From Candidatus Levyibacteriota bacterium (GTDB lineage: Bacteria > Patescibacteriota > Microgenomatia > Levybacterales > UBA12049): a stretch of DNA of 57,084 bases. The number at the start of each line of letters is the position of its first letter. Within the stretch, counting starts at the first letter, position 1. The notes below the pieces were generated by a model. It saw only the letters and a program-made list of their open reading frames with translations, did not search any database and was not told the origin of the DNA. Positions 1 through 57,084 of this stretch are shown here, piece by piece. Both the position numbers and the translations under genes were made by a program. The DNA lies in the NCBI GenBank assembly GCA_016186625.1, contig JACPLG010000013.1, positions 1 through 57,084 on the forward strand. Direction: 5' to 3'.

Positions 1-2327
1 TCAGGCAAAATCTTTTGGGAAAACGTGTTGATTACTCGGGACGCTCTGTCATTGTTGTCGGGCCTGACTTAAAACTCTCCGAATGCGGACTTCCAAAAGA
101 AATGGCACTTGAAATGTTTAAGCCCTTTGTTCTTCGTGAAGTTATAATTCGTGGTTTTGCTCCTAACATTAAGTCAGCAAAGCGCTACATTGAAAAAAGA
201 CCTCCTGAGGTTTTTGATATTTTAGAAGAGATTACCAAGAATCATCCGGTTCTACTTAACCGCGCGCCGACTTTGCATAAACTCGGAATTCAGGCGTTCT
301 ACCCGGTTCTTATAGAGGGTTCTGCAATACAGCTGCATCCGTGCGTTTGTACCGGTTATAATGCCGACTTTGACGGAGACCAGATGGCGGTGCATATTCC
401 GCTCTCGGATAACGCACAAAAAGAAGCAACACAGCTTATGATGCCTCGGGAAAATCTTCTAAAGCCGGCAGACGGTTCACCAATTACCCTTCCGAATAAA
501 GAAATGGCGGTTGGAGTATTTTATCTTACAACAATTGATGAATCTTTAAGAAAACAAAACGAAGAGAGCACAATATATGGCGGGATAAACGAGGCAATGC
601 TTGCCTACTCATTCAATAAAATCGGGTTAAGACAGAAAGTTAAGGTGAGATTAGGTACAGAAACTATCGAAACATCTGTTGGAAGATTAATGCTTAACGA
701 GCATCTTCCAGGTGCAATTGGATTTGTAAATGAGCCTGTAAAAGCGTCAGGTATTAAGAGAATAATAACAAAAGCTATGATTACAGAAGGCCCAGAAGAA
801 GTGGAAGAGCTTATTGATAGCATCAAGACTCTTGGATTTTATGGCTCAACCATCTCAGGCATTTCTGTTTCGGTATTTGATACTGCCTTGGTAGAGGAAA
901 AAAGTAAATTAATTAACGGCGCAGAGAATAAAATCTCCGAAATTGATTCCGAGTATCAAAAAGGTTTGATTACAAATGATGAGAAAAAAAGGTTGTCAAA
1001 CAATGTTTGGCTTGAAACAACAGACCAAATCGCTGACATGACTTGGGATCTTCTAACTCCTGAAAATGTTATTCGCACAATTATAGACTCGGAGGGAGCT
1101 AGAGCTGGAAAAGAGCAGCTAAAACAGCTCTCGGCTATGAGGGGTTTGATCCTAGATCCTTTAGGAAAAATTGTTGAGCTTCCTATCAAATCTAATTTCA
1201 GAGAGGGGTTGTCAATATTTGAGTATGTGGCATCGGCCCGCGGTTCGCGAAAAGGACTTACTGACTCGGCACTTAAGACCGCAAACGCAGGATATCTTAC
1301 TCGCCGATTGGTGGACGTTTCCCATGATATGATCATAAGAGAAGAAGATTGTGGCAGTAAAGAAGGGATAAAGGTTTTTGCAACAGATAGTCAGAGAACC
1401 GCAACTTTTGCGGAGAGGATTCTTGGAAGGATAGCAACGGATAACATTATCTCACCAAAAAACAAAAAAGTAATTGTTAAAGCCGGGCAGGAAATTACAG
1501 AGGAAAAACTAAGTGAAATTGTAACAAATGATGTCTCAGAGGTGGTTATCCGCTCCCCCCTTACGTGTCAGCTAAAATATGGAATTTGTGCTAACTGTTA
1601 TGGATGGGATTTTTCAGTAAGAAGACGTGTTGAAGTCGGAGTTCCTGTTGGAGTTGTGGCTGCTCAATCTATTGGAGAACCAGGAACACAGCTAACAATG
1701 CGTGTTAGACATTTTGGAGGAGTTGTAATGAGTGACGTTACCCAAGGACTTCCCAGAGTCGAGGAGCTTTTTGAAATGCGGACTCCAAAAGCGCTTTCTC
1801 CAATTTCGGAAATTTCAGGAAAGCTTTCCATTGAAACCGGGGAAGATGGATATATTCTTCGCGTTATGACACACAGAAAACCGGTAGAGGAAAGAGAATA
1901 TTTTGTGCCCCTGGCCTCAAGTCTGAGCGTAAAAGACGGAGCAGAAATTAGCGTTGGAACGCAATTTGCCCAAGGATATCTTGATCCAAAAGAAGTTCTT
2001 AAGATCTCAGGCTTAACCGAGGCTCAGCGCTACGTTATAAATGAAGCACAAAAAGTTTATGAATCACAGGGGATTGTAATTAATGACAAGCATTTTGAAG
2101 TAATTTTGCGAAAAATGTCAGATAAAGTAGTGGTTGAGACAGTTGGAGATACAACACTAATTCCCGGAGACTTTATTACAAAAACAAGATTTGAAGAAAT
2201 AAATGCTGAAATTTTGAGCCAGGGAGGAGAACCGGCAACTGCCCGCCAAACTATTCTTGGAGTTACAAAATCTTCATTATTTTCAGATTCACTGAAGCTT
2301 CTTTGGAAGGGCAGGAAGATAAGCTGA
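1..2327 (+). CDS. rpoC: DNA-directed RNA polymerase beta-prime subunit, 5'-partial; 3' end disrupted near 2291
   Basis: Frame from nt 3 reads [21 protein letters not shown], then [12 protein letters not shown] (catalytic loop) and downstream conserved blocks. It ends in the non-homologous [11 protein letters not shown]. Confidence 0.9.
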
Positions 2328-2464
2328 TAGGACTTAAAGAGAATGTAATTATTGGACGTCTTATTCCGGTTGAGGGAATCTCAACGGAAGTTTCAACAGA
2401 GGATAATATAAATATGGCCGGAGAGTCACTGGCTGTTGAAGAAAGTGCCCCTCAGAGTGTATAA
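2291..2464 (+). CDS. rpoC: rpoC C-terminal segment displaced into the -1 frame
   Basis: My translation gives [34 protein letters not shown]...APQSV*, which matches the conserved beta-prime C-terminus ([13 protein letters not shown]). Stop TAA is at 2462-2464. Confidence 0.8.
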
Positions 2465-2574
2465 TACAAATTCAAAAGTCAAAACTCATAAGTCAAAAGT
2501 GAAAGCCAAAGTTAAGAGTTAATTTTGAATTTTGCATTTTGAATTTTAAATTTGACTGACTGAAAGGAAGGAAC

Positions 2575-3066
2575 ATGCCTACAATATCACAACTTACCAA
2601 AAAAGGAAGAAGAAGAAAGATTAAAAAGGTTCGAGTAACCGGACTCCGGCGTGCTTATAACGCAAAGGACCGAGTTTACAAAGAGTATAATTCTCCGCAA
2701 AAACGGGGCGTGGTTACTTTGGTTAAGACTATGACTCCCAGAAAACCTAATTCTGCTCTTCGAAAAGTAGCCAGAGTCAAATTATCAAATAGGACCGAAG
2801 TTACCGCCTACATCATGGGGGAAGGCCATAATCTTGCCGAGCACGGAATCGTTCTTGTTCGCGGTGGAAGAGTCAAGGATTTGGCAGGAGTAAAATATCA
2901 TATCGTGCGGGGAAAGTTTGACCTTGCCGGAGTAGCAGGAAGACAAAGCTCTAGAAGTAAATACGGAGCTAAAAAGGGCGGAGGAGGTGGAGTTCGTCCG
3001 TCTACACCAGTAACCCCGGCAGCAGCGGAAACTCCAGCACCTGCGGAAGGAGGGACTACAGCGTAA
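2575..3066 (+). CDS. rpsL: 30S ribosomal protein S12 with ~29-aa Gly/Pro/Ala/Thr C-terminal tail
   Basis: [13 protein letters not shown]..., [11 protein letters not shown], and [19 protein letters not shown] are present. An SD GGAAGGAA lies upstream. Confidence 0.95.
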
Positions 3067-3196
3067 TCAGTTATCAGTTTTCTGTTGTCGGTTATCAGCC
3101 GTCTGTTTGCCTGTTCTCAGTTTGTCAGTTTGATAAACCGAAAACCGATAGACTAGATTCCGAAAACTGAAAACCGAGAACAGATAACCGAAAAAT

Positions 3197-3766
3197 ATGA
3201 GAGGTGCAAAAGTAAGCAAAAAAAGAAAAGTACAAGAAGACGTAATCTATAATTCAAGGCTTGTTGCAAAGCTAATTAATAATATTATGAGGGACGGCAA
3301 GAAAACAGTAGCCCAGTCTTTGGTTTATGATACGTTTGACATTTTAGCCAAAAAAAGCCCTTCTACGAGTTCAACATCCGTTCGACCCGTTCGAGATTCT
3401 CAGGGCAAGCAAGCTCAGGATAAAGGCTCACTGCAAGCAGGCGCAGGGCAAGAGAGCCCATTATCTCTTTTTGAAAAAGCTGTTCAGAATGTGGGTCCAA
3501 GAACAGAAATAAAGGCTCGCCGTGTAGGAGGAGCTTCATATCAAATACCAATTGAAGTTAGGGGAGACCGCCGGACAGCTCTAGCACTCCGCTGGATAAT
3601 TGAAGCAGCAAGAGCTAAATCAAATAAGGATTTCCACACATTTCCGGAAAAATTGGCAGCAGAGATAGTGGATGCTTCCCAAAACCAAGGTGAAGCAATA
3701 AGAAAGCGTGACAATGTCCATAGAATGGCCGAAGCCAACAAAGCTTTCTCCCATTTCCGCATCTAA
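3197..3766 (+). CDS. rpsG: 30S ribosomal protein S7 carrying a ~32-aa internal insertion
   Basis: S7 blocks VIYNSRLVAKLINNIMRDGKK and RRVGGASYQIPIEVRGDRR are present. An inserted PSTSSTSVRPVRDSQGKQAQDKGSLQAGAGQES sits between them. Confidence 0.92.
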   Translation: MRGAKVSKKRKVQEDVIYNSRLVAKLINNIMRDGKKTVAQSLVYDTFDILAKKSPSTSSTSVRPVRDSQGKQAQDKGSLQAGAGQESPLSLFEKAVQNVGPRTEIKARRVGGASYQIPIEVRGDRRTALALRWIIEAARAKSNKDFHTFPEKLAAEIVDASQNQGEAIRKRDNVHRMAEANKAFSHFRI

Positions 3767-3772
3767 ATCCCC

Positions 3773-4102
3773 ATGAAAACCCTCTATGTTCGCAGTCGAA
3801 AACAATGGAGGGAGTGGCTGGAGAAAAATCATGATAAAGAGAAAGAGATTTGGCTTGTTTATTATCGAAAAACCAGCGGAAAACCTACTGTCTCCTATGA
3901 CGAATCTGTTGAAGAAGCCTTGTGTTTTGGCTGGATTGACAGCAAAGAAAAAAGTTTGGACTCGGAAAGATATGCCGGGCGCTTTACTCCCAGAAAACCT
4001 AAATCCAACTGGTCACCCTCAAATCGCGCCCGCGCCAAGCGTTTGATTGAATCGAAACAAATAACAGATGCCGGTCGCAAAGCTTTACCGAAAGACTTAT
4101 AA
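3773..4102 (+). CDS. YdeI/OmpD-associated family protein, N-terminal half only (apparently truncated)
   Basis: IWLVYYRKTSGKPTVSYDESVEEALCFGWIDS...RFTPRKPKSNWS is typical of the YdeI family. The usual C-terminal domain is missing. Confidence 0.6.
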   Translation: MKTLYVRSRKQWREWLEKNHDKEKEIWLVYYRKTSGKPTVSYDESVEEALCFGWIDSKEKSLDSERYAGRFTPRKPKSNWSPSNRARAKRLIESKQITDAGRKALPKDL

Positions 4103-4140
4103 CCGCAAAATCGGCACAATAATGTAGCTTCCCACATTCC

Positions 4141-4368
4141 ATGTGGGAACACAGATGTGGGGATAGAGGAATAGAAATTACAAAACCGCAAGATCGGAAG
4201 GAAGAAACAAAAATTATTCCTACTGCGCCACTTGAGTTTGATTTAAGCAATGGTGAACCACCTTCTCATGCTGACATTATTGCTGAGATTGAGAGAAACC
4301 AGAGGGAAATCTCTGAGCTGAGAGCTCAACAGGCTAGTGCTACAACCGAAACCCCATCCTCTAGCTAA
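4141..4368 (+). CDS. hypothetical protein (weak call)
   Basis: This is an ORF only. The start codon lies inside a 9-bp-stem hairpin, and an intrinsic terminator follows at 4396-4421. Confidence 0.3.
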   Translation: MWEHRCGDRGIEITKPQDRKEETKIIPTAPLEFDLSNGEPPSHADIIAEIERNQREISELRAQQASATTETPSSS

Positions 4369-4395
4369 GACTTCTATTTTGTGGTATACTCATTT

Positions 4396-4421
4396 AGCTT
4401 CCAATTCCTGGGAGCTTTTTT
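4396..4421 (+). terminator. rho-independent terminator-like hairpin plus T-run
   Basis: The sequence AGCTTCCA-attcc-TGGGAGCT is followed by TTTTTT. Confidence 0.5.
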
Positions 4422-4584
4422 AGATAATAATTTGGATGATTTCAAAATTTCTTGGAGACGCTCCGCGACGCATCGGCTAGGTCCTCAAATCCCGATTGCC
4501 GCTTCGCTAGCGCACCTAGCAAAATTTCAAAATCATCCAATGCAGATTTGAGATTTGATTTTTGATTTATAATTTAAATGAAGT

Positions 4585-6720
4585 ATGGCAGATATAGCAA
4601 ACAGACATTTTGATTTGGAAAAGATTCGAAATATTGGCATTATTGCCCATATTGACGCGGGGAAAACCACCACAACCGAACGAATCCTTTTTTACACAGG
4701 ACGAACCCACAAAATTGGTGATATTGACGAGGGAACAACTGTTATGGACTGGATGAAAGAGGAGCGGGAGCGGGGAATCACAATAGTTAGTGCTGCCACC
4801 ACAGCTTTCTGGACTCCGACTGAAGGTTTATCAAAAGAGGTTGAACACCGCATAAACATCATAGACACTCCCGGACATGTTGATTTTACGGCAGAAGTTG
4901 AACGCTCACTTAGGGTTTTGGACGGAGGAATTACAGTTTTGGACGCAGAGGAAGGAGTGCAATCCCAGTCTGAAACTGTCTGGCGCCAGGCTGATAAATA
5001 TAAAGTTCCAAGAATTTGTTTCATCAATAAAATGGACAAGCTTGGAGCAGACTTTTTGGCTACCATTAAATCTATTGAAGACAGACTTGGTGCAAATCCG
5101 GCAATTATGGTTTTACCCATCGGCGCCGAGCAAGCGTATGTCGGCAATATTGATCTTTTAACCCGCAAGGCTTATCGCTGGGGGGGAGACGAACTTGGTG
5201 CGAAATACGATGTAGGGGATGATATTCCAGCGGAGATGAAGGACAAGGTAGAGGAATACCGCCACAAATTAATTGAAAAGATTGCAGAGACTGATGACGG
5301 GCTTTTGGAGAAATACCTCAATGGGCAGGAGCCAACTGTTGATGAACTCAGAGCAGCGCTTCGAAGAGCTGTAATTAGTTATAAATTAGTGCCCATTTAT
5401 GCCGGTTCGTCTTTACGCAATAAAGGAGTCCAGCCTTTGCTTGACGGCGTAGTTGAATACCTACCAAGTCCGGTGGACCTTAGGCAAGTAAAGGGACATA
5501 ATCCTAAGACAAATGCAGAAGAAGTTCGATTACTCGTAGAAGATGCCCCACTTGCAGGACTAGCCTTTAAGATTCAGAACGATCCGCATGTTGGAAAACT
5601 GACATATTTTAGAGTTTATTCCGGAAAACTAACGTCTGGAAGCTATGTTTATAACGCTACAAAGGACCTTAAAGAGAGAGTAGGCCGCCTTCTTCTTATG
5701 CACTCAAATCAGCGGGAAGAAATAAAAGAAGCATATGCCGGAGAAATTGTAGCAATAGTTGGCCTTAAAGATACAGGCACAGGAGATACTTTATCTGATG
5801 AGGGAAAACCAATAGTTCTTGAAAAAATTTCATTCCCGGAGCCTGTAATATCCTTGGCAATTGAGCCAAAAACAAAATCTGATCAGGAGAAGCTCGGTAT
5901 GGCCCTCAAAAGGCTTATGGATGAGGATCCAACCTTTCAAGTAAAAACCAATCATGAAACAGGACAGACTATCATCTCAGGAGTAGGAGAGCTGCAATTG
6001 GAAGTTAAAGTCAACACTATGAAAGCTGATTTTGGAGTTGATGCAAATGTGGGCGCACCTCAAGTAGCATATAAAGAAACTATCAAAGAGACTGCAACAG
6101 GAGAAGGAAAATATATAAGACAGTCCGGAGGACGCGGACAATACGGACATTGTTTCCTTAGAGTAAAGCCCAGGCCCCGCGGAGAAGGTAATGAGTTTAT
6201 CAATTCTATAAAAGGAGGAGCGATTCCGGCTGAATTTATAAAATCAATTGAAAAAGGAGTAAAGGAGAGTCAAGAAAACGGAATTTATCTAGGATATCCT
6301 GTGACAGATATGAGCGTTGAGGTTTATGACGGATCATTTCATGAAGTTGATTCTTCTGAAATCGCCTTTAAAATTGCAGCCTCAAAAGCTCTTCAGGCTG
6401 CTGCCAAGAATGCCAAGCTTACACTTCTTGAGCCAATCATGAAAGTTGAGGTTACAACGCCGTCTGAGTTTTTGGGAGATGTAATTGGAGATCTTTCGTC
6501 AAAAAGAGCACAAATTTCAGGAACCGAAGAGCATGGAAAGGCAACTATAATTCTGGCAATGGTGCCACTCGCAGAGCTCTCTGGTTATGCAACAGTATTG
6601 CGATCGATGACTCAAGGAAGAGCCAGTTATTACATGGAGCCTTCACATTACGAAGAAGTTCCTCAAAACATCCAGCAGCAAATGTTAGCTACCTCCACCT
6701 TCACAGGAAGAGTTGAATAA
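4585..6720 (+). CDS. fusA: elongation factor G
   Basis: AHIDAGKTTTTERILFYTG, DTPGHVDF and NKMDK GTPase motifs are present in a full-length 711 aa protein. Confidence 0.97.
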   Translation: MADIANRHFDLEKIRNIGIIAHIDAGKTTTTERILFYTGRTHKIGDIDEGTTVMDWMKEERERGITIVSAATTAFWTPTEGLSKEVEHRINIIDTPGHVDFTAEVERSLRVLDGGITVLDAEEGVQSQSETVWRQADKYKVPRICFINKMDKLGADFLATIKSIEDRLGANPAIMVLPIGAEQAYVGNIDLLTRKAYRWGGDELGAKYDVGDDIPAEMKDKVEEYRHKLIEKIAETDDGLLEKYLNGQEPTVDELRAALRRAVISYKLVPIYAGSSLRNKGVQPLLDGVVEYLPSPVDLRQVKGHNPKTNAEEVRLLVEDAPLAGLAFKIQNDPHVGKLTYFRVYSGKLTSGSYVYNATKDLKERVGRLLLMHSNQREEIKEAYAGEIVAIVGLKDTGTGDTLSDEGKPIVLEKISFPEPVISLAIEPKTKSDQEKLGMALKRLMDEDPTFQVKTNHETGQTIISGVGELQLEVKVNTMKADFGVDANVGAPQVAYKETIKETATGEGKYIRQSGGRGQYGHCFLRVKPRPRGEGNEFINSIKGGAIPAEFIKSIEKGVKESQENGIYLGYPVTDMSVEVYDGSFHEVDSSEIAFKIAASKALQAAAKNAKLTLLEPIMKVEVTTPSEFLGDVIGDLSSKRAQISGTEEHGKATIILAMVPLAELSGYATVLRSMTQGRASYYMEPSHYEEVPQNIQQQMLATSTFTGRVE

Positions 6721-6726
6721 TAACTT

Positions 6727-6915
6727 ATGGGAGAAAGACTAGAAGGATTAGATCAGAAAGTAGCGGCATACGAAAGACATTGTAATGCCATGAGTGATCG
6801 TACTACTCCTACAGGGGACTTTAATGGTGCGCTTAATGCTTTAAAAATTTTAAACAGAGATACGAAAGGCACAGCCAGAACATTATTTGTATCCCGATTA
6901 CACATTAGAAGATAA
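6727..6915 (+). CDS. small hypothetical protein, paralog of 8772..8996
   Basis: It starts 6 nt after the fusA stop. It is colinear with the 8772 ORF (A-Y-R...TP...F...L.AL..L..DT.G..RT...S). Confidence 0.55.
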   Translation: MGERLEGLDQKVAAYERHCNAMSDRTTPTGDFNGALNALKILNRDTKGTARTLFVSRLHIRR

Positions 6916-7071
6916 ATTCAAGACCCAAAGGAAGAATTGAGTAAGCCCCAAGATACACTACTATGTAGTAGCATACTTTATGCGTATTACAGAGAGAGTT
7001 GATAATTCAAGAATTGGTAAAACTTGACAGATAATTTATAAAATGCTAAACCTAAATTAGGCAGACAAAAG

Positions 7072-7383
7072 ATGGAATCAGATAATCAAGTTCCAGAACA
7101 GCAAATACCGCAACAGCCAATTACTCAACCATCTAAATCCAAGAATAAAAAAATAGCAGGTATAACAATGATTGTTTTTATTGCTTTGGTATTTATAATT
7201 TCAGGTTTGATATTGGCATTTAATTTATCAAGCAAAAAAGAGCCGCCTGCAACGGATACAGCTACGGTTTCTAAAGATTCAGAAATAGCTCCTAAAACAA
7301 CATATAGCAACCCTTTTGACAAAAGCACCCAATATGTAAATCCTTTCTTTTCATATAAAAACCCATTTGATAATTTGAAATGA
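7072..7383 (+). CDS. single-pass membrane protein with NPF repeats
   Basis: It has a Gln/Pro-rich N-terminus, the TM helix IAGITMIVFIALVFIISGLILAF, and a C-terminal NPFD/NPFF/NPFD. An ATGA overlap links it to the next gene. Confidence 0.6.
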   Translation: MESDNQVPEQQIPQQPITQPSKSKNKKIAGITMIVFIALVFIISGLILAFNLSSKKEPPATDTATVSKDSEIAPKTTYSNPFDKSTQYVNPFFSYKNPFDNLK

Positions 7384-8717
7384 AAAAATTATTACTTTTC
7401 TTAATATTAATATTTACTTCGTTTGCTTTTGGAATAATTTTTACTTCTCCAAAAAACGTACTCGCGCAGGAAAGTCCTGAGGAAGCAGCGAAAAAATATA
7501 ACATAACTTTTCCTATTGCGGAGCTTGGGAATTGCGAAAACTACTCAGAGTGTAGGCAGTTTTGCGAAGATCCCGTTAACTCAACAACATGTATAGATTT
7601 TGCAAAAAGTAAGGGATTTTATAAAGAAGAGAATACAGGGAAGGCTGATTTATTAGCAAAAGCAAGATCTCAGCTTGGTTGTAGTTCAGAAGCCACTTGC
7701 AGGGAGCTTTGCAGCAAAGAAGAAAATTTTGAGAAATGCAGCAATTTTGCGAGTCAAAACAATTTATCCGGAGGTCACAGTGAAGATCATTCAAGTGCAC
7801 AAATTCTTCAAAAGGCAAAGTCAATACTTGGCTGTAGCTCTGAGGCCTCGTGCCGGGAAGTTTGTAGCAAGGAAGAGAATAAGGAGAAATGCTCGCAGTT
7901 TGCAAGACAAACTGGGCTTAGGGGAGGAGAACATAGAAGTGGTCCAGGGGGCTGTAGTTCTGAGGAAACCTGCAGAGCTTTTTGCTCAGATCCTGCTAAC
8001 TATCAAGTTTGTTCTGGATATGCAACTTCTCAGGGTGGAAATTTTTCTGGCCCAGGAGGTTGCAATTCAGAAGCAACGTGCCGGCAGTACTGCGAAAAAA
8101 ATCCACAGAGTTGCAGGTCTTTTGGTGACAGAGGGAATTATAACCCTGAGGAAATGTGCAGAAAAACCCCAAATTGTTCGTGGGCAAACAATGCTTGTCA
8201 ATGCGCAAGTTATGGAGGGTCAGCTGAAGGCGGCCAAAAAGCGCAGGAATATGCAGATTTTTGCAGAAAAAATCCTGAGAAATGCGGACCCGGGCAATCT
8301 GGCTCATTCGAAAATTCGCAACAAAGAGAAGAATATGAAAAGTATTGCCGGGAAAATCCTGATAAATGCAGATTTGATAGTGCGGATCCATCAGGTAGCT
8401 ATCAAGGCTCTGATCCTCAAAGCGAGTGTGTAAAATATGGCTGTAATTGGAATGGATCAAATTGTGACTGCAGTAATAAAACTTCTTCGAGTGGTAGCCC
8501 AGAGACAGAGTGTGCTAAATCCGGATGTAGCTGGACAGGCTCTTCTTGTGATTGTTCTGCCCAAACCCAAACTTACGACCCGGCTACTGAATGCGCTAAG
8601 ACAACGGGCTGTTCTTGGACTGGTTCATCTTGTCAATGTGGTGCAGTTCAGGGAGAGAATGCGAGGGATGTGTCTTTATTTCAAAAAATTTTAAATTTCA
8701 TCCTCAGACTAAAATAA
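7380..8717 (+). CDS. secreted cysteine-rich modular repeat protein
   Basis: A signal peptide MKKLLLFLILIFTSFAFG is present. About 6 modules of type GC.SE.TCR..C......C..F are followed by about 4 modules of type EC.K.GC.W.G..C.C. Confidence 0.75.
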   Translation: MKKLLLFLILIFTSFAFGIIFTSPKNVLAQESPEEAAKKYNITFPIAELGNCENYSECRQFCEDPVNSTTCIDFAKSKGFYKEENTGKADLLAKARSQLGCSSEATCRELCSKEENFEKCSNFASQNNLSGGHSEDHSSAQILQKAKSILGCSSEASCREVCSKEENKEKCSQFARQTGLRGGEHRSGPGGCSSEETCRAFCSDPANYQVCSGYATSQGGNFSGPGGCNSEATCRQYCEKNPQSCRSFGDRGNYNPEEMCRKTPNCSWANNACQCASYGGSAEGGQKAQEYADFCRKNPEKCGPGQSGSFENSQQREEYEKYCRENPDKCRFDSADPSGSYQGSDPQSECVKYGCNWNGSNCDCSNKTSSSGSPETECAKSGCSWTGSSCDCSAQTQTYDPATECAKTTGCSWTGSSCQCGAVQGENARDVSLFQKILNFILRLK

Positions 8718-8725
8718 TAGATTGA

Positions 8726-8760
8726 CCTACCAATCCACCTTTACAGGAAGAGTTGAGTAG
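8726..8760 (+). repeat. duplicated relic of the fusA 3' end
   Basis: CCTACCAATCCACCTTTACAGGAAGAGTTGAGTAG closely matches fusA 6688-6720, GCTACCTCCACCTTCACAGGAAGAGTTGAATAA. Confidence 0.8.
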
Positions 8761-8771
8761 TATTGAGATTT

Positions 8772-8996
8772 ATGAGCGGAATAAGTCCTGAATTTGATCA
8801 AAAGTTAGAAGCATATTCAAGATTGCATGACGTAATGCTTGATCCATCAACCCCGGATAAACAATTTTATGATTCGCTTGATGCTCTAAGGAGGTTGGAC
8901 AAAGACACAAGTGGAAGAGTAAGGACTATATATATTTCGAAAGTAAACAGAATGGGATCGGCAATACCCACCACCTCAACGCAAGATCAAGAGTAA
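8772..8996 (+). CDS. small hypothetical protein, paralog of 6727..6915
   Basis: It follows the fusA-end relic in the same arrangement as the 6727 ORF follows fusA, and shares protein similarity with it. Confidence 0.55.
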   Translation: MSGISPEFDQKLEAYSRLHDVMLDPSTPDKQFYDSLDALRRLDKDTSGRVRTIYISKVNRMGSAIPTTSTQDQE

Positions 8997-9017
8997 AGCA
9001 AAACGAAAGCTTGCTTA

Positions 9018-9338
9018 CTATTTAAACCAGGGAAATTTGGCGTTTGGATTTGAAAACATCCAGGCCGCGACAAGTGCTATCACAAAAGAGCCTAAAATAA
9101 AGCTTAAAGAATAATTATCAAATGATAAAACACTTGTTAGACTTCTTCCGGATTGGCTAAAAATCCAAGCACCAATTAATAGAGTCACATATCCGTAAAC
9201 AACACTTGTTAGAGCACTCGAGTTTTTTGCAAGAGGCGTTATGAGCGCTTTTCCCTGCATGCCTAATACAATGTATGGCACAGACATTGTTAGAAAAGCT
9301 CCAGCAAGAAAAGGAAGCACTAATTCCATATTATTCAC
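9018..9338 (-). CDS. small integral membrane protein (about 3 TM helices)
   Basis: It has hydrophobic segments, a strong SD AAAGGAGG upstream, and its own promoter. Confidence 0.7.
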   Translation of the reverse strand: MNNMELVLPFLAGAFLTMSVPYIVLGMQGKALITPLAKNSSALTSVVYGYVTLLIGAWIFSQSGRSLTSVLSFDNYSLSFILGSFVIALVAAWMFSNPNAKFPWFK

Positions 9339-9356
9339 CTCCTTTCAACCACCTTG

Positions 9357-9385
9357 ATAGTAGTTAAATCAAATCTACCTGTCAA
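9357..9385 (-). promoter_or_regulatory. sigma70-type promoter for 9338 gene
   Basis: The minus strand reads TTGACA-N17-TACTAT. Confidence 0.6.
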
Positions 9386-9427
9386 TAAAACAATCAACAT
9401 CAAATCGAAACAAAATAAATTAGGCAG

Positions 9428-9580
9428 TTGAGCGGAATCGAATTTTATACTAAACTTGTGTCAAATTTTGCACCATCAGGTGATTAACCACAGGCAATTG
9501 AAAAACTTACCAAAAGCATTGAGTCGGAAAACAGGCACTCTGTCCTTCTTGGTGTTACCGGTAGTGGAAAAACGTTTACA
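9428..9580 (+). pseudogene. uvrB: uvrB N-terminal relic with in-frame stop
   Basis: My translation gives [42 protein letters not shown]. This is the UvrB N-terminus plus Walker A, with TAA at 9485-9487 replacing the Gln of GDQP. Homology ends after the P-loop. Confidence 0.8.
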
Positions 9581-9670
9581 AAAATTCGCAACTTCGGGCA
9601 GCGGTTATTTACATAAACAGGAAGCTCAGGGGATAGGAGGTCCCTCAAAAGTCAAACAAATTAAGATCAA

Positions 9671-9699
9671 TTGACAATATAAATTTCCACCCTTATAAT
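9671..9699 (+). promoter_or_regulatory. consensus promoter driving a leaderless ORF
   Basis: TTGACA-N17-TATAAT is perfect. ATG 9708 lies 8 nt after the -10 box with no SD. Confidence 0.7.
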
Positions 9700-9707
9700 C
9701 CCAGAAT

Positions 9708-10106
9708 ATGATAAGACTTGAAACAGAGTCTTTAATCCAAGCACAAAGGAGATCGGGATTAAGAGTAGAAGCAGGAGATCCATTGATTCGGAGAAGAAGA
9801 CTTCATATAGCGCCAGGAATGATTGGAAGTTTTTCAATAACGCTTCCTTCAAGAATAGAAATTTATAAAGGAACATATCAAGAAGTAAATGGACAAGTTA
9901 ATGAATTGACGAGTCGTTTTGGTCAAGAGTTAAGAGCGATAGGGGCCGTTTGGGGACGTCCTCTCGCGCTAAGGTTAGGTAATGGTTTGGAGCCGGCACT
10001 TACTATAAGAGCAGGAACTTCGGAAGAACAAAGGCAACGTATAAGGGATATAGTAGGCTTTCCAATCCCACTACTTGAAGTTCCACAACTGATCTCCTAC
10101 AGATAA
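9708..10106 (+). CDS. hypothetical protein (132 aa)
   Basis: The ORF has a consensus promoter and no recognisable motif. Confidence 0.5.
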   Translation: MIRLETESLIQAQRRSGLRVEAGDPLIRRRRLHIAPGMIGSFSITLPSRIEIYKGTYQEVNGQVNELTSRFGQELRAIGAVWGRPLALRLGNGLEPALTIRAGTSEEQRQRIRDIVGFPIPLLEVPQLISYR

Positions 10107-10144
10107 AATAGCTTTAAATTCCCATTGACAAGCCAATATGTTTA

Positions 10145-10708
10145 GTGTTGACTATTTATATATGGCAAAAAGAGCAAGAAGAAGAGCCCGAAAAGTTTAT
10201 AAAAAATTCTGCCTTCACCATTTATCAAGTGATTCAGCCCTTGCCAAGCATTAAAGGTGCAGCTACTGCTGATTATATATCCGTAACTGAGGAGGAAGGA
10301 TTAAGAATAGCAAATGCCAGCGTAAATGAAGTAACTCGTTTGGTATATGTTATTGTATTTAGGGATCCAAATGCTAATGGCAGACAGAGTAATACGGAGA
10401 ATTGTTATGATAGAGCCTTCACTTTTACAATAAACTCTATTAAAAAGACCAGAAAGACCGATAAGTACTGCGATCCGGCACCGGGATATAAAGCATATGT
10501 AATCAGCCACCGGAATTGCAATAAAGTCACACTCAATCCCCCATCTGGATATAGGGTAACAGGATACACTTACTCGGATGGAAAGAATAGAGGAAGAACA
10601 GTTCTTGGAAAAAGAACGGTAACCCTCTGCGGAGCCTTTGGTCCGGATGAAGGACTAAATATCAAGCGGGTTTTTCAAGCTGTAGATTTTGGAATAACAA
10701 AGAAATAA
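10145..10708 (+). CDS. hypothetical Cys-containing protein; start uncertain, possibly 5'-truncated
   Basis: The ORF has a GTG start and no SD or signal peptide. Its composition is protein-like. Confidence 0.45.
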   Translation: MLTIYIWQKEQEEEPEKFIKNSAFTIYQVIQPLPSIKGAATADYISVTEEEGLRIANASVNEVTRLVYVIVFRDPNANGRQSNTENCYDRAFTFTINSIKKTRKTDKYCDPAPGYKAYVISHRNCNKVTLNPPSGYRVTGYTYSDGKNRGRTVLGKRTVTLCGAFGPDEGLNIKRVFQAVDFGITKK

Positions 10709-10752
10709 TAATTTCATTTGACTTCTTATTTTCCTCTTGATATGTTTCCCAT

Positions 10753-11466
10753 ATGGATAAAAAAAGAATTGCAATAACAGGATCCAGAGGGACGATTGGA
10801 ATAATTCTTAAGGATGGTTTGCCAGAGGATTTTGAAATAATAGAGGCCAGCTTGCCGGAAGTGGATGTTAGGGACTTTGGACAATTAAAGAAGGTCGCTC
10901 GGGGAGCTTTTGCCATAATTCACCTTGCGTGGAACAGTAAAGCGGAAAATCATAAGAATGAGCAAATAGATCCTGACAGCAGCCTCATGTTTCTTAATGT
11001 TTACAAGGCGGCAATTGAGACTGGAGCTAAGCGAGTGATTATGGCAAGCTCTATTCACGCTGACACTTTTATTGGGCGGAAGGGCCCGCCCGCCTCGCAA
11101 GCGAGAGCGTTGCGGGCAGGCCCGGGTTTATTATCTCCTGACAGAACTCCTGTACCTGATAGCCCATACGGAGCAAATAAAGTTTTTGCAGAGTCAATGG
11201 GCAGATATTTTGCTTCAAAGGGACTTGAGGTAGTTTGTGTAAGATTTGGCGGAGTGAATCAGAGAAATTCGCCCGCAGGAGCGGAGCATCCGGCGGAGGA
11301 AAGAGCGGCATGGCTGTCACATAATGATTTAATAAGTTTGATACGCGCTATTTTGCAAGCAGAATCAATCCCAAATTTCGTCTTGATGTACGCAGTTTCA
11401 GATAACCCGGGCAGAATTCATGATACCTCAAACCCCTTTGGCTGGATGCCAAAAGACAGGGCATAA
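10753..11466 (+). CDS. NAD-dependent epimerase/dehydratase (SDR) family protein with GC-rich in-frame insert
   Basis: It carries a Rossmann ITGSRGTIG motif and a catalytic YGANK (YxxxK) motif. Confidence 0.75.
   Translation: MDKKRIAITGSRGTIGIILKDGLPEDFEIIEASLPEVDVRDFGQLKKVARGAFAIIHLAWNSKAENHKNEQIDPDSSLMFLNVYKAAIETGAKRVIMASSIHADTFIGRKGPPASQARALRAGPGLLSPDRTPVPDSPYGANKVFAESMGRYFASKGLEVVCVRFGGVNQRNSPAGAEHPAEERAAWLSHNDLISLIRAILQAESIPNFVLMYAVSDNPGRIHDTSNPFGWMPKDRA
11082..11126. repeat. GC-rich hairpin element inside SDR CDS
   Basis: GGGCCCGCCCGCCTCGCAAGCGAGAGCGTTGCGGGCAGGCCCGGG is self-complementary. It shares GCCCGCC...GCGGGCAGGC ends with 55753-55818. Confidence 0.7.
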
Positions 11467-12411
11467 TCAAAGATTAAGGATTAATTTCTTAAATTCTTGG
11501 TCCCTTTTATAATCTGGTTTCTTTCGCAGTGACCTATCTAAAAATCCTCCAATGGCGCGTGATGCAAGAATTGTTTTTACTTTTTTCATATCGTAGCCTC
11601 GATCTTCCAATTTTTCAAGAATCTCATTAGCTACTTTATCATTTTCAAGAATGCTAAAAACACGTTGAATATAATAAGCAATATCATAATACTCCACACT
11701 CTCAGATGAAGCATGCTCGGCGTCAAAAAGATAAAGCTTGTTGTTTGTTAATTTAAAAATATGCCAAGGAGTAAGGTCCCCGTGTCTCGGCCGTTTTTCG
11801 AGCTCCCTTGCCCCATTCTCGACAACCTTCAACAACTCTCTGATTTGATATTGTTGAACCACATCTTTTGGAATGTCAGACAGCCACAGTCTTGCTTTTT
11901 CAACAAACCATTCCCAGTGCGAAAGGCCGTGAGATAGTTCATTAGGAGCTAAATTTTTAATATCTAGATTTTGTATAAGCTCGGAGAAATTTATTATTTC
12001 CTCAATAGTTTCTTTTAGAAGAATCTGATTAGAAGATCCATATTCTGTTATTTTTTCTCCCTCCACAAAGTCATAAATTGCGTAAAATAAATATTTCTGA
12101 AAATAACCGGAGTCATAATTTATAGGAACCCAAAAATTAGAGTTTTTGCGTGAATTTTGCTTATTAAACTGATTATTCCACTCAAATTCGTTTTGTGTAA
12201 GCCAACTCATTCCCTCAGATGTTGCGAGTTTGACAAAGAATTTTTTATTACTTCTTCCTAGAGTGCCAATTACATGTCTGCCTTCCATTTGCAATTTTTC
12301 TATCCCGTATCCTTTGCCTTTTAGCTCTTTACCAAAAGAGGCTATGTTAATTTTGTGGCCAAGTCTGTAATCAAGGAATTTGTCACCAACCTTTATTGTG
12401 AAGGCTTTCAT
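11467..12411 (-). CDS. aminoglycoside/choline-kinase-like phosphotransferase family protein
   Basis: HGDLTPWHIF and LFDAEHA resemble the catalytic and Mg-binding motifs of the APH/ChoK fold. Confidence 0.65.
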   Translation of the reverse strand: MKAFTIKVGDKFLDYRLGHKINIASFGKELKGKGYGIEKLQMEGRHVIGTLGRSNKKFFVKLATSEGMSWLTQNEFEWNNQFNKQNSRKNSNFWVPINYDSGYFQKYLFYAIYDFVEGEKITEYGSSNQILLKETIEEIINFSELIQNLDIKNLAPNELSHGLSHWEWFVEKARLWLSDIPKDVVQQYQIRELLKVVENGARELEKRPRHGDLTPWHIFKLTNNKLYLFDAEHASSESVEYYDIAYYIQRVFSILENDKVANEILEKLEDRGYDMKKVKTILASRAIGGFLDRSLRKKPDYKRDQEFKKLILNL

Positions 12412-12447
12412 AAAGACTATGATATCAGCTTTTGTTATAATAAGGGC

Positions 12448-12777
12448 GTGGCAAAAAGAAAAATTGCGCCGTTTGGCTATTATTTTAAATATCTTGACAA
12501 TATTGATAAAGGAGTAAGAGACTCCAAAGAATTCGGTTCGATCTTGATTTTGCAGATCGTCGAGGAAGTTGGCGAAATGTCACGAGCGTATCTTGCCGAA
12601 CATGGGAGAAAATCTACAAATCTAGCAGCGCAAGCTGATGAAACTTACAAACAAGAAATGGGAGATATTTTGGTCTCAATCTTGCGTTTGGCACGCATTA
12701 AAAAATTGAATCTTCATGATGCCATGATGTATTCTCTGAAAAAGATCGAAAAAAGAAAAACAGAACCCAAGAAATAG
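12448..12777 (+). CDS. MazG-like nucleotide pyrophosphohydrolase (GTG start inferred)
   Basis: The pattern EEVGEMSRAY...KQEMGDILVSILRLA matches the MazG EExxE...D fold. The upstream part of the listed ORF overlaps the divergent gene. Confidence 0.6.
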   Translation: MAKRKIAPFGYYFKYLDNIDKGVRDSKEFGSILILQIVEEVGEMSRAYLAEHGRKSTNLAAQADETYKQEMGDILVSILRLARIKKLNLHDAMMYSLKKIEKRKTEPKK

Positions 12778-12787
12778 AAAATACCTA

Positions 12788-12816
12788 TTGACGTTGGGCG
12801 AGAAATATTGTATATT
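12788..12816 (+). promoter_or_regulatory. promoter upstream of tuf
   Basis: The sequence reads TTGACG-N17-TATATT. Confidence 0.6.
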
Positions 12817-12898
12817 TCATTTACCATCAAATTCGTGATGGTTTTTCTAGGTTAGATAGGATAAAAATTAACCCTTGATTGGTTAATTTTTTTTGAAT

Positions 12899-14080
12899 AT
12901 GGCAGATAAATTTGAAAGAACAAAACCACACGTAAATATAGGGACCATTGGTCACGTTGATCATGGTAAGACAACCCTTACTGCAGCAATTTCAACTGTG
13001 CTTGCAAAGAAGGGAATGTCGCAAGCAAAAAAATATGAGGACATTGACAACGCCCCAGAAGAAAAAGCAAGGGGCGTTACTATTAATATTACCCATGTTG
13101 AATACGAGACAGAGAAGCGCCACTACGCCCACATTGACGCTCCGGGACACGCAGATTATATAAAAAACATGATTACAGGAGCAGCCCAGATGGACGGAGC
13201 AATTCTTGTAGTTAGCGCTCCGGACGGTCCCATGCCACAGACCCGAGAACACATTTTACTTGCCCGCCAAGTTGGAGTTCCGGCAATTGTAGTTTTCCTT
13301 AACAAAACTGACATAGTCCAGGACACAGAGCTTTTGGATCTGGTTGAAATGGAAGTTAGGGAATTACTCACAAAATATGAATATCCGGGGGATAAAATTA
13401 CAATTGTTCGCGGATCTGCATTAAAAGCGCTTGAAGGAGACGGGGAAGCTGAAAAACAAATACAAGCTTTAATGGATGCAGTGGATACTGATATCCCAAC
13501 ACCGCAGCGAGATACCCAAAAACCTTTCCTTATGCCGGTTGAGGATGTTTTCTCAATTAAAGGCCGGGGAACTGTTGTAACAGGAAGAATTGAGCGGGGA
13601 ATTGTAAAAATTAATGATACAGTTGAAATCGTCGGCATCAAGGATACAAAGTCTACAGTTGTAACAGGAGTCGAGATGTTTAAGAAACAGCTTGATGAGG
13701 GACAGGCTGGAGACAATGTAGGAGTATTACTTCGCGGTGTTGAAAAAGATGATGTAGAGCGTGGTCAAGTTCTGGCCAAACCGGGATCAATTACTCCTCA
13801 CACAGAATTTGAGGCAGAAATCTATGTTCTTACAAAAGAAGAAGGCGGACGCCACACGCCATTCTTTACCGGCTACCGTCCACAATTTTATCTAAGAACA
13901 ACTGATGTGACAGGGGAAGCAACATTACCAACCGGCACTGAAATGGTAATGCCAGGAGACTCAACAAAAATGAGCGTAAAACTTATTGTCCCTGTTGCGC
14001 TTGAAGATGGACTTAGGTTTGCAGTAAGAGAAGGCGGAAAAACAGTTGGAGCAGGAGTAGTTACAAAAGTAATTAAGTAA
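12899..14080 (+). CDS. tuf: elongation factor Tu
   Basis: [35 protein letters not shown] and NKTD motifs are present. Confidence 0.98.
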
Positions 14081-14125
14081 TCGTTCGGCAAGCTCAAGTC
14101 GAGCTTCGCTCTTTGATTTTTTAGT

Positions 14126-14434
14126 ATGCCAAAAGGAAGAATTCGGGTTCGCTTGAAGAGCTATGATGCGAGAGTAATTGATGCGAGTTGTCAGCAGATT
14201 TTAGATACGGCCATAAGAACCGGAGCTAAAGTTGTAGGGCCAATTCCCCTTCCTACTAAAAGATCAGTCTACGCAGTAAACAGATCCCCTTTTATAGATA
14301 AAGACGCCAGAGACCACTTCCAAATAAAAGTCCACAAAAGATTGATAGACATTATCAGTCCCACAGAAAAAACCATGGATAGTCTCGGCCACTTGGACCT
14401 GCCCGCCGGAGTCAACATAGAAATCAAAATGTAA
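14126..14434 (+). CDS. rpsJ: 30S ribosomal protein S10
   Basis: [15 protein letters not shown]...GPIPLPT...HKRLIDI is present. Confidence 0.95.
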
Positions 14435-14515
14435 TCCCTTCAGGTAATTTTCAATTCTCAATTTACAATTTTCAATCAATTCCACAATTTTAATTTCTAG
14501 TAAACACTCTTCCTT

Positions 14516-14546
14516 GCCCCTCGTAGCCTCATGCGGAGTGGGGTGC
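14516..14546 (-). repeat. GC-rich element, reverse-oriented copy of 33338-33365
   Basis: The reverse complement GCACCCCACTCCGCATGAGGCTACGAGGGGC aligns with GACCCCACTCCGCCAAGGCTTCGCGGGGC in the rplQ tail. Confidence 0.6.
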
Positions 14547-14557
14547 TATAATTGCCC
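14544..14557 (+). promoter_or_regulatory. TGCTATAATTGCCC box, copy 1 (extended -10-like)
   Basis: An identical 14-mer recurs at 14721 and 15176. Confidence 0.5.
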
Positions 14558-14671
14558 ATCAAAAATATCAATCCTAGCCTCAAAAGGTCTCACCTTGCAA
14601 GGGTAAAATATCCGTCGACTAGTACACGATACTAAGCTTAAATTTCTAAACATAAGGGGAGGTTCGTTATC

Positions 14672-14697
14672 ACTTCAATGATTTAAATCATTGAAGT
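14672..14697. promoter_or_regulatory. perfect 26-bp palindrome
   Basis: The sequence is ACTTCAATGATTT|AAATCATTGAAGT. Confidence 0.8.
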
Positions 14698-14720
14698 ATG
14701 CGAAAACAAAACTAAACGTT

Positions 14721-14734
14721 TGCTATAATTGCCC
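14721..14734 (+). promoter_or_regulatory. TGCTATAATTGCCC box, copy 2
   Basis: It is an identical 14-mer. Confidence 0.5.
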
Positions 14735-14751
14735 GATCTAGTTTGCGCTAG

Positions 14752-14780
14752 TTGACATTAAATTTCTTTCGTCGCATAAT
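14752..14780 (+). promoter_or_regulatory. promoter for leaderless VOC gene
   Basis: TTGACA-N17-CATAAT is present. ATG 14787 lies 6 nt after the -10 box. Confidence 0.6.
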
Positions 14781-14786
14781 TACCCC

Positions 14787-15170
14787 ATGTTAGGGAATGC
14801 TCCACTTTCAACTGTCATCCCAACAACAGATCTTAAAAGAGCCCGTGAATTTTATGAGGGAAAACTTGGACTTAAAGTTGTCAAAGCATCAGACTATGGA
14901 ATAATGTTTGAGGCTGGGGCCGGAACAAACCTTTATGTTTATAAAAGAGGTCCCGCAAAATCAGAACATACACTGGCCTCCTTTGAAGTAGCGGATTTAG
15001 AAGCCAAAGTTGATGATATGAGCAAAAACGGAATTGTTTTTGAGAAGTACGATTTTCCTGGTTTAAAAACTAATGAGAAAGGAATTGCAACTTTTGAGGA
15101 GGACGGAGAAAAAGCTGCCTGGTTTAAAGATCCGGATGGAAATATCCTCGCCGTAAGCCAAAACATATAA
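14787..15170 (+). CDS. glyoxalase/bleomycin-resistance (VOC) family protein
   Basis: It is a ~127-aa VOC-fold protein with RAREFYEGKLGLKV and a C-terminal FKDPDGNILAV. Confidence 0.75.
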   Translation: MLGNAPLSTVIPTTDLKRAREFYEGKLGLKVVKASDYGIMFEAGAGTNLYVYKRGPAKSEHTLASFEVADLEAKVDDMSKNGIVFEKYDFPGLKTNEKGIATFEEDGEKAAWFKDPDGNILAVSQNI

Positions 15171-15175
15171 CCTTT

Positions 15176-15189
15176 TGCTATAATTGCCC
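15176..15189 (+). promoter_or_regulatory. TGCTATAATTGCCC box, copy 3, followed by TGTTATAAT
   Basis: It is an identical 14-mer. A second -10 at 15203-15208 lies 8 nt before ATG 15217. Confidence 0.5.
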
Positions 15190-15216
15190 CTAGATTCTGT
15201 GTTATAATTCCCAACC

Positions 15217-15795
15217 ATGGCTCACGAACAACCAACTTTGGGATTAGACTTTAGTCCTACCACCATAGGAGTACTTAAGGGAAGAAGAGAACCTTCTTCT
15301 GTTTTAACAACTGATTTTGCTGGAAGAATTTATGCTGTAACTGGAGATTTTCACGAAAGAACACTTGTAGCCTCATTGGTGGCCTACTCTGATGATAAAA
15401 GAAAATTAATTATTCAACAGATAAGAAGCGCTGTGGAAATGGAAAAAAGAAGACACGAAACAGCGCTGATAAGAAGAGTGCCAGAAGATCTTCTTGAAAG
15501 TACCGAAAACATTGCCAGGCTTGAAGCGCGGATTGTAAGAGTGGAGGAACTTGCGCAGAGTCCCGCTTCTTGGCAAGGTTTTATGGGGGCGATTGTTGCT
15601 CAGGAAAAAAGAGGGCTTATGGCAGCTCTGGGAAGCACTCTGGGTGAAGGTCAGAGATTTTATACTTGGCAGGGACTCGAATCAAATAGAACAGTTGGGG
15701 ACTTAAGACAAGTTGAGGTTGGAACAGATTTTGTACCGGCAAGTAAAGTAGATCTTAGAAGGGTTTGGATCTCTTTAGCATTCAGAGGAACCTAA
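15217..15795 (+). CDS. hypothetical protein (192 aa), apparently leaderless
   Basis: The ORF has a central helical, charged segment and no known motif. Confidence 0.5.
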   Translation: MAHEQPTLGLDFSPTTIGVLKGRREPSSVLTTDFAGRIYAVTGDFHERTLVASLVAYSDDKRKLIIQQIRSAVEMEKRRHETALIRRVPEDLLESTENIARLEARIVRVEELAQSPASWQGFMGAIVAQEKRGLMAALGSTLGEGQRFYTWQGLESNRTVGDLRQVEVGTDFVPASKVDLRRVWISLAFRGT

Positions 15796-15801
15796 TTCCT
15801 C

Positions 15802-15830
15802 TTGCATTTAGGCATATGCTTAGCTATAAT
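15802..15830 (+). promoter_or_regulatory. near-consensus promoter upstream of rplC leader
   Basis: The sequence reads TTGCAT-N17-TATAAT. Confidence 0.65.
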
Positions 15831-15943
15831 TACAAGTACAAAATGGCTAGACAAACACAGGCCACCGGCCTCGGAGGGCTTCTGGCCCGGAGGGAGGTGA
15901 TTGTAGCTACATAGGCTCATTTTTCAAAGTAACTCTTGAAGAG

Positions 15944-15968
15944 AGCGACACTATGTGGTCGCTTTTTT
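15944..15968 (+). terminator. intrinsic terminator/attenuator in rplC leader
   Basis: AGCGAC-actatgtg-GTCGCT is followed by TTTTT. Confidence 0.6.
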
Positions 15969-15984
15969 GTTGCTTAGCCCCTTT

Positions 15985-16040
15985 GTCATCCTGAGTGAAA
16001 CGAAGGATCTTTTAAGATTCTTCACTTCGTTCAGAATGAC
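15985..16040. repeat. GTCATCCTGAG...CAGAATGAC hairpin element (intergenic copy)
   Basis: GTCATCCTGAGTGAAACGAAGGATCTTTTAAGATTCTTCACTTCGTTCAGAATGAC is self-complementary and homologous to 54113-54169. Confidence 0.85.
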
Positions 16041-16048
16041 ATTTTTAT

Positions 16049-16993
16049 ATGTTAGCTTTAATAGGAGTAAAAAAATCGCAAAGCCAAAAGTTTTTGGAAA
16101 ACGGAATGCGAATTCCGGTTACTCTTATTGACGTTAAGGGTAACTGTGTAATTGCAGTTAAGACTTCGGAGCGCGATCATTACCAAGCTGTACAGCTTGG
16201 TTTTGGTATTAAGAAGAATGCAACGCGCGCAGAAGTGGGACATGGTAAAGGGGCCAAGAGAGATATGGCCCCTAAATTTTTAAAAGAAGTCAGAATTCTT
16301 GATGATTCTCCACTTCCGCAAGTCGGTTCGGTCCTGAATCCTTCGGAAGTTTTTCAGCCTGGAGACACAGTTAATGTCTCAGGTGTCTCAAAAGGAAAAG
16401 GATTCGCTGGAGTTGTTAAAAGACACGGGTTTCATGGCGGTCCAAAAACTCACGGACAGTCGGACAGGCACAGAGCTCCCGGTGCAATTGGCCAGGGAAC
16501 AACGCCGGGAAGAGTGTATAGAGGCAAAAAAATGGCGGGCAGAATGGGAACGGACAACGTAACTGTTAGAAATTTAAAAATAGTTGATGTTACGGCTGAC
16601 GGGGTTTTGGTAGTTAAAGGATTAGTTCCGGGAATCACTGACGGTTTGATTGTTGTTAAAAAGGTTGGAGAAGACAAGAAGTTTGTACCGCTTTATAAAG
16701 AGGTGGAAGAAGTATCAAGCGTATCAAAGGTATCAGAGGGAGAAGGTTCGGCCGCCTCCGTTGCACAAGACGAAGCTTCGGACGAGCCAAAGGAAACCTC
16801 AGAAAACTCGGAGAAATCAGACGATCAGAATGTCAGTGGATCGGAAAATCAGAACGAACAAGTAGAAGTTTCCGGAAATCAGAATTCGGATGTTCAGAGT
16901 TCAGATACTGATCAGGAGAAAACTAGCGAAGTGCCAGGAGCAAGTAGTGAGAAGCCAGTAGCTGAAGCAGAAGGAGAAAAAGATGCCAAATAA
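16049..16993 (+). CDS. rplC: 50S ribosomal protein L3 with ~100-aa acidic Ser/Glu-rich C-terminal extension
   Basis: MLALIGVKKSQSQKF..., FQPGDTVNVSGVSKGKGFAGVVKRHGF and GQSDRHRAPGAIG are present. Confidence 0.93.
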   Translation: MLALIGVKKSQSQKFLENGMRIPVTLIDVKGNCVIAVKTSERDHYQAVQLGFGIKKNATRAEVGHGKGAKRDMAPKFLKEVRILDDSPLPQVGSVLNPSEVFQPGDTVNVSGVSKGKGFAGVVKRHGFHGGPKTHGQSDRHRAPGAIGQGTTPGRVYRGKKMAGRMGTDNVTVRNLKIVDVTADGVLVVKGLVPGITDGLIVVKKVGEDKKFVPLYKEVEEVSSVSKVSEGEGSAASVAQDEASDEPKETSENSEKSDDQNVSGSENQNEQVEVSGNQNSDVQSSDTDQEKTSEVPGASSEKPVAEAEGEKDAK

Positions 16994-17771
16994 GATAGCA
17001 AATAGCAAAAAGCAAATAGCAAATAGTAAGATTAAGAGAACGGTTCGGAAAACTGCGGGGAAAACAGTTCGAGGTTCGGTAAGGCGAGGTTCTCCTTCTG
17101 CACCAATGTATGATGCAAAAGGGGCAAAGCACGGAACATTTGCCTTACCTCGCGAAGTTTTTGGAGCAAAAATAAATCAGCCTTTAATGGCCCAGGCAGT
17201 TAGGGTATACCTATCAAATCAGCGAGTTGGTAGCGCTAACACAAAAACGAGAGGCGAAGTTTCGCTCACTACTGCCAAATGGTACAGACAAAAAGGAACA
17301 GGAAGGGCGCGGCATGGAGCAAAGTCTGCTCCGATTTTTGTTGGAGGAGGGGTTGCCCATGGGCCAAGAGCTAGAGATTACTCGCTAGCACTTCCGAAAA
17401 AAATGAAAAAAGCAGCCCTACGCTCAGCCCTTTCATTAAAAGCATCGGCGGGAGAAATCAAAGTTTTATCAGGATTAACAAAAATTGAACCAAAAACCAA
17501 AAATATCGCGAAGATATTCGCAAAAGTAACGGATGATAAAAACCAAAAGAAAAGAATTCTCTTGATAACTTCTGAAGCACAAAAAGATTTGGAAAATGTA
17601 TATAGGGCAGGAAGAAACATTAAAAATGTAGAAATTACTGCCGCGAGACTCTTAAATACATATGAGGTTCTTAAGCACAAGAATTTACTTTTTATGAAAG
17701 AAGCGGTTGAAGTTTTAGCCAGGTCCACGTCAAACACAGCTTCGGCAAACGCTGTAAAGAGGACTAAATAG
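16983..17771 (+). CDS. rplD: 50S ribosomal protein L4 (possible 41-aa N-terminal extension; alternative start 17107)
   Basis: TKTRGEVSLTTAKWYRQKGTGRARHG is present. The canonical core begins at MYDAKG. The upstream extension is encoded by TAGCAAA word repeats. Confidence 0.9.
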   Translation: MPNKIANSKKQIANSKIKRTVRKTAGKTVRGSVRRGSPSAPMYDAKGAKHGTFALPREVFGAKINQPLMAQAVRVYLSNQRVGSANTKTRGEVSLTTAKWYRQKGTGRARHGAKSAPIFVGGGVAHGPRARDYSLALPKKMKKAALRSALSLKASAGEIKVLSGLTKIEPKTKNIAKIFAKVTDDKNQKKRILLITSEAQKDLENVYRAGRNIKNVEITAARLLNTYEVLKHKNLLFMKEAVEVLARSTSNTASANAVKRTK

Positions 17772-18070
17772 TGAATGTGATAATTTCGCCAATCATAACT
17801 GAAAAATCAATGCTTGACGCTTCTGCGGGAAAGTTCACTTTTAAAGTTTATAAGAGCGCAAACAAAAATGAGATCAAAAAAGAAGTTGAGAAAAGATTCA
17901 ATGTCAATGTGACGCATATTTCAACGAATATTTTAAAGGGAAGAAAAATAAGAGTAGGAGCAAGAAGAACAGAAAAAAGTGTTTCTGACTCTAAAAAAGC
18001 AATTGTTACTGTTAAAAAGGGACAAAAAATAGGATTGTTTGAGCTAGGAGATGAAAAAAATAAAAAATAA
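17771..18070 (+). CDS. rplW: 50S ribosomal protein L23
   Basis: ISPIITEKS...KFTFKV...ANKNEIKKEVEKRFNVNV is present, with a GTG start. Confidence 0.9.
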   Translation: MNVIISPIITEKSMLDASAGKFTFKVYKSANKNEIKKEVEKRFNVNVTHISTNILKGRKIRVGARRTEKSVSDSKKAIVTVKKGQKIGLFELGDEKNKK

Positions 18071-18090
18071 AATATAAAAATTAAAAAAAT

Positions 18091-18828
18091 ATGAAGAAAT
18101 TATTTAAAATTAAAAAGAAAAAGTCTGGAAGAAGTAGAGGGCAAGTGGTTGTCAGGCATCAGGGCGGAGAACATAAAAGGTATCTTCGAGAAATCGATTT
18201 TAAAAGAGATAAATCTGATATTTGGGGAAGTGTTGTTTCAATTGAGTACGATCCAAACAGAAAAGCCAGAATTGCTCTTGTAAGTTATTCAGACGGAGAG
18301 AAAAGATATATAATTGCGCCCTCTGATTTAAAAGTTAATGATAAAGTTTTAGCCGGAAAAGATGCCGATATAAAAGTTGGAAATTCACTGCCGCTTGGCT
18401 CTATTCCGGTGGGAACAGTGGTTCATAATGTTGAGCTTACTCCAGGAAGAGGAGGACAATTAGCAAGAGGTGCGGGAACCGGCGCTATTATACAAGCCCG
18501 AGAAGGTAACTATGTTCAGATAAAACTTCCGTCAGGAGAATTAAGAAAAGTTCTTAGTGCGTGTATGGCAACAGTTGGGACGATATCCAATATTGATTGG
18601 AAAAATGAAGTTATAGGCTCAGCCGGTAGAAAACGCCATATGGGAATTAGGCCAACAGTCAGAGGAGTTGCTCAAAACCCAAGATCACACGCTCACGGCG
18701 GAGGAGAAGGAAGATCCGGAATTGGACTTAAACGACCAAAGACTTACGCAGGGCGTCCTGCGTTTGGAAAAACAAGAAATCCAAAGAAATATTCGAATAA
18801 ATATATCTTAAAAAGGAGGGGCAAATAG
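18091..18828 (+). CDS. rplB: 50S ribosomal protein L2 (N-terminus ~30 aa shorter than typical)
   Basis: [37 protein letters not shown] and HAHGGGEG are present. Confidence 0.93.
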
Positions 18829-18876
18829 TTACAAGTTCGATTTGGACTAACAACTTATAACTAAGAACTAATAACT
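18829..18876. repeat. TTATAAG-word hairpin element, copy 1
   Basis: TTACAAGTTCGATTTGGACTAACAACTTATAACTAAGAACTAATAACT is homologous to 19217, 23075 and 31091. Confidence 0.8.
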
Positions 18877-18884
18877 GAAAGAGT

Positions 18885-19169
18885 ATGTCAAGATCAAGTA
18901 AAAAAGGTCCGTTTGTTGACCTAAAATTAATGAAAAAAGTCATGATGCAGAAGCAAAGCGGAGATAAAACCGCTATAAAAACGTGGGCAAGATCAAGCCA
19001 GATTCCTCCGGAGTTTGTGGGACACACTTTTGCAATTCACAATGGAAGGAATTTTATTAATGTTTTTATTTTGGAGGCAATGGTAGGACATCGGCTTGGG
19101 GAATTTTCGCCAACCAGAACATTTAGGGCACATGGAAGAGTAGTAGCGAGGGAAATCTCTAAAACATAA
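18885..19169 (+). CDS. rpsS: 30S ribosomal protein S19
   Basis: [11 protein letters not shown]...HTFAIHNGR...[13 protein letters not shown] is present. Confidence 0.95.
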
Positions 19170-19216
19170 AAAAATTCAAAAATGCAAAATTCAAAATTAC
19201 AATTAAAGGAGGAAAA

Positions 19217-19285
19217 GTTATAAGTTATAAATTATGAGTTATAAGTTCGGGCTAAACTAATAACTTATAACTAAGAACTAATAAT
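19217..19285. repeat. TTATAAG-word hairpin element, copy 2
   Basis: The sequence is GTTATAAGTTATAAATTATGAGTTATAAGTTCGGGCTAAACTAATAACTTATAACTAAGAACTAATAA. Confidence 0.8.
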
Positions 19286-19296
19286 TTAATTTGTTT

Positions 19297-19719
19297 ATGC
19301 AAATTGTTACTAGGGTAAATGATTTAAGAATCAGTACAAGAAAGATAAGATTGGCAGCAGAAGCTGTTAGAAATTTGGGTGTTTCAGAAGCGCTAGACTC
19401 TTTATCAGTTATTGAAAAAAGAGGAAGCAGAGCTTTGGAAAAAGTTCTAAGATCTGCAATTGCCAACGCAGTGAATAATTCAAAGCTTGATAGGGCAAGT
19501 CTCATGATTAAAAGTATTGATGTAAATGAGGGAACAGCGCTTAAGCGATATAGGCCATCAACGAGAGGAAGAGTGCATCCTTATAAAAAAAGAAGCACCA
19601 ATATTAGGATAGTGCTGGAAGAAAAATCCGAAATAAGAAATACGAAATCCGAAACAAATTCAAAAGGAAAAAATAACGAAAAACAAATAGAAATAGAAGA
19701 AAAGGAGGTTACGAAATAG
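19297..19719 (+). CDS. rplV: 50S ribosomal protein L22 with Lys/Glu-rich C-terminal extension
   Basis: LRISTRKIRLAAEAVRNL and RYRPSTRGRVHPYKKRSTNIRIVL are present. The tail is encoded by CGAAA/TCCGAAA words. Confidence 0.92.
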   Translation: MQIVTRVNDLRISTRKIRLAAEAVRNLGVSEALDSLSVIEKRGSRALEKVLRSAIANAVNNSKLDRASLMIKSIDVNEGTALKRYRPSTRGRVHPYKKRSTNIRIVLEEKSEIRNTKSETNSKGKNNEKQIEIEEKEVTK

Positions 19720-19755
19720 TTTCGAATTTCGATATTCGAGTTTCGAATTTTAATC

Positions 19756-20400
19756 GTGGGACATAAAGTAAATCCAAAATTATTCAGACTCGGCCCAGTT
19801 TATAACTGGGATAGCAGATGGTTTGATGATAAAAATTACGCAGCAACTCTTCTTGAGGATTACAAATTGCGAAAGGCCATTGTGGAAAAGCTTAAGACTG
19901 CCGGAATTTCTTCTGTTGAGATAGAGCGCTCAATAAATAGCATCAGAATTACTGCTTATGTTTCCAAACCCGGAATTGTTATCGGAAGAGGTGGGGCAGG
20001 GCTTGAAGAGCTTAAGAAATTTTTAGTTAAAGAACTTTTAAAAACTAAGAAAGGGAAAACTCTGCCAAAGATGGATATAAGAATAGAGCCGATTAAAGAA
20101 CCAAATCTTGATGCATATCTGGTTGCGAAAAATATTTCTGACCAATTGGCTAGACGTATGCCACACAAAAGAGTTATGACACAGGCTGTTGAGCGAGCTA
20201 TGACATCCGGTGCACTTGGCATTAGAGTGGTTCTTGCAGGAAGGATCGGAGGAGCAGAGATTGGAAGACGAGAAAAATTACAGCAAGGAACAGTGCCTCT
20301 ATCAACAATTAGAGAGCATATAAGCTTTGCAAGCGTTCCTTCTCTTACAAAAAAGGGCTACATTGGAGTCAAAGTCTGGATTAATAGGAAAGAAAGTTAA
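19756..20400 (+). CDS. rpsC: 30S ribosomal protein S3
   Basis: GHKVNPKLFRLG, a KH domain and GRIGGAEIGRRE are present, with a GTG start. Confidence 0.95.
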   Translation: MGHKVNPKLFRLGPVYNWDSRWFDDKNYAATLLEDYKLRKAIVEKLKTAGISSVEIERSINSIRITAYVSKPGIVIGRGGAGLEELKKFLVKELLKTKKGKTLPKMDIRIEPIKEPNLDAYLVAKNISDQLARRMPHKRVMTQAVERAMTSGALGIRVVLAGRIGGAEIGRREKLQQGTVPLSTIREHISFASVPSLTKKGYIGVKVWINRKES

Positions 20401-20443
20401 AAATTAAAAATGAAAAATTCAAAATTACAATTAAAAATTAATT

Positions 20444-20546
20444 CGCTCGGGGTCCTGTCGCTCGTTCTCCCTCCCGCCAGTGCTCGTTCACGACTCACTG
20501 AGCTCCGCGCTGTCGGGATCCCTTCCACTCGCACCACCCCTCGCTT
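20444..20546 (+). repeat. ~100-nt GC-rich element, copy A
   Basis: It is about 88% identical by eye to the reverse complement of 27080-27179. GC content is far above the surrounding sequence. Confidence 0.9.
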
Positions 20547-20597
20547 AATTGGATATTGGAAATTTGAAATTGGATATTCTGCCCTGAAAGGAGAGCC

Positions 20598-21008
20598 ATG
20601 TTAGTACCAAAGAGAGCTAAATATAGAAAACAAATGAGAGGGAAACTTACAGGAGTTGCCCATGCCGGGACCAGAATTTCCTTTGGAGAATATGGACTCA
20701 TTTCTGAAGGGACTGGTTGGGTTACGGCGCGTCAGATTGAATCAGCAAGACGTGCAATAACTCATTATACGCAGCGTGGTGGACGCGTCTGGATAAGAAT
20801 TTTTCCGGATAAGCCAATTTCTAAGAAACCGCCGGAGGTCAGGATGGGAGGAGGAAAAGGGGATGTAACTGAATTTGTGGCACCGGTTAAGCGCGGCAGA
20901 ATGCTCTTTGAAATGGCAGGAGTAGATAGTGAAACCGCTTATGCGGCACTAAGACTCGCTGCGCATAAATTAAGCGTTAAAACAAGAATAGTAAAAAAAG
21001 AGGAATAA
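20598..21008 (+). CDS. rplP: 50S ribosomal protein L16
   Basis: [15 protein letters not shown]...RMGGGKG is present. Confidence 0.96.
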
Positions 21009-21011
21009 AAT

Positions 21012-21248
21012 ATGAAATTAAAAGAAATTATTGGAAAATCTGATAAAGAGTTAAAAGAGCTTCTTTCAGAGAAAAATGAAGAATTGATTAAACTTAAGCT
21101 TGATAACAAACTTAATAAGCTTAAAAATACAAGGTCAATTTTCAATGCTCGGAAGGAGATTGCAAGAATCTTAACCCTTATTAAGGAAAGAGAGTTAGCC
21201 CTTCGACAAGCTCAGGAAGAATCGCCAAAGGAGGAAAAAGAGTTATAG
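21012..21248 (+). CDS. rpmC: 50S ribosomal protein L29
   Basis: Size, position and the KELKELLSEKNEELIKLK pattern support the call. Confidence 0.85.
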   Translation: MKLKEIIGKSDKELKELLSEKNEELIKLKLDNKLNKLKNTRSIFNARKEIARILTLIKERELALRQAQEESPKEEKEL

Positions 21249-21266
21249 GCTAATAACTAGTAAGTT

Positions 21267-21674
21267 ATGAAAATATTTGAAGGAATTATTGTTTCAACAG
21301 GAATGAAAAATACAGCTGTGGTGGAGCTTTACAGAAAAACGCCCCATCCAATATACAAAAAACTTATAAAGAGAAGTAAAAAATTTAAGGCAGACAACAG
21401 AGGCTTTGAGGAAGCAGGGGTTGGAACTCTAGTTCAGATTACCGAGACTAGGCCGATTTCCAAAGACAAACATTTCAAGATTACAAAAATTGTAGGCCAA
21501 AGAGAAATAATAAATGAAAAACCTGAAACTACAGTGTCACTGAAAGAAACTGAAGTACCCGCCGACGCTAAAGCTTTGGAGGGCAAGCAGAAAGAGTCTG
21601 GCAGAAAAGTAGCTAAATCAGCTAAGCCAGTAAAGAAAGTTGTTCGAAAGATAGCAAAGAAGGAGGCAAAATAG
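21267..21674 (+). CDS. rpsQ: 30S ribosomal protein S17 with ~50-aa C-terminal extension
   Basis: GIIVSTGMKNTAVVEL...YKK...KKFKADN...VQITETRPISKDKHF is present. Confidence 0.9.
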   Translation: MKIFEGIIVSTGMKNTAVVELYRKTPHPIYKKLIKRSKKFKADNRGFEEAGVGTLVQITETRPISKDKHFKITKIVGQREIINEKPETTVSLKETEVPADAKALEGKQKESGRKVAKSAKPVKKVVRKIAKKEAK

Positions 21675-21728
21675 TTTAAAGTTCAAAGTAAAAAGTTCAA
21701 AATTAACTTTTAACTTTTAATTAATATC

Positions 21729-22103
21729 ATGGTACAGCATAGGAGTATCTTAAAAGTTGCAGATAATTCAGGAGCAAAAACTTTAATGGTGATTCAAGCA
21801 AGGGGTGGCTCAAAAAGAAAATTTGGATACCTGGGAGAGGTTATAAAATGCGTGGTAAAAGAAGCAAGTCCAACTGGAGCGGTTAGGGAGAGCGACATGG
21901 TAGAAGCCATTCTTGTAAGAACCCGAAAAGAACATAGAAGACAGGATGGATCATATATAAGATTTTCAGACAATGCGGCAGTTCTGATTGATAACAGAAA
22001 AGATAAAAATCCGATCGGTACAAGAATATTTGGACCGGTTGCAAGAGAGATAAGAGACAAAGGTTTCACCAAGATTACCAGTATGGCCGCAGAGGTATTA
22101 TAA
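21729..22103 (+). CDS. rplN: 50S ribosomal protein L14
   Basis: [17 protein letters not shown]...[11 protein letters not shown] is present. Confidence 0.96.
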
Positions 22104-22187
22104 TATGAATCCCGTTAGAAAAATTTCGTCTAAAGCAGTAAATTTTAATATAACATTAAGCCTTTTAAGGAGGGGTAATCTAGCGGG

Positions 22188-22493
22188 ATGAAGCTCAAAC
22201 GTGGGGATGAAGTTATTGTTGTCAAAGGAAAAGATAGGGGTAAAAAAGGAAAGATAGAGAAGGTTTTGATAAAAGAGAATATGGTTTTGGTGCCGGGTGT
22301 AAATCTTTATAAGAGACATTACAAATCCAGAACTCAAACCAAGCCTTCTGAGATTATAGAGATAACAAAGCCGCTTCCAATTGGGAATGTGGCAATTATT
22401 TGTCCAAATTGTCATAAAGAGACGAGAATAGGATATAAGATTGATAATAAAGAGAAAGTGAGGATTTGCAGAAAATGCAATAAAAAAATATAA
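22188..22493 (+). CDS. rplX: 50S ribosomal protein L24 (with CxxC...CxxC zinc-ribbon tail)
   Basis: MKLKRGDEVIVVKGKDRGKKGKI is a KOW motif. CPNCHK...CRKCNK follows. Confidence 0.9.
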   Translation: MKLKRGDEVIVVKGKDRGKKGKIEKVLIKENMVLVPGVNLYKRHYKSRTQTKPSEIIEITKPLPIGNVAIICPNCHKETRIGYKIDNKEKVRICRKCNKKI

Positions 22494-22495
22494 AA

Positions 22496-23038
22496 ATGGA
22501 AAATTTAGCAACGACTTTTAATACAAACATAGCCGGGAATCTTAAAAAAGAACTGGGTCTTAAAAACAAATACGCTGTTCCAAGACTTAAGAAGATCGTA
22601 ATTAACATGGGAATAAAGGATGCATTAGCAGATAAAAAGAATATTGAAATTGCAACTGAAGTATTGGCTAAGATTTCCGGACAAAAACCAAAAGTGACAA
22701 AAGCCCGAAAATCTATTTCAACATTCAAACTTAGAGAAGGGGATAAAATTGGAGTAATGGTAACCTTGCGGAGAAAAAGAATGTATGATTTTTACGAAAA
22801 ATTAGTAAAGATAGTTTTGCCTAGACTGCGAGATTTTCGCGGAGTTACAACAAAAAGTTTTGACGGAAGGGGTAATTATTCACTAGGTTTTTCAGAGTCA
22901 ATAGTATTTCCTGAAATTGATCCTTCAAAAATCGAGAAGGTCCAAAGTCTTGAAGTAACAATTATAACATCAGCAGCAAATGATAGAGAAGGGGAGCTGC
23001 TTTTAAGAGCACTGGGAATGCCATTCCAAAAAATTTAA
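22496..23038 (+). CDS. rplE: 50S ribosomal protein L5
   Basis: PRLKKIVINMG...KFKLREGDKIGVMVTLR...RDFRG...FDGRGNYSLG is present. Confidence 0.95.
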   Translation: MENLATTFNTNIAGNLKKELGLKNKYAVPRLKKIVINMGIKDALADKKNIEIATEVLAKISGQKPKVTKARKSISTFKLREGDKIGVMVTLRRKRMYDFYEKLVKIVLPRLRDFRGVTTKSFDGRGNYSLGFSESIVFPEIDPSKIEKVQSLEVTIITSAANDREGELLLRALGMPFQKI

Positions 23039-23074
23039 AATGAAAAAGTCAAAACTACAATTAAAGGAGAAAAA

Positions 23075-23105
23075 GTTATAACTTATAACTAAGTACTAAT
23101 AACTA
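23075..23105. repeat. TTATAAG-word element, short copy 3
   Basis: The sequence is GTTATAACTTATAACTAAGTACTAATAACTA. Confidence 0.7.
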
Positions 23106-23113
23106 GTTAAGCC

Positions 23114-23299
23114 ATGGCTAAAAAATCAAATATTGTTAAATTTCAAAAAAAGCAAAAATACAATGTTAGGAAAAAGAACATTTGTAATATTTGTGGAAGA
23201 TCAAAAGGATTCATGCGAAAATTCGGAATATGCAGAATCTGTTTTAGAGAACTTGCAATGAAGGGAGAATTACCGGGTGTTATAAAAGCCAGTTGGTAA
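23114..23299 (+). CDS. rpsN: 30S ribosomal protein S14 type Z
   Basis: It is 61 aa with [23 protein letters not shown] and ends in W. Confidence 0.95.
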
Positions 23300-23335
23300 A
23301 TAAGTTAATAGTTTAAGGTTAAAAATTAAAAGTTT

Positions 23336-23728
23336 ATGAATCATACAGTTTCAGATTTTTTGACTAGAATAAAAAACGCTTCAATGGCAAGACGCCGGGA
23401 AGTAACTTTACCTTATTCAAATATAACTAAAGAAATAGGAAAGGTACTTGTGAAAGAAGGATTTTTGCAAGAAATCAAAGAAGCAAAAAAAGATAACCGG
23501 AGATCTTTGCATGCAGTGATTGCTTATGAGAAAAGAAGCCCTAGGCTTTCCGATGCAGTTATGGTTTCAAAACCTTCTCTTAGGGTTTACAAAACTTCAA
23601 AGACTATTTCAGATATTGAAAGAAGGGGAAAACATAAAGTGATTCTAACAACCAGTCAAGGTGTTATGACAGGTAAAGACGCCCGGAAAAAAGGAATAGG
23701 AGGAGAAATTTTGTTCGAAATTTGGTAG
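23336..23728 (+). CDS. rpsH: 30S ribosomal protein S8
   Basis: SDFLTRIKNA...TSQGVMTGKDARKKGIGGEILFEIW is present. Confidence 0.95.
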   Translation: MNHTVSDFLTRIKNASMARRREVTLPYSNITKEIGKVLVKEGFLQEIKEAKKDNRRSLHAVIAYEKRSPRLSDAVMVSKPSLRVYKTSKTISDIERRGKHKVILTTSQGVMTGKDARKKGIGGEILFEIW

Positions 23729-23817
23729 GACAGACAGGGAATAGGAAAATAAGATTAAAGTGATAAGTTTAAAATATTCTGATCACTGAAATCTTTTAAT
23801 CCTAAAATCTTAAAATT

Positions 23818-24375
23818 ATGTCAAAAATAGCAAAAAAACCAGTTCAAATAGTAGAAGGCGTACAAGTTATTCTTGAAAATGACCAAATTAAAATAGCAGG
23901 ATCTAAAGGAAATTTGATTTTTAATATACCGCAAGGCATTGGCGTAAAAATTGAAAATGATAAAGTTATTATTTCGCAGAAGGAAGAGACAGAGCGGGCA
24001 AAAGCTTTATCAGGTTTGGTTAGAGCAAATATCGCAAATATGATAAAAGGTGTCGTGGATGGTTTCTCAAAAAAACTAGAGCTCACCGGAGTTGGATACA
24101 GAGCTCAAGCAGCCGGAAACAGCCTTACTCTTTCCGTTGGATATTCTCATCCGGTAATTATTAAAGCAGACCCGACCATTTCGTTTTCAGTTGAAGATAA
24201 TATTATTACCGTAGAAGGGCCGGATAAAACTCTAGTTGGAGACACAGCGGCAAAAGTAAGGTCAGTTAGGCCCCCAGAACCATATAAAGGAAAAGGAATT
24301 AAATATCAGGGAGAATATATAAGAAGAAAAGTCGGAAAAGCGGCAAAAGCGATAGGAGCAATAGGAACGAAATAA
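23818..24375 (+). CDS. rplF: 50S ribosomal protein L6
   Basis: SKIAKKPV...LELTGVGYRA...PEPYKGKGIKY is present. Confidence 0.95.
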   Translation: MSKIAKKPVQIVEGVQVILENDQIKIAGSKGNLIFNIPQGIGVKIENDKVIISQKEETERAKALSGLVRANIANMIKGVVDGFSKKLELTGVGYRAQAAGNSLTLSVGYSHPVIIKADPTISFSVEDNIITVEGPDKTLVGDTAAKVRSVRPPEPYKGKGIKYQGEYIRRKVGKAAKAIGAIGTK

Positions 24376-24404
24376 AATAAAATATAAAATATAAAAAATA
24401 AAAT

Positions 24405-24746
24405 ATGAAAAAGAAGAATAGACAATTGAGAAGAAAAGTTCGAATCAGATCAAAAATCAGCTCTAATAAAGATCGATTAAGGCTGTCTGTTTACAGATCG
24501 AATAAACATCTTTTTGTCCAGCTCATAGATGATGTTAAGGGTAATACATTGCTTGGAGTATCAGATAAAAGTTTAAAAGACGGCGGGACAAAAACTGAAA
24601 GAGCTAAGGCACTCGGCCTTTTACTTGCAAGTAAATTAAAAATAAAGAAAATTAAAAAAATAGTTTTTGACAGAGGAAGCTATGCATATCATGGGAGAGT
24701 AAAGAGTATTGCAGAAGGACTCAGGGAAGGAGGAGTAGAATTTTAA
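24405..24746 (+). CDS. rplR: 50S ribosomal protein L18
   Basis: RLSVYRSNKHLFVQLIDD...VFDRGSYAYHGRVKSIAEGLREGG is present. Confidence 0.95.
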   Translation: MKKKNRQLRRKVRIRSKISSNKDRLRLSVYRSNKHLFVQLIDDVKGNTLLGVSDKSLKDGGTKTERAKALGLLLASKLKIKKIKKIVFDRGSYAYHGRVKSIAEGLREGGVEF

Positions 24747-24747
24747 A

Positions 24748-25242
24748 ATGAAAGATACAAATATAACTGCCCAGATTGACAGAAAACAGGAAGAGTATGA
24801 AGAAAAAATAGTCCAGGTTAATCGCGTTTCCAAAAAAACAAAAGGAGGAAATAAGATTGGATTCTCTGCTCTTGCTGTTGTTGGTGACGGAAAGGGAAAA
24901 GTAGGAGTTGGTCTTGGTAAGGCACCGGATGTCTCCTCAGCTATCCGAAAAGGAGTAAGTATTGCAAAAAAGAATATGGTGGAAATTCCGATTATAAATG
25001 GAACAATTCCTTTTGAATTCAACATAAAACTGGGGGCTGCCAAGGTTCTTTTAAAACCCGCACCTCCAGGCTCAGGTGTTATTGCGGGAGGGGCAGTTAG
25101 AAGCGTTGTAACTGCTGCAGGAATCCATAATATCTCATCAAAAGTTCTTGGAACAAAAAATCAGGCGAGTAATGTTTATGCAACAATTGAAGCATTAAGA
25201 CTTTTATCTTTAAGATATAAAAGGGAACAGGAAAGGAAATAA
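24748..25242 (+). CDS. rpsE: 30S ribosomal protein S5
   Basis: VNRVSKKTKGGNKIGFSALAVVGDGKGKVGVGLGKA is present. Confidence 0.95.
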   Translation: MKDTNITAQIDRKQEEYEEKIVQVNRVSKKTKGGNKIGFSALAVVGDGKGKVGVGLGKAPDVSSAIRKGVSIAKKNMVEIPIINGTIPFEFNIKLGAAKVLLKPAPPGSGVIAGGAVRSVVTAAGIHNISSKVLGTKNQASNVYATIEALRLLSLRYKREQERK

Positions 25243-25716
25243 ATGAGTTTAAATAGCTTGCCAAAAATAAAAAAACACAGTAAAAAAAGACTCGGTCAGG
25301 GACATGGTTCGGGAAGGGTCAAAACTGCGGGTCGCGGAACAAAAGGACAAAAAGCCAGAAATAAAGTTTCTTTATCCTTTGAAGGAGGAGCCTTGCCTCT
25401 TATCAAAAGACTTCCAATGAGACGCGGAAAAGGAAGAAATAAAAACCTAAGACACGGTCCTTTGATAGTAAATGTCAAATATCTCAATACACTTAACGAG
25501 AATCAAGTTGTTGATGTAGAGTCACTTATTAAAAAAGGAATTGTAAAAGCTGGGGACGCAAGAGAATTTGGTGTTAAAATATTAGGAGACGGAGAGATTA
25601 AACAGGCTTTAATTATTAAATTACCTATTTCAATAAGCGCAGCCAAAAAAATTGAGAAAGCAGGCGGTCACGTAGAACGCGACATGTCTAATCGAATTGA
25701 ATCAGTTATAAAATGA
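25243..25716 (+). CDS. rplO: 50S ribosomal protein L15 (directly abuts rpsE; no L30 gene)
   Basis: KKRLGQGHGSGRVKTAGRGTKGQKAR is present. Confidence 0.95.
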   Translation: MSLNSLPKIKKHSKKRLGQGHGSGRVKTAGRGTKGQKARNKVSLSFEGGALPLIKRLPMRRGKGRNKNLRHGPLIVNVKYLNTLNENQVVDVESLIKKGIVKAGDAREFGVKILGDGEIKQALIIKLPISISAAKKIEKAGGHVERDMSNRIESVIK

Positions 25717-25720
25717 TCCA

Positions 25721-25742
25721 GCCAAGCCACGTTTGACGTGGC
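25721..25742 (-). repeat. CCACGTCAAACGTGG hairpin element (intergenic copy)
   Basis: The reverse complement GCCACGTCAAACGTGGCTTGGC matches 45340-45362. Confidence 0.75.
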
Positions 25743-25759
25743 AGGAGGACGTGTAAAAC

Positions 25760-27046
25760 ATGGAACATCTTCTTAGATTAATTAGAAACAGTTTAAAAGC
25801 GCCAGACGTAAGAAAAAAGCTTATGTTCACTTTTTTCATTCTTGTAATCTTTCGTATTTTTGCCCATATTCCAGTTTCTGGTGTTGACCTAGTCCAGCTA
25901 AAGGCACTTTTTGCTCAGAGTCAGCTCTTGGGGTTACTTGATATTTTTTCTGGAGGAACTTTAGCTAATTTTTCAGTAATGGCACTAGGCCTTAATCCTT
26001 ATATTAATGCTTCAATTATAATGAATTTAGGAACTTTGGTGTTTCCTAAGCTTGAGGAACTCCAAAAAGAAGGAGAGATGGGACGGAAGAAAATTAACCA
26101 ATACACAAGATTTTTAACAGTTCCGCTAGCATCAGTTCAGGCTGTTGGAATGTTTGCTCTTTTGAAAAGCCAAGGAATTATTTTCTTGGATAATCCTATT
26201 CTAATATTGTCATTTATCCTGACAATGACTGCTGGGACTATGTTTTTGGTCTGGCTGGGAGAGCTTATTACTGAAAAAGGTGTGGGAAACGGTATTTCTA
26301 TTTTAATCTTTGCTGGTATTGTTGGAAGATTTCCGGTTATTTTTGGACAAACCATCACAACAGCTACATCCCAAAACTTATTTAACATTCTCAGCTTTGT
26401 TGTTATGGGGCTATTGGTGATAGGACTGATAGTTATTGTTAATGAGGCCACCAGACAAATAACAGTTCATTATGCAAGAAGAGTTAGGGGAAACAGAATG
26501 TATGGAGGTCAGTCCACCCACTTACCACTTCGTCTTAACCAGGCAGGAGTGATACCGATCATTTTTGCGATTTCACTAATACTTCTTCCAAGTCTTTTTG
26601 CAAATTACCTAACAGCTTCATCAAATCAAGTTCTAAAAAGTATTGCAACTGAGGTTACGATTTGGTTTAATCCCAATGGGCCAATTTATAATATTTCATA
26701 TTTTCTTTTAGTTGTTGTATTTACCTACTTCTATACAGCAGTGGTTTTCAATCCTAAAAAAATTGCTGAAGAAATCCAAAAATATGGAGGTTTTATCCCC
26801 GGAATTAGACCTGGAACTGAGACGGCAAAATATTTGAATTATATTCTTACAAGAATTACCTCCGCTGGAGCTATATTTTTAGGCTTTATTGCAATTCTGC
26901 CTGTAATTGGACGATCGGTTACCAATGTGCAAACACTTCTGTTGGGAGGAACGGGAATTCTAATTGTGGTTTCAGTAGTTTTGGAAACCATTAAATCAAT
27001 TGAAGCGCAGCTTGTTATGAGAAATTATGAGGGATACCAGAAATAA
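25760..27046 (+). CDS. secY: preprotein translocase subunit SecY
   Basis: It is a 10-TM protein with [23 protein letters not shown] and [19 protein letters not shown]. Confidence 0.96.
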
Positions 27047-27079
27047 TATTAAATATAAAATATTAAATAGCAAATAGTT

Positions 27080-27179
27080 AGCGAGGGGTGGTGTGAGTGG
27101 AAGGGTTCCCGACAGCGTGCAGGCGAGTGAATCGTCGACGAGCACTGGCGGGAGGGAAAGGAGCGACAGGACCCCGAGC
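27080..27179 (-). repeat. ~100-nt GC-rich element, copy B (inverted relative to copy A)
   Basis: The reverse complement aligns end to end with 20445-20546. Confidence 0.9.
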
Positions 27180-27190
27180 AACAAACTTAT

Positions 27191-27730
27191 ATGAAGATAA
27201 TTTTGATAGGAATTCAAGGTGCAGGAAAGTCAACACAAGGAAATATTCTTTCTGAAAAGTTAGGTATTCCGTATCTTTCAACAGGACACATTTTCCGTGA
27301 AATGGCCAAAGAAAAATCAAAACTTGGCCGCTACATAAAGGAAACTATGAATGCTGGATATTTAATTCCTGATGATAAAACAGTTGAGATAGTTAAGAAA
27401 TATCTTGAAAAACCTGAGTATGCCAAGGGGTATATAATTGATGGATTTCCAAGAACAGTTGCTCAGGCGCACGCTTTTGAGAATGGGGCAAAAAAAGCAA
27501 TTTATCTCAAAGTAACTGATGAGGAAGCTTTGAAAAGAATTAGTTTTCGAAATGGCAACGAGCGAGCAGACGAAACACCAGCGGCGATTGCAAAAAGAAT
27601 TGAGTCGTTCCATATTCACACAGAGCCAGCGATTGATTATTACAGGCAAAAAGGAATGCTTGTGGAAATCGATGGTGAAAAATCAATCGAAGAGATAAGT
27701 AAAGATATACTCAGGAGTATTGGGAAGTGA
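27191..27730 (+). CDS. adk: adenylate kinase (short type)
   Basis: MKIILIGIQGAGKSTQ...YLSTGHIFRE...IIDGFPRTVAQA is present. Confidence 0.9.
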   Translation: MKIILIGIQGAGKSTQGNILSEKLGIPYLSTGHIFREMAKEKSKLGRYIKETMNAGYLIPDDKTVEIVKKYLEKPEYAKGYIIDGFPRTVAQAHAFENGAKKAIYLKVTDEEALKRISFRNGNERADETPAAIAKRIESFHIHTEPAIDYYRQKGMLVEIDGEKSIEEISKDILRSIGK

Positions 27731-28290
27731 CTCAAAAATCTACCGTAATAGGGATTACCGGGCCGTTTGGAAGTGGAAAATCAACAGCAGCTGCCTTTTT
27801 CGAAAGTAAAGGTTTTTATAAGATTACTCTTTCTTCTTTTTTGGAAGAAGCGCTCAGGAGGCAAGGAAAGAAAATAACGCGAAAAAATCTTCAAGATCTC
27901 GGAAACTTATGGCGGTCCCAAAAAGGATCGGGAATTTTGGCTAGTAAGGCTCTTGAGTTTATCTCTAAAGATAATATTTCAAATGCAGTGATTGACGGGA
28001 TCAGAAATATAGGAGAGATCGAGCAATTTAAAAAGAACAGCGATTTCAAATTGATAGCTATATTAGCAAATAGGAATGTTCGTTTAGAGAGATTACAAAA
28101 AATAAAGAGGAGAGAAAATTTAACTAGGCAACTTTTTGACAAACTGGATTATCGAGATTTAGGTGTTGGAGAAAAAGAGACAGGCCTTCAAGTCGCAGTT
28201 TGCTTATCAGTTTCTGATTATTTTATTTTAAACAATGGGGGGAAAAAAGAGTTCGAAGATAGAATAAAAGAAATTCTAAATAAATTATGA
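27727..28290 (+). CDS. P-loop kinase, dephospho-CoA kinase / dNMP kinase-like
   Basis: VIGITGPFGSGKSTAAAFFESKGF is present. A GTGA overlap links it to adk. Confidence 0.6.
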   Translation: MTQKSTVIGITGPFGSGKSTAAAFFESKGFYKITLSSFLEEALRRQGKKITRKNLQDLGNLWRSQKGSGILASKALEFISKDNISNAVIDGIRNIGEIEQFKKNSDFKLIAILANRNVRLERLQKIKRRENLTRQLFDKLDYRDLGVGEKETGLQVAVCLSVSDYFILNNGGKKEFEDRIKEILNKL

Positions 28291-28835
28291 TTATTATTTT
28301 TATTGGCCCGCCATTTTCAGGAAAAGATACACAGGCAAAATTACTTGGGGAAAAATTAAATCTCCCTGTTTATTCAATGGGAGGAATAATTCGCAAGGCT
28401 TATGAAAAAGGTGACCCAAGAGCTATTGAAGGGTTTGAAAAGTATAGCATGAAAGGTCAACACGTCCCGATTAGATTAAAATTTGATTTACTGCGAGAAA
28501 AGCTTGAGAAGACAATTGACGGATTTATTCTTGATAATTTCCCAGCAACCCAGGAGGATCTAGATACCTTTAACAAATATTTATTAACTAAAAACCTTAA
28601 TGTAAATAGAGTATTTTTGATGAACGTAAGCAGAGAGGAAATGATTAGAAGAATGGTTAATAGAGGAAGAGGAGACGATGAGCAAGAATTGGTAATGAAA
28701 AGAAGAGAAATTCAAGATGAAGATAGAAAGCCGGTAATTGAGTATTTTATAACTTGGGGTTTGCTTGCGGAAATTGATAGCGAGGGAAAAATTGAAGATG
28801 TTCACAAGCAAATAATAGAGAAGTTAAATGGTTGA
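28287..28835 (+). CDS. second adenylate/nucleoside-monophosphate kinase family protein
   Basis: IIFIGPPFSGKDTQAKLLGEKL...ILDNFPATQEDL is present. An ATGA overlap links it to the previous gene. Confidence 0.7.
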   Translation: MIIIFIGPPFSGKDTQAKLLGEKLNLPVYSMGGIIRKAYEKGDPRAIEGFEKYSMKGQHVPIRLKFDLLREKLEKTIDGFILDNFPATQEDLDTFNKYLLTKNLNVNRVFLMNVSREEMIRRMVNRGRGDDEQELVMKRREIQDEDRKPVIEYFITWGLLAEIDSEGKIEDVHKQIIEKLNG

Positions 28836-29604
28836 TATCAAAACAGAGAAAGAAATAGAAATAATGAGAGAGGGTGGCAAAATTCTTGCAGAGATTTTGG
28901 GGGAAGTTTTAGATAGCATAAAACCTGGCGTGAACGAGCTTGAGCTGGATGAGTTTGCAGAGCGTTTAATCAGAGAAAAAGGTGGAGAGCCGGCATTTAA
29001 GAAAGTAAAGGGATACCGCCACTGCCTATGTATCTCAGGAAACAACATAGTTGTTCACGGAGTTCCTACAAAGCGCAAACTTCAAGAAGGCGATGTTGTG
29101 GGAGTTGATTGTGGAGTATACTACAAAGGATTTAACACAGATATGTCGGAGACAATTAAAGTCAAAAGGCAAAAGTCAAAAGGCAAAAGTTTGAATGAAG
29201 ATGAAATTGATAGGTTTTTAGAAACTGGGAAGAAAGCTTTGGAGGAGGCTATCAAGGTTGCAATTGTGGGGAATAGGATTGGGCATATTTCTAAAACAAT
29301 TCAAGAGATTGTTGAGAAGGAAGGATACTCGGTTGTAAGAGCGCTAATTGGTCATGGAGTGGGGAGGCAGCTTCACGAGGATCCGGAGGTTCCTGGATTT
29401 CTTAACAAAAAGATAGAAAAGACCCCTCTTCTTAAAGGTGGAATGACCATAGCAATTGAAGTAATTTACAACATGGGCGGCCACGAGGTTTCCTATTTAA
29501 ATAGCGATGGTTGGACAATAGCAACATCGGATGGATCTATTTCAGGACTTTTTGAAAAAACAATCGCGATAAAAGAAAAAGGGCCATTGGTTTTAACAGC
29601 CTAG
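28828..29604 (+). CDS. map: methionine aminopeptidase type I
   Basis: VVHGVP...GDVVGVDCG...FNTDMSET...LIGHGVG...EDPEVP...IAIEV is present. Confidence 0.93.
   Translation: MVDIKTEKEIEIMREGGKILAEILGEVLDSIKPGVNELELDEFAERLIREKGGEPAFKKVKGYRHCLCISGNNIVVHGVPTKRKLQEGDVVGVDCGVYYKGFNTDMSETIKVKRQKSKGKSLNEDEIDRFLETGKKALEEAIKVAIVGNRIGHISKTIQEIVEKEGYSVVRALIGHGVGRQLHEDPEVPGFLNKKIEKTPLLKGGMTIAIEVIYNMGGHEVSYLNSDGWTIATSDGSISGLFEKTIAIKEKGPLVLTA
29161..29188 (+). repeat. 14-nt tandem duplication inside map
   Basis: GTCAAAAGGCAAAA occurs twice and encodes part of KVKRQKSKGKS. The word TCAAAAG is shared with spacer 2465-2574. Confidence 0.85.
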
Positions 29605-29647
29605 TTAGTACTTGTCCTTTTGAGGCTAGTTTGGTATAATAAAGGCC

Positions 29648-29731
29648 AAATTCGAATATCGAATATCGAAATTCGAAACGTAATCGGAAATGTATTTGTT
29701 TCGAGCTTCGGATTTCGAGCTTCGGATTTTT
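29648..29731 (+). repeat. CGAA/TTCG word palindrome upstream of infA
   Basis: AAATTCGAATATCGAATATCGAAATTCGAAACG...GTTTCGAGCTTCGGATTTCGAGCTTCGGATTTTT is homologous to 32711-32837. Confidence 0.8.
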
Positions 29732-29734
29732 ATT

Positions 29735-29953
29735 ATGGCGCATCAAGGGTCATTTGAGGTGGAAGGAAAAGTTCTGGAGTCTCTGCCCAATACTTTATTT
29801 AGAGTAGAGCTTGGGGATGGTAAAATAATTATCTGCCATTTATCTGGGAAAATGAGGATGAATTTTATAAAGATTCTCCCTGGAGACAGAGTCCGAGTAG
29901 AGATGACGCCATATGACGGCTCAAAAGGAAGAATTACTTTCAGGCTAAAATAG
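29735..29953 (+). CDS. infA: translation initiation factor IF-1
   Basis: [23 protein letters not shown]...[29 protein letters not shown] is present. Confidence 0.95.
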
Positions 29954-30043
29954 CCTGAATACGAATAGACCCGAATTATTGATTCGAATAAACACGAATA
30001 TTCGGAGCTATTCGCATAAAAGATTCGGAAGGATTAGTATATT
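29954..30043 (+). repeat. CGAATA/TTCGGA leader repeat, copy 1 (before rpmJ)
   Basis: It aligns along its length with 30158-30244. Both copies end in ATTAGTAT directly before a start codon. Confidence 0.75.
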
Positions 30044-30157
30044 GTGAAGGTACAGGCAAGTGTTTCAAAAAGGTGTTCAAAGTGTAAAATTATTCGCCGA
30101 CGTGGAGTGGTGAGGGTTATTTGTGATAATCCAAGACACAAGCAGAGACAAGGCTAG
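30044..30157 (+). CDS. rpmJ: 50S ribosomal protein L36 (not in supplied ORF track)
   Basis: My translation gives [37 protein letters not shown], with a GTG start. Confidence 0.93.
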
Positions 30158-30244
30158 GATGCGAATGCATCCGAATTATTAGTTCGAATATATCCTAATA
30201 TTCGGAAAAATTCGGAGTAAACATTCGAATAAATTAGTATTTAT
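30158..30244 (+). repeat. CGAATA/TTCGGA leader repeat, copy 2 (before rpsM)
   Basis: See the entry for 29954-30043. Confidence 0.75.
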
Positions 30245-30655
30245 ATGAGAATTTCAGGAGTAAATATACCAGATGAAAAGAAATTAGATATAGCACTAGG
30301 CTATATTTACGGTGTTGGAAGAAATAATGTTTATGAAATTCTAGAAAAAGCCAAGGTAGATGGTGCAAAAAGAGTAAATACACTTTCTGAAGATGAGCAG
30401 AAAAGGATACAAAAGGCCTTAGAGGGTTACAAACTTGAGGGAGACTTAAGAACTGAAATTAATGAAAATATAAGAAGACTTAAGGATATTGGATCATATA
30501 GAGGGTTGCGGCACAGTAGAAATTTACCAGCAAGAGGGCAGAGAACAAGATCAAACGCAAGAACCAAAAGAGGAAAGAGAGTAACAATAGGAGCAATAAA
30601 GAAAGAGGTAGCAATAAAAATGGGGCTTGCTACCGAGGAAACCAAGGAGAAATAA
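30245..30655 (+). CDS. rpsM: 30S ribosomal protein S13
   Basis: MRISGVNIPDEKKLDIALGYIYGVG...YRGLRH...LPARGQRTRSNART is present. Confidence 0.96.
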   Translation: MRISGVNIPDEKKLDIALGYIYGVGRNNVYEILEKAKVDGAKRVNTLSEDEQKRIQKALEGYKLEGDLRTEINENIRRLKDIGSYRGLRHSRNLPARGQRTRSNARTKRGKRVTIGAIKKEVAIKMGLATEETKEK

Positions 30656-30658
30656 AAT

Positions 30659-31057
30659 ATGGCAGAAGGAGTAACAAAAAAGAGAGAATCAAAGAAAAAA
30701 ACTGATCGGGTTTCAGAAAACGGTAAAGTTTTTATAACAGCAACTTTTAATAATACTTTGGTAACGATAACAAATAATAAGGGAGATACAATAGGCTGGA
30801 GTTCTGCCGGAGCTGTTGGTTTTAAAGGTACTAGAAAATCAACACCCTATGCAGCAACAACAGCTGTTGAGGCAGTTGCGAAAAAGGCAGTCTTAAAAGG
30901 ATTAAAAAATGTTGAAGTTTACATTAAAGGACCAGGAGCTGGGCGTGATTCGGCACTTCGGGCAATTAAAAGTGCTGGTCTTTCTATTTCTCAAATCGCT
31001 GATATAACCCCTATTCCGCATAACGGACCAAGGGCAAGCAAAAAACGCAGAATATAG
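30659..31057 (+). CDS. rpsK: 30S ribosomal protein S11
   Basis: ATFNNTLVTITNNKGDTIGWSSAG..GFKGTRKSTPYAA is present. Confidence 0.96.
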   Translation: MAEGVTKKRESKKKTDRVSENGKVFITATFNNTLVTITNNKGDTIGWSSAGAVGFKGTRKSTPYAATTAVEAVAKKAVLKGLKNVEVYIKGPGAGRDSALRAIKSAGLSISQIADITPIPHNGPRASKKRRI

Positions 31058-31090
31058 AATTATGAATTACGAATTAAGAAAGGAGAAAAA

Positions 31091-31155
31091 GTTATAAGTT
31101 ATAAGTTATAAGTTCGATTTGGACTAATAACTTATAACTAAGCACTAATAACTTA
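31091..31155. repeat. TTATAAG-word hairpin element, copy 4
   Basis: The sequence is GTTATAAGTTATAAGTTATAAGTTCGATTTGGACTAATAACTTATAACTAAGCACTAATAACTT. Confidence 0.8.
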
Positions 31156-31162
31156 AAGACAG

Positions 31163-31765
31163 GTGGCACGATACATTGGACCAAAACATAAAGTTGCAAG
31201 ACGAGAAGGAATAAATGTATTGGATAAAACTTCAAACAGTTTATTACGCAGGCTCAACATTCCTCCCGGGCAGCACGGCAGGAAAAGAAAAAAAAGATTA
31301 TCCGAATTTGGAGAGCAGCTTAGGGAAAAACAAAAAGCAAAAGCAACTTACGGACTTTTGGAAAAACAGTTTAAAAACCTTTTCAGAAATGTTGAAGCAA
31401 AAAGGGCAGAAACAGGTGAGCTTTTGATTGCACATTTGGAGACAAGGCTTGATAATCTGGTTTACAGGCTGGGATTTGCAAGGTCACGTGCAGGAGCAAG
31501 ACAGCTCGTTTCTCACGGACACGTTTTTGTAAATGATAAAAAAGTAACAATTCCCTCATATCAAGTGAGAGTAGATGATATTATATCGCTTGGCCCTAAA
31601 TATCAGAATAACCCCGCAGTTTTACAGGCTATGGAAGAGCGGAAAGAATTTCTTCCGTTTGTCGTGCGTGAAGGCGCTTTAGGAAAGTTGTTAAGAATGC
31701 CCAAAAAAGACGATCTAGAGGTCCCTTTTAATACACAGCTGATAATTGAATATTATTCAAGATAA
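31163..31765 (+). CDS. rpsD: 30S ribosomal protein S4
   Basis: ARYIGPKHKVARREG...LETRLDNLVYRLGFARSRAGARQLVSHGH is present, with a GTG start. Confidence 0.95.
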   Translation: MARYIGPKHKVARREGINVLDKTSNSLLRRLNIPPGQHGRKRKKRLSEFGEQLREKQKAKATYGLLEKQFKNLFRNVEAKRAETGELLIAHLETRLDNLVYRLGFARSRAGARQLVSHGHVFVNDKKVTIPSYQVRVDDIISLGPKYQNNPAVLQAMEERKEFLPFVVREGALGKLLRMPKKDDLEVPFNTQLIIEYYSR

Positions 31766-31782
31766 TGTTAGAATAATTCTTT

Positions 31783-32706
31783 ATGATAGAGCCTAATTTT
31801 AAAGTAAAAGAAGAGAAGTCGACTTCGGATTTTGGGCAATTTAGTATTGAGCCGCTTGAGCCTGGATACGGTCATACCTTAGGTACTGCACTTCGTCGAG
31901 TTTTACTAATTTCTATTCCCGGAGTTGCTGTAACTTCTATTAAGATCTCAGGAGTAAAACACAGATTCTCAACACTTCCAGGACTTAAGGAAAATATTGT
32001 AGATTTGTTACTCAATATAAAAGGTTTAAATTTCAGACTGCTAAATTCTAAAGATCAAAGTAGCGTTAAGCTCTCAGTTAGAGGCCCAAAGGAAATTAAA
32101 GGAAAAGATTTAGAGCTTTCTGAGGACGTTGAAATTGCAAACCCAGATCACTATATTGGAACGCTTGCTGATAAAAAAGCCAAAATTGAAATGGAGATGA
32201 TAGTTGAGCGAGGATATGGTTATTCACTTGCTGAGGAGAGAAGAAGCAACGCTTTAGGAGTAATACCAACAGATGCAATATATTCCCCGGTGAGACGTGT
32301 AAATTTTTCAGTCTCTGCAACCCGTGTCGGAAGACAGACAAATTTAGATAAGCTAAATATCCAGATTTGGACAAACGGAATAATCTCGCCTAAGGAAGCG
32401 CTGGATCAGGCAGGAAGGACTCTCACCTCATACTTTCATCAAGTTTATGAGCCAAAAGCCGAAGAAGAGTCAATCTCTGATTCCTCAATACAAAAAATAC
32501 CAGAGACAGTTTTAAATCTTACAATTGATGAAATAGATCTGCCAACTAGAATTTATAATTCACTTAGAAACGGTGGGGTAGAAACAATAGGCCAACTTAT
32601 CCTAACCCCAAGAAAAGATTTAATTTCTATGAGAAATATGGGCGGAAAATCTATTACAATTATAGAAGAAAAATTAAAAGAAAAAGAGATCGAACTTCCT
32701 GCCTAA
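31783..32706 (+). CDS. rpoA: DNA-directed RNA polymerase alpha subunit
   Basis: GQFSIEPLEPGYGHTLGTALRRVLL is present, with a C-terminal domain carrying IDLPTRIYNSLRNGGVETIGQL. Confidence 0.95.
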   Translation: MIEPNFKVKEEKSTSDFGQFSIEPLEPGYGHTLGTALRRVLLISIPGVAVTSIKISGVKHRFSTLPGLKENIVDLLLNIKGLNFRLLNSKDQSSVKLSVRGPKEIKGKDLELSEDVEIANPDHYIGTLADKKAKIEMEMIVERGYGYSLAEERRSNALGVIPTDAIYSPVRRVNFSVSATRVGRQTNLDKLNIQIWTNGIISPKEALDQAGRTLTSYFHQVYEPKAEEESISDSSIQKIPETVLNLTIDEIDLPTRIYNSLRNGGVETIGQLILTPRKDLISMRNMGGKSITIIEEKLKEKEIELPA

Positions 32707-32710
32707 ATAC

Positions 32711-32837
32711 AAATCCGAATATCGAATTTCGAAACTCGAAACAATTTTCAAAACTCGAATAACAAATACTTAAAACATTTGAGTTTAGGAAATTAGAATT
32801 TGTTTCGTATTTCGGGTTTCGTGCTTCGGATTTTTTT
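32711..32837 (+). repeat. CGAA/TTCG word palindrome upstream of rplQ
   Basis: AAATCCGAATATCGAATTTCGAAACTCGAAAC...GTTTCGTATTTCGGGTTTCGTGCTTCGGATTTTT is present. Confidence 0.8.
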
Positions 32838-32843
32838 AAAATT

Positions 32844-33383
32844 ATGAAAAAACAAGTATATGGTAGAAAATTTAAAAGAGATAGGAATCAAAGAAAGGCT
32901 CTTTTTTCGGGACTTATTTCTGCTATGATTTTGAAAGGAAAAATTACAACAACTGAAGAAAAAGCAAAAGCAATTCGTCCCGGTTTAGAAAAACTTGTTA
33001 CAAAAGCTAAGAAGGGAGAGATTTCAAAAAGATTACTTCGACCGTATCTTAAACCTTTTGAAATTGATAAGATGATCTATGAAATTGGGCCCACGTTTAT
33101 CAGTAGAGCTGGTGGCTACACAAGAATTATTAAAACAGGAAGAAGACTTTCGGATAATGCGCAACTTGCAATTATAGAGTGGACGGACAAAATTATAAAA
33201 GTAGAAAAACCTGCAATTACAGAAAACACTGAGAAGTCCACAGAAGCACAGAGTAAGTCTTCAGTTTCCTCAGTGGACAAATCTGTGCATTCAGTGGTTG
33301 CAAGGAAAGCATCGAAGCGAACGAGTTCGAAAACCAGACCCCACTCCGCCAAGGCTTCGCGGGGCAAGAAGGAGACAAAGTAA
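32844..33383 (+). CDS. rplQ: 50S ribosomal protein L17 with ~60-aa Ser/Lys-rich C-terminal extension
   Basis: The GRKFKRDRNQRKAL...TTEEKAKAIRP..EKLVTKAK pattern is present. The tail contains the GC-rich element at 33338-33365. Confidence 0.9.
   Translation: MKKQVYGRKFKRDRNQRKALFSGLISAMILKGKITTTEEKAKAIRPGLEKLVTKAKKGEISKRLLRPYLKPFEIDKMIYEIGPTFISRAGGYTRIIKTGRRLSDNAQLAIIEWTDKIIKVEKPAITENTEKSTEAQSKSSVSSVDKSVHSVVARKASKRTSSKTRPHSAKASRGKKETK
33338..33365 (+). repeat. GC-rich element copy inside rplQ tail
   Basis: GACCCCACTCCGCCAAGGCTTCGCGGGGC encodes RPHSAKASRG. Confidence 0.6.
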
Positions 33384-33809
33384 ATGAAAGCAACAAAAGC
33401 ATCGGATATAAAAAGAGAATGGCACTTGATTGATGTTGATGGAAAAACACTGGGAAGAATCTCAACAGAAATTGCCGGATTTCTTATGGGCAAAAGCAAG
33501 CCCTATTTTGTGAGAAATCTTGACTGTGGTGATTTTGTAGTGGTTATAAATTCGAAAAAAGTAAAAGTAACCGGAAATAAAGAAAATAAAAAAGTTTATA
33601 AACGCCATTCAGGATACCCAGGCGGTTTTAAAACAGAAACTCTAGGAGAGCTCAGAATTAGAAAGTCAGATGACATAATTAGGCGTGCTGTTTCAGGGAT
33701 GCTCCCCCAAAACAAATTAAAAGATCAAATGCTAAACCGTTTAAAGGTTTTTGAGGGCAATGAACATAGTTATAACGATAAGTTTATTAAAAAAGGAAGA
33801 ACAAAATAA
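33384..33809 (+). CDS. rplM: 50S ribosomal protein L13
   Basis: WHLIDVDGKTLGRISTEIAGFLMGK...GDFVVVINS...YKRHSGYPGG is present. Confidence 0.95.
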   Translation: MKATKASDIKREWHLIDVDGKTLGRISTEIAGFLMGKSKPYFVRNLDCGDFVVVINSKKVKVTGNKENKKVYKRHSGYPGGFKTETLGELRIRKSDDIIRRAVSGMLPQNKLKDQMLNRLKVFEGNEHSYNDKFIKKGRTK

Positions 33810-33901
33810 TTGACCTAATTTCTAATTAACCTAATTGACCTAAATTTTGGTCATTTGCGGTTGGGACTTGTTTAGAAATTAGAAATTAGGATTTAGAAAT
33901 T
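33809..33901 (+). repeat. CCTAATT/TAGAAAT word palindrome, copy 1
   Basis: It is homologous to the reverse complement of 49057-49154. Confidence 0.8.
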
Positions 33902-33909
33902 TTCAGGAT

Positions 33910-34374
33910 ATGGAGAATAATAAAAAACAAGAAAGAAAGACAAATAAGGAATTCATATTCGCTGTAGGGAGAAGAAGAGAAGCTGTTGCGCGAGTTAGAA
34001 TATATTCTAAAATTTCAAATAGTCTTAAGTTTGGAGAACACTCTGTTGAAAAAGGAGAGGTACTAGTTAACGGAAAAGATATTTCTCAATATTTTTCAGG
34101 AGATGTTTCAAAGACCATTTATGAAGAGCCACTAAAATTGGCAAATGTTCTTAATAAGCTTACCATAACAGCAAAAATACAGGGGGGCGGTCCAGTGTCC
34201 CAGCTAGGAGCGTTTGTTTTAGGGGTATCCCGCGGACTTGCGGCAAGAGACGAAAGCATAAAGTCTTTACTTAGAAAAAAAGGTTTGTTAACAAGAGATC
34301 AAAGAGTTAGGGAGCGAAGAAAGGTAGGTATGGGCGGAAAGGCGAGGCGCAAAAAACAAAGTCCAAAAAGATGA
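33910..34374 (+). CDS. rpsI: 30S ribosomal protein S9
   Basis: GRRREAVARVRI...GGGPVSQLGAFVLGVSRGL...LTRDQRVRERRKVG is present. Confidence 0.95.
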   Translation: MENNKKQERKTNKEFIFAVGRRREAVARVRIYSKISNSLKFGEHSVEKGEVLVNGKDISQYFSGDVSKTIYEEPLKLANVLNKLTITAKIQGGGPVSQLGAFVLGVSRGLAARDESIKSLLRKKGLLTRDQRVRERRKVGMGGKARRKKQSPKR

Positions 34375-34375
34375 T

Positions 34376-34915
34376 TTACAATTTGTCTTCCTCAATCATT
34401 TTCTTAACCCAAGGTGCAAATCGCTTATAAAATCTTCCGCTTTTGTCAATGAGTTTTTGTTTTGTCAAAAGGAAAAATCCATAAGCAAAATCATAATTTG
34501 GATGAGGGAGATTTTTTACTTGGGTAACTAAAACTTCACACACTTCATGCTCTGTTAATTTACTTTTTGGATCTTTGGCCTTATAGTAAATTGATCCTAA
34601 ATTTTTAAGTTTGCCCAAATCAGATTTTTCCAAATGCCATTCCCTTCTTAAGCATCCATATGTTGCCTCTTGGGTAGTTTGTAGTTTGCCATTTACATAA
34701 ATTTGATGAGAAGAGGATGTGACATCAAATACCCCGTCAAATGCAGGATGACGTCTTTGCTGAATAATATATTGTTCTTTATAGATAAGAGCTACTGTTA
34801 AAGCTCTATGTAGAATTCCTTTTCTGTGGGCCTCCCATTTTTCAATTTTCCCAAGAATATTTCCTTCTTTATCAACCCGCGCTATTATTTGTTTTTGTTG
34901 ATAATAATCTGTCAT
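34376..34915 (-). CDS. Nudix-fold isopentenyl-diphosphate isomerase (type 1)-like protein
   Basis: WEAHRKGILHRALTV and TEHEVCEVL resemble Idi. The position of the Idi catalytic Cys reads TSSSHQ (Ser). It is coupled to uppS by a 4-nt overlap. Confidence 0.5.
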   Translation of the reverse strand: MTDYYQQKQIIARVDKEGNILGKIEKWEAHRKGILHRALTVALIYKEQYIIQQRRHPAFDGVFDVTSSSHQIYVNGKLQTTQEATYGCLRREWHLEKSDLGKLKNLGSIYYKAKDPKSKLTEHEVCEVLVTQVKNLPHPNYDFAYGFFLLTKQKLIDKSGRFYKRFAPWVKKMIEEDKL

Positions 34916-35664
34916 TTACCCTCATTTCTTTTGGTTTGACTATAGTAGTGAATAGCATCTGCAAAATCTTTTTCTGAAATTTCTGGGAAAAGTTTGTTTG
35001 GGAGAAAGTAGAGTACGGTGTGGCTTCCATTAATCCATCCAACATCTGATGTTCGTGTTTCAGAAGTTCTTATTAAAAGATCTGCTGATCTAATTAATCC
35101 CTGGGAATCTCTAAGTTTCCACAAGGTCTCTTCGTTTATGATTTCACTCTTCGGCAAATTTCTTCCTTTTTCCAATAGTCTTATGTTTTGGTCTTCACCG
35201 CCAAAATCAACTGCCAGACAAATTATTTGTCCGGGATTATTTTTAGTTTCCTCTTCAGCTTTTTCAATTTTGTCAAGTAATTTCTTTGGAATTCTGTCAC
35301 GTCTTCCAAGATGAATAAAACGAGAGTTATTTTCTTTTAATTCCTCAAGATAATTATCAATTATAAACCCAAAAATTCGCATCAGATTATCTATTTCTCT
35401 TTTCTCTCTTCTCCAATTATCTGAGGCAAAACCCCAAAGTGTTACTGCTCGTATGGGTAGGGGCCTAAAATATCTAAGGAGCTTTACTGCGACCTTAAAT
35501 CCCGCCCGGTGGCCCCAAACTTCAGATTTGCCATGTTTTTTAGCATATCTTCTATTCCCATCAGGAATTATAAAAATATGCTGGGGAAACTCTGCAGGAG
35601 GAATTTTTGCAAGCTTTGGAAACTTCCTAAAAATTTCCTCTTTTCTTTCTTCAAGACTCTTCAT
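34912..35664 (-). CDS. uppS: isoprenyl transferase (undecaprenyl diphosphate synthase family)
   Basis: HIFIIPDGNRRYAKKHG...WGFASDNWRR...IRTSETRTS is present. Confidence 0.9.
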   Translation of the reverse strand: MKSLEERKEEIFRKFPKLAKIPPAEFPQHIFIIPDGNRRYAKKHGKSEVWGHRAGFKVAVKLLRYFRPLPIRAVTLWGFASDNWRREKREIDNLMRIFGFIIDNYLEELKENNSRFIHLGRRDRIPKKLLDKIEKAEEETKNNPGQIICLAVDFGGEDQNIRLLEKGRNLPKSEIINEETLWKLRDSQGLIRSADLLIRTSETRTSDVGWINGSHTVLYFLPNKLFPEISEKDFADAIHYYSQTKRNEGK

Positions 35665-35705
35665 CGAGTGTTAATTATAGTTGATTTGAAGCTAAAGAAC
35701 AAATG

Positions 35706-35776
35706 TCGGGGTGCGGAGAATCGAACTCCAACCACACGGCCCCCAGCCGCGTATTCTACCACTAAACTACACCCCG
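35706..35776 (-). tRNA. tRNA-Pro (anticodon GGG), no encoded CCA
   Basis: The reverse complement CGGGGTGTAGTTTAGTGGTAGAATACGCGGCTGGGGGCCGTGTGGTTGGAGTTCGATTCTCCGCACCCCGA folds as a cloverleaf. The anticodon loop is CUGGGGG and a GTTCGATTC T-loop is present. Confidence 0.85.
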
Positions 35777-35808
35777 TTTCGCCGAAGGCGAAAATTAGCT
35801 ATTGGTCG

Positions 35809-36168
35809 CTAGTCTTTAGTCTTTTGACTAGATAAAGATTTTATCAAACCATTGAGTTCTTTTCCAACAATGTCTGCTTGTTTTAATTCCCTAGATACAT
35901 CTATATGAAATAAAGTTTCTGCAATTTTTAATCCAGCAACTGTTTCATATAAAGATTTGCGTGCTATTCGCAGAAAACTTTTGAACTCTATATCACCAAG
36001 TCCTCCTGTCCCTTCAGCAATGTTTAAAATTATTGAAGTTACTGATCTTTTTAATTGCGAAGCAAGCGCAAATTGTTCTTCTTTGGGCAATGAATTCGCA
36101 ATTTGATAAACCATTTTCACCAAAATCATTGCATTTTGATATACTCTTAATTTCTCAAATCTATACAT
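35809..36168 (-). CDS. four-helix-bundle protein (23S rRNA intervening-sequence protein family)
   Basis: [20 protein letters not shown]...[19 protein letters not shown]...[11 protein letters not shown] is typical of the family. Confidence 0.85.
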
Positions 36169-36263
36169 GCTTAGAAGCTGGAGACCAGAGACTAAAGACT
36201 AAAAGCAATTTTATCATAAAATCCTTCTTGTATTTTATAAATCGGTGGTCTACAATTGGGCAA

Positions 36264-37361
36264 ATGGCAAGGCAGGCAAAAAATCCACTATCAAACGGTC
36301 CTTCTGATTCCTCAGCAAAATTAGATGCAGTGAGACTCGCAATGGAGCAAATTGAAAAGCAGTATGGCAGAGGCTCAATAATGCGAATGGGAGATGCTTC
36401 CCAAAAGCTTGAGATCTCAGTTATTTCAACCGGTTGTTTGCCTTTGGATCTTGCACTTGGCGTTGGGGGTCTACCCAGGGGTCGCATCGTTGAAATTTAC
36501 GGGCCTGAAGCTTCTGGAAAAACAACGATCGCTCTCTCTGTAATTTCAGAAGCTCAGAAAAAAGGTGGAGTGGCAGCATTTATTGATGCAGAACATGCGC
36601 TAGATTCTCTCTGGGCTGAAAAAATAGGAGTAAAACTTGAAGATCTATTAATTTCCCAGCCTGACACTGGAGAACAGGCACTTGAAATTGCAGAAAGTTT
36701 GATTCGCTCAGGAGGGGTTGATGTTTTAGTCATAGATTCCGTTGCGGCACTTGTTCCACGCGCAGAAATTGAAGGAGAAATGGGAGACTCTATGATGGGA
36801 CTCCACGCGCGTCTTATGTCCCAAGCTCTTAGAAAATTAACAGGAGCAATTTCTAAAAGCAAAACTGTTGTTATTTTTACTAATCAACTGAGACAAAAAA
36901 TCGGAATTATGTTTGGAAATCCGGAGACAACCACCGGAGGACTCGCTCTTAAATTCTATGCTTCCGTTAGGATTGATTCACGAAAAATTGAAACTTTAAA
37001 AGATGGAGACAGGGTAATTGGGTCACGTCACAGAGCAAAAATTGTAAAAAATAAAGTAGCCAGTCCTTTTAGAATTGCAGAATTTGACGTAATGCATGAT
37101 GGAATCTCAAAAGAGGGAGCAATAATTGACGTTGGAGTCGAAATGGGAATAATTCAAAAATCAGGAGCATTCTTCAGGCACGGTGAAACAATGCTTGGGC
37201 AAGGCAAAGAAGCAACAAAAATGTTTTTGCGAGAAAACTCAAGCCTAGCTAATAAATTAACTGATGAGATTATGAAAGCAAATAAATCTCAAGGCACTCC
37301 AGTTGCGGTTGGAGTTGAAGAAAAAGAACAAGACGAGGCAGAGACTCCTTTAAATGGATAG
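36264..37361 (+). CDS. recA: recombinase RecA
   Basis: [14 protein letters not shown], the [12 protein letters not shown] Walker A motif and [21 protein letters not shown] are present. ATG 36264 was chosen because the listed ORF upstream is read-through. Confidence 0.95.
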
Positions 37362-37815
37362 CACCACAATAATTGACCGATACTACAATCTATCTCTCCG
37401 TTTTTTATCATACCGCCCCAGGAGTGAAAAAGAAATTAAAGATTATTTGAAGAAAAAGAAGATCGATGAGAATATTCAAGCACAAATTATTGAAAAACTT
37501 AAATCATATAATTTTATAAACGATGAGGATTTTGTAAAATTCTGGATAGAGCAAAGAACTAAATTTAAACACAAACCAATTCGTGTAATTGAGTTTGAAT
37601 TAAGACAAAAGGGAATCAATCGAGACTTGATTAACGAGGTTTTATTATCGTTTGAACAAACAAAAACAGTTGATCTTGAAAGCGCAAGAAGGTTGGCCGC
37701 GAAAAAACTCGATTTCTACCGCGGTTTAGACTCACAAAAAAGACGCGAAAAAGTTATGAGTTTTCTTCTTCGAAAAGGTTTTAACTATGATATTGTCAAA
37801 AAAGTATTAAAGTAG
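37354..37815 (+). CDS. recX: regulatory protein RecX
   Basis: [25 protein letters not shown] is present, with RecX three-repeat architecture. It overlaps the recA stop. Confidence 0.8.
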
Positions 37816-38040
37816 TATACTTCATTTGACAAGAAGAAATTGTCAACGCAGGTTATGAATTGTAATTTATGCCTCAGTTTGATAAGAATTTAATCTCCGG
37901 GTTTACTCCCGTTTTCTTCGTTGTCCTAAAAAAGCAGTTTTCTCAATCCGCCTTTGGCGCGATTGAAGAGGAAAGGCCGACCGGAAAGCCAAAGTCCGAG
38001 TTTTAGCGAGGACGCAGGCAATAGGTCGTGACTTGACGAA

Positions 38041-39297
38041 ATGGCAAATCAGGATTTAATCTTACTTGAGAAAAAACTTTTAGAGCGTCAGGAAAAACTT
38101 GAGCAAGAACGCGAGTATCTTGAGCGAGAAAAAAAACATATTAGAGAAAAAAAAGATGAATATGTAGAAAAGCTCCAGAAAGTTGCAGGCCTAACATCGG
38201 AGGAAGCAAGAACAGAACTTCTCAAAGAAATTGAGGAAAAAGAGGCAGCAACGTTGGCCCGAATTATAAAAGAACGGGAAGAAGAAGCAAAAAGAACTGC
38301 AGATAAAAAGGCTCAGGAAATTGTAGTCGAATCAATGCGCCATGGAGCGGTTGCATATATTCCGGAATATACGGTCTCTATTGTTAGAATCCCTGATGAA
38401 GAAATTAAAGGAAGAATTATCGGGAAAGAGGGAAGAAATATCCGCGCTTTTGAACAAGCAACTGGAGTTGATGTTGATTTAGATGAAGAAGGCGTGATTC
38501 GATTATCCTCATTTGACCAGGTACGCCGAGAAATAGCACGGCGCTCGCTTGAAAAACTCATAAAAGACAGCCGAGTTCAGCCATTCAGAATCGAAGAGAT
38601 AGTTGAGGAGACTAGAGGGGAAGTTGAGAGAGTAATGTTTGCTGAGGGAGAAAAACTAGCCCACGAAGTAGGAGTGTTTAATCTACCAACAGATTTGATT
38701 GGAGTTTTGGGAAGAGCAAAGTTCAGAACTTCTTTTGGACAAAATTTAACAATGCACCTTCTCGAGACAACAAAAATTGGTACTCACATAGCAGAAGAAG
38801 TGGGAGTTGATGTAAATATTGTTAGAATTGGATGTTTACTCCATGATATTGGAAAAGTGGTTCCGGGGGATGGAAGTCATGTGAAGCTGGGGGTAGAACT
38901 ACTTAAAAAATATAATATTCCGCAGGCCATAGTTGATTGTGTGGCCCAGCACCATGAAGATACACCCTTTAGCTCAGTTGAATCGGTGATAGTCCATGTT
39001 GCTGATGCAATTTCAGGAGCGCGCCCAGGAGCAAGGTATGAGGATGTTGAAGAATATGCAACAAGATTAACTGAAATGGAAAGTATTGCTAAAAAATATG
39101 AAGGTGTTGAAGATGCGTATGCTTTTGAAGCGGGAAGAGAACTTAGGGTAATAATTGACCCGGGTAAACTTGATGATCCCCAAACTACATTACTAGCCGA
39201 TAAGATAAGAGAAGAGGTAAGTAAATCTATGGCAATTCCTGGAGAAGTGAAAGTTACTGCTATCCGGGAATTCCGCGCAGTATCTTCAAATGAGTAA
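38041..39297 (+). CDS. rny: ribonuclease Y, lacking the usual N-terminal membrane anchor
   Basis: A coiled coil, the KH motif GRIIGKEGRNIRAFEQATGVDV, and an HD domain with LLHDIGK...AQHHE are present. Confidence 0.9.
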   Translation: MANQDLILLEKKLLERQEKLEQEREYLEREKKHIREKKDEYVEKLQKVAGLTSEEARTELLKEIEEKEAATLARIIKEREEEAKRTADKKAQEIVVESMRHGAVAYIPEYTVSIVRIPDEEIKGRIIGKEGRNIRAFEQATGVDVDLDEEGVIRLSSFDQVRREIARRSLEKLIKDSRVQPFRIEEIVEETRGEVERVMFAEGEKLAHEVGVFNLPTDLIGVLGRAKFRTSFGQNLTMHLLETTKIGTHIAEEVGVDVNIVRIGCLLHDIGKVVPGDGSHVKLGVELLKKYNIPQAIVDCVAQHHEDTPFSSVESVIVHVADAISGARPGARYEDVEEYATRLTEMESIAKKYEGVEDAYAFEAGRELRVIIDPGKLDDPQTTLLADKIREEVSKSMAIPGEVKVTAIREFRAVSSNE

Positions 39298-39558
39298 AAG
39301 TTAGCCTCGGATAAAGCTCCAATTGAACACTTTTCTTATCTTGACCCGGCCATATCTTACCGTTCGGCTTTTGGGAACTGTTCGTTCACGCCTCCCTCCG
39401 GATGCGGGCAGGCACGGAGCGATTATAGGCGGGTTGTGTTGCTATTTTGAACACATTAATGGGACTTGACAAGCTTTTCAAATGCATTGTATTGTTAATC
39501 TAATCGGGTTAATATTATCCGTTTTGATTGATTCGATAGCTAAAACATGAAGGAGGTG

Positions 39559-39837
39559 ATGAATTTGACAAAGAAAGATCTAATCATGCTGGTTGCAAAA
39601 AAAGCGAATCTTACAAATAAGGCATCTTCAGATGCAATTTCGGCAATGCTAGGGGGAATTAGAGATTCGCTTAAAAGAGGAGAGAAGGTAGTAATTACTG
39701 GTTTTGGAACTTTTAGTATTAGAAATAGATCGGAGCGCCCTGGAAGAAATCCCAAAACAGGAGAAAAAATTACACTTGCGGCAAGACGCGCACCTGGTTT
39801 TACTCCTGGCAAAACTTTAAAGAAAGCGGTACGCTAA
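39559..39837 (+). CDS. hup: DNA-binding protein HU (start 39547/39559/39565 ambiguous)
   Basis: TKKDLIMLVAKKANLT...GFGTFSIRNRSERPGRNPKTGEKI...FTPGK is present. Confidence 0.9.
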   Translation: MNLTKKDLIMLVAKKANLTNKASSDAISAMLGGIRDSLKRGEKVVITGFGTFSIRNRSERPGRNPKTGEKITLAARRAPGFTPGKTLKKAVR

Positions 39838-39846
39838 AATGGCTAA

Positions 39847-41766
39847 ATGACATCTAAATTCAGAGCCTTTTTGGCAAATACTCTTCCGTCTATTTCGCTA
39901 ATCTTATTGTTGTTCTTCTTATTTTCAAATGGAAAAGCCCAAGCGCAATCTAAGAAAAACTCTTTTATCACAATTATTAATCCCGTAAGAATTGCTCCTT
40001 ATACAATTGACTCTGCTAAAAGCATAGAGGCACAGTATTTTGAAGTAGAAAAAAGAAACCTTCCAGCCACGTGGTTACTAAGCTATGATGTAATCGATAA
40101 TAAAGATTCTGTTGAAACCATCAAGAAATTTGATAAAGCCCAAGAATTAGGAATTCTCATGGAGGTTTCCTCAGCTTCAGCAAAAGCAGCGGGGATAAAA
40201 TACAACAAGACTGATTCCTGGCATAGAGCAAGCAGTATTTTTCTCCCAGGTTATAGTCAAGAAGACAGAATAAAGCTTATTGATTCAGTTTTTGAAAAAT
40301 TCAAAGAAGAGTTTGATTACTATCCCGCCTCTGTTGGCGCTTGGTGGATTGATTCATTTTCATTAGATTACATGTCAAAAAAATATAAAATTACGGCCAA
40401 TCTTAATGTTTCTGACCAGGCCGGCACAGACGGATACCATGTCTGGGGGACATATTGGTCAACTCCTTACTATCCTAGTAAAATTAATGCAGCTTTTCCT
40501 GCTGGACTTCCTTCGGATCTTGACCATAATTATTTTGAGCAATTACTCCGGCTATATACAGATAGAGATTTTGGCCAGATAACAATTGGACTTGAAGGAG
40601 ATTTTCCTGCGCATTTTTACAAAGATAATTTCAGTACACAACTATCAATTGCTCAGGATTTAGTAAGTGAAGGGAAAGTCCAGTTTTCAACAATGAAAAA
40701 TTTTGCCACCATTTATATGGATAGATATAAAAAACTTTCTCCAGAGGTTCTTCTTGAGAGTTCAGATATTTTAGGAGGCACAAAGAGAATTTACTGGTTT
40801 CAAAGCCCAAAATACAGAGTGGGAATAATCCATGACTTTAGAGATAATCGTACTCAAATAGTTGATTTAAGAGCCTATTTTCAAGATTTCCAAGAGCCTT
40901 TTTATGTTTCTCCCAACAAACAATATGATTTGTTCTCCATAGTCCCGCCTATAATCGATTCAAAAATCGAGCCAGATCTAAAAATCACACTTGACACTGG
41001 TTATTTAATTAATTCTGATAATAGTTCAATTACATTTGAAAAGGGCAAGCTGACTTTTGATGAAGAGGGAATAAAATTGCATGGAATTAATCTAAGAGTT
41101 GACTCTAGAATATTGAGCTCCGGTTTGGTTAAGATTAATTCTGAAAGCATTTATCCTTCGCAAAAATACGCCTATTCTTCTGATGGATATGTTTTTACTG
41201 ATTTTAAGCCTAAAATACCCTTTGCATTAAAATATAGAGGCAGTCCGTTGATAATTTATCTCGGGATAATACTCGCAACGATTTTATTTTCAATAGTTTT
41301 AACCATTGCGAAAAAGAAAAATAAGAAATATTTTAAGTTTGCTATTGTAGTTTTAGCTATTGGACTAGTATCATATTTTATTTTTAGAACGAACAGGCCC
41401 TTATATGTAAGTCAGTCAGAAATTGATGCTCTCTTTGTTTTGAAAAACCTTGATAGAGGTAAGGTTTTGCTGTATGAAAAAGACTGCCTCCGCTGTAGCT
41501 GGGAAAGTAAGCATAAGCCAGCGGCGATGGAGGGAAGGAAAGATTATGTTGAAAGATTTAGCGGAAAAGATATAGTGTATAGCCTGGATTTTGTTTTGGC
41601 TAAAAATCCAGATGAAGCAAGACAAATTTTGAAGAAAAACAACGCCAGTTATATATATTTAACAAAATATGAAGATTATATAGAAGCAATTTCGTTTAAT
41701 CCTTCCGATGTGGGGATAGAAAAAGTTTACGAGAATGCAAATGCCGCAATTTATAAAGTAAGATAA
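39847..41766 (+). CDS. large hypothetical membrane-anchored protein
   Basis: It has an N-terminal signal/TM segment, a ~430-aa extracytoplasmic domain, 2 TM helices (aa ~470-520), and a C-terminal domain. Confidence 0.6.
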   Translation: MTSKFRAFLANTLPSISLILLLFFLFSNGKAQAQSKKNSFITIINPVRIAPYTIDSAKSIEAQYFEVEKRNLPATWLLSYDVIDNKDSVETIKKFDKAQELGILMEVSSASAKAAGIKYNKTDSWHRASSIFLPGYSQEDRIKLIDSVFEKFKEEFDYYPASVGAWWIDSFSLDYMSKKYKITANLNVSDQAGTDGYHVWGTYWSTPYYPSKINAAFPAGLPSDLDHNYFEQLLRLYTDRDFGQITIGLEGDFPAHFYKDNFSTQLSIAQDLVSEGKVQFSTMKNFATIYMDRYKKLSPEVLLESSDILGGTKRIYWFQSPKYRVGIIHDFRDNRTQIVDLRAYFQDFQEPFYVSPNKQYDLFSIVPPIIDSKIEPDLKITLDTGYLINSDNSSITFEKGKLTFDEEGIKLHGINLRVDSRILSSGLVKINSESIYPSQKYAYSSDGYVFTDFKPKIPFALKYRGSPLIIYLGIILATILFSIVLTIAKKKNKKYFKFAIVVLAIGLVSYFIFRTNRPLYVSQSEIDALFVLKNLDRGKVLLYEKDCLRCSWESKHKPAAMEGRKDYVERFSGKDIVYSLDFVLAKNPDEARQILKKNNASYIYLTKYEDYIEAISFNPSDVGIEKVYENANAAIYKVR

Positions 41767-41800
41767 GACCCACAACTTATTGAGAAAATATTTATTGTGC

Positions 41801-41830
41801 TTGCAATACTATAAGCTGATGTGATATAAT
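41801..41830 (+). promoter_or_regulatory. promoter of RNase P RNA
   Basis: TTGCAA-N18-TATAAT lies just upstream of the P1 helix. Confidence 0.6.
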
Positions 41831-41834
41831 ACGC

Positions 41835-42243
41835 TTGCTGGGAAGAAGGTTTGCTACTCGCCTTAGGCGAGAGGAAAGTCCAGACAGCACAAAAGCAAGG
41901 GATGGAGCGTAAGCTCCAGCTAGAATCCTTCGATTGCACTCAGGATTTCCTGAGCCTGTCGAACGGAAAATAGCCGGTGTTCAGACTTTATACCGCTAAA
42001 CGAGTTTGAAACAGATTTTGAAATAACAAAATCTGAGAGCAACAGAGACGTGCGGGAGTGAAACGGGCAATCCCACCTGCTGTAACCTTCGACAGATGCG
42101 CTTCACCAGCTTTTGGGAAGTCGCGTAAAACGCGACAGGCATCAAAGAAGGGCATCCGCCTTAGGCGGGCAATGTGACCAAATATCACAACTGAGATAGA
42201 TTGCAGACTAAAACAGAATCTGGCTTACTAACTTCCCAGCATA
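41835..42243 (+). ncRNA. rnpB: RNase P RNA, bacterial type A
   Basis: GAGGAAAGTCCAGAC (CR-I) and ACAGAATCTGGCTTAC (CR-V) are present. The P1 pairing is GCTGGGAAG/CTTCCCAGC at 41837-45/42232-40. Confidence 0.9.
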
Positions 42244-42291
42244 AGTTTAACTTATAGTATTGCAATCAGGTACCAGGCGATACCTGATAAG

Positions 42292-45183
42292 TCAGGAGCC
42301 GGATGGCCCCTGACAAAGCATTTTGTATTCACAATTGAGGCAAAGCACAGATCCTGAACATTTGAAATCACTTTTCTCAATTTCTGCGATTTTTTCTACG
42401 AGATCATCTTCCAGCCTGTCTAAATCGCTTTTTTTAAAGCTCATAGATTTTTTAGTGTTTCCATCTAGGAAATGAAGGGTAAGTATTATATCTTCTGGCT
42501 CTTTATTCAAAACTTCATCCCTGACTCTATTTGCCCCAAGAGCATAGATTGAAAGCTGAAGCTTATGAGCTTCCTGCGCTTTTGGATTGTCCTCTCCGGT
42601 TTTGTAATCAATAATTTCGATCCCTTTTGCGTTGGGATCAATTCTGTCAATTTCCCCAAAAACCTTTACACCGTTTTTCAGTGTAAAATTAAATGGGTAC
42701 TCAAGTTTTAAAGGAATTTTAGGTGGATTACATTCTGACTTGTGATAAGTCTTGAGAATGTTTATGGCTTGGGCAAATCTCTCTTCTTCATGTTTCTTAT
42801 TTTCATATCCTTCACTTTCCCATTCAATTTTTAGAATTTTCAGCAAGTCTGATTCTTTGAGCTTTTGCCCGTCCTGGATTTTTTTATAAAAATTTTGGAG
42901 GGTTTTATGAAGAGAAATTCCAAAACTTTGTACCGCAGTAGTTGGAGAAGGAAGACTAAATATTACTTTTGCTTTATAATGCATTGGACAAATGTCAAAC
43001 ATCTGCAGATTTGAGTATGTAATATAACTAACCTTGAAAGACTCCTTAACTTCCTCTATAGTTTCCTTGTCTTCATAAGAAGACAAAACTTGTTCAAGAG
43101 AGAGTTGCTTTACACCATTTTTTATCTTTTGTTGTGTCAACTGCGGGAGAGCCTCATATATGAAAGGCGAGAGCTTCTTGGGGCGTTTACCCGAGGCGTA
43201 AAACTGAGCAGCAGTAAAATATAATCTTTCTTTTGCTCTGGTCATCCCCACATAAAAAAGCCTTCGTTCTTCTTCCAAGTGAAAGTCAGAGTCTTTGAAT
43301 AGAGTTTCTTTGATTAGCTCTTGGGGCAGCGGAATCTTTTCTGCACGTTCTCGTGAAGGGAATCTATCAGGAACAAGATTGACTAAGAATACGACTTTAA
43401 ATTCAAGACCTTTACTTGAGTGAACTGTCAAAATATTTACGGCGTTTCTGTCTCTAATATCTACATCTGCTGCTGTTGGGCTGTCTCCCATTTGTATCAT
43501 AAGACTTAGCCATTCAGATAGGGTAAATATATTTGCATCCGTTCGTTCCATCTCAAAACTTTTAACTCTATCAAAAAATTTTGCAATATTTTGAACTCTG
43601 CGTTCATCTTTTACTGAATCAGTTTTGCCTAGAGTCTCATATAGTCCGGAGTCAACAAGAAAATCGTAAAGTATTTGTCCGGCTTGTTCTCTTCTACTTT
43701 TTTCAAGATGTTTCTCCACCATTTTCCTAAATTTTTCCAGCCTTTGCGAGGTCTGCGGTTTTAAAAACGTCTGGTTAACTTCATGAAGAGATTCAAAAAG
43801 AGTAATATTTTTTTTCTTGGCAAAATTTAGAAGATAATTTAATTCGATTTGAGGGATTTGAAAAATATCCATGGAAAGAACTCTAAATAAAGAAACAGAA
43901 TCCATAAGATTGGTAAGAAAAGTTAAATAAGCAATTAAGTCTTTTACCTCCTCTTGTTGGAATAAATAACCGGGCCCCAAGAATTGGTAAGGGATTCTAT
44001 TTCTCTGAAGAGCTGCGGTAATAAGTTGTGAGTGATTGTTAGCCCGTACTAAAATTGCAATATCTTTGTATTCATAATCTTTGCTAAGATTTTGTATTGT
44101 TTTGGCAATCTCTTCTGCCTCGTCTTCACTTCTTTCTTGATAAATTAGCTCTATTTTTTTATCAGTTTCCCTTAACTGACTTTCAAGTTTTTTATTAATA
44201 TTTTCAACGACCTCGAGCCTATTGGGATTGTTATTCTGAATGAGCCTGTATGAAGAGTCAAGAATGATTTGGGTTGATCTATAGTTTTTTGTAAGCGCTA
44301 TGATAGTTGCATTAGGAAAATTTTTTTTAAATTGGAGTACGTTTGATACCGCTGCACCACGAAACCTGTAAATTGACTGATCATCATCAGCAACAACAGT
44401 TATGTTTTTGTCTTCCCCCGCCAAAAGTATCGCCAGTTCGTTCTGTGCATAATTCGTATCCTGGAATTCATCAACTAATATAAATTTAAATTGGCTTTGA
44501 TATTTCTTTAAAATATTTTTCCTTGTTCGGAAAAGTTTCAAAGTATTTGAAATTAAATCCGAAAAATCCATCAAGCTGTTTTTAACCTTTAGTTCTTCGT
44601 ATTTTTGGTAAGCGTTAGCTAACTCCTTTGTTTGTGCGATTTCCCCTGGGGTAATTTCGAATTTCGAATTTCGAATTTCGAATTTTCGAGAATACTTCAA
44701 GTATTCTTCGGGAGAAATATCTTCATCTTTGAGTCTTGAGAAATGAGTTAGAAGGGCATTAAGAAATTTTGTTGGATTTCCAAGAGGTCTAAAAATCTTA
44801 AGCCCTAAATTAAAAATATTTTGCCGCATTAGAAAAACAGATTCAGATTCTGAGATTAATTTATAGTTTGGATCAAGCCCTATGTTATGTACCTCATCTC
44901 TAAGAATTCTGTCGCAAAAAGCATGAAACGTATGAATCCAAAGATTTGTATAACCATAAGGAAGAAGGACATCAACTCTTTCCTGCATCTCATACGAAGC
45001 TTTATCTGTGAAAGTTAAAGCCAAGATACTTTCCGGAGGAATATTTTTTTCAACTATTAAATGTTTAATCCTCTGCGTAATAACAGTGGTTTTACCGGTT
45101 CCCGCACCTGCGATTATAAGGAGCGGTCCACTCCCATGTTGTACTGCTCGAAGTTGCTCCTTATTGAGTTTTTTATCTGCCAT
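42292..45183 (-). CDS. UvrD/PcrA-type helicase fused to a C-terminal PD-(D/E)XK (Cas4/AddB-like) nuclease with Cys cluster
   Basis: LLIIAGAGTGKTTVI, FILVDEFQDTN and VHSSKGLEF...VGMTRAK are helicase motifs. The C-terminus carries CPMHY...EIDRID...IIDYKTG...CLNCEYKMLC (C-x2-C-x5-C). The start was set at MADKKLN. Confidence 0.85.
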   Translation of the reverse strand: MADKKLNKEQLRAVQHGSGPLLIIAGAGTGKTTVITQRIKHLIVEKNIPPESILALTFTDKASYEMQERVDVLLPYGYTNLWIHTFHAFCDRILRDEVHNIGLDPNYKLISESESVFLMRQNIFNLGLKIFRPLGNPTKFLNALLTHFSRLKDEDISPEEYLKYSRKFEIRNSKFEITPGEIAQTKELANAYQKYEELKVKNSLMDFSDLISNTLKLFRTRKNILKKYQSQFKFILVDEFQDTNYAQNELAILLAGEDKNITVVADDDQSIYRFRGAAVSNVLQFKKNFPNATIIALTKNYRSTQIILDSSYRLIQNNNPNRLEVVENINKKLESQLRETDKKIELIYQERSEDEAEEIAKTIQNLSKDYEYKDIAILVRANNHSQLITAALQRNRIPYQFLGPGYLFQQEEVKDLIAYLTFLTNLMDSVSLFRVLSMDIFQIPQIELNYLLNFAKKKNITLFESLHEVNQTFLKPQTSQRLEKFRKMVEKHLEKSRREQAGQILYDFLVDSGLYETLGKTDSVKDERRVQNIAKFFDRVKSFEMERTDANIFTLSEWLSLMIQMGDSPTAADVDIRDRNAVNILTVHSSKGLEFKVVFLVNLVPDRFPSRERAEKIPLPQELIKETLFKDSDFHLEEERRLFYVGMTRAKERLYFTAAQFYASGKRPKKLSPFIYEALPQLTQQKIKNGVKQLSLEQVLSSYEDKETIEEVKESFKVSYITYSNLQMFDICPMHYKAKVIFSLPSPTTAVQSFGISLHKTLQNFYKKIQDGQKLKESDLLKILKIEWESEGYENKKHEEERFAQAINILKTYHKSECNPPKIPLKLEYPFNFTLKNGVKVFGEIDRIDPNAKGIEIIDYKTGEDNPKAQEAHKLQLSIYALGANRVRDEVLNKEPEDIILTLHFLDGNTKKSMSFKKSDLDRLEDDLVEKIAEIEKSDFKCSGSVLCLNCEYKMLCQGPSGS
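44654..44689. repeat. heptanucleotide microsatellite (ATTTCGA)x4 plus a degenerate unit inside helicase CDS
   Basis: ATTTCGAATTTCGAATTTCGAATTTCGAATTTTCGA encodes KFEIRNSKFEI on the minus strand. Confidence 0.9.
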
Positions 45184-45254
45184 TATATTGAAAAGACTTA
45201 AGAGGTGATTATTAACTCTAGCACAACTTATTGCTATAATCAACGAACGTGCAG

Positions 45255-46016
45255 ATGAAAAAAGTTGAAAAATTTGAGTTGGAATTTTTGAAAAAAGAGA
45301 AGATGGCAAGAAATACTTATTCTTTTTATTTTGACCGCGTCCACGTCAAACGTGGCTTAGGCAAACGAGGTTTTGCAGGATATTTTAATTTTAAACCAGG
45401 ACAATATATAAAAATTTATTTGCCAATTTCAAATCCGGATGAAAGGGGAACTTCTCGTTATTTTACAATTTCCTCAAGTCCCACAGATAAAGATTTCTTA
45501 ACCATTACAACCAGAATAATAAGAAGTTCTTTTAAATTAACATTAAATTCCCTTCGGCCGGGGCAAAAGATAAGTGCATTTGGTCCCTTAGGTTATTTTG
45601 ATTTTGATCCGAAAAGTAAAAAACAAAAAGTGTTTTTAGCCGGGGGAATAGGAATAACACCGTTCCACTCTATCCTGCGATATATTGATCATAAAAAATT
45701 GGACTTGCCTATTGTTCTATTTGTTTCATTTCCTTTTAAAGAGGAGGCAATCTTTTTTGACGAATTAAAAAAAATAGAATCCGAAAAACCAAATATAAAA
45801 ACAGTTTACACATTGACAAAAGAGGAAAATTATTATCCAGAATTTGAGAAAGGAAGGATGGGTTCGAATATGATCAAAAAATATGTCCAAAATTATAAAA
45901 ATAGTGAATTTTTTGTTGTGGGGCCTGAGGCTTTTGAAAGTTCAATGCTTGGAATTCTTAATAAAATGGGAATTTTGAAAAATCAAATTTTCAATGAAAA
46001 CTTCCCCGGATACTAA
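45255..46016 (+). CDS. ferredoxin-NADP reductase-like FAD/NAD(P)-binding oxidoreductase
   Basis: RYFTISSSP (the RxYS FAD motif) and LAGGIGITPFHSILRYI are present. A TGCTATAAT promoter lies upstream. Confidence 0.75.
   Translation: MKKVEKFELEFLKKEKMARNTYSFYFDRVHVKRGLGKRGFAGYFNFKPGQYIKIYLPISNPDERGTSRYFTISSSPTDKDFLTITTRIIRSSFKLTLNSLRPGQKISAFGPLGYFDFDPKSKKQKVFLAGGIGITPFHSILRYIDHKKLDLPIVLFVSFPFKEEAIFFDELKKIESEKPNIKTVYTLTKEENYYPEFEKGRMGSNMIKKYVQNYKNSEFFVVGPEAFESSMLGILNKMGILKNQIFNENFPGY
45340..45362 (+). repeat. CCACGTCAAACGTGG hairpin element inside FNR-like CDS
   Basis: TCCACGTCAAACGTGGCTTAGGC encodes VHVKRGLG. Confidence 0.75.
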
Positions 46017-46996
46017 CCGTTAATTTCTTTTATTACCTCTTTCTCAAGTTCCTTAGTTGTATTTAGTTTGTCACCAATTTTTCTAAATAGGGAATTGGTA
46101 TTTCCAAACTGAGTTGATGCATTATTCAAGTGTTTGCCTAGAACCGAAAGACTGTCATCTACTTTTCCATAGTCCACTTTCAGCGCCCGAAGCATAGCAA
46201 AAACCTCTCGGGATTTTGTTTCAATTTTTTTACCCTCATATGACAGAAGTATCATCTGCAAATGAGCATAAAGAGTAGTTGGGGAAACTATGTAAACTCT
46301 GACTTTCCTTGCGTAATCCATTATTTCTGGAGTGTTTGCGACTTCGTAATAAACAGTTTCACTTGGAACATACATGAGGCAAAAATCCATAGTGCCTTCC
46401 TCAGGTAAAATATATTTTTTTGCTATATCATCAATATGTTTTTTTACGTCGCGGACAAATTCTTTCTTAAATATTTTCCTATCTTTTTCAACTTTGCTCT
46501 TTATCATTTTTTGAAAATTCTCCATTGGAAATTTGGAATCAATTGGAAGAATTCCCGCATCAGTTTTTATTGCCGCGTCAACCTTTTCTCCGGATGAGAA
46601 TTGGTATTGCAAATGAAAGCTATTTTTCGGAAACATCTGAGAAATCAAATCTTTCAAAACTTCTTCTCCAATATTACCTCGCAGTTTTGGACTCTTTAGA
46701 AATTCCTGTAATTCTCTCATATTTCTTCCAATTTCAGACATTTCCCCAATTCCTTTATTAACATCTCTTATTGCAATTGCCGCTCTATCTAGCCGATCAT
46801 TAAGTTGTCTTGAGTTTTCCTGAAGCGTTTTTACGATACTTGAGTTAGTATCAGTCATGGAGTTTTGCATGCTTTTTAACCATTCAATTAGCGTTTTATC
46901 TAACTCTTGCGAAGATTGTTTTTTGCTAAGAAGGAAATATAGAACAGTAAAACCAATAATAAGTGAGGCTAAAATTAAGAGCAGGTCATTTTGCAT
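46013..46996 (-). CDS. rmuC: DNA recombination protein RmuC
   Basis: An N-terminal TM segment, a coiled coil, and GEKVDAAIK...LPIDSKFPMENF...CLMYVPSE are present. Confidence 0.8.
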   Translation of the reverse strand: MQNDLLLILASLIIGFTVLYFLLSKKQSSQELDKTLIEWLKSMQNSMTDTNSSIVKTLQENSRQLNDRLDRAAIAIRDVNKGIGEMSEIGRNMRELQEFLKSPKLRGNIGEEVLKDLISQMFPKNSFHLQYQFSSGEKVDAAIKTDAGILPIDSKFPMENFQKMIKSKVEKDRKIFKKEFVRDVKKHIDDIAKKYILPEEGTMDFCLMYVPSETVYYEVANTPEIMDYARKVRVYIVSPTTLYAHLQMILLSYEGKKIETKSREVFAMLRALKVDYGKVDDSLSVLGKHLNNASTQFGNTNSLFRKIGDKLNTTKELEKEVIKEING

Positions 46997-47028
46997 CCCC
47001 CTATTTTAGCATTATGAAGCAAATTAGA

Positions 47029-48093
47029 CTAATTGAAGTAAAGACTGGGGTTGGCATCGAGTTTTTGCCAAGACACAGTTTGGTAATTAAAAAAAGCCGT
47101 GGCTGCGATCATAGCGGCGTTGTCTGTACAAAGATTTTTGGGAGGAACAAAAATCTTAGCTCCTAGCTTCTGGCTCCTAGCTTCTAGCTCAAACTGCTCA
47201 CGCAGTTTATTATTTGCAGCGACTCCGCCACCTAGAAGCAATGATTTTGCTCCAAACTGTTTAGCCGCAGTCAATGTCTTCTTAACAAGAACGTCAATAA
47301 TTGCTTTTTGGACAGAAGCAGAAAGATCGCAAATAGTTGAATAGCTTAATGGCTGCATAGTTTGGGTTTCGCGAAAAACTGCGGTTTTGAGTCCAGAGAA
47401 ACTGAAGTCGAAATCATGAGAATCAATTAAAGGGCTTGGGAACGTAAAGCGACTGGCGTCGCCACGCTGCGAAGCCTGTTCGATATGAGGCCCACCTGGG
47501 TAGGGCAAACCAAGCAGTCTCCCTATTTTATCTAGCGATTCTCCTGCGGCGTCATCACGGGTTCCACCAAGCCACTCTATACTGCCGTGATTTTTAATTA
47601 AAATTAAATCAGTATGACCACCGGAAACTATTAATGCTATCAAAGGGAATGCCGGAGGACGGAAGGCGGACGACGGATGACGGATTGCAGATTGAACAGA
47701 TTCAACAGATGCTGTGATTTCTGTTTTTCCGCTGTCTGTTCTCAGTCCTCTGTTGTCTGTCATCTGGATGAAGTTGGCGTATATGTGGCCAAGCAAATGA
47801 TTGGTTGGAATAAGAGGTTTGTTCCATACATAAGAAAGCGCCTTAGCGGTTTCGACTCCAATTAATAGAGAACCAATAAGTCCAGGACCATATGTGACTG
47901 CAATTGCATCAATGTCTTTTATTCCTGTTTTAGATTTTCCTAATGCATCTTTAATTACTGGAATTATAAATTTAATTTGTTCTCTTGCAGCGTTTTCAGG
48001 AATAATACCTCCGGTTTTTTAGCCTTTCGTTTCTCCTTTAATAACGGCAGCGCTCGTCTCATCGCAGCTGGTTTCAATGCCTAGGATTAGCAT
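47029..48093 (-). pseudogene. tsaD: tRNA N6-adenosine threonylcarbamoyltransferase TsaD with in-frame TAA at codon 25, a ~15-aa gap and a ~30-aa insert
   Basis: [37 protein letters not shown]...GPGLIGSLLIGV...LIALIVSGGHT...DDAAGESLDK...FSFSGLKT...GGGVAANNKLR...CTDNAAMIA is present. The stop is at 48019-48021. Confidence 0.85.
47650..47763. repeat. word-palindrome insert inside tsaD
   Basis: GACGACGGATGACGGATTGCAGATTGAACAG...CTGTCTGTTCTCAGTCCTCTGTTGTCTGTCATC shares the words CTGTTCTCAGT and TCTGTTGTC with spacer 3067-3196. Confidence 0.75.
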
Positions 48094-48096
48094 AAA

Positions 48097-48573
48097 TTAG
48101 AGGTTTTCTATTTTAATTGTTGTTCCTTTTTTTATATTATATTTTTTTGCAAGTCCTGCGCTAATTTCTAGGACTTTGTCGGACTGATCTTCTGGTTGAT
48201 AAACTTCAAGAACACCATCCCCATTTACTGGGGGCTTGGCATTGTCAATTACCGTCACAATTTTGTCTCCATTAATATAAATAATGTCTATTGGGAATTT
48301 CATATCTTTCATCCAAAAAGAATAATAATCCGGCTCATCAAAAATAAATAACATTCCTTGATTTTCATTAATCTCAGTAGTTTTAGAGAGGCCAATTTGC
48401 TTTTCTTTTTCCGTTTTTGCAACTGAAACACTAAATGATTGATCATTAACTAAAACTTTTGTTGTTTGTTTGCTAAGGATAAATAATACTAGAAGAATTC
48501 CAAGAAAGCCAACAACAATTCCTCCAACTAGAAGCCTTATGTTGTTTTTTACCAGATTTATAAAATTTTGCAT
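48097..48573 (-). CDS. DUF192 domain protein with N-terminal TM
   Basis: GLSKTTEINENQGMLFIF...FWMKDMKFPIDIIYIN is present. Confidence 0.75.
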   Translation of the reverse strand: MQNFINLVKNNIRLLVGGIVVGFLGILLVLFILSKQTTKVLVNDQSFSVSVAKTEKEKQIGLSKTTEINENQGMLFIFDEPDYYSFWMKDMKFPIDIIYINGDKIVTVIDNAKPPVNGDGVLEVYQPEDQSDKVLEISAGLAKKYNIKKGTTIKIENL

Positions 48574-48575
48574 TT

Positions 48576-49055
48576 TTAATTCTTTGTTTTGCTAATGAGG
48601 GCAGTTGTTGATTTGTTTTCGACCCTTTTTATTACCAGTTTTAATTTCGCGCCAACAAGCTCACATTGTTTCCTTCTTTTGCTAATCTGCGGATCACCTT
48701 GGGTGAGTGCGACTATATCTGGTCGAATTTTGACCATAAGTCTATCATATTCTTTATCTTTTGTCACGCCTGTGAGAGGAATTACAAAATCTACTACTTC
48801 AATTGATGAAAGGACAGCAGACCTATCTTTTATTGAATTAACAGGTCTTCCTGCCCCCTTTTTTTTACTGATATTTTCATCACTTTCTAATAGGACAAAC
48901 AATTTATCCCCTTGTTTTTTTGCGGCTTCTAAGAAGAGAATATGGCCTTTGTGCAAAATATCAAAACAACCACCCGCCAGAACGATACTTTTAGCTTCTT
49001 GTTTAAATCGCGTGCTTAGTTTGATGGCTCGACTAATAGTTAAGACTTTGTTCAC
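48576..49055 (-). CDS. cytidylyltransferase-family nucleotidyltransferase (RfaE domain II / TagD-like)
   Basis: VLAGGCFDILHKGHILFLEAAK carries the HxGH motif, with a GTG start. Confidence 0.75.
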   Translation of the reverse strand: MNKVLTISRAIKLSTRFKQEAKSIVLAGGCFDILHKGHILFLEAAKKQGDKLFVLLESDENISKKKGAGRPVNSIKDRSAVLSSIEVVDFVIPLTGVTKDKEYDRLMVKIRPDIVALTQGDPQISKRRKQCELVGAKLKLVIKRVENKSTTALISKTKN

Positions 49056-49056
49056 A

Positions 49057-49154
49057 AATTCTAATTTCTAAATCCTAATTTCTAAACAAATCCCAATTAA
49101 AAAATGACAAAAAATTTTAGGGCAATTAGAGCAATTAGGTTAATTAGGTCAATT
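49057..49154 (-). repeat. CCTAATT/TAGAAAT word palindrome, copy 2 (inverted)
   Basis: It fills the whole spacer. The reverse complement aligns with 33809-33901. Confidence 0.8.
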
Positions 49155-49155
49155 T

Positions 49156-50580
49156 TTATTCTTTGGTTCCCCGAAGGAACACCGCCTGCCAGGGTCTAAA
49201 GTTTGAATTAAAAGTTTCTGATATTAATACCTCTCCGTTTTTTGTTACTTTTCTTGTAAAATAAACTTTTGCTCCTGCTGCTGCAAAATCTACTTGTTTA
49301 ATTTCTCCTTTTGGAAGCGTTGGGTCATCTTCATATTTGGGCTCAGGTGCAGGAGTCTGACTTGTGATAACAGGAGTTCCTATTTCTGTTATTCTTCCAT
49401 CCTTTGTTCCATATAAATTAAATGTAAGCCTTAGCGCTCTGGGGTCAACTAAAGCTTGAATTAAAATATGATGACCAGTATCATTTCTGAATTTAAGGTC
49501 AACTGATGGAACATAAACTGTGGCATCTAGCCCGGGTAAAGAATCCTGTTCGTAATAGCTAACTCTATAAGCATGTGCTGTTCTCTCTTCAATCGGAAGC
49601 CCTGAATTAAGCGCAGCTCTAAAAAGAGTCGTAGAAACCTGACAGACACCCCCGCCATCACCCAGTATTGTTTTTCCTCCTGATATAATAAACGCCTGTT
49701 TATAGCCAGTATAGGCTGAGATATCTCCAATTGCCTCTGCAAATGAAAAAGTCTCTCCGGGGGCTACTAATATTCCATTAAGACGCGATGCCGCAAGATT
49801 TATGTTATAAATTCTACTCTCAATTGAGTGAGCAAATAGTGATGTTCCAGATCCTATAAGTTCTCTTATGCCCATCTTATTAACCTTATCCGTAGTAAGA
49901 TTTGGTTCTATAATTTTTATGGGGATGGGGATTATAACAATCTTTTGGGAAGTATAGTTAAGGATTAGTCTTGCTTTGGAGAGAATTTGCTGACCAAGTT
50001 CATTTTTGTCTATTTCACGACCATCCTCTGAGGGCTTAAATTCTGTCACTCTGCCATTTTCAAAAGTAAATACTGCCTCAACCGGCTTCTTATCGATAAA
50101 GTCAATAAGGGTATTTAACTCTGAGTATAATTTTTCCTCCGAGAGCTTATAGGACGGAGATAAATCGAGTCCTGATGTATAAGCTTGAATTATTAAGCTT
50201 AAGTTAGTAATGGGATCATTTGTTCTCCCAATACTAAGAGCTTGGTACGTCAAAAGATTTTCATCATAACCAAAATCGATTTCTTTGGCAGAAATAGTTG
50301 CCACTTTTTCCTCAAAGTTAAAAGCAAATGCAGCATCAGAAGCTTGTGCATTTTTTTCTAAAAAATAATCTTTTACCTCTTGTTCTGTCTTTCCTCCAAA
50401 GTCAATTCCATTTATCTTAATTCCAGGATAAATTTTTCCTTCATGTAGTCTCTGAAATGTAATATAAGAAAATCCAAGTATTAGGAATAATGAAATTAAT
50501 GCACCAGCGCAGAACCAAAATGTAATACTACTTGCTTGTTTTAAGTGCCTTTTTTTAAATTTGGGAAAAGAAAATTTCAT
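49156..50580 (-). CDS. VanW family protein with N-terminal TM
   Basis: GGGVCQVSTTLFRAALNSGLPIEERTAHAYRVSYYE is present. Confidence 0.85.
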   Translation of the reverse strand: MKFSFPKFKKRHLKQASSITFWFCAGALISLFLILGFSYITFQRLHEGKIYPGIKINGIDFGGKTEQEVKDYFLEKNAQASDAAFAFNFEEKVATISAKEIDFGYDENLLTYQALSIGRTNDPITNLSLIIQAYTSGLDLSPSYKLSEEKLYSELNTLIDFIDKKPVEAVFTFENGRVTEFKPSEDGREIDKNELGQQILSKARLILNYTSQKIVIIPIPIKIIEPNLTTDKVNKMGIRELIGSGTSLFAHSIESRIYNINLAASRLNGILVAPGETFSFAEAIGDISAYTGYKQAFIISGGKTILGDGGGVCQVSTTLFRAALNSGLPIEERTAHAYRVSYYEQDSLPGLDATVYVPSVDLKFRNDTGHHILIQALVDPRALRLTFNLYGTKDGRITEIGTPVITSQTPAPEPKYEDDPTLPKGEIKQVDFAAAGAKVYFTRKVTKNGEVLISETFNSNFRPWQAVFLRGTKE

Positions 50581-50614
50581 TGCCGCGAAGTATCTGATAT
50601 TATACTATATAAAC

Positions 50615-52018
50615 ATGGCGGAAGAAACGATTTTTCAGGGACAAAATTCTGCAATTCAAAACGGAAATGATGCAAACCAAAAATTATCTTCCAGATCACC
50701 GGTTAAGCGTCTGATTATACTTGGATTTATTCTTTTAATAATTCCAATAATTTTATTTGTAATTCTGAATATAATTTTTCCTCAATTTAATAGTGCATCG
50801 GATAAGGAAACAACTCTTATTTATTGGGGCATTAGAGAAGAGGAGAGTACAATTGACTCAATCATCTCAGACTTTGAGAAAGAAAACCCCAATATAAATG
50901 TCACCTATCTCAAACAAGACCCTATTGACTATAGAGAAAAATTGACAACCAGGATTGAGAATGGAACAGGTCCGGATATTTTTAAATTTCATAACAGTTG
51001 GTATCCAATGTTTTCGGGGCAGTTACTTCCGCTTCCCCAAGAGACAATTGAGAAAAAAGAATTTGCGCAGAATTTTTATGATATTGCGCAAAGAGATTTG
51101 ATAAGAAACGGAGCAATTTATGGGATTCCTATGGAAATGGATACCTTGGCTCTTTTTATTAATACCCAAATTTTTGAAGAAGCTTCGCGTGAACAAAATA
51201 CAACTATTTCTCCCCCAGCAACTTGGCAAGAATTTATTGATGTCTCCATGAAACTTACAAAAAGAGATGAGAGTGGAAAAATTGTTATAGCGGGGGCTAG
51301 CATAGGCACTTTTGAAAATATTACTCATGCGCCTGATATTATTTCTCTTCTTTTTGCTCAAAACGGAGTAGACCCTAATGATCTTTTGGGTTCAGAAGAC
51401 AAGGCTTCTGATGCCCTTCGTTTTTACACAAATTTTGCGCTTATTGAAACTAGTGTTTGGGACTTAACTCTTGACCCTTCAATAACTTTATTTTATCAGG
51501 GAAAGCTGGCAATGTTCTTTGGATACTTTGGGGATTACTTTGAAATTAAAAAGGCAAACCCAAATCTAGTTTTTAAGATAGTCCCTGTGCCGCAGCTTCT
51601 ATCTGGTAAAAAGGTCAATATTGCTAGTTACTGGGCTGATGGGGTATCAACAAGTAGTAAAAATCAAAAAGAGGCATTACTATTTATGAAATTTTTAGCA
51701 AGGCCGGAAACTGCCCAAAAACTTTATCAGGAACAATCAAAGGTAAAATCTCTTGGACAGCCTTACGGCAATAAAAATTTAGCAGAAGATTTAAAGGGAA
51801 GTGATGCATATATCTTTGTTGATCAGGCAAAAACAGCTGTTTCTTCCCCATTTATAGGCGGCACTTTCGATAATGGTTTAAACGAATCATTAAATTCGAT
51901 ACTTGGGGTAGCAATAGAGCATATTTTAAGCGGTGGAGATGTAGGGTCCGCAACACGTAATCTACTTGAGGGTTATCAAGTGGTAATAAGCGAACACACT
52001 TCAATTCCCGAAGAATAA
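50615..52018 (+). CDS. ABC-transporter extracellular solute-binding protein (family 1), TM-anchored
   Basis: An N-terminal TM segment, then TLIYWGIREE...NPNINVTY...GTGPDIF...YGIPMEMDTLALFIN, are present. Confidence 0.75.
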   Translation: MAEETIFQGQNSAIQNGNDANQKLSSRSPVKRLIILGFILLIIPIILFVILNIIFPQFNSASDKETTLIYWGIREEESTIDSIISDFEKENPNINVTYLKQDPIDYREKLTTRIENGTGPDIFKFHNSWYPMFSGQLLPLPQETIEKKEFAQNFYDIAQRDLIRNGAIYGIPMEMDTLALFINTQIFEEASREQNTTISPPATWQEFIDVSMKLTKRDESGKIVIAGASIGTFENITHAPDIISLLFAQNGVDPNDLLGSEDKASDALRFYTNFALIETSVWDLTLDPSITLFYQGKLAMFFGYFGDYFEIKKANPNLVFKIVPVPQLLSGKKVNIASYWADGVSTSSKNQKEALLFMKFLARPETAQKLYQEQSKVKSLGQPYGNKNLAEDLKGSDAYIFVDQAKTAVSSPFIGGTFDNGLNESLNSILGVAIEHILSGGDVGSATRNLLEGYQVVISEHTSIPEE

Positions 52019-52064
52019 CACGCTTTTTTGAGGCTAGTAAGGCCCTTTTTACTACTCTAGGGCA

Positions 52065-52093
52065 TTGACAAAGAAAAGCTTTTAGTTTATCAT
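52065..52093 (+). promoter_or_regulatory. promoter upstream of greA
   Basis: The sequence reads TTGACA-N17-TATCAT. Confidence 0.6.
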
Positions 52094-52144
52094 CGTCCAG
52101 ACATTATTTCCCTCACTAAATTACTGGAGGGATTTATCGTATAT

Positions 52145-52606
52145 ATGGACACTAAAAAAATATATTTGACACGCGAAGGCTTAGGAGAGTTAAAAAAAGA
52201 ATATGAGGAGCTTACCAAGACAAAGCGGCCGGAAGTGTTAAGCAGGGTTTCTGCAGCAAGAAATATGGGAGATCTTTCTGAAAACGCAGAGTACACAGTG
52301 GCCCGGGAGGAGCTCTCATTTATAGACGGGCGAATTGATGAGCTCGAAGAGCTTTTAAAGCAAGTTGTTTTAATTAATAACAATCATTCTTCTACTGTCA
52401 AGTTAGGGTCAACCGTGAGGGTAAATACAGATTCTGGGCAAGAGGCTTTTACAGTGGTGGGAGAATGGGAAGCAGATCCCAAGGAAAGAAAAATATCACA
52501 TGAATCTCCGTTAGGTAAGGCACTTCTTGGAAAAAAAGTAGGAGAAAAAGTTGAAGTAGAAGCGCCGGCTGGTAAAATAGTCTATACTATAGAGGCTATT
52601 AATTAG
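52145..52606 (+). CDS. greA: transcription elongation factor GreA
   Basis: LTREGLGELKKEYEEL...ARNMGDLSENAEY...SHESPLGKALLGKKVGE is present. Confidence 0.93.
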   Translation: MDTKKIYLTREGLGELKKEYEELTKTKRPEVLSRVSAARNMGDLSENAEYTVAREELSFIDGRIDELEELLKQVVLINNNHSSTVKLGSTVRVNTDSGQEAFTVVGEWEADPKERKISHESPLGKALLGKKVGEKVEVEAPAGKIVYTIEAIN

Positions 52607-52609
52607 TCT

Positions 52610-53629
52610 ATGAATGACGCTTTGATGCTCGCGGTACTCAAGGAGAAGTCTGCTCCTGGTGTCAGCCTAAAAAAGATTCCAATCCCCAATCCCCAAAAAG
52701 ATGAAGTTTTAGTAAAAGTTGTTTATGCCTCAATTTGCGGAACAGATATTGGAATTTACGATTGGATTCCATGGGCACAGGGTCACATTAAACCTCCTCA
52801 TGTCATGGGACATGAGTTGGTGGGAGAAATTGTTGAGATAAAATCAACGGATAAAACAAACTTTGAACTGGGCGATCTTGTCTCATCCGAAACGCATATT
52901 TTTTGCCAGAATTGTTACCAATGCAGTATTAAAAATTACCATATTTGCGAAAACATGGAGCTCTTTGGGATCGGACGTGATGGTTCGTTCGCAGAATACG
53001 CTACTATTCCAGTTAGAACCACTTGGAAAAATGACCCAAAGATTCCAACTGAATCTATGAGTGTTCAAGAACCATTGGGTAATGCGGTCAATGTGGTTAC
53101 AAAAGCCAATGTTAAAGATAAAAAAATTCTGGTTATGGGACTGGGTCCAACTGGACTTTGTGCAGGAATGGCAGCAAAAGCATACGGAGCTAGGGAAATA
53201 GTAGGAGTTAATAGACGGGAATACCGAAGAAAACTTGCTATGAAGGTAGGTTTTGATCGTGTAACAGATAAGTTGCCTGAGAAAGAATATGGAACTTTTG
53301 ATGCAGTGCTTGAGATGAGCGGAAATAGACTAGGCATTGAAATTGCGCTTGAAGCAGCTCGAATCGCTGGAAAAATTATAGCTTTTGGAATTCCAAAGGA
53401 GAACATAAATATTGACTGGGGGAAATATATAATCAATAAAGAACTCTCAATAGAATCAGTTTTTGGCAGAATGATTTGGGACACCTGGAAAGACGTAACA
53501 GAACTTCTCGTGACCGGAAAAGTGGATCTTAGAAAAATCATCACTCATAGATTTAAACTTTCCGAATTTGAAGAGGCAATGAAAGTTATGAAATCAGGCC
53601 AATGCGGCAAAATTCTTCTTTCACTCTAA
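52610..53629 (+). CDS. tdh: L-threonine 3-dehydrogenase (Zn-dependent MDR family)
   Basis: ASICGTDIGIYDW..WA...PHVMGHELVGEIVE and the structural-Zn pattern CQNCYQCSIKNYHIC are present. It is adjacent to kbl. Confidence 0.85.
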   Translation: MNDALMLAVLKEKSAPGVSLKKIPIPNPQKDEVLVKVVYASICGTDIGIYDWIPWAQGHIKPPHVMGHELVGEIVEIKSTDKTNFELGDLVSSETHIFCQNCYQCSIKNYHICENMELFGIGRDGSFAEYATIPVRTTWKNDPKIPTESMSVQEPLGNAVNVVTKANVKDKKILVMGLGPTGLCAGMAAKAYGAREIVGVNRREYRRKLAMKVGFDRVTDKLPEKEYGTFDAVLEMSGNRLGIEIALEAARIAGKIIAFGIPKENINIDWGKYIINKELSIESVFGRMIWDTWKDVTELLVTGKVDLRKIITHRFKLSEFEEAMKVMKSGQCGKILLSL

Positions 53630-53632
53630 ACT

Positions 53633-54853
53633 ATGGATAAATTCTACAAGCAAATCGAGGAGGCTATAAAGACGGGAAAATCTGCTCGAATCATCGAGTC
53701 GGGAGAAGGTGCATACCTCACAATTGGAGGAAAAAAGAAATTAAATTTTTGTTCTAGCCACTATTTAGGTCTGTCCGTTGACCCTCGACTCGCAAAAGCA
53801 GCTTCAGACGCAGCACGCAAATACGGAATTGGGACTGGTTATAGAACTCTTGCCGGAAACCATGTTTTACATTTAGAACTCGAGGATCATTTGGCTCGCT
53901 TTAAACACGCAGAAGCTGCAGTTATTTTCACCGGCGGATATATGGCCAACTGCGCAGCAATTCAAACAATTATTGGCAAGGAAGATATTGTTATTTCAGA
54001 TGAGCTGAATCATGCATCAATTATTGATGCAATAAGACTTTCTCAAGTTAAGAACAAGTTTATTTATAAACACTTGGACATGGTGGATCTGGAAGAGAAA
54101 TTAAAACAGGTTGTCATCCTGAGCAACAGTGAAGGATCCCAAGATTCTTCGGCTGCGCCTCAAAATGACAATCGCAAGCCTTTAATTTTGATAGTTACTG
54201 ATGGAGTCTTCTCAATGGACGGTGACTTGGCGCCACTTCCAGATATTGTTCGTTTGGCTCGGCAGTATGGGGCACTTACTATGGTAGATGATGCACATGG
54301 AGAAGGAGTTTTAGGAAAAGGAGGAAGGGGGATTGTCGATCATTATGGAATTCACGGACAAATTGATATTGAAGTTGGGACTTTATCAAAAGCATTTTCC
54401 ACTATGGGAGGATTTATTACCGGAAGAAAAGAGCTTATTACCTATTACAAACAAAAAGCCCGCCAATATCTGTTTAGCAATGCTTTAACAATTCCAGATA
54501 CAGCAGCTCTTATTGAAGGAGTAAAGATTTTAGAAGAGTCAGATGAGCTAGTCAAAAAGCTCTGGGATAATACAAAATACATCAAGGAAAAGTTTGCCGA
54601 TCTTGGGTTTGATATTGGACATTCTAAGAGCCCAATAACTCCTGTGATGATTCCAGATGAGGATAAAGCCCGCGAATTTTCGGCCAAACTGTTCGAACTG
54701 GATGTTTTCGCAACGCCAATTGTTTTTCCCATGGTGCCTAAAGGAAAAGCAAGAATTCGCGTAATTCCTTCCGCATCACATTCAAAAAAAGATTTAGAAT
54801 TTGGAATAGGCGCATTCAAAAAAGTTGCAAAAGAGCTTTCCCTCCTGAGATAA
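53633..54853 (+). CDS. kbl: 2-amino-3-ketobutyrate CoA ligase (glycine C-acetyltransferase) with 19-aa in-frame repeat insert
   Basis: NFCSSHYLGL, ISDELNHASIIDA, DGVFSMDGD, VDDAHG and the GTLSKAF PLP lysine motif are present. Confidence 0.9.
   Translation: MDKFYKQIEEAIKTGKSARIIESGEGAYLTIGGKKKLNFCSSHYLGLSVDPRLAKAASDAARKYGIGTGYRTLAGNHVLHLELEDHLARFKHAEAAVIFTGGYMANCAAIQTIIGKEDIVISDELNHASIIDAIRLSQVKNKFIYKHLDMVDLEEKLKQVVILSNSEGSQDSSAAPQNDNRKPLILIVTDGVFSMDGDLAPLPDIVRLARQYGALTMVDDAHGEGVLGKGGRGIVDHYGIHGQIDIEVGTLSKAFSTMGGFITGRKELITYYKQKARQYLFSNALTIPDTAALIEGVKILEESDELVKKLWDNTKYIKEKFADLGFDIGHSKSPITPVMIPDEDKAREFSAKLFELDVFATPIVFPMVPKGKARIRVIPSASHSKKDLEFGIGAFKKVAKELSLLR
54113..54169. repeat. GTCATCCTGAG...AAAATGAC hairpin element inside kbl (57 nt = 19 codons)
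   Basis: GTCATCCTGAGCAACAGTGAAGGATCCCAAGATTCTTCGGCTGCGCCTCAAAATGAC encodes VILSNSEGSQDSSAAPQND and is codon-aligned. Confidence 0.85.
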
Positions 54854-54860
54854 TTCCCTA

Positions 54861-55907
54861 GTGAAATACGATCAACTTATTGCCTCTGGGACCTTTGACC
54901 TTTTTCATAAGGGGCACAAGTCTTTTTTGGAAAAATCATTTGAGGTCACAGATGAAGTTATTGTTTGTATAACCAGTAATAGTTATGTTAAATCTTTTAA
55001 AGATTTAAAAGACATCGAAGATTTTGAGATTAGGAAAAAAACAGTTCTTCAGTTTTTAACTTCAATTGGGGTGGCGGATAGAGCGAAAATTATTTCAATT
55101 GATGATGTCTTTGGACCACTTTTGACGCGACAGTTTGATCCAAATGCAATTGCGGTGACTCCTCAAACAGAAAAAACAGCTATAGAAATTAATGAAAAAA
55201 GAAAAGAGCTTGATTTACCACAGCTTGAAATTATTGTCATTGAAATGGAAAAAGCTGATGATGGTGGACTAATCTCCTCAACCAGAATTAGAAAAGGAGA
55301 AATTAATAGAGGCGGGCGGCTATATGTTCGAAATAATTGGAGAGATAAAACATTAAAGCTTCCACAAAATTTGCGCCCGGTCTTGCAAAAACCTCTAGGA
55401 AAATTATTGAGTTGGGTTCCATCAGGTGTTGACGGTTCGAAGGCTATAACGATCGGAGACATCTCAACTCAAAAATTTAATGAGAAAAATGTGGGGCAAT
55501 TTTTGTCAGTTGTAGATTTCAAAGTTCACAGGGAGAAAATGTTTGAAAAACTCTCAGATTTGGGCTTTGTTGAAGATATAGAAACAATTAAAGTAGGAAA
55601 TCCAGCTGGGACAATTACATGGGATTTGTTCGAAGCCGTTCAAAAAGCATTTAGTACGGAAAATAGAAAAATAATTCTAGTGAAAGGGGAAGAGGATTTG
55701 GCAGTTTTGCCAGCTTTACTTATTTCGCCTCTTGGGTTTACCGTTTACTATGGCCAGCCCGCCTACGCCGAGGCTTCCTCCGACGCTAAAGCTTTGGCGG
55801 ACAGGTCTGCGGGCAGGCCAAATGAGGGATTGGTTGAAGTGCCGGTTACCGAGCAAAACAAAGAAAAAGCCTACGATTTGGTTAGTAAATTCACTTCACA
55901 GTCTTAG
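54861..55907 (+). CDS. fusion of archaeal-type phosphopantetheine adenylyltransferase-like cytidylyltransferase and DUF359 (GTP-dependent dephospho-CoA kinase family) domain
   Basis: The N-terminus has ASGTFDLFHKGHKSFL (HxGH). The C-terminus has GDISTQ...VVDFKVHR...VKGEEDLAVLPALLISPLGFTVYYGQP...GLVEV, with a GTG start. Confidence 0.7.
   Translation: MKYDQLIASGTFDLFHKGHKSFLEKSFEVTDEVIVCITSNSYVKSFKDLKDIEDFEIRKKTVLQFLTSIGVADRAKIISIDDVFGPLLTRQFDPNAIAVTPQTEKTAIEINEKRKELDLPQLEIIVIEMEKADDGGLISSTRIRKGEINRGGRLYVRNNWRDKTLKLPQNLRPVLQKPLGKLLSWVPSGVDGSKAITIGDISTQKFNEKNVGQFLSVVDFKVHREKMFEKLSDLGFVEDIETIKVGNPAGTITWDLFEAVQKAFSTENRKIILVKGEEDLAVLPALLISPLGFTVYYGQPAYAEASSDAKALADRSAGRPNEGLVEVPVTEQNKEKAYDLVSKFTSQS
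55753..55818. repeat. GC-rich hairpin element inside the DUF359 domain (66 nt)
   Basis: GCCAGCCCGCCTACGCCGAGGCTTCCTCCGACGCTAAAGCTTTGGCGGACAGGTCTGCGGGCAGGC has arms that pair, with G-U pairs on the sense strand. Confidence 0.8.
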
Positions 55908-56099
55908 TAAAAAAAGTTCAATACTACCAAGTATTATACTTTTTATTAAATTTGTTTGCCTATTGATTATTGTAGTTTTTTTTGCGATAATGCTTTCTAT
56001 TAAATGAGAAACTTTAATTTAGTTAGCAAGAAGGACAAGAAGAGCCTCTCAGAGAGGGGATTTGTCTTGGTATAAATCTTTAAACTAGAAAATGACAAA

Positions 56100-56121
56100 C
56101 CCCTCAATGGAGGGGTTTTTT
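56100..56121 (+). terminator. intrinsic terminator
   Basis: CCCCTC-aatg-GAGGGG is followed by TTTTTT. Confidence 0.7.
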
Positions 56122-56209
56122 AGTGGCTTGTCCGCCAAAAATCGCTCTTTGAGCCGTGTTCGAATAGAACTGAAAAGGCGAAAAGTAAGATTCGGCGGAG
56201 AAAAACAAT

Positions 56210-57084
56210 ATGGCGACTATAAATAAAAATTACAGAAAATTACAAGCAGGTTATCTTTTTTCAGAAATTGCAAAAAGAACCCAGAAGTTTGTTAATGAAA
56301 ATAATGGCGTTTCTGTACTAAGGCTTGGAATTGGCAATACAACAGAGGCACTTCCCTCAAGTGTTATTGCCGGCTTATCATTGGGAGTTAAGAAACTTTC
56401 CAATGTTGCTACATACACTGGATATGGCGATGAACAGGGAGATGCAAGGCTTAGAAAAGAACTCGCAAACTATTATAAAAACTTTGAAGTGAGCCTTGAC
56501 TCTTTAGAGATATTTGTAAGCGACGGCGCAAAAACAGATAGTGCAAATATTAGCTCAATCTTTGGACAAGACAATGTAGTCGCAGTCTCAGACCCAGTTT
56601 ATCCGGTATATGTTGACAGCAATGTAATCGCAGGAAGAGGAGGAGAATTTAAAAATGGAAGATATGGAAATATTGTTTACCTTGAGTCTACGCAGGAAAA
56701 TGGCTTTTTTCCAAAACTTCCCAATAGAAAAGTAGACTTAATCTATATTTGCAGTCCAAATAACCCAACAGGTGCTGTTGCAACTAAAAAACAACTTAAA
56801 CAATTTGTTGACTGGGCCATTAAACACAAAGCCGTAATTATTTTCGATGGCGCCTACAGTATGTATATTAAAGATAAAAAATTGCCTAGAAGTATTTATG
56901 AAGTACCAAATGCTAAAAGTTGTGCCATAGAAATTTCAAGTTTCTCCAAATGGTCAGGTTTTACCGGAGTAAGGCTTGGTTGGACTATTATCCCAATGGA
57001 TCTGATTATCCAAGATTCTAAAAAAGGTGAGTTAAACAGCTTTTGGAATAGACGCCAAACAACCATGTTTAACGGTGCATCAAA
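56210..57084 (+). CDS. dapL: LL-diaminopimelate aminotransferase, 3'-partial (not in supplied ORF track)
   Basis: My translation gives MATINKNYRKLQAGYLFSEIAKRTQKFVNENNGVSVLRLGIGNTTEALP...CSPNNPTG...SFSKWSGFTGVRLGW, which runs off the window. Confidence 0.8.
   Translation, partial: MATINKNYRKLQAGYLFSEIAKRTQKFVNENNGVSVLRLGIGNTTEALPSSVIAGLSLGVKKLSNVATYTGYGDEQGDARLRKELANYYKNFEVSLDSLEIFVSDGAKTDSANISSIFGQDNVVAVSDPVYPVYVDSNVIAGRGGEFKNGRYGNIVYLESTQENGFFPKLPNRKVDLIYICSPNNPTGAVATKKQLKQFVDWAIKHKAVIIFDGAYSMYIKDKKLPRSIYEVPNAKSCAIEISSFSKWSGFTGVRLGWTIIPMDLIIQDSKKGELNSFWNRRQTTMFNGAS

Follow-up and report, generated by a model that had tools for sequence, protein, structure and literature searches.

The gene for ribosomal protein uS7 (rpsG) of a Candidatus Levyibacteriota bacterium contains an extra in-frame block, which in our judgement very probably consists of copies of a tiny hairpin-type dispersed repeat that have been fixed, in frame, within a permissive loop of the protein, the added peptide being translated and tolerated.

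An extra in-frame block in ribosomal protein S7

The window analyzed here, i.e., the whole stretch of 57,084 nt, is contig C11 of the source genome (G000; 0.92 Mb, 16 contigs, 38% GC, estimated 92.5% complete). It has a GC fraction of 0.38 and carries rpoC, rpsL, rpsG, fusA, tuf, and large ribosomal protein operons. The two features of immediate interest are as follows.

3197..3766, + strand: rpsG, ribosomal protein uS7, 189 aa (Pfam PF00177, E 1.4e-54)
3356..3451, + strand: in-frame insert of 96 nt / 32 codons, residues S54-Q85 (alignment A1, GC 0.55, AlphaFold, nhmmer)

The rpsG product covered positions 5-148 of the 148 positions of the Ribosomal_S7 profile (PF00177) with 184 bits against a cut-off of 24, and a profile search of the genome revealed a single S7 match, the rpsG of the window. 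The invariant columns of the S7 alignment were kept on both sides of the insert, including G34, K35, K36 and R108, R109, G111, G112. In alignment A1, which comprised the window S7 and 23 S7 proteins from related genomes, the insert was delimited to S54-Q85, i.e., 32 residues located after ..DILAKK and before PLSLFEKA... The protein is therefore, as the initial annotation had claimed, a canonical S7 except for one extra in-frame block, and the span 3359-3454 that it gave is an equally valid register of the block at 3356-3451. Its statement that this DNA is richer in GC than rpsG was likewise correct (0.55 for the insert vs 0.41 for the remaining gene), and the 30-nt string that it quoted was located at 3390-3419. 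The encoded peptide is rich in Ser, Gly, Gln, and Ala. When S7 residues 40-100 were used as a query, the window's own protein alone was returned, out of 10 candidates, by a method that needs shared 5-residue words, which is at most a weak sign that the insert is unique.

It is extremely unlikely that the insert is an artefact of assembly or binning, i.e., a repeat-induced chimera in a metagenome-assembled genome. Such an origin would fit with the finding that the repeat core (3381-3421) alone was matched by further contigs of the same metagenomes, and with a probable local error in rpoC about 0.9 kb upstream. However, positions 3000-3900 of the window were spanned by one contig in each of 4 groundwater metagenome runs with 0 differences and 0 gaps, these runs being from one study that is possibly the source of this DNA, and their contigs having been assembled independently of the present assembly. 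Furthermore, a chimera would be unlikely to preserve the reading frame, to measure a multiple of three, and to be matched by diverged counterparts at this codon in five other species. The inserts found at this S7 site were 21, 69, and 96 nt long, every one of them a multiple of three and free of stop codons.

The dispersed repeat unit in the source genome

The initial annotation had proposed that the block is a copy of a dispersed repeat fixed in frame, and had suggested a genome search with the 96-nt segment. With the insert as an nhmmer query, the best match elsewhere in G000 was C5:15683-15750 (E 9.3e-6), followed by weaker matches on four contigs (C6, C2, C4, and C16), and the matching copies were both coding and non-coding. 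This similarity to other copies in the genome, together with the absence of the insert from 7 of the 13 congeners read, supports the proposal.

The repeat unit is 23-24 nt long and has the form CCC-TTCGACAAGCTCA-GGG-CAAG, in which a variable stem of 2-3 bp encloses a conserved 13-nt loop (TTCGACAAGCTCA) and is followed by a CAAG tail; its core 23-mer is CCCTTCGACAAGCTCAGGGCAAG. This 23-mer had 12 matches in G000 with up to 5 mismatches, and a 12-copy HMM gave 18 nhmmer matches with E <0.5 in G000 vs 1 in the block-shuffled genome. Among 20 copies from G000, the 13-nt loop was nearly invariant, whereas the flanking 2-3 bases varied and yet stayed paired, with stem pair 16-32 formed in 20/20, pair 15-33 in 12/20, and pair 17-31 in 10/20 copies. 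The covariation score was 0.255 vs 0.131 for shuffled copies and was reached by 0 of 500 shuffles, a value that refers to a stem of 2-3 bp and to copies that may share descent.

Besides rpsG, the unit was present in frame in other conserved genes of G000, coding for PurK-like, HMG-CoA-reductase-like, RadA, RecJ, and L29 proteins, and its copies in coding regions were all in sense orientation (7/7). The best match of the S7 insert, C5:15683-15750, is likewise an insertion that keeps the frame, here in a gene for a PurK-like ATP-grasp protein, where 23 residues replace 3 (net +20), and it was absent from all 12 congeners read. In the HMG-CoA-reductase-like gene (C15:72785-74002, locus L183), the in-frame unit reads ..IHSASSGQA.. 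and has on either side a copy of a direct repeat, about 12 nt long (KVQS..KVQS), possibly the trace of a target-site duplication. Further copies were located within the window.

14082..14101, + strand: weak unit copy directly 3' of tuf (nhmmer E 0.094)
21199..21221, + strand: unit copy in the C-terminal tail of L29 (rpmC), in frame, reading ..ALRQAQEE.. (nhmmer 21199-21217, E 0.002)
41925..41968, + strand: forward and reverse unit copies forming a long hairpin (nhmmer, sequence and fold)

The resemblance of the quoted 30-nt string to motifs after tuf and inside rpmC, noted in the initial annotation, is thus real, and both are weaker members of the family (E 0.094 and E 0.002, respectively). 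The copy after tuf is part of a hairpin that is followed by a T run, and two unit copies in G000 adjoin tRNA genes at their 3' ends. As for the copy in L29, a degenerate counterpart at the corresponding position was found in G011 only, among 14 congeners read. The hairpin at 41925-41968 lies where the RNase P RNA gene is expanded by 104 nt between the P8 and P10 regions, at the start of this expansion. The RNase P RNA itself, at 41838-42243 (+), was recognized by RF00010 with 55.5 bits (E 2e-16), which is below the cut-off of 100 bits, and its alignment contained the 104-nt insertion.

Proposed nested organization of the S7 insert

The S7 insert is not a clean copy of anything found elsewhere in the genome, as its best match is about 70 nt long with a modest score. 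It was therefore parsed against the unit, which gave the following elements, the half-copies being putative and in part degenerate.

3358..3365, + strand: putative outermost degenerate 5' half-copy, CCCTTCTA
3377..3385, + strand: putative 5' half-copy of a second, enclosing unit, TCCGTTCGA (pattern parse)
3386..3409, + strand: innermost full unit copy, CCCGTTCGAGATTCTCAGGGCAAG (4 mismatches to the 23-mer; nhmmer E 0.021)
3410..3421, + strand: putative 3' half-copy of the second unit, CAAGCTCAGGAT
3423..3452, + strand: two putative further 3' half-copies closing the outer units, AAGGCTCACTG.. and CAGGCGCAGGGCAAG

The GGAT of the 3' half CAAGCTCAGGAT pairs with ATCC at 3376-3379. The same A(AB)B layout was also observed around exact copies in loci of three other organisms (L031/L044, L097, and L121). 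Among the 129 exact copies listed in the search of other bacteria described below, a 5' half stood directly upstream in 7, a 3' half directly downstream in 8, and both in 5. Moreover, in the PurK insert and in two other G000 copies the centre of the unit loop was broken by a different small hairpin. Taken as a parse of the DNA, these patterns suggest that the S7 insert comprises three or four units nested in each other's loop centres (4 x 24 = 96 nt). This goes beyond the initial annotation in that the insert would be a nested composite of the 23-24-nt unit and not one copy of a long repeat.

Location of the insert in the protein

An AlphaFold model was calculated from a 24-row alignment (mean pLDDT 77). 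It contained helices at residues 21-30, 36-53, and 88-99, a hairpin at 103-120, and then three more helices, and placed the insert between helix 2 (36-53) and helix 3 (88-99). The flanking helices were modeled with confidence, whereas pLDDT was below 50 at residues 55-67 and 69-84, and the insert is accordingly predicted by the model to be disordered. Solved S7 chains matched the window S7 in two pieces (query residues 1-54 and 86-188), and the break corresponds to residues ~54-57 of Thermus S7, where helix 2 has ended and helix 3 is about to start. Mapping onto the S7 structure, another check that the initial annotation had recommended, hence located the insert in the loop joining these two helices, a loop that varies in both length and sequence among the relatives in alignment A1. 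Helix 2 starts at the conserved DGKK motif, and helix 3 runs into the beta-hairpin. Both the DGKK end of helix 2 and the beta-hairpin end of helix 3 are RNA-proximal in S7, and the joining loop should therefore point away from rRNA, so that the insert would be solvent-exposed. Since rpsG is the sole copy in the genome and the insert is open in frame, we infer that it is translated, presumably as an unstructured loop.

One solved chain, 9T0Z chain G (uS7, 191 residues), aligned with the window S7 as a single stretch across the insert region. The entry is the 30S subunit of Coxiella burnetii, as identified via PMC13392368. Judged from alignment coordinates only, the match points to about 35 additional residues in this loop of a ribosome whose structure has been solved. 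No discussion of the extra residues of Coxiella uS7 was found in the passages of PMC13392368 consulted, and a structure search with a 61-residue query for the Coxiella uS7 insert gave 0 matches.

The S7 site in related genomes

The S7 site was read in 13 congeners, of which seven had no insert and showed a short, ancestral-looking ..AKKEEPLSLF.. sequence, five had 6-7 extra residues, and one (G011) had 23. In two of the short-insert carriers, G010 and G014, it is the unit that codes for the extra residues, with 1 mismatch in the 21 nt added in G010 and 3 mismatches in G014. The extra residues of G002, G005, and G006 correspond to a decayed version of the unit, and the 23-residue insert of G011 contains unit fragments. 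Outside the genus, none of the 11 S7 proteins in alignment A1 had an insert at this site. In a class sample of 401 genomes, which takes in the unpublished genome G108, S7 was found in 388, and a one-piece match was obtained in G000 alone, the other 400 genomes yielding nothing similar to the insert. The initial annotation had held that a repeat origin would fail if close relatives shared the segment as a conserved lineage-specific S7 domain with no similarity to repeats. This was looked at, and it is not what we found, because the DNA is similar to other copies and the site is empty in 7 of the 13 congeners and outside the genus.

In a tree inferred from S12, the C-terminus of RpoC, and S7 with its loop removed, G011 formed the first branch and G000 the second, and the carriers of short inserts fell into two separate groups. 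Forcing all of them into one clade was rejected (p-AU 1e-9). Forcing G000 and G011 together was weakly rejected (AU p 0.027), a value to be read in the light of this group having been chosen after the tree was seen. The inserts of G000 and G011 aligned weakly (z 3.1; reached by 4 of 500 shuffles), and may go back to one shared old event or to two separate ones. As the insert that G011 has at the same site aligns weakly with that of G000, the latter may be an old one that has been kept, and a function is then conceivable.

G010 (L008) and G014 (L013), which are not sisters, have in common a unit-bearing allele of the S7 loop with changed flanks (..KALDIF..), while the remainder of the gene follows the species tree. 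To judge from these sequences, the loop looks like a short recombined patch that moves within the genus. The separation of the short-insert groups, for which a single clade was rejected, and the G010/G014 patch indicate that the S7 site received repeat DNA at least 2 times. This recurrence could reflect tolerance of the site instead of targeting.

We consider it quite unlikely that the block is a selected, lineage-specific functional extension of S7, contacting for instance a partner of the ribosome, with its likeness to the repeat telling only of its origin or being due to chance. In support of such a role, the early-branching G000 and G011 both have long inserts, the block of G000 is carried by a single essential rpsG, and the alignment of 9T0Z chain G through the same region indicates that long S7 loops can exist in working ribosomes. 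However, the inserts of G000 and G011 differ (32 vs 23 aa) and are barely alignable, more than half of the congeners read (7/13) have none, and the block is predicted to be disordered and has both the composition and the DNA of the repeat. We therefore favor the view that the insert is repeat DNA fixed in a permissive loop, and regard it as probably neutral.

The following course of events would account for these data. The units would have entered hairpin loops, their own loops included, giving rise to a nested composite; copies would have become fixed in frame in the loop joining helix 2 and helix 3 of S7; and the insert would be translated as an unstructured loop that is tolerated and not needed. 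As a guess, the unit may move as a single strand into hairpin loops by means of a trans-acting factor. If this is correct, selfish repeat DNA can be accommodated in frame even by a core ribosomal protein, and in a genome of 0.9 Mb, and the helix 2/helix 3 loop of S7 is a permissive site, perhaps useful for tagging.

Occurrence of the unit in other bacteria

The unit is not private to G000, which the initial annotation had not addressed; its exact sequence is present across many bacterial phyla. With up to 3 mismatches, the 23-mer was present in 34 of the 41 related genomes searched, with 1-21 copies per genome, and the reversed-pattern control in 0 of 41. In a species-genome collection of 596 Gb, the exact 23-mer occurred in at least 120 stretches, compared with a chance expectation of about 0.02. 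Hosts among the matches listed were Saccharibacteria, Parcubacteria, Microgenomates, Acidobacteriota, Chloroflexota, Planctomycetota, Bacteroidota, Cyanobacteria, Deinococcota, and Alphaproteobacteria, and the matches listed included cultured strains (L053, L065, L071, and L086). Eleven stretches with the exact 23-mer were viral contigs. In Alphaproteobacteria, an antisense and a sense copy around a spacer form a MITE-like element of about 100 nt.

These counts bear on the notion that the loop grew by slippage or low-complexity expansion and resembles the repeat only by virtue of GC-rich Ser/Gly/Gln coding. The insert does hold internal half-repeats, and low-complexity linkers are common, but an origin of this kind is very unlikely in view of (i) the nhmmer match (E 9e-6) to a copy on another contig, (ii) the 21 nt of G010 that equal the unit with one mismatch, and (iii) the frequency of the exact 23-mer in the 596-Gb collection, far above that expected by chance.

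In low-GC loci of other phyla, 22 exact copies were located deep inside ORFs of at least 150 aa, of which 15 read PSTSSGQ, 5 LRQAQGK, and 1 PFDKLRA, with 1 in antisense. The unit is open in five of six frames. All ten tested ORFs with an in-frame copy belonged to conserved families (GyrB, PNPase, AspRS, beta-CASP RNase, DnaJ, histidine kinase, PolX, transketolase, RmuC, and GSDH). The flanks of the 129 exact copies listed paired slightly more stably than shuffled ones (-8.3 vs -7.2 kcal; Wilcoxon p 0.002), and in 25 of these 129 the pairing was better than shuffled by at least 3 kcal, which means that a subset sits on hairpin tips and that this is not a rule. A link of the unit with tRNA genes was considered and dropped, as only 2 of the 129 exact copies listed were within 150 nt of a tRNA. 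An Rfam search of the window in gathering and E-value modes detected no family at the unit copies, the matches being tRNA-Pro and a sub-threshold RNase P RNA, and 15 loci from other phyla (114 kb) gave 0 matches in gathering mode. A search of the main text of papers for the DNA and peptide strings found no publication that describes the unit.

The element could instead act as RNA, the rpsG copy being selected because its hairpin binds a protein, because it is a signal for processing or stability, or because it makes translation of the str operon mRNA pause. Several observations point in this direction: a conserved loop is combined with stems that vary yet remain paired (the covariation given above); a hand count of related-genome copies found T1-A19 19 times vs T1-G19 3 times and A2-T18 in 8 of 8; the sense orientation prevails in coding copies of other phyla (21/22) as in those of G000 (7/7); and copies lie 3' of tuf and of two tRNA genes. 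However, no Rfam family matched, the stem is very short, proximity to tRNA genes is rare among the exact copies listed (2/129), and the RNase P RNA has both orientations. Moreover, one sense frame is favored (15/21), which shows strong peptide-level selection and could also explain the orientation bias. On balance, we regard selection for an RNA role in rpsG as quite unlikely, and retain the explanation by tolerated in-frame repeat copies.

A broader reading, which we hold tentatively and as possible rather than probable, is that the unit is an ultra-small element of 23-24 nt with the loop TTCGACAAGCTCA that occurs across phyla, multiplies by entering hairpin loops, and has repeatedly been fixed in essential genes. 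The sequence of such an element would be identical from candidate-phyla bacteria to Acidobacteriota, Chloroflexota, Cyanobacteria, and cultured sphingomonads, and its fixations in essential genes would comprise S7, L29, GyrB, PNPase, AspRS, and RNase P RNA. The shortness of the unit, the absence of stops in five of its six frames, and the linker-like peptide that it encodes might have made repeated fixation possible. If this reading is true, the copying factor would have to be conserved across bacteria or very widely transferred; in any case, identity over 23 nt across many phyla and inside essential genes has to be explained either by a copying factor of very wide distribution or by a function. 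If mobile, the unit would be among the smallest mobile units known and would generally supply bacterial proteins with short insertions in their loops, besides being a recurrent source of odd PSTSSGQA, LRQAQGK, and FDKLRA peptides in metagenomic protein sets.

Comparison with known repeats and search for a mobilizing enzyme

Judged from descriptions, the closest counterparts in size and behavior are the small dispersed repeats (SDR) of heterocyst-forming cyanobacteria, reportedly described by Elhai et al. in 2008 as 21-27 nt long, with hairpin potential, signs of mobility, and nesting. The present unit is similarly short (23-24 nt) and nests, with the A(AB)B layout in the S7 insert, L031, L044, and L121. 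However, SDRs were described in one cyanobacterial group, whereas the unit occurs across phyla. REP/REPIN elements, which are served by RAYT transposases, also are short extragenic palindromes in many copies, and G000 has four Y1_Tnp-like genes. REP elements have a conserved GTAG head; in contrast, the unit has none, its conserved part is the loop and not the stem, and the Y1-like genes of G000 are each flanked by a different hairpin of their own.

The in-frame location in conserved protein genes is shared with the Rickettsia palindromic elements (RPEs), which according to PMC10969869 are short non-autonomous hairpin repeats found in frame in unrelated conserved genes, the added peptide being judged compatible with the fold of the host protein. 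By analogy, the unit may be read as an RPE-like repeat in its behavior. RPEs measure about 100-150 bp, form around ten families, and are confined to Rickettsia, whereas the unit is about five times smaller, builds a nested composite in S7, and occurs in exact form across many phyla. MITEs such as QMITE1/2 of Coxiella burnetii are likewise non-autonomous and sometimes add residues by lying in frame in ORFs, as stated in PMC5896051. The inverted unit pairs of about 100 nt in Alphaproteobacteria resemble them; however, MITEs are 150-400 bp long and have terminal inverted repeats and target-site duplications, neither of which was visible at the S7 junctions.

Genes for Y1 transposases (RAYT-like, 219-236 aa) were located in G000 as follows.

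C8:1245-1505: Y1-transposase gene
C8:16627-16890: Y1-transposase gene
C16:112030-112260: Y1-transposase gene
C16:118792-119052: Y1-transposase gene

The hairpin repeats that bracket these genes on both sides are among the most over-represented 11-mers in G000. The Y1 family was found in 30 of the 41 related genomes, and its gene number correlated weakly with the unit copy number (rho 0.44, for 41 genomes that are kin and not independent); G030 and G040 had 8 and 5 unit copies, respectively, with no Y1 match. Y1 transposases may mobilize the unit in trans, but as each is bracketed by other repeats, their candidacy as its mobilizer is not supported. No mobilizing enzyme for the unit was found in G000, nor did ARAGORN detect a tmRNA in this genome.

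Other observations on the window and the source genome

Several features in the vicinity of rpsG deserve mention in their own right. At the end of rpoC (2270-2520), comparison with 11 relatives revealed that a conserved 14-residue segment (WLSAASFQETTKVL) is missing and that the frame is shifted; the ORF stops at 2327, and the conserved RpoC C-terminus goes on in a different frame. The cause is a local error of the assembly, which is the probable case, or else a real lesion in an essential gene. The 3' end of rpsL (2980-3066) encodes a C-terminal tail of S12 of about 28 residues that is rich in Gly, Pro, Ala, and Thr, with DNA of 60% GC, and a pattern search for S12 tails gave a match in G000 alone. 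The rpsL-rpsG spacer (3067-3192) contains many repeats of the AACCGAAAA and CAGTT types, and its parts 3067-3126 and 3136-3192 were matched by other contigs of the same metagenomes with 5-6 differences; on this sequence evidence, the spacer appears to be another repeat common to the community. The genes rpsG and fusA are neighbors in most bacteria, and here the gap between them (3773-4368) holds two extra ORFs, one of 109 aa, for which Pfam gave no match, and one of 75 aa. Finally, the most over-represented word of G000 is CCTGCCTGCCGGCAGGCAGG, a GC-rich palindromic repeat that is present at about 20 sites and is unrelated to the unit of the S7 insert.

Follow-up and report, generated by a model that had tools for sequence, protein, structure and literature searches.

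The window analysed here, a 57,084-nt stretch of a Candidatus Levyibacteriota contig, raises the question of how one palindromic element comes to lie both in front of a ribosomal protein gene and in frame within an enzyme gene, and what becomes of the second copy when the enzyme is made. The original prediction held that a 56-nt hairpin at 15985-16040, ahead of rplC, and a 57-nt hairpin at 54113-54169, inside a kbl-like gene, are copies of one MITE/REP-like element, and that the copy in kbl is either translated or removed. Both sequences were read out exactly at these coordinates. In a global alignment they share 44 identical positions in 59 columns with a score of 25, about 9 standard deviations above the −9.8 ± 3.9 (maximum 6) obtained with 2000 shuffles, and significant similarity of the two copies was thus borne out by the formal alignment that had been proposed as a possible refutation. 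The 11-mer GTCATCCTGAG has two sites in the window, both within the hairpin copies. When folded as RNA, the intergenic copy reaches −23.4 kcal/mol (z −5.2) and the kbl copy −21.6 kcal/mol (z −4.1), and hairpin folding of both is possible on either strand.

Both copies consist of two ~25-nt hairpin units in inverted orientation, with a spacer of 4-6 nt between them. With its tag bases the intergenic doublet occupies 15984-16041 (assigned to neither strand), with a T at 15984 and an A at 16041. Its left unit (15985-16009, + strand) is GTC-ATCCT-GA-GT-GAA-AC-GA-AGGAT-C; the spacer TTTTAA (6 nt, 16010-16015) separates it from the right unit (16016-16040), which on the − strand reads GTC-ATTCT-GA-AC-GAA-GT-GA-AGAAT-C. 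The doublet in kbl, likewise assigned to neither strand, spans 54112-54170 including a T at 54112 and an A at 54170. Here the mini-hairpin of the left unit (54113-54138) has decayed, with GCAACAGT instead of GCGAAAGC, and after the spacer CCAA (4 nt, 54139-54142) the right unit (54143-54169) reads GTC-ATTTT-GA-GGC-GCA-GCC-GA-AGAAT-C on the − strand. All four window units are tagged TGTC, and neither doublet encloses a gene between its closely spaced units. A scan of the window with Rfam at gathering thresholds returned one tRNA and nothing else, and the intergenic copy, searched at E ≤ 10, gave only microRNA-like matches at chance level. In the literature we found no relevant account of the DNA sequence of the unit or of its peptides.

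The unit is widespread. We scanned one genome per species with the pattern GTCATCCTGAG-N5-9-GAAGGATC, which leaves the mini-hairpin free, and found at least 120 stretches with a unit in genome contigs of many phyla, including Chloroflexota, Acidobacteriota, Bacillota, Bacteroidota, Planctomycetota, Cyanobacteriota, Pseudomonadota, Omnitrophota, Saccharibacteria, Komeilibacteria and others. The general layout is (T/C)GTC, ATCCT/ATTCT, GA, a mini-hairpin (mostly GC-GNA-GC), GA, AGGAT/AGAAT and C. The stem ATCCT-GA-GC / GC-GA-AGGAT contains nine stacked positions counted from AT, two of them G•A and not Watson–Crick. Both inner pairs of the mini-hairpin are formed in 48 of 56 distinct variable runs, compared with 12.4 ± 2.9 in shuffles, and compensatory changes from C-G to T-A occur, e.g. 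in the GTGAAAC of the window's intergenic copy. The loops are mostly 3-nt GNA (CGCAGC in 40, CGAAGC in 23 and CGTAGC in 10 of 152 units). Of 78 doublets, 70 have a pyrimidine (T or C) at position −1 and 74 a purine (A or G) at position +1, and no conservation of the flanks extends beyond these two positions. The doublets span 41-148 nt (77 cases), overall with no bias towards multiples of three, and heterodimers of a CCT-type and a TCT-type unit, to which both window copies belong, are common.

Viral (IMG/VR) contigs contain the unit in at least 120 stretches (L207-L326), one of which (L259) has five copies in tandem, ~87 nt apart. Spread of the family by phages is no more than a possibility, and among the 120 viral loci listed with units none matches the GIY-YIG nuclease described below.

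The window hairpins belong to the superfamily of CGTC/TGTC-tagged REPs, that is, the Ssn-related motifs (SRM). The tag of CGTC REPs is often TGTC and their stem starts with AT; for the most part they form inverted dimers, in many cases heterodimers, whose spacers measure 1-100 bp, and dimers within genes encode 20-30 amino acids of the form VI...D (Di Nocera et al., BMC Genomics 2013, PMC3733652). Rickettsia RPE-4 and RPE-6 and Neisseria dRS3 are members of the group (PMC3733652). In the same way the units described here have an unpaired TGTC or CGTC tag at one end and an 8-9 bp stem which opens with complementary A-T and T-A pairs, and they form inverted dimers and heterodimers with outward tags and variable spacers, able to fold into a single long hairpin; dimers within genes give peptides beginning with VI and ending with D. 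They differ in the two G•A mismatches of the stem, in a unit sequence outside the four described families and in their hosts, which include Patescibacteria and many other phyla. Moreover, the 4-5 nt loop and CCA-like 3′ tail of CGTC-1 to CGTC-4 were not found, as our unit ends in C followed by the variable spacer. The 3-nt GNA loop and the missing CCA tail thus define a further family that is none of CGTC-1 to CGTC-4.

A similar picture emerges from the comparison with SRM. The published search sequence HGTCWYN(0-2)YYVSBRHN(0-5)WNVSBRGN(0-2)RNCYNB (PMC11893778) matches neither the four window units (0/4) nor the census units (0/152), while the Neisseria NTS and an Azospirillum unit, our positive controls, both match. 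SRM/NTS repeats share with the present family the hairpin unit with an oriented GTC tag and the dispersed, mostly intergenic copies, but here the unit is made of ATCCT, tandem GA and a GNA mini-hairpin and not of an ATTCCCGC-type stem. NTS are rarely intragenic (2%), and in-frame protein inserts are absent from the discussion of Chenal et al. (PMC11893778). The lack of matches to the SRM pattern, combined with the shared association with a nuclease, makes this an uncatalogued family of the same kind as SRM.

This association was recovered from the census loci themselves. When the 3071 ORFs of the 120 loci were clustered all against all, one family was found to adjoin units, a GIY-YIG protein of ~95 aa, with ORFs abutting units in 5 of the 120 loci; the three that were tested all match Pfam PF01541. 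In the reciprocal direction, metagenomic loci of one clade of ~95-aa GIY-YIG proteins carry units at a distance of up to 250 nt in 63 of 80 cases, and on both sides with the tags pointing outward in 31 of 80. Unit density is 4.3/kb near the gene compared with 0.22/kb farther off, a 20-fold enrichment. The tag base of the gene-flanking units is T in 49, C in 6 and A in 1 (n = 56), and around Ssn-like genes the arrangement of unit, ssn and inverted unit forms modules of ~0.4 kb. Planktothrix agardhii WP_083616022.1 is an example of an Ssn homologue whose gene has this unit type on its flanks. In nine of ten annotated records the GIY-YIG gene is enclosed by inverted REPs of the type native to its host (Azospirillum, Neisseria, Novosphingobium, Sinorhizobium, Planktothrix, Spirosoma, Aeromonas, Rhizobium and Shinella); across the ten records the type of the flanking unit varies with the host of the gene. 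On the plasmid AZO_p3 of Azospirillum lipoferum 4B (L330), an Ssn-like gene with flanking CGTC doublets sits between sufB and sufC, inside the operon. In a Cyclobacteriaceae genome (L013, 3461-3670) an Ssn-like gene between two units is frameshifted and probably represents a decaying copy.

The association between repeat and nuclease is already published and is not new here. The names Ssn for the enzymes and SRM for the repeats come from Chenal et al. (Nat Commun 2025, PMC11893778), who also described the NTS-ssnA-NTS layout as IS-like. Ssn is a single-domain GIY-YIG nuclease of 94 aa, and its binding of the unit as single-stranded DNA, with cutting of one strand a few bases outside the tag, was demonstrated by experiment for homologues from Neisseria, N. 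elongata, N. wadsworthii and Wolbachia (PMC11893778). SsnA binds its unit solely as single-stranded DNA and cuts one strand a few bases upstream of the tag; it is inactive on double-stranded DNA and on RNA, and does not bind RNA (PMC11893778). Our loci agree well with that system: units flank single-domain genes of the Ssn family, the NTS-flanked homologue of Neisseria gonorrhoeae is 46% identical to our query GIY-YIG protein, and the frequencies of any unit and of units on both sides (79% and 39%) resemble the published 71% and 42% (PMC11893778). By analogy, Ssn nucleases may also act on the present unit type. A tblastn search of the 57-kb contig detected no ssn-like gene.

The gene that carries the second copy (53633-54853, + strand) encodes a PLP-dependent acyltransferase of the BioF/Kbl family, 406 aa long. 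Its top NCBIfam matches, TIGR01825 and NF005394, are both under the curated cut-offs, and the Pfam match is PF00155. The kbl naming is supported by the upstream neighbour (52610-53629, + strand), an L-threonine 3-dehydrogenase-like gene that matches NF003808 and TIGR00692 with E ~1e-102, below the cut-offs; the same gene order is found in four other loci (L001, L004, L005 and L006). As predicted, the 57-nt element is codon-aligned in this ORF and encodes VILSNSEGSQDSSAAPQND, residues 161-179 of the protein, between LEEKLKQV and NRKPLILIVTDG. The further statement that homologues have only a short loop at this place did not hold, as close homologues read VELAKTPKSDGNS there. Consequently the net gain is nine residues (406 vs 397 aa) and not 19, and about ten native residues have been replaced. 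Among the best 120 homologues listed, most are 395-399 aa long and have LKEAVELAKTPKSDGNSPLILIV at the site, where the window protein has LKQVVILSNSEGSQDSSAAPQNDNRKPLILIV.

The distribution of the insert is patchy. Two proteins that are 89% identical to the window protein outside the insert (P0002 and P0003) do not possess it, while in two less similar ones (P0004, 79%; P0056, 75%) it is present and agrees in its 3′ arm and flanking codons. A conserved loop of the lineage would have spoken against a mobile element; since the closest relatives are devoid of the insert, the mobile-element reading survives this comparison. The relatives are too diverged to provide a clean empty site for either window copy, and none was obtained. 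When a 52-aa stretch spanning the insert served as the query of a protein search, no matches came back.

The insert is located between the helix formed by residues 150-165 and the strand at 185-190. An AlphaFold model (mean pLDDT 68.8, a moderate value) extends the helix into the insert and continues as low-confidence coil up to the strand, with pLDDT <50 at residues 167-178, and the insert is accordingly predicted to be disordered. The nearest solved structure, 7poa from Thermus, has 13 residues fewer in this loop. Inserts are evidently tolerated here: in two homologues (P0071 and P0105) the loop contains other members of the superfamily, and in two more (P0008 and P0038) unrelated short inserts. 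Within the set P0008, P0038 and P0096, two Kbl homologues that are mutually 77% identical carry an RPQTPERSDGGQA insert in the same loop, and an in-frame insert SLPFASAKGKHLD is present one loop earlier. The left unit of the P0056 element contains a nested 20-nt GC-rich mini-hairpin, CTGCCTGCCGGCGAGGCAGG (L004, 10040-10059).

How old is the insert in kbl? Compared with the P0004 allele, synonymous sites are saturated and dN/dS is ~0.1, but the insert itself differs at 4 of 57 bases. Identity at third codon positions, 43% as a background, rises to 80% at codons 121-140, 65% at 141-160 and 84% at 161-179, and then falls to 50%. This raised identity indicates that a tract of ~180 nt, which ends at the 3′ edge of the element, is younger than the rest of the gene. 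The simplest reading of these alignments would be transfer of the insert-bearing segment by homologous recombination, which could account for the patchy distribution.

Rickettsia palindromic elements were reportedly described by Ogata et al. in 2000 as lying in frame within protein genes. The kbl element resembles them as a palindromic repeat, probably translated, that interrupts a housekeeping enzyme in frame at a surface position open to insertion. Judged by description, it differs from RPE-1, which measures 100-150 bp and is confined to Rickettsia, and the kbl insert has also displaced native residues and bears signs of recombination between lineages. In-frame insertion of a repeat is thus a known kind of event, whereas the repeat family involved here is uncatalogued.

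The intergenic copy is situated in front of rplC (16049-16993, + strand), which encodes the 50S ribosomal protein L3 (TIGR03625, 208.9 bits at a cut-off of 142.9, with residues 4-204 aligned to profile positions 2-202). Only 8 nt separate the end of the doublet from the rplC ATG, with no Shine–Dalgarno sequence between them, and an identical copy is present in an independent assembly (L327). Upstream lies the conserved leader of the L3-L4-L23 operon (rplC-rplD-rplW), read from the sequence at 15802-15968 (+ strand). It comprises a promoter-like TTGCAT-17 nt-TATAAT (15802-15830, + strand) and a terminator-like hairpin, GCGAC-ACTATGTG-GTCGC followed by TTTTTT (15945-15968, + strand), both conserved in the relative L328. 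The two signals would function as promoter and terminator, although a consensus scan listed neither of them and no Rfam family matches the leader. The leader extends ~140 nt beyond the promoter-like element and may be an attenuator of the ribosomal protein operon. The doublet starts 16 nt past the T-run, and its place between an attenuator-like terminator and the rplC start is a typical REP position. In L328 the leader is kept but the doublet is absent from the matching place, which is taken by a different palindromic element of ~110 nt (555-665) with the arms GAGGGAACTTACAAAATTTTC and GAAAATTTCGCAAGTTCCCC. Such a replacement points to turnover and not to a conserved regulatory hairpin. Within the window's leader, a GC-rich segment of ~35 nt at 15859-15893, GCCACCGGCCTCGGAGGGCTTCTGGCCCGGAGG, is absent from L328 and resembles a small inserted repeat.

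Taken as a whole, we consider it likely that the two hairpins are tagged doublets of the REP/SRM type, and that the copy in kbl arrived in a loop of the enzyme and is simply translated. It would have entered the surface loop between the helix and the strand LILIVTDG, or have come by recombination, and about ten codons would have been replaced on its arrival. The copy would now be transcribed and translated as an insert of 19 residues (net +9) that the enzyme tolerates.

Of the two fates originally offered for the kbl copy, translation is favoured by length, frame and selection, while we found nothing in favour of removal. The four sequenced insert alleles measure 57, 57, 75 and 81 nt, all multiples of three and free of stop codons, a regularity that is partly due to ascertainment because a protein search returns intact in-frame alleles only. 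In the L004 allele the nested insertion of 20 nt and the loss of 2 nt from the spacer offset each other: translation passes through the GAAGGATC core in a different frame, but the sequence beyond the element is back in register. Insert-bearing alleles are under purifying selection (dN/dS ~0.1), and genuine SpoU, Fe-ADH and MurB genes from other phyla also contain units in frame. Judged from the sequence, the kbl copy is therefore most likely translated as an extra surface loop, and its peptide would be made. Removal of the insert, whether by excision from the mRNA, by excision from the DNA of a subpopulation or by ribosomal bypassing, appears extremely unlikely to us. Such a process could make use of a hairpin that is stable on either strand and would bring the loop length closer to that of distant homologues such as 7poa. 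However, it would render the compensating +20/−2 nt indels needless, the stop-free lengths in multiples of three speak against it, and it would not restore the native loop, as ten native codons are gone. Furthermore, the mini-hairpin pairing has been lost in the window copy, which weakens any structure-dependent process, and the characterised partner enzyme SsnA does not bind RNA. Units are also five-fold depleted from stop-free reading frames that span them (17/137, against 65% at random positions), a measure that relies on the random-position control and on Pfam checks, since such coding calls are noisy in high-GC genomes. Excision in silico yielded a spanning frame that was gained only after excision in 15 candidates, where 8.6 were expected. 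No split gene was confirmed among them, and the one examined closely (L060) is a yidD-yidC spacer. An intein or a group I/II intron was rejected, 57 nt (19 aa) being far too small. Co-option of the elements, with the intergenic hairpin controlling the rplC operon by occluding the start or stabilizing the mRNA and the kbl insert selected as a loop or mRNA structure, is in our estimation improbable. It would fit well with a hairpin of −23.4 kcal/mol immediately before a start codon that has no Shine–Dalgarno sequence in between and just past an attenuator-like terminator, with the persistence of the kbl insert in three diverged lineages under purifying selection, and with the argument that many REPs work as RNA elements (PMC3733652). 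Yet the position ahead of rplC is subject to turnover in L328, and the kbl insert is missing from the nearest homologues, has a decaying hairpin and is predicted to be disordered.

The class assignment of the original prediction, MITE/REP-like, can be retained in its REP part, given the inverted pairs of tagged units and the affinity to the CGTC/TGTC-REP group. A strict MITE is not supported: 71 of 78 doublets lack a flanking direct repeat that could represent a target-site duplication, no recurrent transposase family was detected beside units among the 3071 ORFs of the 120 census loci, and the partner gene is a GIY-YIG nuclease. The same results bear on the idea of a conventional MITE or REPIN mobilised by a DDE or RAYT (Y1 HUH) transposase, with the GIY-YIG gene as a passenger or as a homing-type gene that targets doublets. 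The inverted doublet with a variable spacer that gives a long hairpin is indeed as in REPINs, as are the many gene-less copies next to a unit-flanked partner gene, and the module of unit, gene and unit resembles an insertion sequence. Nevertheless the tag is YGTC and not the GTAG of REPIN/RAYT systems, whose Y1 (HUH) transposase (Bertels and Rainey 2011, PMC3116915) was likewise not found here, and the type of the flanking unit changes with the host of the GIY-YIG gene; we regard this explanation as very unlikely, although the nuclease may still be a passenger or a homing gene. A more far-reaching view is that ATCCTGAG/GNA units form a large uncatalogued SRM class whose nuclease cuts incoming single-stranded DNA next to the unit and thereby sets the ends of recombination tracts, alleles with an in-frame copy spreading in a homing-like manner among Patescibacteria. 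We put this forward as a doubtful though conceivable extension; if true, the abrupt drop in identity where the kbl element ends on its 3′ side would be its footprint.

The present family extends the Ssn/SRM system, characterised only in 2025, to repeats which the published pattern misses and which are found in a great many phyla, Patescibacteria among them, as well as in viral contigs. It also explains a common source of odd peptides such as VILSEAKDL, HPERSEGS and ILRFAQDD in metagenomic proteins. The kbl gene provides a clear case of a repeat built into a housekeeping enzyme, in an allele with signs of recombination between lineages. More generally, the units mark permissive insertion sites in proteins, and their cognate nucleases are candidates for new specificities of single-stranded DNA cleavage.

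Other repeats are present in the window. A GC-rich patch at 55750-55830 (64%, against 38% in the gene as a whole) folds into a hairpin and encodes AYAEASSDAKALADRSAGRP in frame within a gene with a cytidylyltransferase-like part and a DUF359 part (54861-55907). The L001 homologue has it too, and it probably stems from another repeat family that inserted in frame. Finally, an AT-rich inverted repeat of AGTTATAAGTT units occurs in two copies, at 19216-19288 and 31089-31154.

Follow-up and report, generated by a model that had tools for sequence, protein, structure and literature searches.

What are the two GC-rich sequences of about 100 nt that lie in opposite orientations on either side of the rplP-to-secY segment of this Candidatus Levyibacteriota contig? 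In the window, i.e. the whole stretch of 57,084 nt that was analysed, copy A occupies positions 20445..20545 in the rpsC|rplP spacer, with its C-rich (folding) strand on the + strand, where it runs from GCTCGGGGT to ACCCCTCGC(T). Copy B occupies positions 27080..27179, with its C-rich strand on the - strand, and nearly fills the secY|adk spacer. The first spacer is bordered by ORFs 19756-20400 and 20598-21008 and the second by ORFs 25760-27046 and 27191-27730, coordinates that agree with the placement given by the first-pass annotation. The window SecY matches Pfam PF00344 and is nearest to that of Candidatus Levybacteria. A cluster look-up yielded no names for the window proteins; the identities of L16, SecY and ADK were confirmed in an orthologous locus (L199). 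Copy A aligns end to end with the reverse complement of 27080-27179 at a mean column identity of 89% (flanks included) and with one 1-nt indel, in line with the roughly 88% first estimated by eye, and the mismatches cluster in the central ~20 nt. In a repeat search no inverted repeat of the window was longer than this pair (78 nt ungapped, 87%), and two core blocks, of 19 and 22 nt, have exactly two occurrences each in the window, against 0.00 expected from 100 shuffles. The marked GC enrichment reported earlier was also found: 0.62-0.63 in the copies versus roughly 0.25-0.45 in adjacent 100-nt bins, on a background of ~36%.

Copy A can be dissected into a series of paired and unpaired parts, all on the + strand. 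The 5' arm of stem P1 (20445..20453, GCTCGGGGT) pairs with ACCCCTCGC at 20536-20544, with an internal TC/TC mismatch, and the 5' arm of P2 (20457..20465, GT(C)GCTCGT) pairs with ACTCGCAC at 20527-20534. Next comes an invariant 5' core (20469..20487, CCCTCCCGCCAGTGCTCGT) that comprises junction J2/3 and the 5' strand of P3, then an apical hairpin (20488..20506) whose length ranges from 7 to 46 nt in the family, and an invariant 3' core (20507..20526) made up of the P3 3' strand, GCGCTGTCGGGA, and the pyrimidine junction TCCCTTCC. The predicted RNA fold of this copy has an energy of -35 kcal/mol and a z-score of -3.5. The element core is stop-free in almost every frame. The two spurious ORFs attributed to the element, 20410..20604 on the + strand and 27078..27320 on the - strand, do run through copies A and B respectively, the latter antisense to adk, and are by-products of element sequence that lacks stop codons.

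In order to identify further members, species-representative genomes were scanned with an 18-mer pattern from the 5' core block of copy A (20469..20487), followed by a covariance model. The scan returned 116 loci, and the roughly 50 low-GC loci among them all include the full element. Matches in high-GC actinobacteria and elsewhere were set aside as coding-sequence coincidences in which the rest of the element is absent, as were two exact 18-mer matches in viral contigs, neither of which the covariance model recognised. The model identified 55 copies in 50 loci from about 30 low-GC metagenome-assembled genomes (MAGs) of Levy-, Curtiss- and Roizmanbacteria, Microgenomates, Saccharimonadales and other Patescibacteria. 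The element is present more than once within genomes and is common to many lineages. The model scored copy A at 107.1 bits (E 7e-27) and copy B at 97.6 bits; with filters off these were the only copies in the 57 kb window, the next match reaching 11.7 bits (E 0.64). All family members share one architecture of about 100-140 nt: a long imperfect hairpin of P1, P2 and P3 that ends in a tip of differing length, with core and junctions almost invariant. Its terminal inverted repeats are the P1 arms in the window, and GGGT...ACCC is kept family-wide. We found no description of the family in the literature on MITE, palindromic or in-frame elements of Candidate Phyla Radiation (CPR) bacteria, Patescibacteria or Microgenomates, and it is apparently undescribed. 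No half-elements were present in the retrieved loci, and the loci looked at yielded no transposase, reverse transcriptase or longer autonomous partner.

The fold is conserved throughout the family. In the consensus fold 94.1% of cells are paired, versus 31-52% when the partners are slid, and covariation is strong, with 11 pairs and 128 cells exhibiting double changes (none of 500 shuffles was as good). P1 is paired in 97.6% of cells and its outermost pair alone shows 27 double changes; in P2, the most strongly covarying stem of the family, six of eight pairs have changed on both sides and the first two pairs include G.U. Predicted energies range from -29 to -38 kcal/mol. The two strands are not equivalent, since folding the C-rich strand gives 109 G.T pairs and folding the opposite strand 17. 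About 11% of the copies carry 6-12 additional, perfectly paired AT-rich base pairs outside P1, compared with 0.4% in mismatched controls. Several copies (L030, L045, L021) have A/T-rich outer arms common to one subfamily. Derivation of the outer stems from the target was considered and dropped as a general rule, as an alignment of CarB places both arms in extra sequence and the A/T-rich arms are shared within a subfamily.

A structured sequence in a ribosomal-protein operon could be a cis-acting RNA (an autoregulatory leader, processing site, stabiliser or attenuator) or belong to an independent family of small RNA genes. Such a role would suit the conserved, covarying structure with G.U pairs on one strand, as well as the high GC content in an AT-rich genome, which is typical of structured RNAs, and transcription of the operon would include both copies. 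The flanking genes, however, are all on the + strand, so that the operon transcript carries the C-rich strand at copy A and the G-rich strand at copy B. Other family members lie within the ORFs of unrelated genes in both orientations, and in the closest relatives both copies are absent and the spacers measure 0-12 nt. No terminator-like site (a GC-rich hairpin with a U tract) was found at either copy, the hairpin being followed by TTAATTGG in copy A and TAACTATT in copy B; promoter-like sites at the copies were not above chance, and a tRNA/tmRNA scan of the window returned an unrelated tRNA-Pro only. No Rfam 15 family, including ribosomal-protein leaders, small ribozymes, HEARO and IS605-orfB motifs, matched the window at the gathering threshold, and at E values up to 10 both strands of both copies gave chance-level matches only. 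We therefore regard a cis-acting or independent RNA as improbable. The earlier proposal of a structured RNA in one orientation was right about a real, covarying and strand-asymmetric fold and wrong in so far as it implied a cis-acting RNA of the ribosomal operon: since copies face either way with respect to host genes and also occur within ORFs, the fold is a property of the element.

Comparison with related genomes points instead to mobility. No copy was found in 759 kb of sequence from 80 relatives. The secY|adk site of one relative (L117, SecY 91% identical) lacks exactly the copy B segment, and the rpsC|rplP spacer of another (L118, SecY 88%) is ~12 nt long, i.e. an empty site A. Site B is also empty in L199; in CAZFNO01, which shares site A with the window, site B is empty. 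The site A insertion is shared by a MAG with a SecY identity of only 76%, yet the site is empty in the 88% relative, a pattern that requires recurrent insertion at one spot, loss, or recombination. Neither the comparison of filled and empty secY|adk sites nor the flanks of 50 copies revealed a target-site duplication. TTAATT stands on both sides of copy A, and the orthologous copy in L068 is without it. In the source community, k-mer depth is 500-2000 over the element versus 10-40 in the flanks, which corresponds to 30-60 fold repetition, and contigs break at both copies. The suggestion of a MITE-like mobile element is thus supported by the 55 copies in about 30 MAGs, by repetition in the source community and by the absence of the element from both sites in the closest relatives. 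The first-pass annotation would have given up a dispersed element if these two copies were the only ones and relatives lacked them; close relatives do lack these two insertions, and the family extends far beyond them.

The inverted arrangement raised a further idea, that the pair is a substrate for recombination and the 6.5-kb rplP-to-secY segment between two 89%-identical inverted repeats can invert or rearrange. No strand-changing joint between copies A and B appeared in four DNA runs, a weak test as it used k=31 unitigs only. Same-strand joints have sides of 21-27 nt and fit other copies or AT-rich repeats; joints from 20427 to 20559 (resembling an empty site) and from 20545 to 27052, each with one side of only 21-27 nt, were accordingly not taken as alleles or rearrangements. 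An inverted segment would separate 14 essential genes from their operon, inspection of the window ORFs revealed no evident recombinase gene, and the two sites differ in insertion history, CAZFNO01 being filled at A and empty at B. Inversion is thus highly implausible, and the proposal finds no support here. The best reading is that copies A and B are independent insertions and that their pairing around rplP-secY is incidental.

Apart from those in tight intergenic spacers, many copies lie inside protein genes. Thirty-two of the 55 copies span ORFs, in both orientations, and 26 of these have an ORF of at least 40 amino acids on both sides. All 32 keep the frame and contain no stop codons. About 40% of the in-gene copies are antisense; among the sense copies the FPPASAR frame is used in 13 of 14, although all three frames are open. 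The element adds a Pro/Ser/Ala/Gly/Arg-rich loop of 31-47 residues to housekeeping proteins such as CarB, LeuRS, DnaX, UvrD, TsaD, Prs, DNA ligase and others. Pfam verified LeuRS, UvrD, DnaX (two genes), a P-type ATPase, a transketolase, a Wzy_C-domain (O-antigen ligase) protein and a type IV coupling-like ATPase as hosts, and TsaD was verified by name and Pfam. A profile search with the insert peptide in a database of 5.8 billion proteins returned only nine short ORFs at E<=1. Ten copies with closely spaced flanks were inspected for split genes: nine separate two different complete genes and one (L017, ComEC) may mark a split.

In the three hosts examined, the insert positions are loops or linkers compatible with the host fold. 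In alignments to PDB structures, the Prs insert falls between aligned residues 160 and 167 of 1dkr, in an inter-domain linker, and the CarB insert between aligned residues 695 and 697 of 5dot, in a tight turn; no aligned residues are lost in either. For TsaD with its insert, AlphaFold gives a mean pLDDT of 89.7 and values of 51-63 across residues 71-100. Among 120 TsaD orthologues the same loop ranges from 25 to 80 amino acids, and many carry element peptides, whether intact or eroded. This TsaD loop also hosts at least one further hairpin family.

The in-gene copies might in principle never reach the protein, either because the mRNA loses them as very small introns of a new kind or because the ribosome skips them, as with the GC-rich byps of Magnusiomyces mitochondria and T4 gene 60. 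Copies in highly conserved regions of essential enzymes, a stable conserved hairpin and GC-rich inserts in an AT-rich genome would all fit such a process. A removed segment would face neither frame nor stop-codon constraints, and the 32 open, in-frame copies and the strong preference of sense copies for one of three open frames therefore count against it. With about 40% of the copies antisense, the mRNA often carries the strand with fewer standard pairs, and old orthologous copies gather stem-breaking changes yet remain in frame. Excision or bypass thus appears very unlikely, and the sequences suggest that in-gene copies are translated.

The element might alternatively be a host-beneficial module that selection, and not selfish spread, maintains, e.g. 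a DNA site for a protein to bind or a source of flexible linkers. Between different CPR classes its core retains about 90% identity, an unusual degree of conservation for junk DNA, which speaks against a selfish reading and could indicate a host-level function; copies also persist through speciation in one TsaD loop. Against such a module, copies are patchy among close relatives, their insertion places are mutually unrelated, and they decay after insertion, as in L090 compared with L116 and in the second copies of L045, L116 and L016, which score only 32-54 bits. We consider retention for a host benefit quite unlikely. Our preferred explanation, to which we assign a probability of roughly 80%, is a selfish, non-autonomous, mobile element resembling the Rickettsia palindromic elements, with the window pair representing two independent insertions.

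Rickettsia palindromic elements (RPE; Ogata et al. 2000 Science) are, in the summary given in PMC10969869, hairpin repeats of 100-150 bp with no known transposase. As far as that summary describes them, the CPR element is similar in being a hairpin repeat that encodes nothing itself and is scattered through a small AT-rich genome, with a large share of its copies in frame in unrelated housekeeping genes at fold-compatible positions. By these features it belongs to the descriptive class of RPE-like in-frame palindromic repeats. The comparison is one of description, not sequence, and the hosts differ (CPR/Patescibacteria versus Alphaproteobacteria). Unlike RPE, the CPR element stands out from its AT-rich genome by a high GC content, is used in either orientation, and has three covariation-supported stems, a variable tip and a core that is invariant across several candidate classes. 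Bacterial MITEs (ERIC/IRU, RUP, Correia, BOX; PMC10969869) are likewise small and non-autonomous with terminal inverted complementarity, and they occur in either orientation in operon spacers, are co-transcribed with their neighbours and are occasionally intragenic. The CPR element departs from them in its far higher intragenic share (about half of the copies), in showing no visible target-site duplication at the sites compared, in having no known insertion sequence with the same ends, and in conserving its loops while its stems covary, whereas MITEs usually conserve their terminal repeats. Strand asymmetry, and the lack of a visible target-site duplication at the sites compared, recall REP/REPIN (RAYT, HUH Y1) and the IS200/IS605-derived PATEs, whose hairpins are recognised as single strands and mobilised in trans, a parallel that we draw for the CPR element. 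REPs, in contrast, are extragenic with a 5' GTAG, and the CPR element is about half intragenic, has no GTAG at its ends and shows no consistent orientation, the window copies being inverted and 6.5 kb apart. Mobile GC clusters, byps and coding palindromes (yeast mitochondria; Volvox, PMC2670323; Nematomorpha, PMC6649704) are also selfish hairpins that invade AT-rich genomes, coding regions included; these are organellar, and byps break the frame and are bypassed, whereas all in-gene CPR copies are open and in frame.

Such an element would colonise Microgenomates-type CPR bacteria with AT-rich genomes. Mobilisation would be restricted to copies able to form the conserved fold on their C-rich strand, presumably through a trans-acting enzyme that recognises a single-stranded DNA or RNA intermediate, and recognition of a folded single strand would explain both the covarying, G.T(U)-tolerant stems and the fixed loops. 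That this involves an enzyme class with no previous link to such repeats is a speculative proposal; candidates would be HUH-type or reverse-transcriptase-type activities with a wide distribution in Microgenomates. In that case hairpin-templated synthesis could account for the AT-rich stem extensions, which are copy-specific and perfectly paired. Selection would spare only in-frame, stop-free insertions in surface loops, which would then be translated and decay. The window copies probably have no dedicated function and would merely add stable hairpins to the S10-spc operon transcript, together with two spurious ORFs.

To our knowledge, colonisation of essential genes by in-frame palindromic repeats has so far been treated as peculiar to Rickettsia and a few organelles. 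The same in-frame behaviour is now found in the CPR, across several candidate classes. The element explains many odd low-complexity inserts of 30-50 residues and spurious small ORFs in CPR annotations, as well as assembly breaks in CPR MAGs. Its large and diverse data set of conserved loops and covarying stems could reveal by which rules RPE-type elements are recognised and which enzyme mobilises them. If single-strand mobilisation proves true, the family would be the first tractable model for the in-frame gene entry of RPE-type elements, a puzzle since 2000.

The two GC-rich sequences described in the first-pass annotation as an inverted pair are correctly placed: 20445–20545 on the forward strand (copy A, in the rpsC–rplP spacer, site A) aligns over its whole length with the reverse complement of 27080–27179 (copy B, in the secY–adk spacer, site B) at 89% identity with one 1-nt indel, and the mismatches are concentrated in the central ~20 nt. 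The pair is the longest inverted repeat of the window. Two core blocks occur exactly twice each in the window against a chance expectation of zero, and a filter-free covariance model search of the 57 kb found copies A and B and no others. The GC enrichment over the surroundings also holds (0.62–0.63 against roughly 0.25–0.45 in the neighbourhood), and both ORFs that had been called spurious do traverse the element. Since the genes of this ribosomal-protein operon are all on the forward strand, the transcript would carry the C-rich strand from copy A and the G-rich strand from copy B. A role as intrinsic terminators is not supported, as no U tract comes after either copy, and promoter-like sites at the two copies show no excess over chance.

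The spacers of the operon are unusually long and packed with AT-rich repeats, which lie at 14435–14786, 15796–16048, 18812–18879, 19170–19290, 19619–19752, 20401–20444, 20546–20597, 23029–23102, 29641–29739, 31089–31156, 32701–32835 and 44650–44687. Among the families are AAAATTCAAAATTACAATTAAAGGAGG, an AT-rich palindrome of ~68 nt (AAGTTATAAGTT...AACTTATAACTT) and periodic repeats of TTTCGAATTTCGA. Some appear to reach into gene ends, e.g. the 3′ end of rplV.

One genome per prokaryotic species was scanned with the exact core 18-mer CCCTCCCGCCAGTGCTCG, which matched at least 116 loci. Among the matches listed, every low-GC one included a complete element; high-GC matches (Streptomyces, Pseudonocardia and others) were rejected as coincidences in coding sequence. 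The suggestion that the element is dispersed rather than confined to its two copies in the window is borne out by a covariance model trained on 33 copies, which identified 55 copies across 50 loci, among them diverged copies that lack the 18-mer. Several metagenome-assembled genomes (MAGs) include three to six copies each within the few loci fetched. By record title, the hosts are Candidatus Levy-, Curtiss- and Roizmanbacteria, Microgenomates, Saccharimonadales, ‘Patescibacteria group’ and unnamed bacteria. About 20 element-bearing MAGs (binchicken TPA assemblies) are titled ‘uncultured Gammaproteobacteria’ (loci L003, L005, L009, L014, L016, L021, L022, L025, L026, L038–L040, L044, L052, L068, L076, L079, L081, L088, L090, L095, L096, L103, L104 and L110). 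These labels are probably wrong, because at least one such MAG, CAZFNO01, shares synteny with the window and encodes a SecY 76% identical to that of the window, whose named relatives are Candidatus Levybacteria.

All copies have a common anatomy. The 5′ half consists of P1 (a variable outer part and GGGT), CCTG, P2 (7–9 bp, variable), TTTCC and P3 (CTCCCGCCAGTGCTCG); a hairpin tip of 7–46 nt follows, and then P3′ (CTGCGCGCTGTCGGGAG), CCCTTCC, P2′, C and P1′ (ACCC and a variable outer part). In the 55-sequence alignment, which was fitted to the covariance model and is thus biased toward the structure, standard pairs fill 94.1% of cells, against 31–52% after a shift of the 3′ partners by one to three columns. 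Both-sided changes affect 11 pairs (128 cells), 0 of 500 shuffles matched the observed pairing values, and the raw MAFFT alignment, too, displays double changes in P1 and P2. The C-rich strand accommodates 109 G.T pairs (55 outside one invariant pair), compared with 17 when the opposite strand is folded; this better standard pairing indicates that selection acts on the fold of the C-rich strand in single-stranded form, be it DNA or RNA. Neither strand matches an Rfam family, so membership in any of these is not supported. Outside P1, an extra stem of 6–12 perfectly paired AT-rich bp is present in 11% of copies (mismatched controls, 0.4%); the arms have a GC content of 0.24, some are common to members of a subfamily, and in the copy inserted in CarB both are inserted sequence rather than target. 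Nested or expanded copies were also observed, with ~50 additional GC-rich nt within the 3′ junction (L096, 527–640) or an additional hairpin within the 3′ strand of P3 (L067, 4021–4166).

No copy was found in 80 loci of relatives (SecY 49–91% identical, 759 kb in total), where ~27 would be expected at the density of the window, two per 57 kb. In the closest of these, L117 (SecY 91%), the secY–adk gap includes only the AT-rich stretch that also lies ahead of copy B, and the window has the additional segment TTAGCGAGGGG...CCCCGAGCAAC, with no target duplication evident around it. The rpsC–rplP spacer, unusually long and repeat-filled in the window, measures 2–18 nt in L118 (SecY 88%), L120, L122 and L124. 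CAZFNO01 has site A filled and site B empty, hence insertions A and B have separate histories. The copies in the window are lineage-specific insertions. At the place of copy A, another relative (L121, about 3245–3320) has the short sequence TCGCTCACG-AAAATTTTCTAAGCT-CCCCGCGCT and, after it, the TTAATTGGAAATTGG flank that the window also has. Its ends are similar to those of the element; possible origins are a copy that has lost its interior and a small hairpin that was there beforehand.

Roughly half of the family sits within genes, in frame with the host. A simple ORF map placed 32 of the 55 within long ORFs, 26 of them flanked by at least 40 ORF residues on each side (16 sense, 10 antisense). 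The host genes encode ordinary housekeeping proteins: by Pfam, LeuRS, UvrD, DnaX (two MAGs), transketolase, a Wzy_C-domain (O-antigen ligase) protein, a type IV coupling-like ATPase and a P-type ATPase with two copies in one gene; by source name and Pfam, TsaD; and by motifs only, ATP-dependent DNA ligase, CarA, RadA, RluD and DprA. Alignment to PDB structures positions the insert in Prs between residues 160 and 167 of 1dkr, an inter-domain linker, and that in CarB between residues 695 and 697 of 5dot, a tight turn, with all aligned residues retained in both. The insert peptides are rich in Pro, Ser, Ala, Gly and Arg, the sense form resembling GPVxxFPPASARS...LRAVGSPSxxxTP and the antisense forms GGxSGRxPDSAQ...STGGRE or ...GLPTARS...RALAGGK. 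No sense frame of the core contains a stop codon, yet 13 of the 14 copies in sense orientation are read in the FPPASAR frame, which points to selection on the peptide. Ten tight-flank copies were checked for gene interruption, and nine lie between distinct complete genes. The only candidate split gene is a comEC in a Saccharimonadales MAG (L017, 3730–6001), where the element separates a 413-aa ORF (membrane/Competence part) from a 297-aa ORF (metallo-beta-lactamase part).

Persistence and decay are seen in TsaD. In 120 orthologues, the loop that separates the helix with the end ...EEALKK from the strand IDYIAVTYGPGL is 25–80 residues long, and many of these proteins include the element peptide there, intact or eroded. 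An AlphaFold model of an insert-bearing TsaD has a mean pLDDT of 89.7, falling to 51–63 over the insert (residues 71–100). Orthologous copies in the ligase (L090 and L116) differ in ways that disrupt the stems and keep the frame, and the covariance model gives the second copies in L045, L116 and L016 scores of just 32–54 bits. About a dozen TsaD orthologues include in the same loop an unrelated hairpin-forming insert of ~130 nt (e.g. L200, about 1190–1350, a JGI groundwater contig; protein P0029, peptide ...SELASR...SLRRSFAQTSTR...), whose antisense strand folds at −57.9 kcal/mol against −42.9 kcal/mol for the other strand; several families of in-frame hairpin elements thus exist in these bacteria. 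Seven orthologues without the GC-rich element (P0033, P0049, P0050, P0057, P0067, P0094 and P0096) have short tandem peptide repeats in this loop, before IDYIAVT, such as FQISNFKFQIS, FKIKNLKFKIKN and LGIKSYELGVKK, which suggests that AT-rich repeats similar to those in the spacers of the window have been inserted into coding sequence.

The window is present in four DNA runs from groundwater, which were analysed as unitigs. The k-mer depth is ~500–2000 over the element and 10–40 in its flanks, assembler contigs end at both copies, and the loose ends display other loop variants, all of which fits a repeat that occurs tens of times in the source community. The inverted arrangement had also raised the possibility that copies A and B bound an invertible segment. 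This found no support, as the unitigs of the four runs include no strand-changing joint between the copies, a result that is weak against rare inversion. Same-strand joints were present in runs X2–X4, of 20545 to 27052 (the 3′ end of the element to AT-rich sequence just past secY) and of 20427 to 20559 (omitting 131 nt around copy A). One side of each is only 21–27 nt, explicable by other copies or AT-rich repeats, and the joints were not taken as rearrangements; additional copies or differences between strains may lie behind them.

The findings agree with a selfish mobile element, non-autonomous and of the Rickettsia palindromic element (RPE) type, as the repeat is dispersed and multicopy, patchy in relatives with empty orthologous sites, and inserted into unrelated genes in both orientations with strict frame preservation and decay after insertion. 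With the properties of RPEs taken from a review (PMC10969869) as a yardstick, its behaviour matches theirs, a likeness judged on properties; ERIC-like MITEs, REPINs and organellar GC clusters match more loosely, and membership in REP/REPIN is not supported. From the invariant loops, the covarying stems and the strand-specific tolerance of G.T(U) pairs, we infer that mobilisation would require folding of the C-rich strand and its recognition by a putative trans-acting protein. The RPE-type reading leaves unaccounted for the ~90% identity of the core between candidate classes, the filling of site A in the distant CAZFNO01 while closer relatives are empty, and the AT-rich paired extensions outside P1. 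Full-text literature searches returned nothing that describes an element like this in Candidate Phyla Radiation (CPR) bacteria, the nearest topics being RPEs and coding palindromes in organelles. The element appears to be undescribed, yet it does not form a new category, its behaviour being of the known RPE kind, and it should interest those who study CPR genomes or small mobile elements.

Follow-up and report, generated by a model that had tools for sequence, protein, structure and literature searches.

A GC-rich hairpin lies in frame within a conserved motif of an essential coenzyme A gene in a 57,084-nucleotide stretch of DNA from a Candidatus Levyibacteriota bacterium (contig JACPLG010000013.1, hereafter the window). 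This locus raises the question of whether the hairpin is translated as part of the enzyme or is an intervening sequence, removed or bypassed at the RNA level. Our analysis indicates that the insert is probably a composite 60-nt copy, with one 30-nt unit nested in another, of a GC-rich imperfect-palindrome repeat family, which is dispersed through AT-rich genomes in Levybacteria and their relatives in the candidate phyla radiation (CPR), and that this copy is in frame, translated and tolerated.

Host gene and insertion site

The host gene (positions 54861 to 55907, + strand) encodes a PPAT-DPCK fusion of 348 aa, as determined from Pfam, sequence matches to PDB entries (3DO8 and 8JVC), an AlphaFold model (pLDDT 86.9; TM 0.79 to 8JVC) and homologues. 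According to Pfam, its two halves are an archaeal-type phosphopantetheine adenylyltransferase (PF01467) and a GTP-dependent dephospho-CoA kinase (DUF359, PF04019). A total of 868 homologues was identified at E ≤ 1e-10, with a typical size of about 326 aa. A protein-alignment scan of the genome collection returned only 29 loci, none above 55% identity, and close relatives were retrieved individually.

Comparison with 27 homologues, together with empty sites, placed the borders of the insert at positions 55758 and 55817 (+ strand). It comprises 60 nt, or 20 codons, running from CCCGCC to GGGCAGG and encoding PAYAEASSDAKALADRSAGR, with a GC content of 65-67% in a window of 38% GC, which is of Levybacteria type. 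The first-pass annotation had described a hairpin at 55753-55818, inserted in frame and adding 66 nt, or about 22 aa. The hairpin is present as described, with an outer stem, GCCAGCCCGC/GCGGGCAGGC, complementary at 9 of 10 positions, in the manner of the terminal inverted repeats of a MITE; its size is 60 nt and 20 aa. Because GCC is found at both junctions, the register of the insert is known only to within 3 nt. The insert is missing from two relatives with 72-76% identity, P0003 and P0004, as well as from most homologues, and the empty site, TATGGCCAG|CCAAAT, is present in L013 and L031. The analysis confirms that a repeated hairpin element is inserted in frame into a conserved domain of the enzyme: relatives lack the element, and its family is dispersed.

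The insert separates the invariant Y297-G298-Q299 from P-x-E-G, in which P is nearly invariant and G invariant, in the dephospho-CoA kinase half. This position is about 20 residues past the third catalytic Asp, within a conserved motif though not at any demonstrated catalytic residue. In the AlphaFold model, the residues corresponding to the insert (302-322) had a pLDDT below 50 and were flanked by confident strands (294-298 and 324-328).

We propose that the element entered the gene as DNA, by landing or by being copied there, and came to separate the Gln codon from the Pro codon at the YGQ|P.EG turn. Being divisible by three in length and open in the frame used, it would be transcribed and translated as part of the gene, and the product would gain a 20-residue flexible loop, rich in Ala, Lys, Ser and Asp, at the β-hairpin turn. 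The enzyme evidently tolerates this loop, as the first-pass annotation had anticipated for the case of translation, and we infer that the insert is neutral or tolerated. Predicted tryptic peptides of the insert are GFTVYYGQPAYAEASSDAK, ALADR and SAGRPNEGLVEVPVTEQNK, and the stretch also reads AYAEASSDAK.

Structure and dispersal of the repeat family

The two nested 30-nt units of the insert follow the pattern P-x-x-A-K-A-x-x-G-K. The outer unit, all of it on the + strand, provides the left 18 nt (55758 to 55775; CCC GCC TAC GCC GAG GCT, PAYAEA) and the right 12 nt (55806 to 55817; TCT GCG GGC AGG, SAGR). The left part was delimited from long-form copies and from L157, in which the outer unit occurs alone (CCCCCCTACGCCAAGGCTTCGGAGGGCAAG) at the same DUF359 site, and the right part from homologues and long-form copies. 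Nested behind the sixth codon of the outer unit is the inner 30-nt unit, detected by nhmmer (55776 to 55805, + strand; TCCTCCGACGCTAAAGCTTTGGCGGACAGG, SSDAKALADR). Alone or nested, this inner unit was observed in more than 100 contigs, and it was 29/30 identical in L032, versus 70% identity of the host gene. It contains the 18-nt core of the family (55780 to 55797, + strand; CCGACGC-TAAA-GCTTTGG), a hairpin that includes a single G-U pair and a single C/U mismatch, defined by exact metagenome matches and by covariation.

In both RNA and DNA folds, the full stem-loop extends from 55752 to 55821 (+ strand), with the host GGCC at 55752-55755 paired with a second GGCC (55816-55819) formed by the element end and the host Pro codon. 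The minimum free energy (MFE) fold of the + strand RNA was -37.2 kcal/mol (z -2.9), versus -35.3 kcal/mol (z -1.8) for the - strand. The inner stem reported by the first-pass annotation, CGCCGAGGCTT/AAGCTTTGGCG, does pair through two G-U pairs in the MFE fold of the + strand; it is, however, an alternative pairing between halves of the two nested units, and the hairpin conserved in the family is a different one.

At least 120 metagenome stretches carried the exact core, versus about 15 expected by our own estimate, and many of the matches came from groundwater, for example at Rifle or Hainich. Among the matches listed, the core was nearly always located within one 26-nt hairpin that precedes CA[A/G]G, and 21 long-form copies of the 60-nt composite were observed, mostly in unrelated flanks. 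Named Levybacteria and Curtissbacteria MAGs carry copies, and the window itself contains three. The first-pass annotation had pointed to related elements elsewhere in the window; such elements were found in the genes for ribosomal proteins S17 and L17 and in an epimerase gene described below. The C-terminal tail of S17 carries a single 30-nt family unit in the same reading frame (21558 to 21587, + strand; PADAKALEGK; nhmmer E 1e-4), and that of L17 carries a diverged 30-nt unit, also in the same frame, which is a weak match (33339 to 33368, + strand; PHSAKASRGK; nhmmer E 0.04). The remaining GC-rich islands of the window were mostly ordinary conserved coding motifs, such as those of EF-Tu and RecA. 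The matches in L050, L069 and L103 were unrelated and attributed to chance.

Copies occur in intergenic spacers and in frame within housekeeping genes, including those for RNase R, the CCA-adding enzyme (three sites), Rho, UvrA, CTP synthase, LeuRS, MetRS, DnaE, DnaX, PriA, EF-P, L3, and TsaD. Among the matches listed, 45 of 102 copies were embedded in long ORFs. These 45 copies, on AT-rich contigs, were read as DAKAL (29 copies), as antisense KALAS (11 copies), in another open frame (2 copies), or in a frame containing a stop codon (3 copies). Stop-free frames were therefore found in 42 of the 45, and 40 of these 42 used only two frames, both Ala/Lys-rich. This concentration points to translation followed by selection on the peptide and argues against removal or bypass of the RNA. 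The bias toward in-frame, stop-free copies that the first-pass annotation had asked to be checked is thus present, as translation predicts. Judging from this bias, from the essential host genes and from the placement of the loop by AlphaFold, it is most likely that the insert stays in the RNA and is translated into an additional surface loop.

Covariation, the second check that had been suggested, was detected in the closing pairs of the family hairpin (CG 28, UA 20, AU 2), with a score of 0.133 versus 0.058 in shuffles (0/500 as high) and at most 0.043 in slid controls; the core sequence is invariant in this sample by construction, the copies having been selected on the core. For 18 long-form copies, RNAalifold recovered only the invariant inner hairpin and was uninformative on the outer stem because the left arms are heterogeneous.

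Sister elements, site reuse and alternative explanations

A second family is represented by a 36-nt in-frame insert (GPPASQARALRA) in a gene encoding an NAD-dependent epimerase (11083 to 11124, + strand), identified by comparison with 20 homologues, among which it was present in this gene only. A 6-nt direct repeat, GGCCCG, flanks it (11083-11088 and 11119-11124), and its folds had z values of -3.7 and -4.8. Its reverse complement is 34/35 identical to the DUF359-site insert of L155, in another gene of another genome. The first-pass annotation had noted that this insert, which it assigned to an SDR gene, has the same termini as the DUF359 insert; the termini are indeed common to both (CCCGCC on the left, TGCGGGCAGGCC on the right), but the interiors differ and the families are separate. 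An intergenic copy had also been proposed near 39395, where only 11 nt match the right terminus (E 6.4), and which therefore cannot count as a copy. The same termini are shared by family 2 and a 39-nt element located at KTP|K in the KBL gene (2-amino-3-ketobutyrate CoA ligase-like aminotransferase). Moreover, at least four different hairpin elements were observed across lineages at the YGQ|P codon junction.

Direct repeats at the junctions measured 3 nt (GCC) for the DUF359 insert, 6 nt (GGCCCG/GGCCAG) for family 2 and 1 nt for the 39-nt KBL-gene element. No common target motif or target-site duplication of fixed length was found across the inserts, nor a clear one for family 1. The motif GGCC adjoins the family 2 and DUF359 inserts, and neither the 39-nt KBL-gene element nor the S17 copy. 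The shared termini (CCCGCC...GCGGGCA[A/G]GCC) with different interiors, the junction repeats, the nesting and the reuse of sites suggest a common machinery that recognizes the ends or the hairpin, and that seems to prefer GC-rich, GGCC-like targets or existing elements. Such elements would be mobile. A scan of 20 ORFs of the window revealed neither a transposase nor a RAYT-like gene, and blastn searches of PLSDB plasmids and INPHARED phages with the element gave zero matches. Four core matches in viral contigs fell in one phage gene, without hairpin flanks, and were attributed to chance; they therefore provide no evidence of phage carriage.

Inserts were more similar between lineages than their hosts were, with 58/60 identical positions versus 77.5% (P 4e-5) and 39/39 versus 70.5% (P 1e-6), and this greater conservation extends to synonymous positions. 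As judged from these alignments, the inserts appear either younger or more constrained than the host genes. Their near-identity across lineages whose hosts diverge by 25-30% could reflect a function at the nucleotide level instead of recent insertion. Tentatively, we consider it possible that these are ultra-small hairpin cassettes (30-39 nt) with targeted, homing-like integration, different families repeatedly entering one junction (YGQ|P; KTP|K) in separate lineages from a conserved source, or, alternatively, that they form a conserved cis-acting signal inside coding sequence. A conserved source would explain why the inserts remain near-identical while their hosts diverge. If true, integration of such cassettes would represent a new class of site-directed mobile DNA in tiny-genome bacteria that seemingly lack ordinary transposases. 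The reuse of one site by different families, combined with inserts better conserved than their hosts, makes the mechanism of spread a testable question.

The leading alternative to a translated, tolerated repeat copy is that the hairpins are cis-acting motifs under nucleotide-level selection, through protein binding, a translation pause, or mRNA stability or processing, and derive from an ancient insertion that was repeatedly lost. This alternative is favoured by the greater conservation of the inserts, by the polyphyly of the carriers of the 39-nt KBL-gene element and by the covariation of the closing stem. Copies are also few: about 640 kb of Levybacteria-type DNA, retrieved without regard to the element, contained about 3 copies of family 1 besides those at the DUF359 site, and this number per genome looks low for a selfish repeat. 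In addition, the sense RNA of a single unit folds better than the antisense RNA (-9.3 versus -6.6 kcal/mol), and about 70% of the in-gene copies among the matches listed are in the sense orientation. These two observations give weak support to the first-pass claim that folding of the sense RNA is favoured; against it, about a quarter of the in-gene copies are antisense, within essential genes, and no orientation preference was found for intergenic copies. The latter also lack a T-run (0/20), and their interpretation as intrinsic terminators was rejected. Selection on a cis-acting motif is also made less likely by older-looking copies at the same site, which decay roughly as their hosts do (26/30 versus 68%, and 21/30 versus 59%), by a mismatch at one closing pair in 17 of 61 distinct copies, by unrelated interiors at one site in different lineages, and by host genes without functional relationship. 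We therefore regard this explanation as unlikely.

It is very improbable that the insert acts as an intervening sequence and that the protein is made without it, either through excision from the mRNA or through ribosomal skipping of the kind known from phage T4 gene 60 and the byp elements of yeast mitochondria. The stable hairpin of the sense RNA, the Pro codons at both borders (CCC...CCA), which can be read as take-off and landing codons, and the location inside an invariant motif would all suit this explanation. However, the insert is in frame and stop-free, no stop codon lies behind the putative take-off codon, and the element and its relatives measure 30, 36, 39, 60, or 90 nt, with 30, 60 and 90 nt for the family itself. 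An untranslated element would not be filtered for open frames as the in-gene copies are, nor do antisense copies in essential genes fit with processing of this kind. At the gathering threshold, Rfam identified one tRNA only in the whole window; with permissive E-values, the region 55650-55920 gave only RT-3 (E 1.3), beside the insert and consistent with chance, and no ribozyme or intron family in Rfam matched the insert. The possibility of a new kind of intervening sequence, raised by the first-pass annotation, is accordingly not supported.

It is extremely improbable that the loop simply expanded in this lineage through slippage or a local duplication, with no repeat family involved: the loop at this site does vary in length among homologues, but the same 30- and 60-nt sequences are found in dozens of unrelated genes and spacers, and the GC content of the insert is far from that of the genome. 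There is next to no chance of an assembly or chimera artefact, since the insert recurs at the same site in an independent NCBI assembly (L030), family copies occur in JGI, ENA, Logan, and NCBI assemblies, and the element is shorter than the usual assembly k-mers.

Comparison with known repeats

No published description of such repeats in CPR bacteria was found in the literature, including searches with raw DNA and peptide strings. CPR bacteria have very small, densely coding genomes. The repeats described here would account for many odd loops and tails rich in Ala, Lys, Ser and Gly in their predicted proteins, and such loops and tails can break profile matches, as for the Pfam match to DUF359, which ends at the insert.

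Bypass elements (T4 gene 60; byp in Magnusiomyces mitochondria) and the mobile GC clusters of yeast mitochondria are also short GC-rich hairpin inserts in AT-rich coding DNA. Bypass elements need be neither open nor a multiple of three in length, whereas the present family is filtered by reading frame, and the insert, open and in frame, has no untranslatable content. PARCEL repeats share dyad symmetry at the DNA level with the present family, in which the two orientations therefore give similar peptides (DAKALA and SAKALAS). PARCELs, however, form tandem arrays, with units of 25 residues, in surface or membrane ORFs of unknown function, whereas single insertions in housekeeping enzymes were observed here.

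The MJRE repeats are archaeal and reportedly genome-specific, and we know of no report of different families of them recurring at one site. They were described in Methanocaldococcus jannaschii as short palindromic repeats in coding regions, apparently translated in frame (Suyama et al. 2005, via PMC2229807), and are unrelated in sequence to the present family.

REP and REPIN sequences are palindromes tagged with GTAG or CGTC and mobilised by RAYT (PMC3733652). The present elements resemble them as GC-rich imperfect palindromes of 20-40 nt, which form families with conserved ends or hairpins and are often located near the 3' ends of genes. REPs are, however, extragenic, present in high copy number and headed by GTAG or CGTC. 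Here the head is absent, the element starting with CCCGCC and ending with GGGCA[A/G]G, and CGTC being found solely in the interior of the complementary strand; close to half of the copies listed are in genes, and their density is low.

The closest comparison is with the RPE of Rickettsia (Ogata et al.), palindromic repeats of 105-146 bp, confined to one genus, that are found in intergenic DNA and also as translated in-frame fusions within conserved genes for functional proteins (PMC2229807). In Rickettsia, 19 ORF insertions of RPE were reported, and the product of the RPE-carrying guanylate kinase gene (gmk) was translated and enzymatically active (PMC2229807). Like RPE, the present elements are dispersed palindromic repeats with a stem-loop structure, both intergenic and in frame in conserved genes, and do not break the ORF. 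They are set apart from RPE, by description, by their 30-nt unit (10 codons) with 60- and 90-nt composites, the length of 30-60 nt falling outside the range given for RPE-1 to RPE-8, by their near-identity across many metagenomic lineages, and by the presence of several families at one codon junction. The family can be regarded as a variant of the Rickettsia type of protein-coding palindromic repeat, with a small size and a modular build.

The insert in the dephospho-CoA kinase gene

The window is AT-rich (38% GC) and, as revealed by an ORF scan, contains genes for rpoC, S12, S7, EF-G, EF-Tu, RecA, RecX, RNase Y, RmuC, and TsaD, all housekeeping functions. The host ORF of the insert (54861..55907, + strand) encodes an archaeal-type phosphopantetheine adenylyltransferase (PPAT) fused to a DUF359 domain, and its named homologues come partly from Candidatus Levybacteria and other Patescibacteria. 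The DUF359 half matched PDB 8JVC both by sequence and by fold (TM 0.79), and thus belongs to the GTP-dependent dephospho-CoA kinase (DPCK) family, the function of which has been described (PMC6650551). Both archaeal-type enzymes occur in one polypeptide in Levybacteria-like bacteria (54861..55907 and 868 homologues), so that this group appears to rely on archaeal-type enzymes for the final two steps of CoA synthesis.

The segment flagged by the first-pass annotation reads as it had stated, and stands out from the window with a GC content of 65%. It is predicted to form a long stem-loop as RNA (-37.2 kcal/mol, z -2.9, on the + strand; -35.3 kcal/mol, z -1.8, on the - strand) and a stem-loop on both strands as DNA (-19.8 and -18.4). 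Most of the 27 aligned homologues carry YYGQ-P[ND]EGLVEV without extra residues; 20 additional residues (PAYAEASSDAKALADRSAG[RK]), located after Q299 and before Pro, were found in the window protein and in its homologue P0002. At the DNA level, the empty site reads TATGGCCAG directly followed by CCAAAT in contig L013, with a similar site in L031, and the filled site corresponds to the empty one plus 60 nt (55758-55817). The insertion is thus real, but comprises 60 nt (20 residues) rather than the 66 nt first proposed. Since GCC is present at both borders, the junction can slide by 3 nt.

The Pfam DUF359 match ends at residue 301, precisely at the insert. The three catalytic aspartates known from the archaeal enzyme (D48, D67, and D125; PMC6650551) align to D200, D219, and D279 of the window protein, which places the insert about 20 residues past the last of them. 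It interrupts an invariant sequence motif, as had been claimed, but not at any residue shown to be catalytic. In the AlphaFold model (overall pLDDT 86.9), residues 302-322 (pLDDT <50) form an excursion between the confident strands 294-298 and 324-328.

Another in-frame GC-rich insert was observed in the adenylyltransferase half of the homologue P0005 (FKN-DPSASSGQ-EQVE; L032 1187-1213, DNA GATCCTTCGGCAAGCTCAGGACAAGAG) and, by protein alignment, in P0013, P0020, and P0023. We take it to resemble PSTSSGQ / FDKLRTG, a motif often seen in proteins derived from metagenomes.

The 30-nt unit and its copies

Direct reading of the 60-mer revealed two units, an inner one (TCC TCC GAC GCT AAA GCT TTG GCG GAC AGG; SSDAKALADR) being placed after codon 6 of an outer one (CCC GCC TAC GCC GAG GCT / TCT GCG GGC AGG; PAYAEA and SAGR). 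Single 30-nt units, with the peptide pattern P-x-x-A-K-A-x-x-G-K, were found in the window in the C-terminal tails of S17 (21558-21587, PADAKALEGK) and L17 (33339-33368, PHSAKASRGK), as well as at the DUF359 site of other lineages (PPYAKASEGK in L157, PSFAKASKGK in L001, PSFAKASKGE in L002/L016), where L032 holds a 90-nt form with a third unit.

In a scan of metagenome contigs, the exact 18-nt core of this family (family 1), CCGACGCTAAAGCTTTGG, was present in at least 120 stretches, versus about 15 expected by chance according to our own estimate. Among the matches listed, the core lies nearly always within a 26-nt hairpin, CCCgCCGACGC-TAAA-GCTTTGGcGGG, followed by CA[A/G]G, and the 60-nt composite accounts for 21 copies in all, mostly with unrelated flanks; the 60-nt form therefore propagates as a unit. 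Core matches in L050, L069, L103, and viruses were rejected, as they lie in unrelated genes and are devoid of the hairpin flanks. Family-1 density is low, with about 3 copies outside the DUF359 hot spot in ~640 kb of Levybacteria-type DNA that had been retrieved without reference to the element; when all families are counted, the 57-kb window holds roughly six to eight such elements.

Identity comparison showed that the inserts are far better conserved than their host genes, and high identity ends exactly at the insert borders. Between the window and L030, the insert is identical at 58/60 positions versus 77.5% for the rest of the gene (binomial P 4e-5); the inner unit is identical at 29/30 positions between the window and L032 (host 69.6%). 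Some copies at the DUF359 site have diverged closer to host level (26/30 versus 68%; 21/30 versus 59%) and look older. The near-identical inserts reflect either recent independent arrivals at one site, nucleotide-level constraint, or homogenisation from other copies.

Family-1 units are also nested in the right arm of a GTCAT...GAATGAC palindrome family (AGATTCTTCGCTxCGCT, the unit, then CAGAATGAC; L142 3001-3030 and 5703-5732, L085 7291-7320), so different GC-rich families insert into one another. Other copies abut tRNA genes (L051 1611-1648, L147 117-146, L083 2830-2867, L118 1290-1319); in L051 and L147 the unit begins at or inside the 3' end of a tRNA-like sequence (GGTTCGAATCCGGTCGAG, then CCCGCC...).

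Reading frames and hairpin

A census restricted to contigs of at most 50% GC gave 102 non-redundant copies, 45 of which have long ORFs on both sides. These lie in mutually unrelated housekeeping genes (RNase R, Rho, UvrA, CTP synthase, LeuRS, MetRS, 5'-3' exonuclease, Dus, TsaD, POR, L3, DnaE, DnaX, PriA, and EF-P), and the CCA-adding enzyme is a host at three different sites, in both orientations. A random spread over the six frames, two of which are closed, would place about one third of the copies in closed frames and the rest evenly over the other four. Instead, the bias towards in-frame, stop-free copies for which the first-pass annotation had proposed to look was found (42/45 open, 40/45 in two frames): the sense DAKAL frame accounts for 29 copies and the antisense KALAS frame for 11; a further 2 use the other open sense frame, and 3 fall in the two stop-containing frames, at least one of these (L057) being the shadow of a real ORF. 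The element has dyad symmetry, and the peptides encoded in its two favoured frames are therefore alike, both rich in Ala/Lys. Among the 20 strictly intergenic copies, there was no T-run and no orientation preference relative to adjacent genes. This pattern is as expected if the ribosome reads the element and only tolerable peptides survive; it is not what an excised or skipped element predicts, and removal or bypass at the RNA level, as suggested earlier, is not supported.

Four base pairs outside the selected core covary (101 copies, 61 distinct). Pair 3-28 is CG in 28 distinct copies, UA in 20, AU in 2, UG in 2, and unpaired in 9; pair 6-25 is GC in 34, UA in 7, AU in 2, GU in 1, and unpaired in 17. 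The covariation score was 0.133 versus 0.058 when shuffled (0/500 reached 0.133) and at most 0.043 for slid partners, figures that are inflated by subfamily relatedness. The core is invariant by ascertainment. For a single unit, the predicted fold is more stable in the sense RNA (-9.3 and -10.7 kcal/mol) than in its antisense counterpart (-6.6 and -7.9), and is barely stable in DNA; the strand asymmetry noted earlier is thus real, but modest. The proposed inner stem, CGCCGAGGCTT with AAGCTTTGGCG, does pair, but joins the left half of the outer unit to the right half of the inner unit and is a by-product of nesting, not the conserved hairpin of the family.

Hot spots, other repeats and known systems

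The junction after the Gln codon of YGQ is occupied by different elements in different lineages. Family 1 is found there with lengths of 30, 60, and 90 nt, L155 has a 36-nt element of family 2, L156 has one of 'family 3', also of 36 nt (PARIAMQSIAGR; P0025, P0030, P0051, and P0070 contain similar peptides), and L033 has another 30-mer (PRLGRVQAGQ). The L155 element is identical, as reverse complement, at 34/35 positions to the 36-nt insert of the window's epimerase gene (11083-11124), which is unique among 20 homologues; each of the two copies is bordered by a 6-nt direct repeat (GGCCAG and GGCCCG). The gene next to the kinase gene (53633..54853), which has a Pfam Aminotran_1_2 match and is read as encoding a 2-amino-3-ketobutyrate CoA ligase (KBL)-like enzyme, contains a second hot spot. 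After KTP, a near-identical 39-nt hairpin element (CCCGCCCGCAAACGCCTGAGCGTAGCGATGGCGGGCAGG; RPQTPERSDGGQA) is present in L033 (4754-4792), L006 (9255-9293), and L155 (9261-9299), with 38-39/39 identity versus 69-72% for the host (P 1e-6 to 4e-5). In a neighbour-joining tree, these carriers belong to three separate clades, each with element-free sisters. The window itself holds a different, 57-nt in-frame palindrome (54113-54169; GTCATCCTGAGC...CCTCAAAATGAC, VILSNSEGSQDSSAAPQND; RNA fold z -5.8), and L157 a third sequence at the KTP site (around 4960-5040). All these elements have termini of the type CCCGCC(CGC)...GCGGGCA[A/G]G.

The putative intergenic copy reported near 39395 (39380-39433) has TGCGGGCAGGC in common with the element but nothing further; its left part (GTTCGTTCACG) is similar to a GC-rich (68%) repeat of 101 nt located in two spacers of the ribosomal-protein gene cluster (20444-20545, +; 27080-27179, inverted; 88% identical, fold z about -2.6). 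This repeat also occurs in metagenome contigs (L130 8743-8821, L085 10277-10312) and had no Rfam match. Spacers of the same cluster contain AT-rich periodic repeats (18042-33903; families D1-D7 and I2-I14); examples are AAAATTCAAAAATGCAAAATTCAAAATTACAATTAAAGGAGG, found upstream of genes, and intergenic inverted pairs of the TTTCGAATTTCGAATTTCGAA type. Downstream of EF-Tu, a conserved GC-rich hairpin followed by GCTATAAT (14506-14556; L087 2607-2653, 91% identity over 47 nt; L099 232-252) may be a promoter or leader of the next operon, and an intergenic GC-rich hairpin (15850-15901, GACAAACACAGGCCACCGGCCTCGGAGGGCTTCTGGCCCGGAGGGAGG, fold z -2.1) has a partial match in L066. Among the window genes, RecA (36033..37361) has an N-terminal extension of ~98 residues, its Pfam match starting at residue 99; TsaD (48093-47029, -) is continuous in frame from ATG 48093 save one in-frame TAA (48021-48019, codon 25), and has an extra ~35-residue segment (MTDNRGLRTDSGKTEITASVESVQSAIRHPSSAFR, around 47640-47760) ahead of the GGHT motif. 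The latter gene could be a pseudogene, or reflect a sequencing error or readthrough.

The first-pass observation of an insert is thus confirmed. We propose that a small, non-autonomous DNA repeat would have been copied into the kinase domain at a permissive turn. Its length of 2 x 30 nt and its being open in the frame used argue, indirectly, for translation as a flexible loop that the enzyme would tolerate. Termini common to several families, short direct repeats at junctions, nesting, and site reuse point to recognition of the ends or of the hairpin, presumably with a preference for GC-rich, GGCC-like sites or pre-existing elements; a scan of 20 window ORFs showed no transposase.

Among known systems, bypass and intervening sequences do not fit, since the elements are in frame and open. 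REP/REPIN sequences do not fit either, as the elements have no GTAG or CGTC head, are not extragenic, and have a low copy number. With PARCELs (PMC2996958), they share only the dyad-symmetric coding logic. For candidate-phyla-radiation bacteria, a literature search with incomplete journal coverage yielded no account of such elements. The closest kind is the protein-coding palindromic repeat, represented by the Rickettsia palindromic elements (RPEs; 105-146 bp, 19 in-frame insertions, the gmk-encoded guanylate kinase being active while carrying one), by the repeats of Wolbachia, and by MJRE of M. jannaschii (reviewed in PMC2229807). The elements described here work in the same way and are set apart by their 30-nt unit, nesting, spread over many lineages, and same-site reuse; the insert is best filed as a very small, modular variant of this kind.
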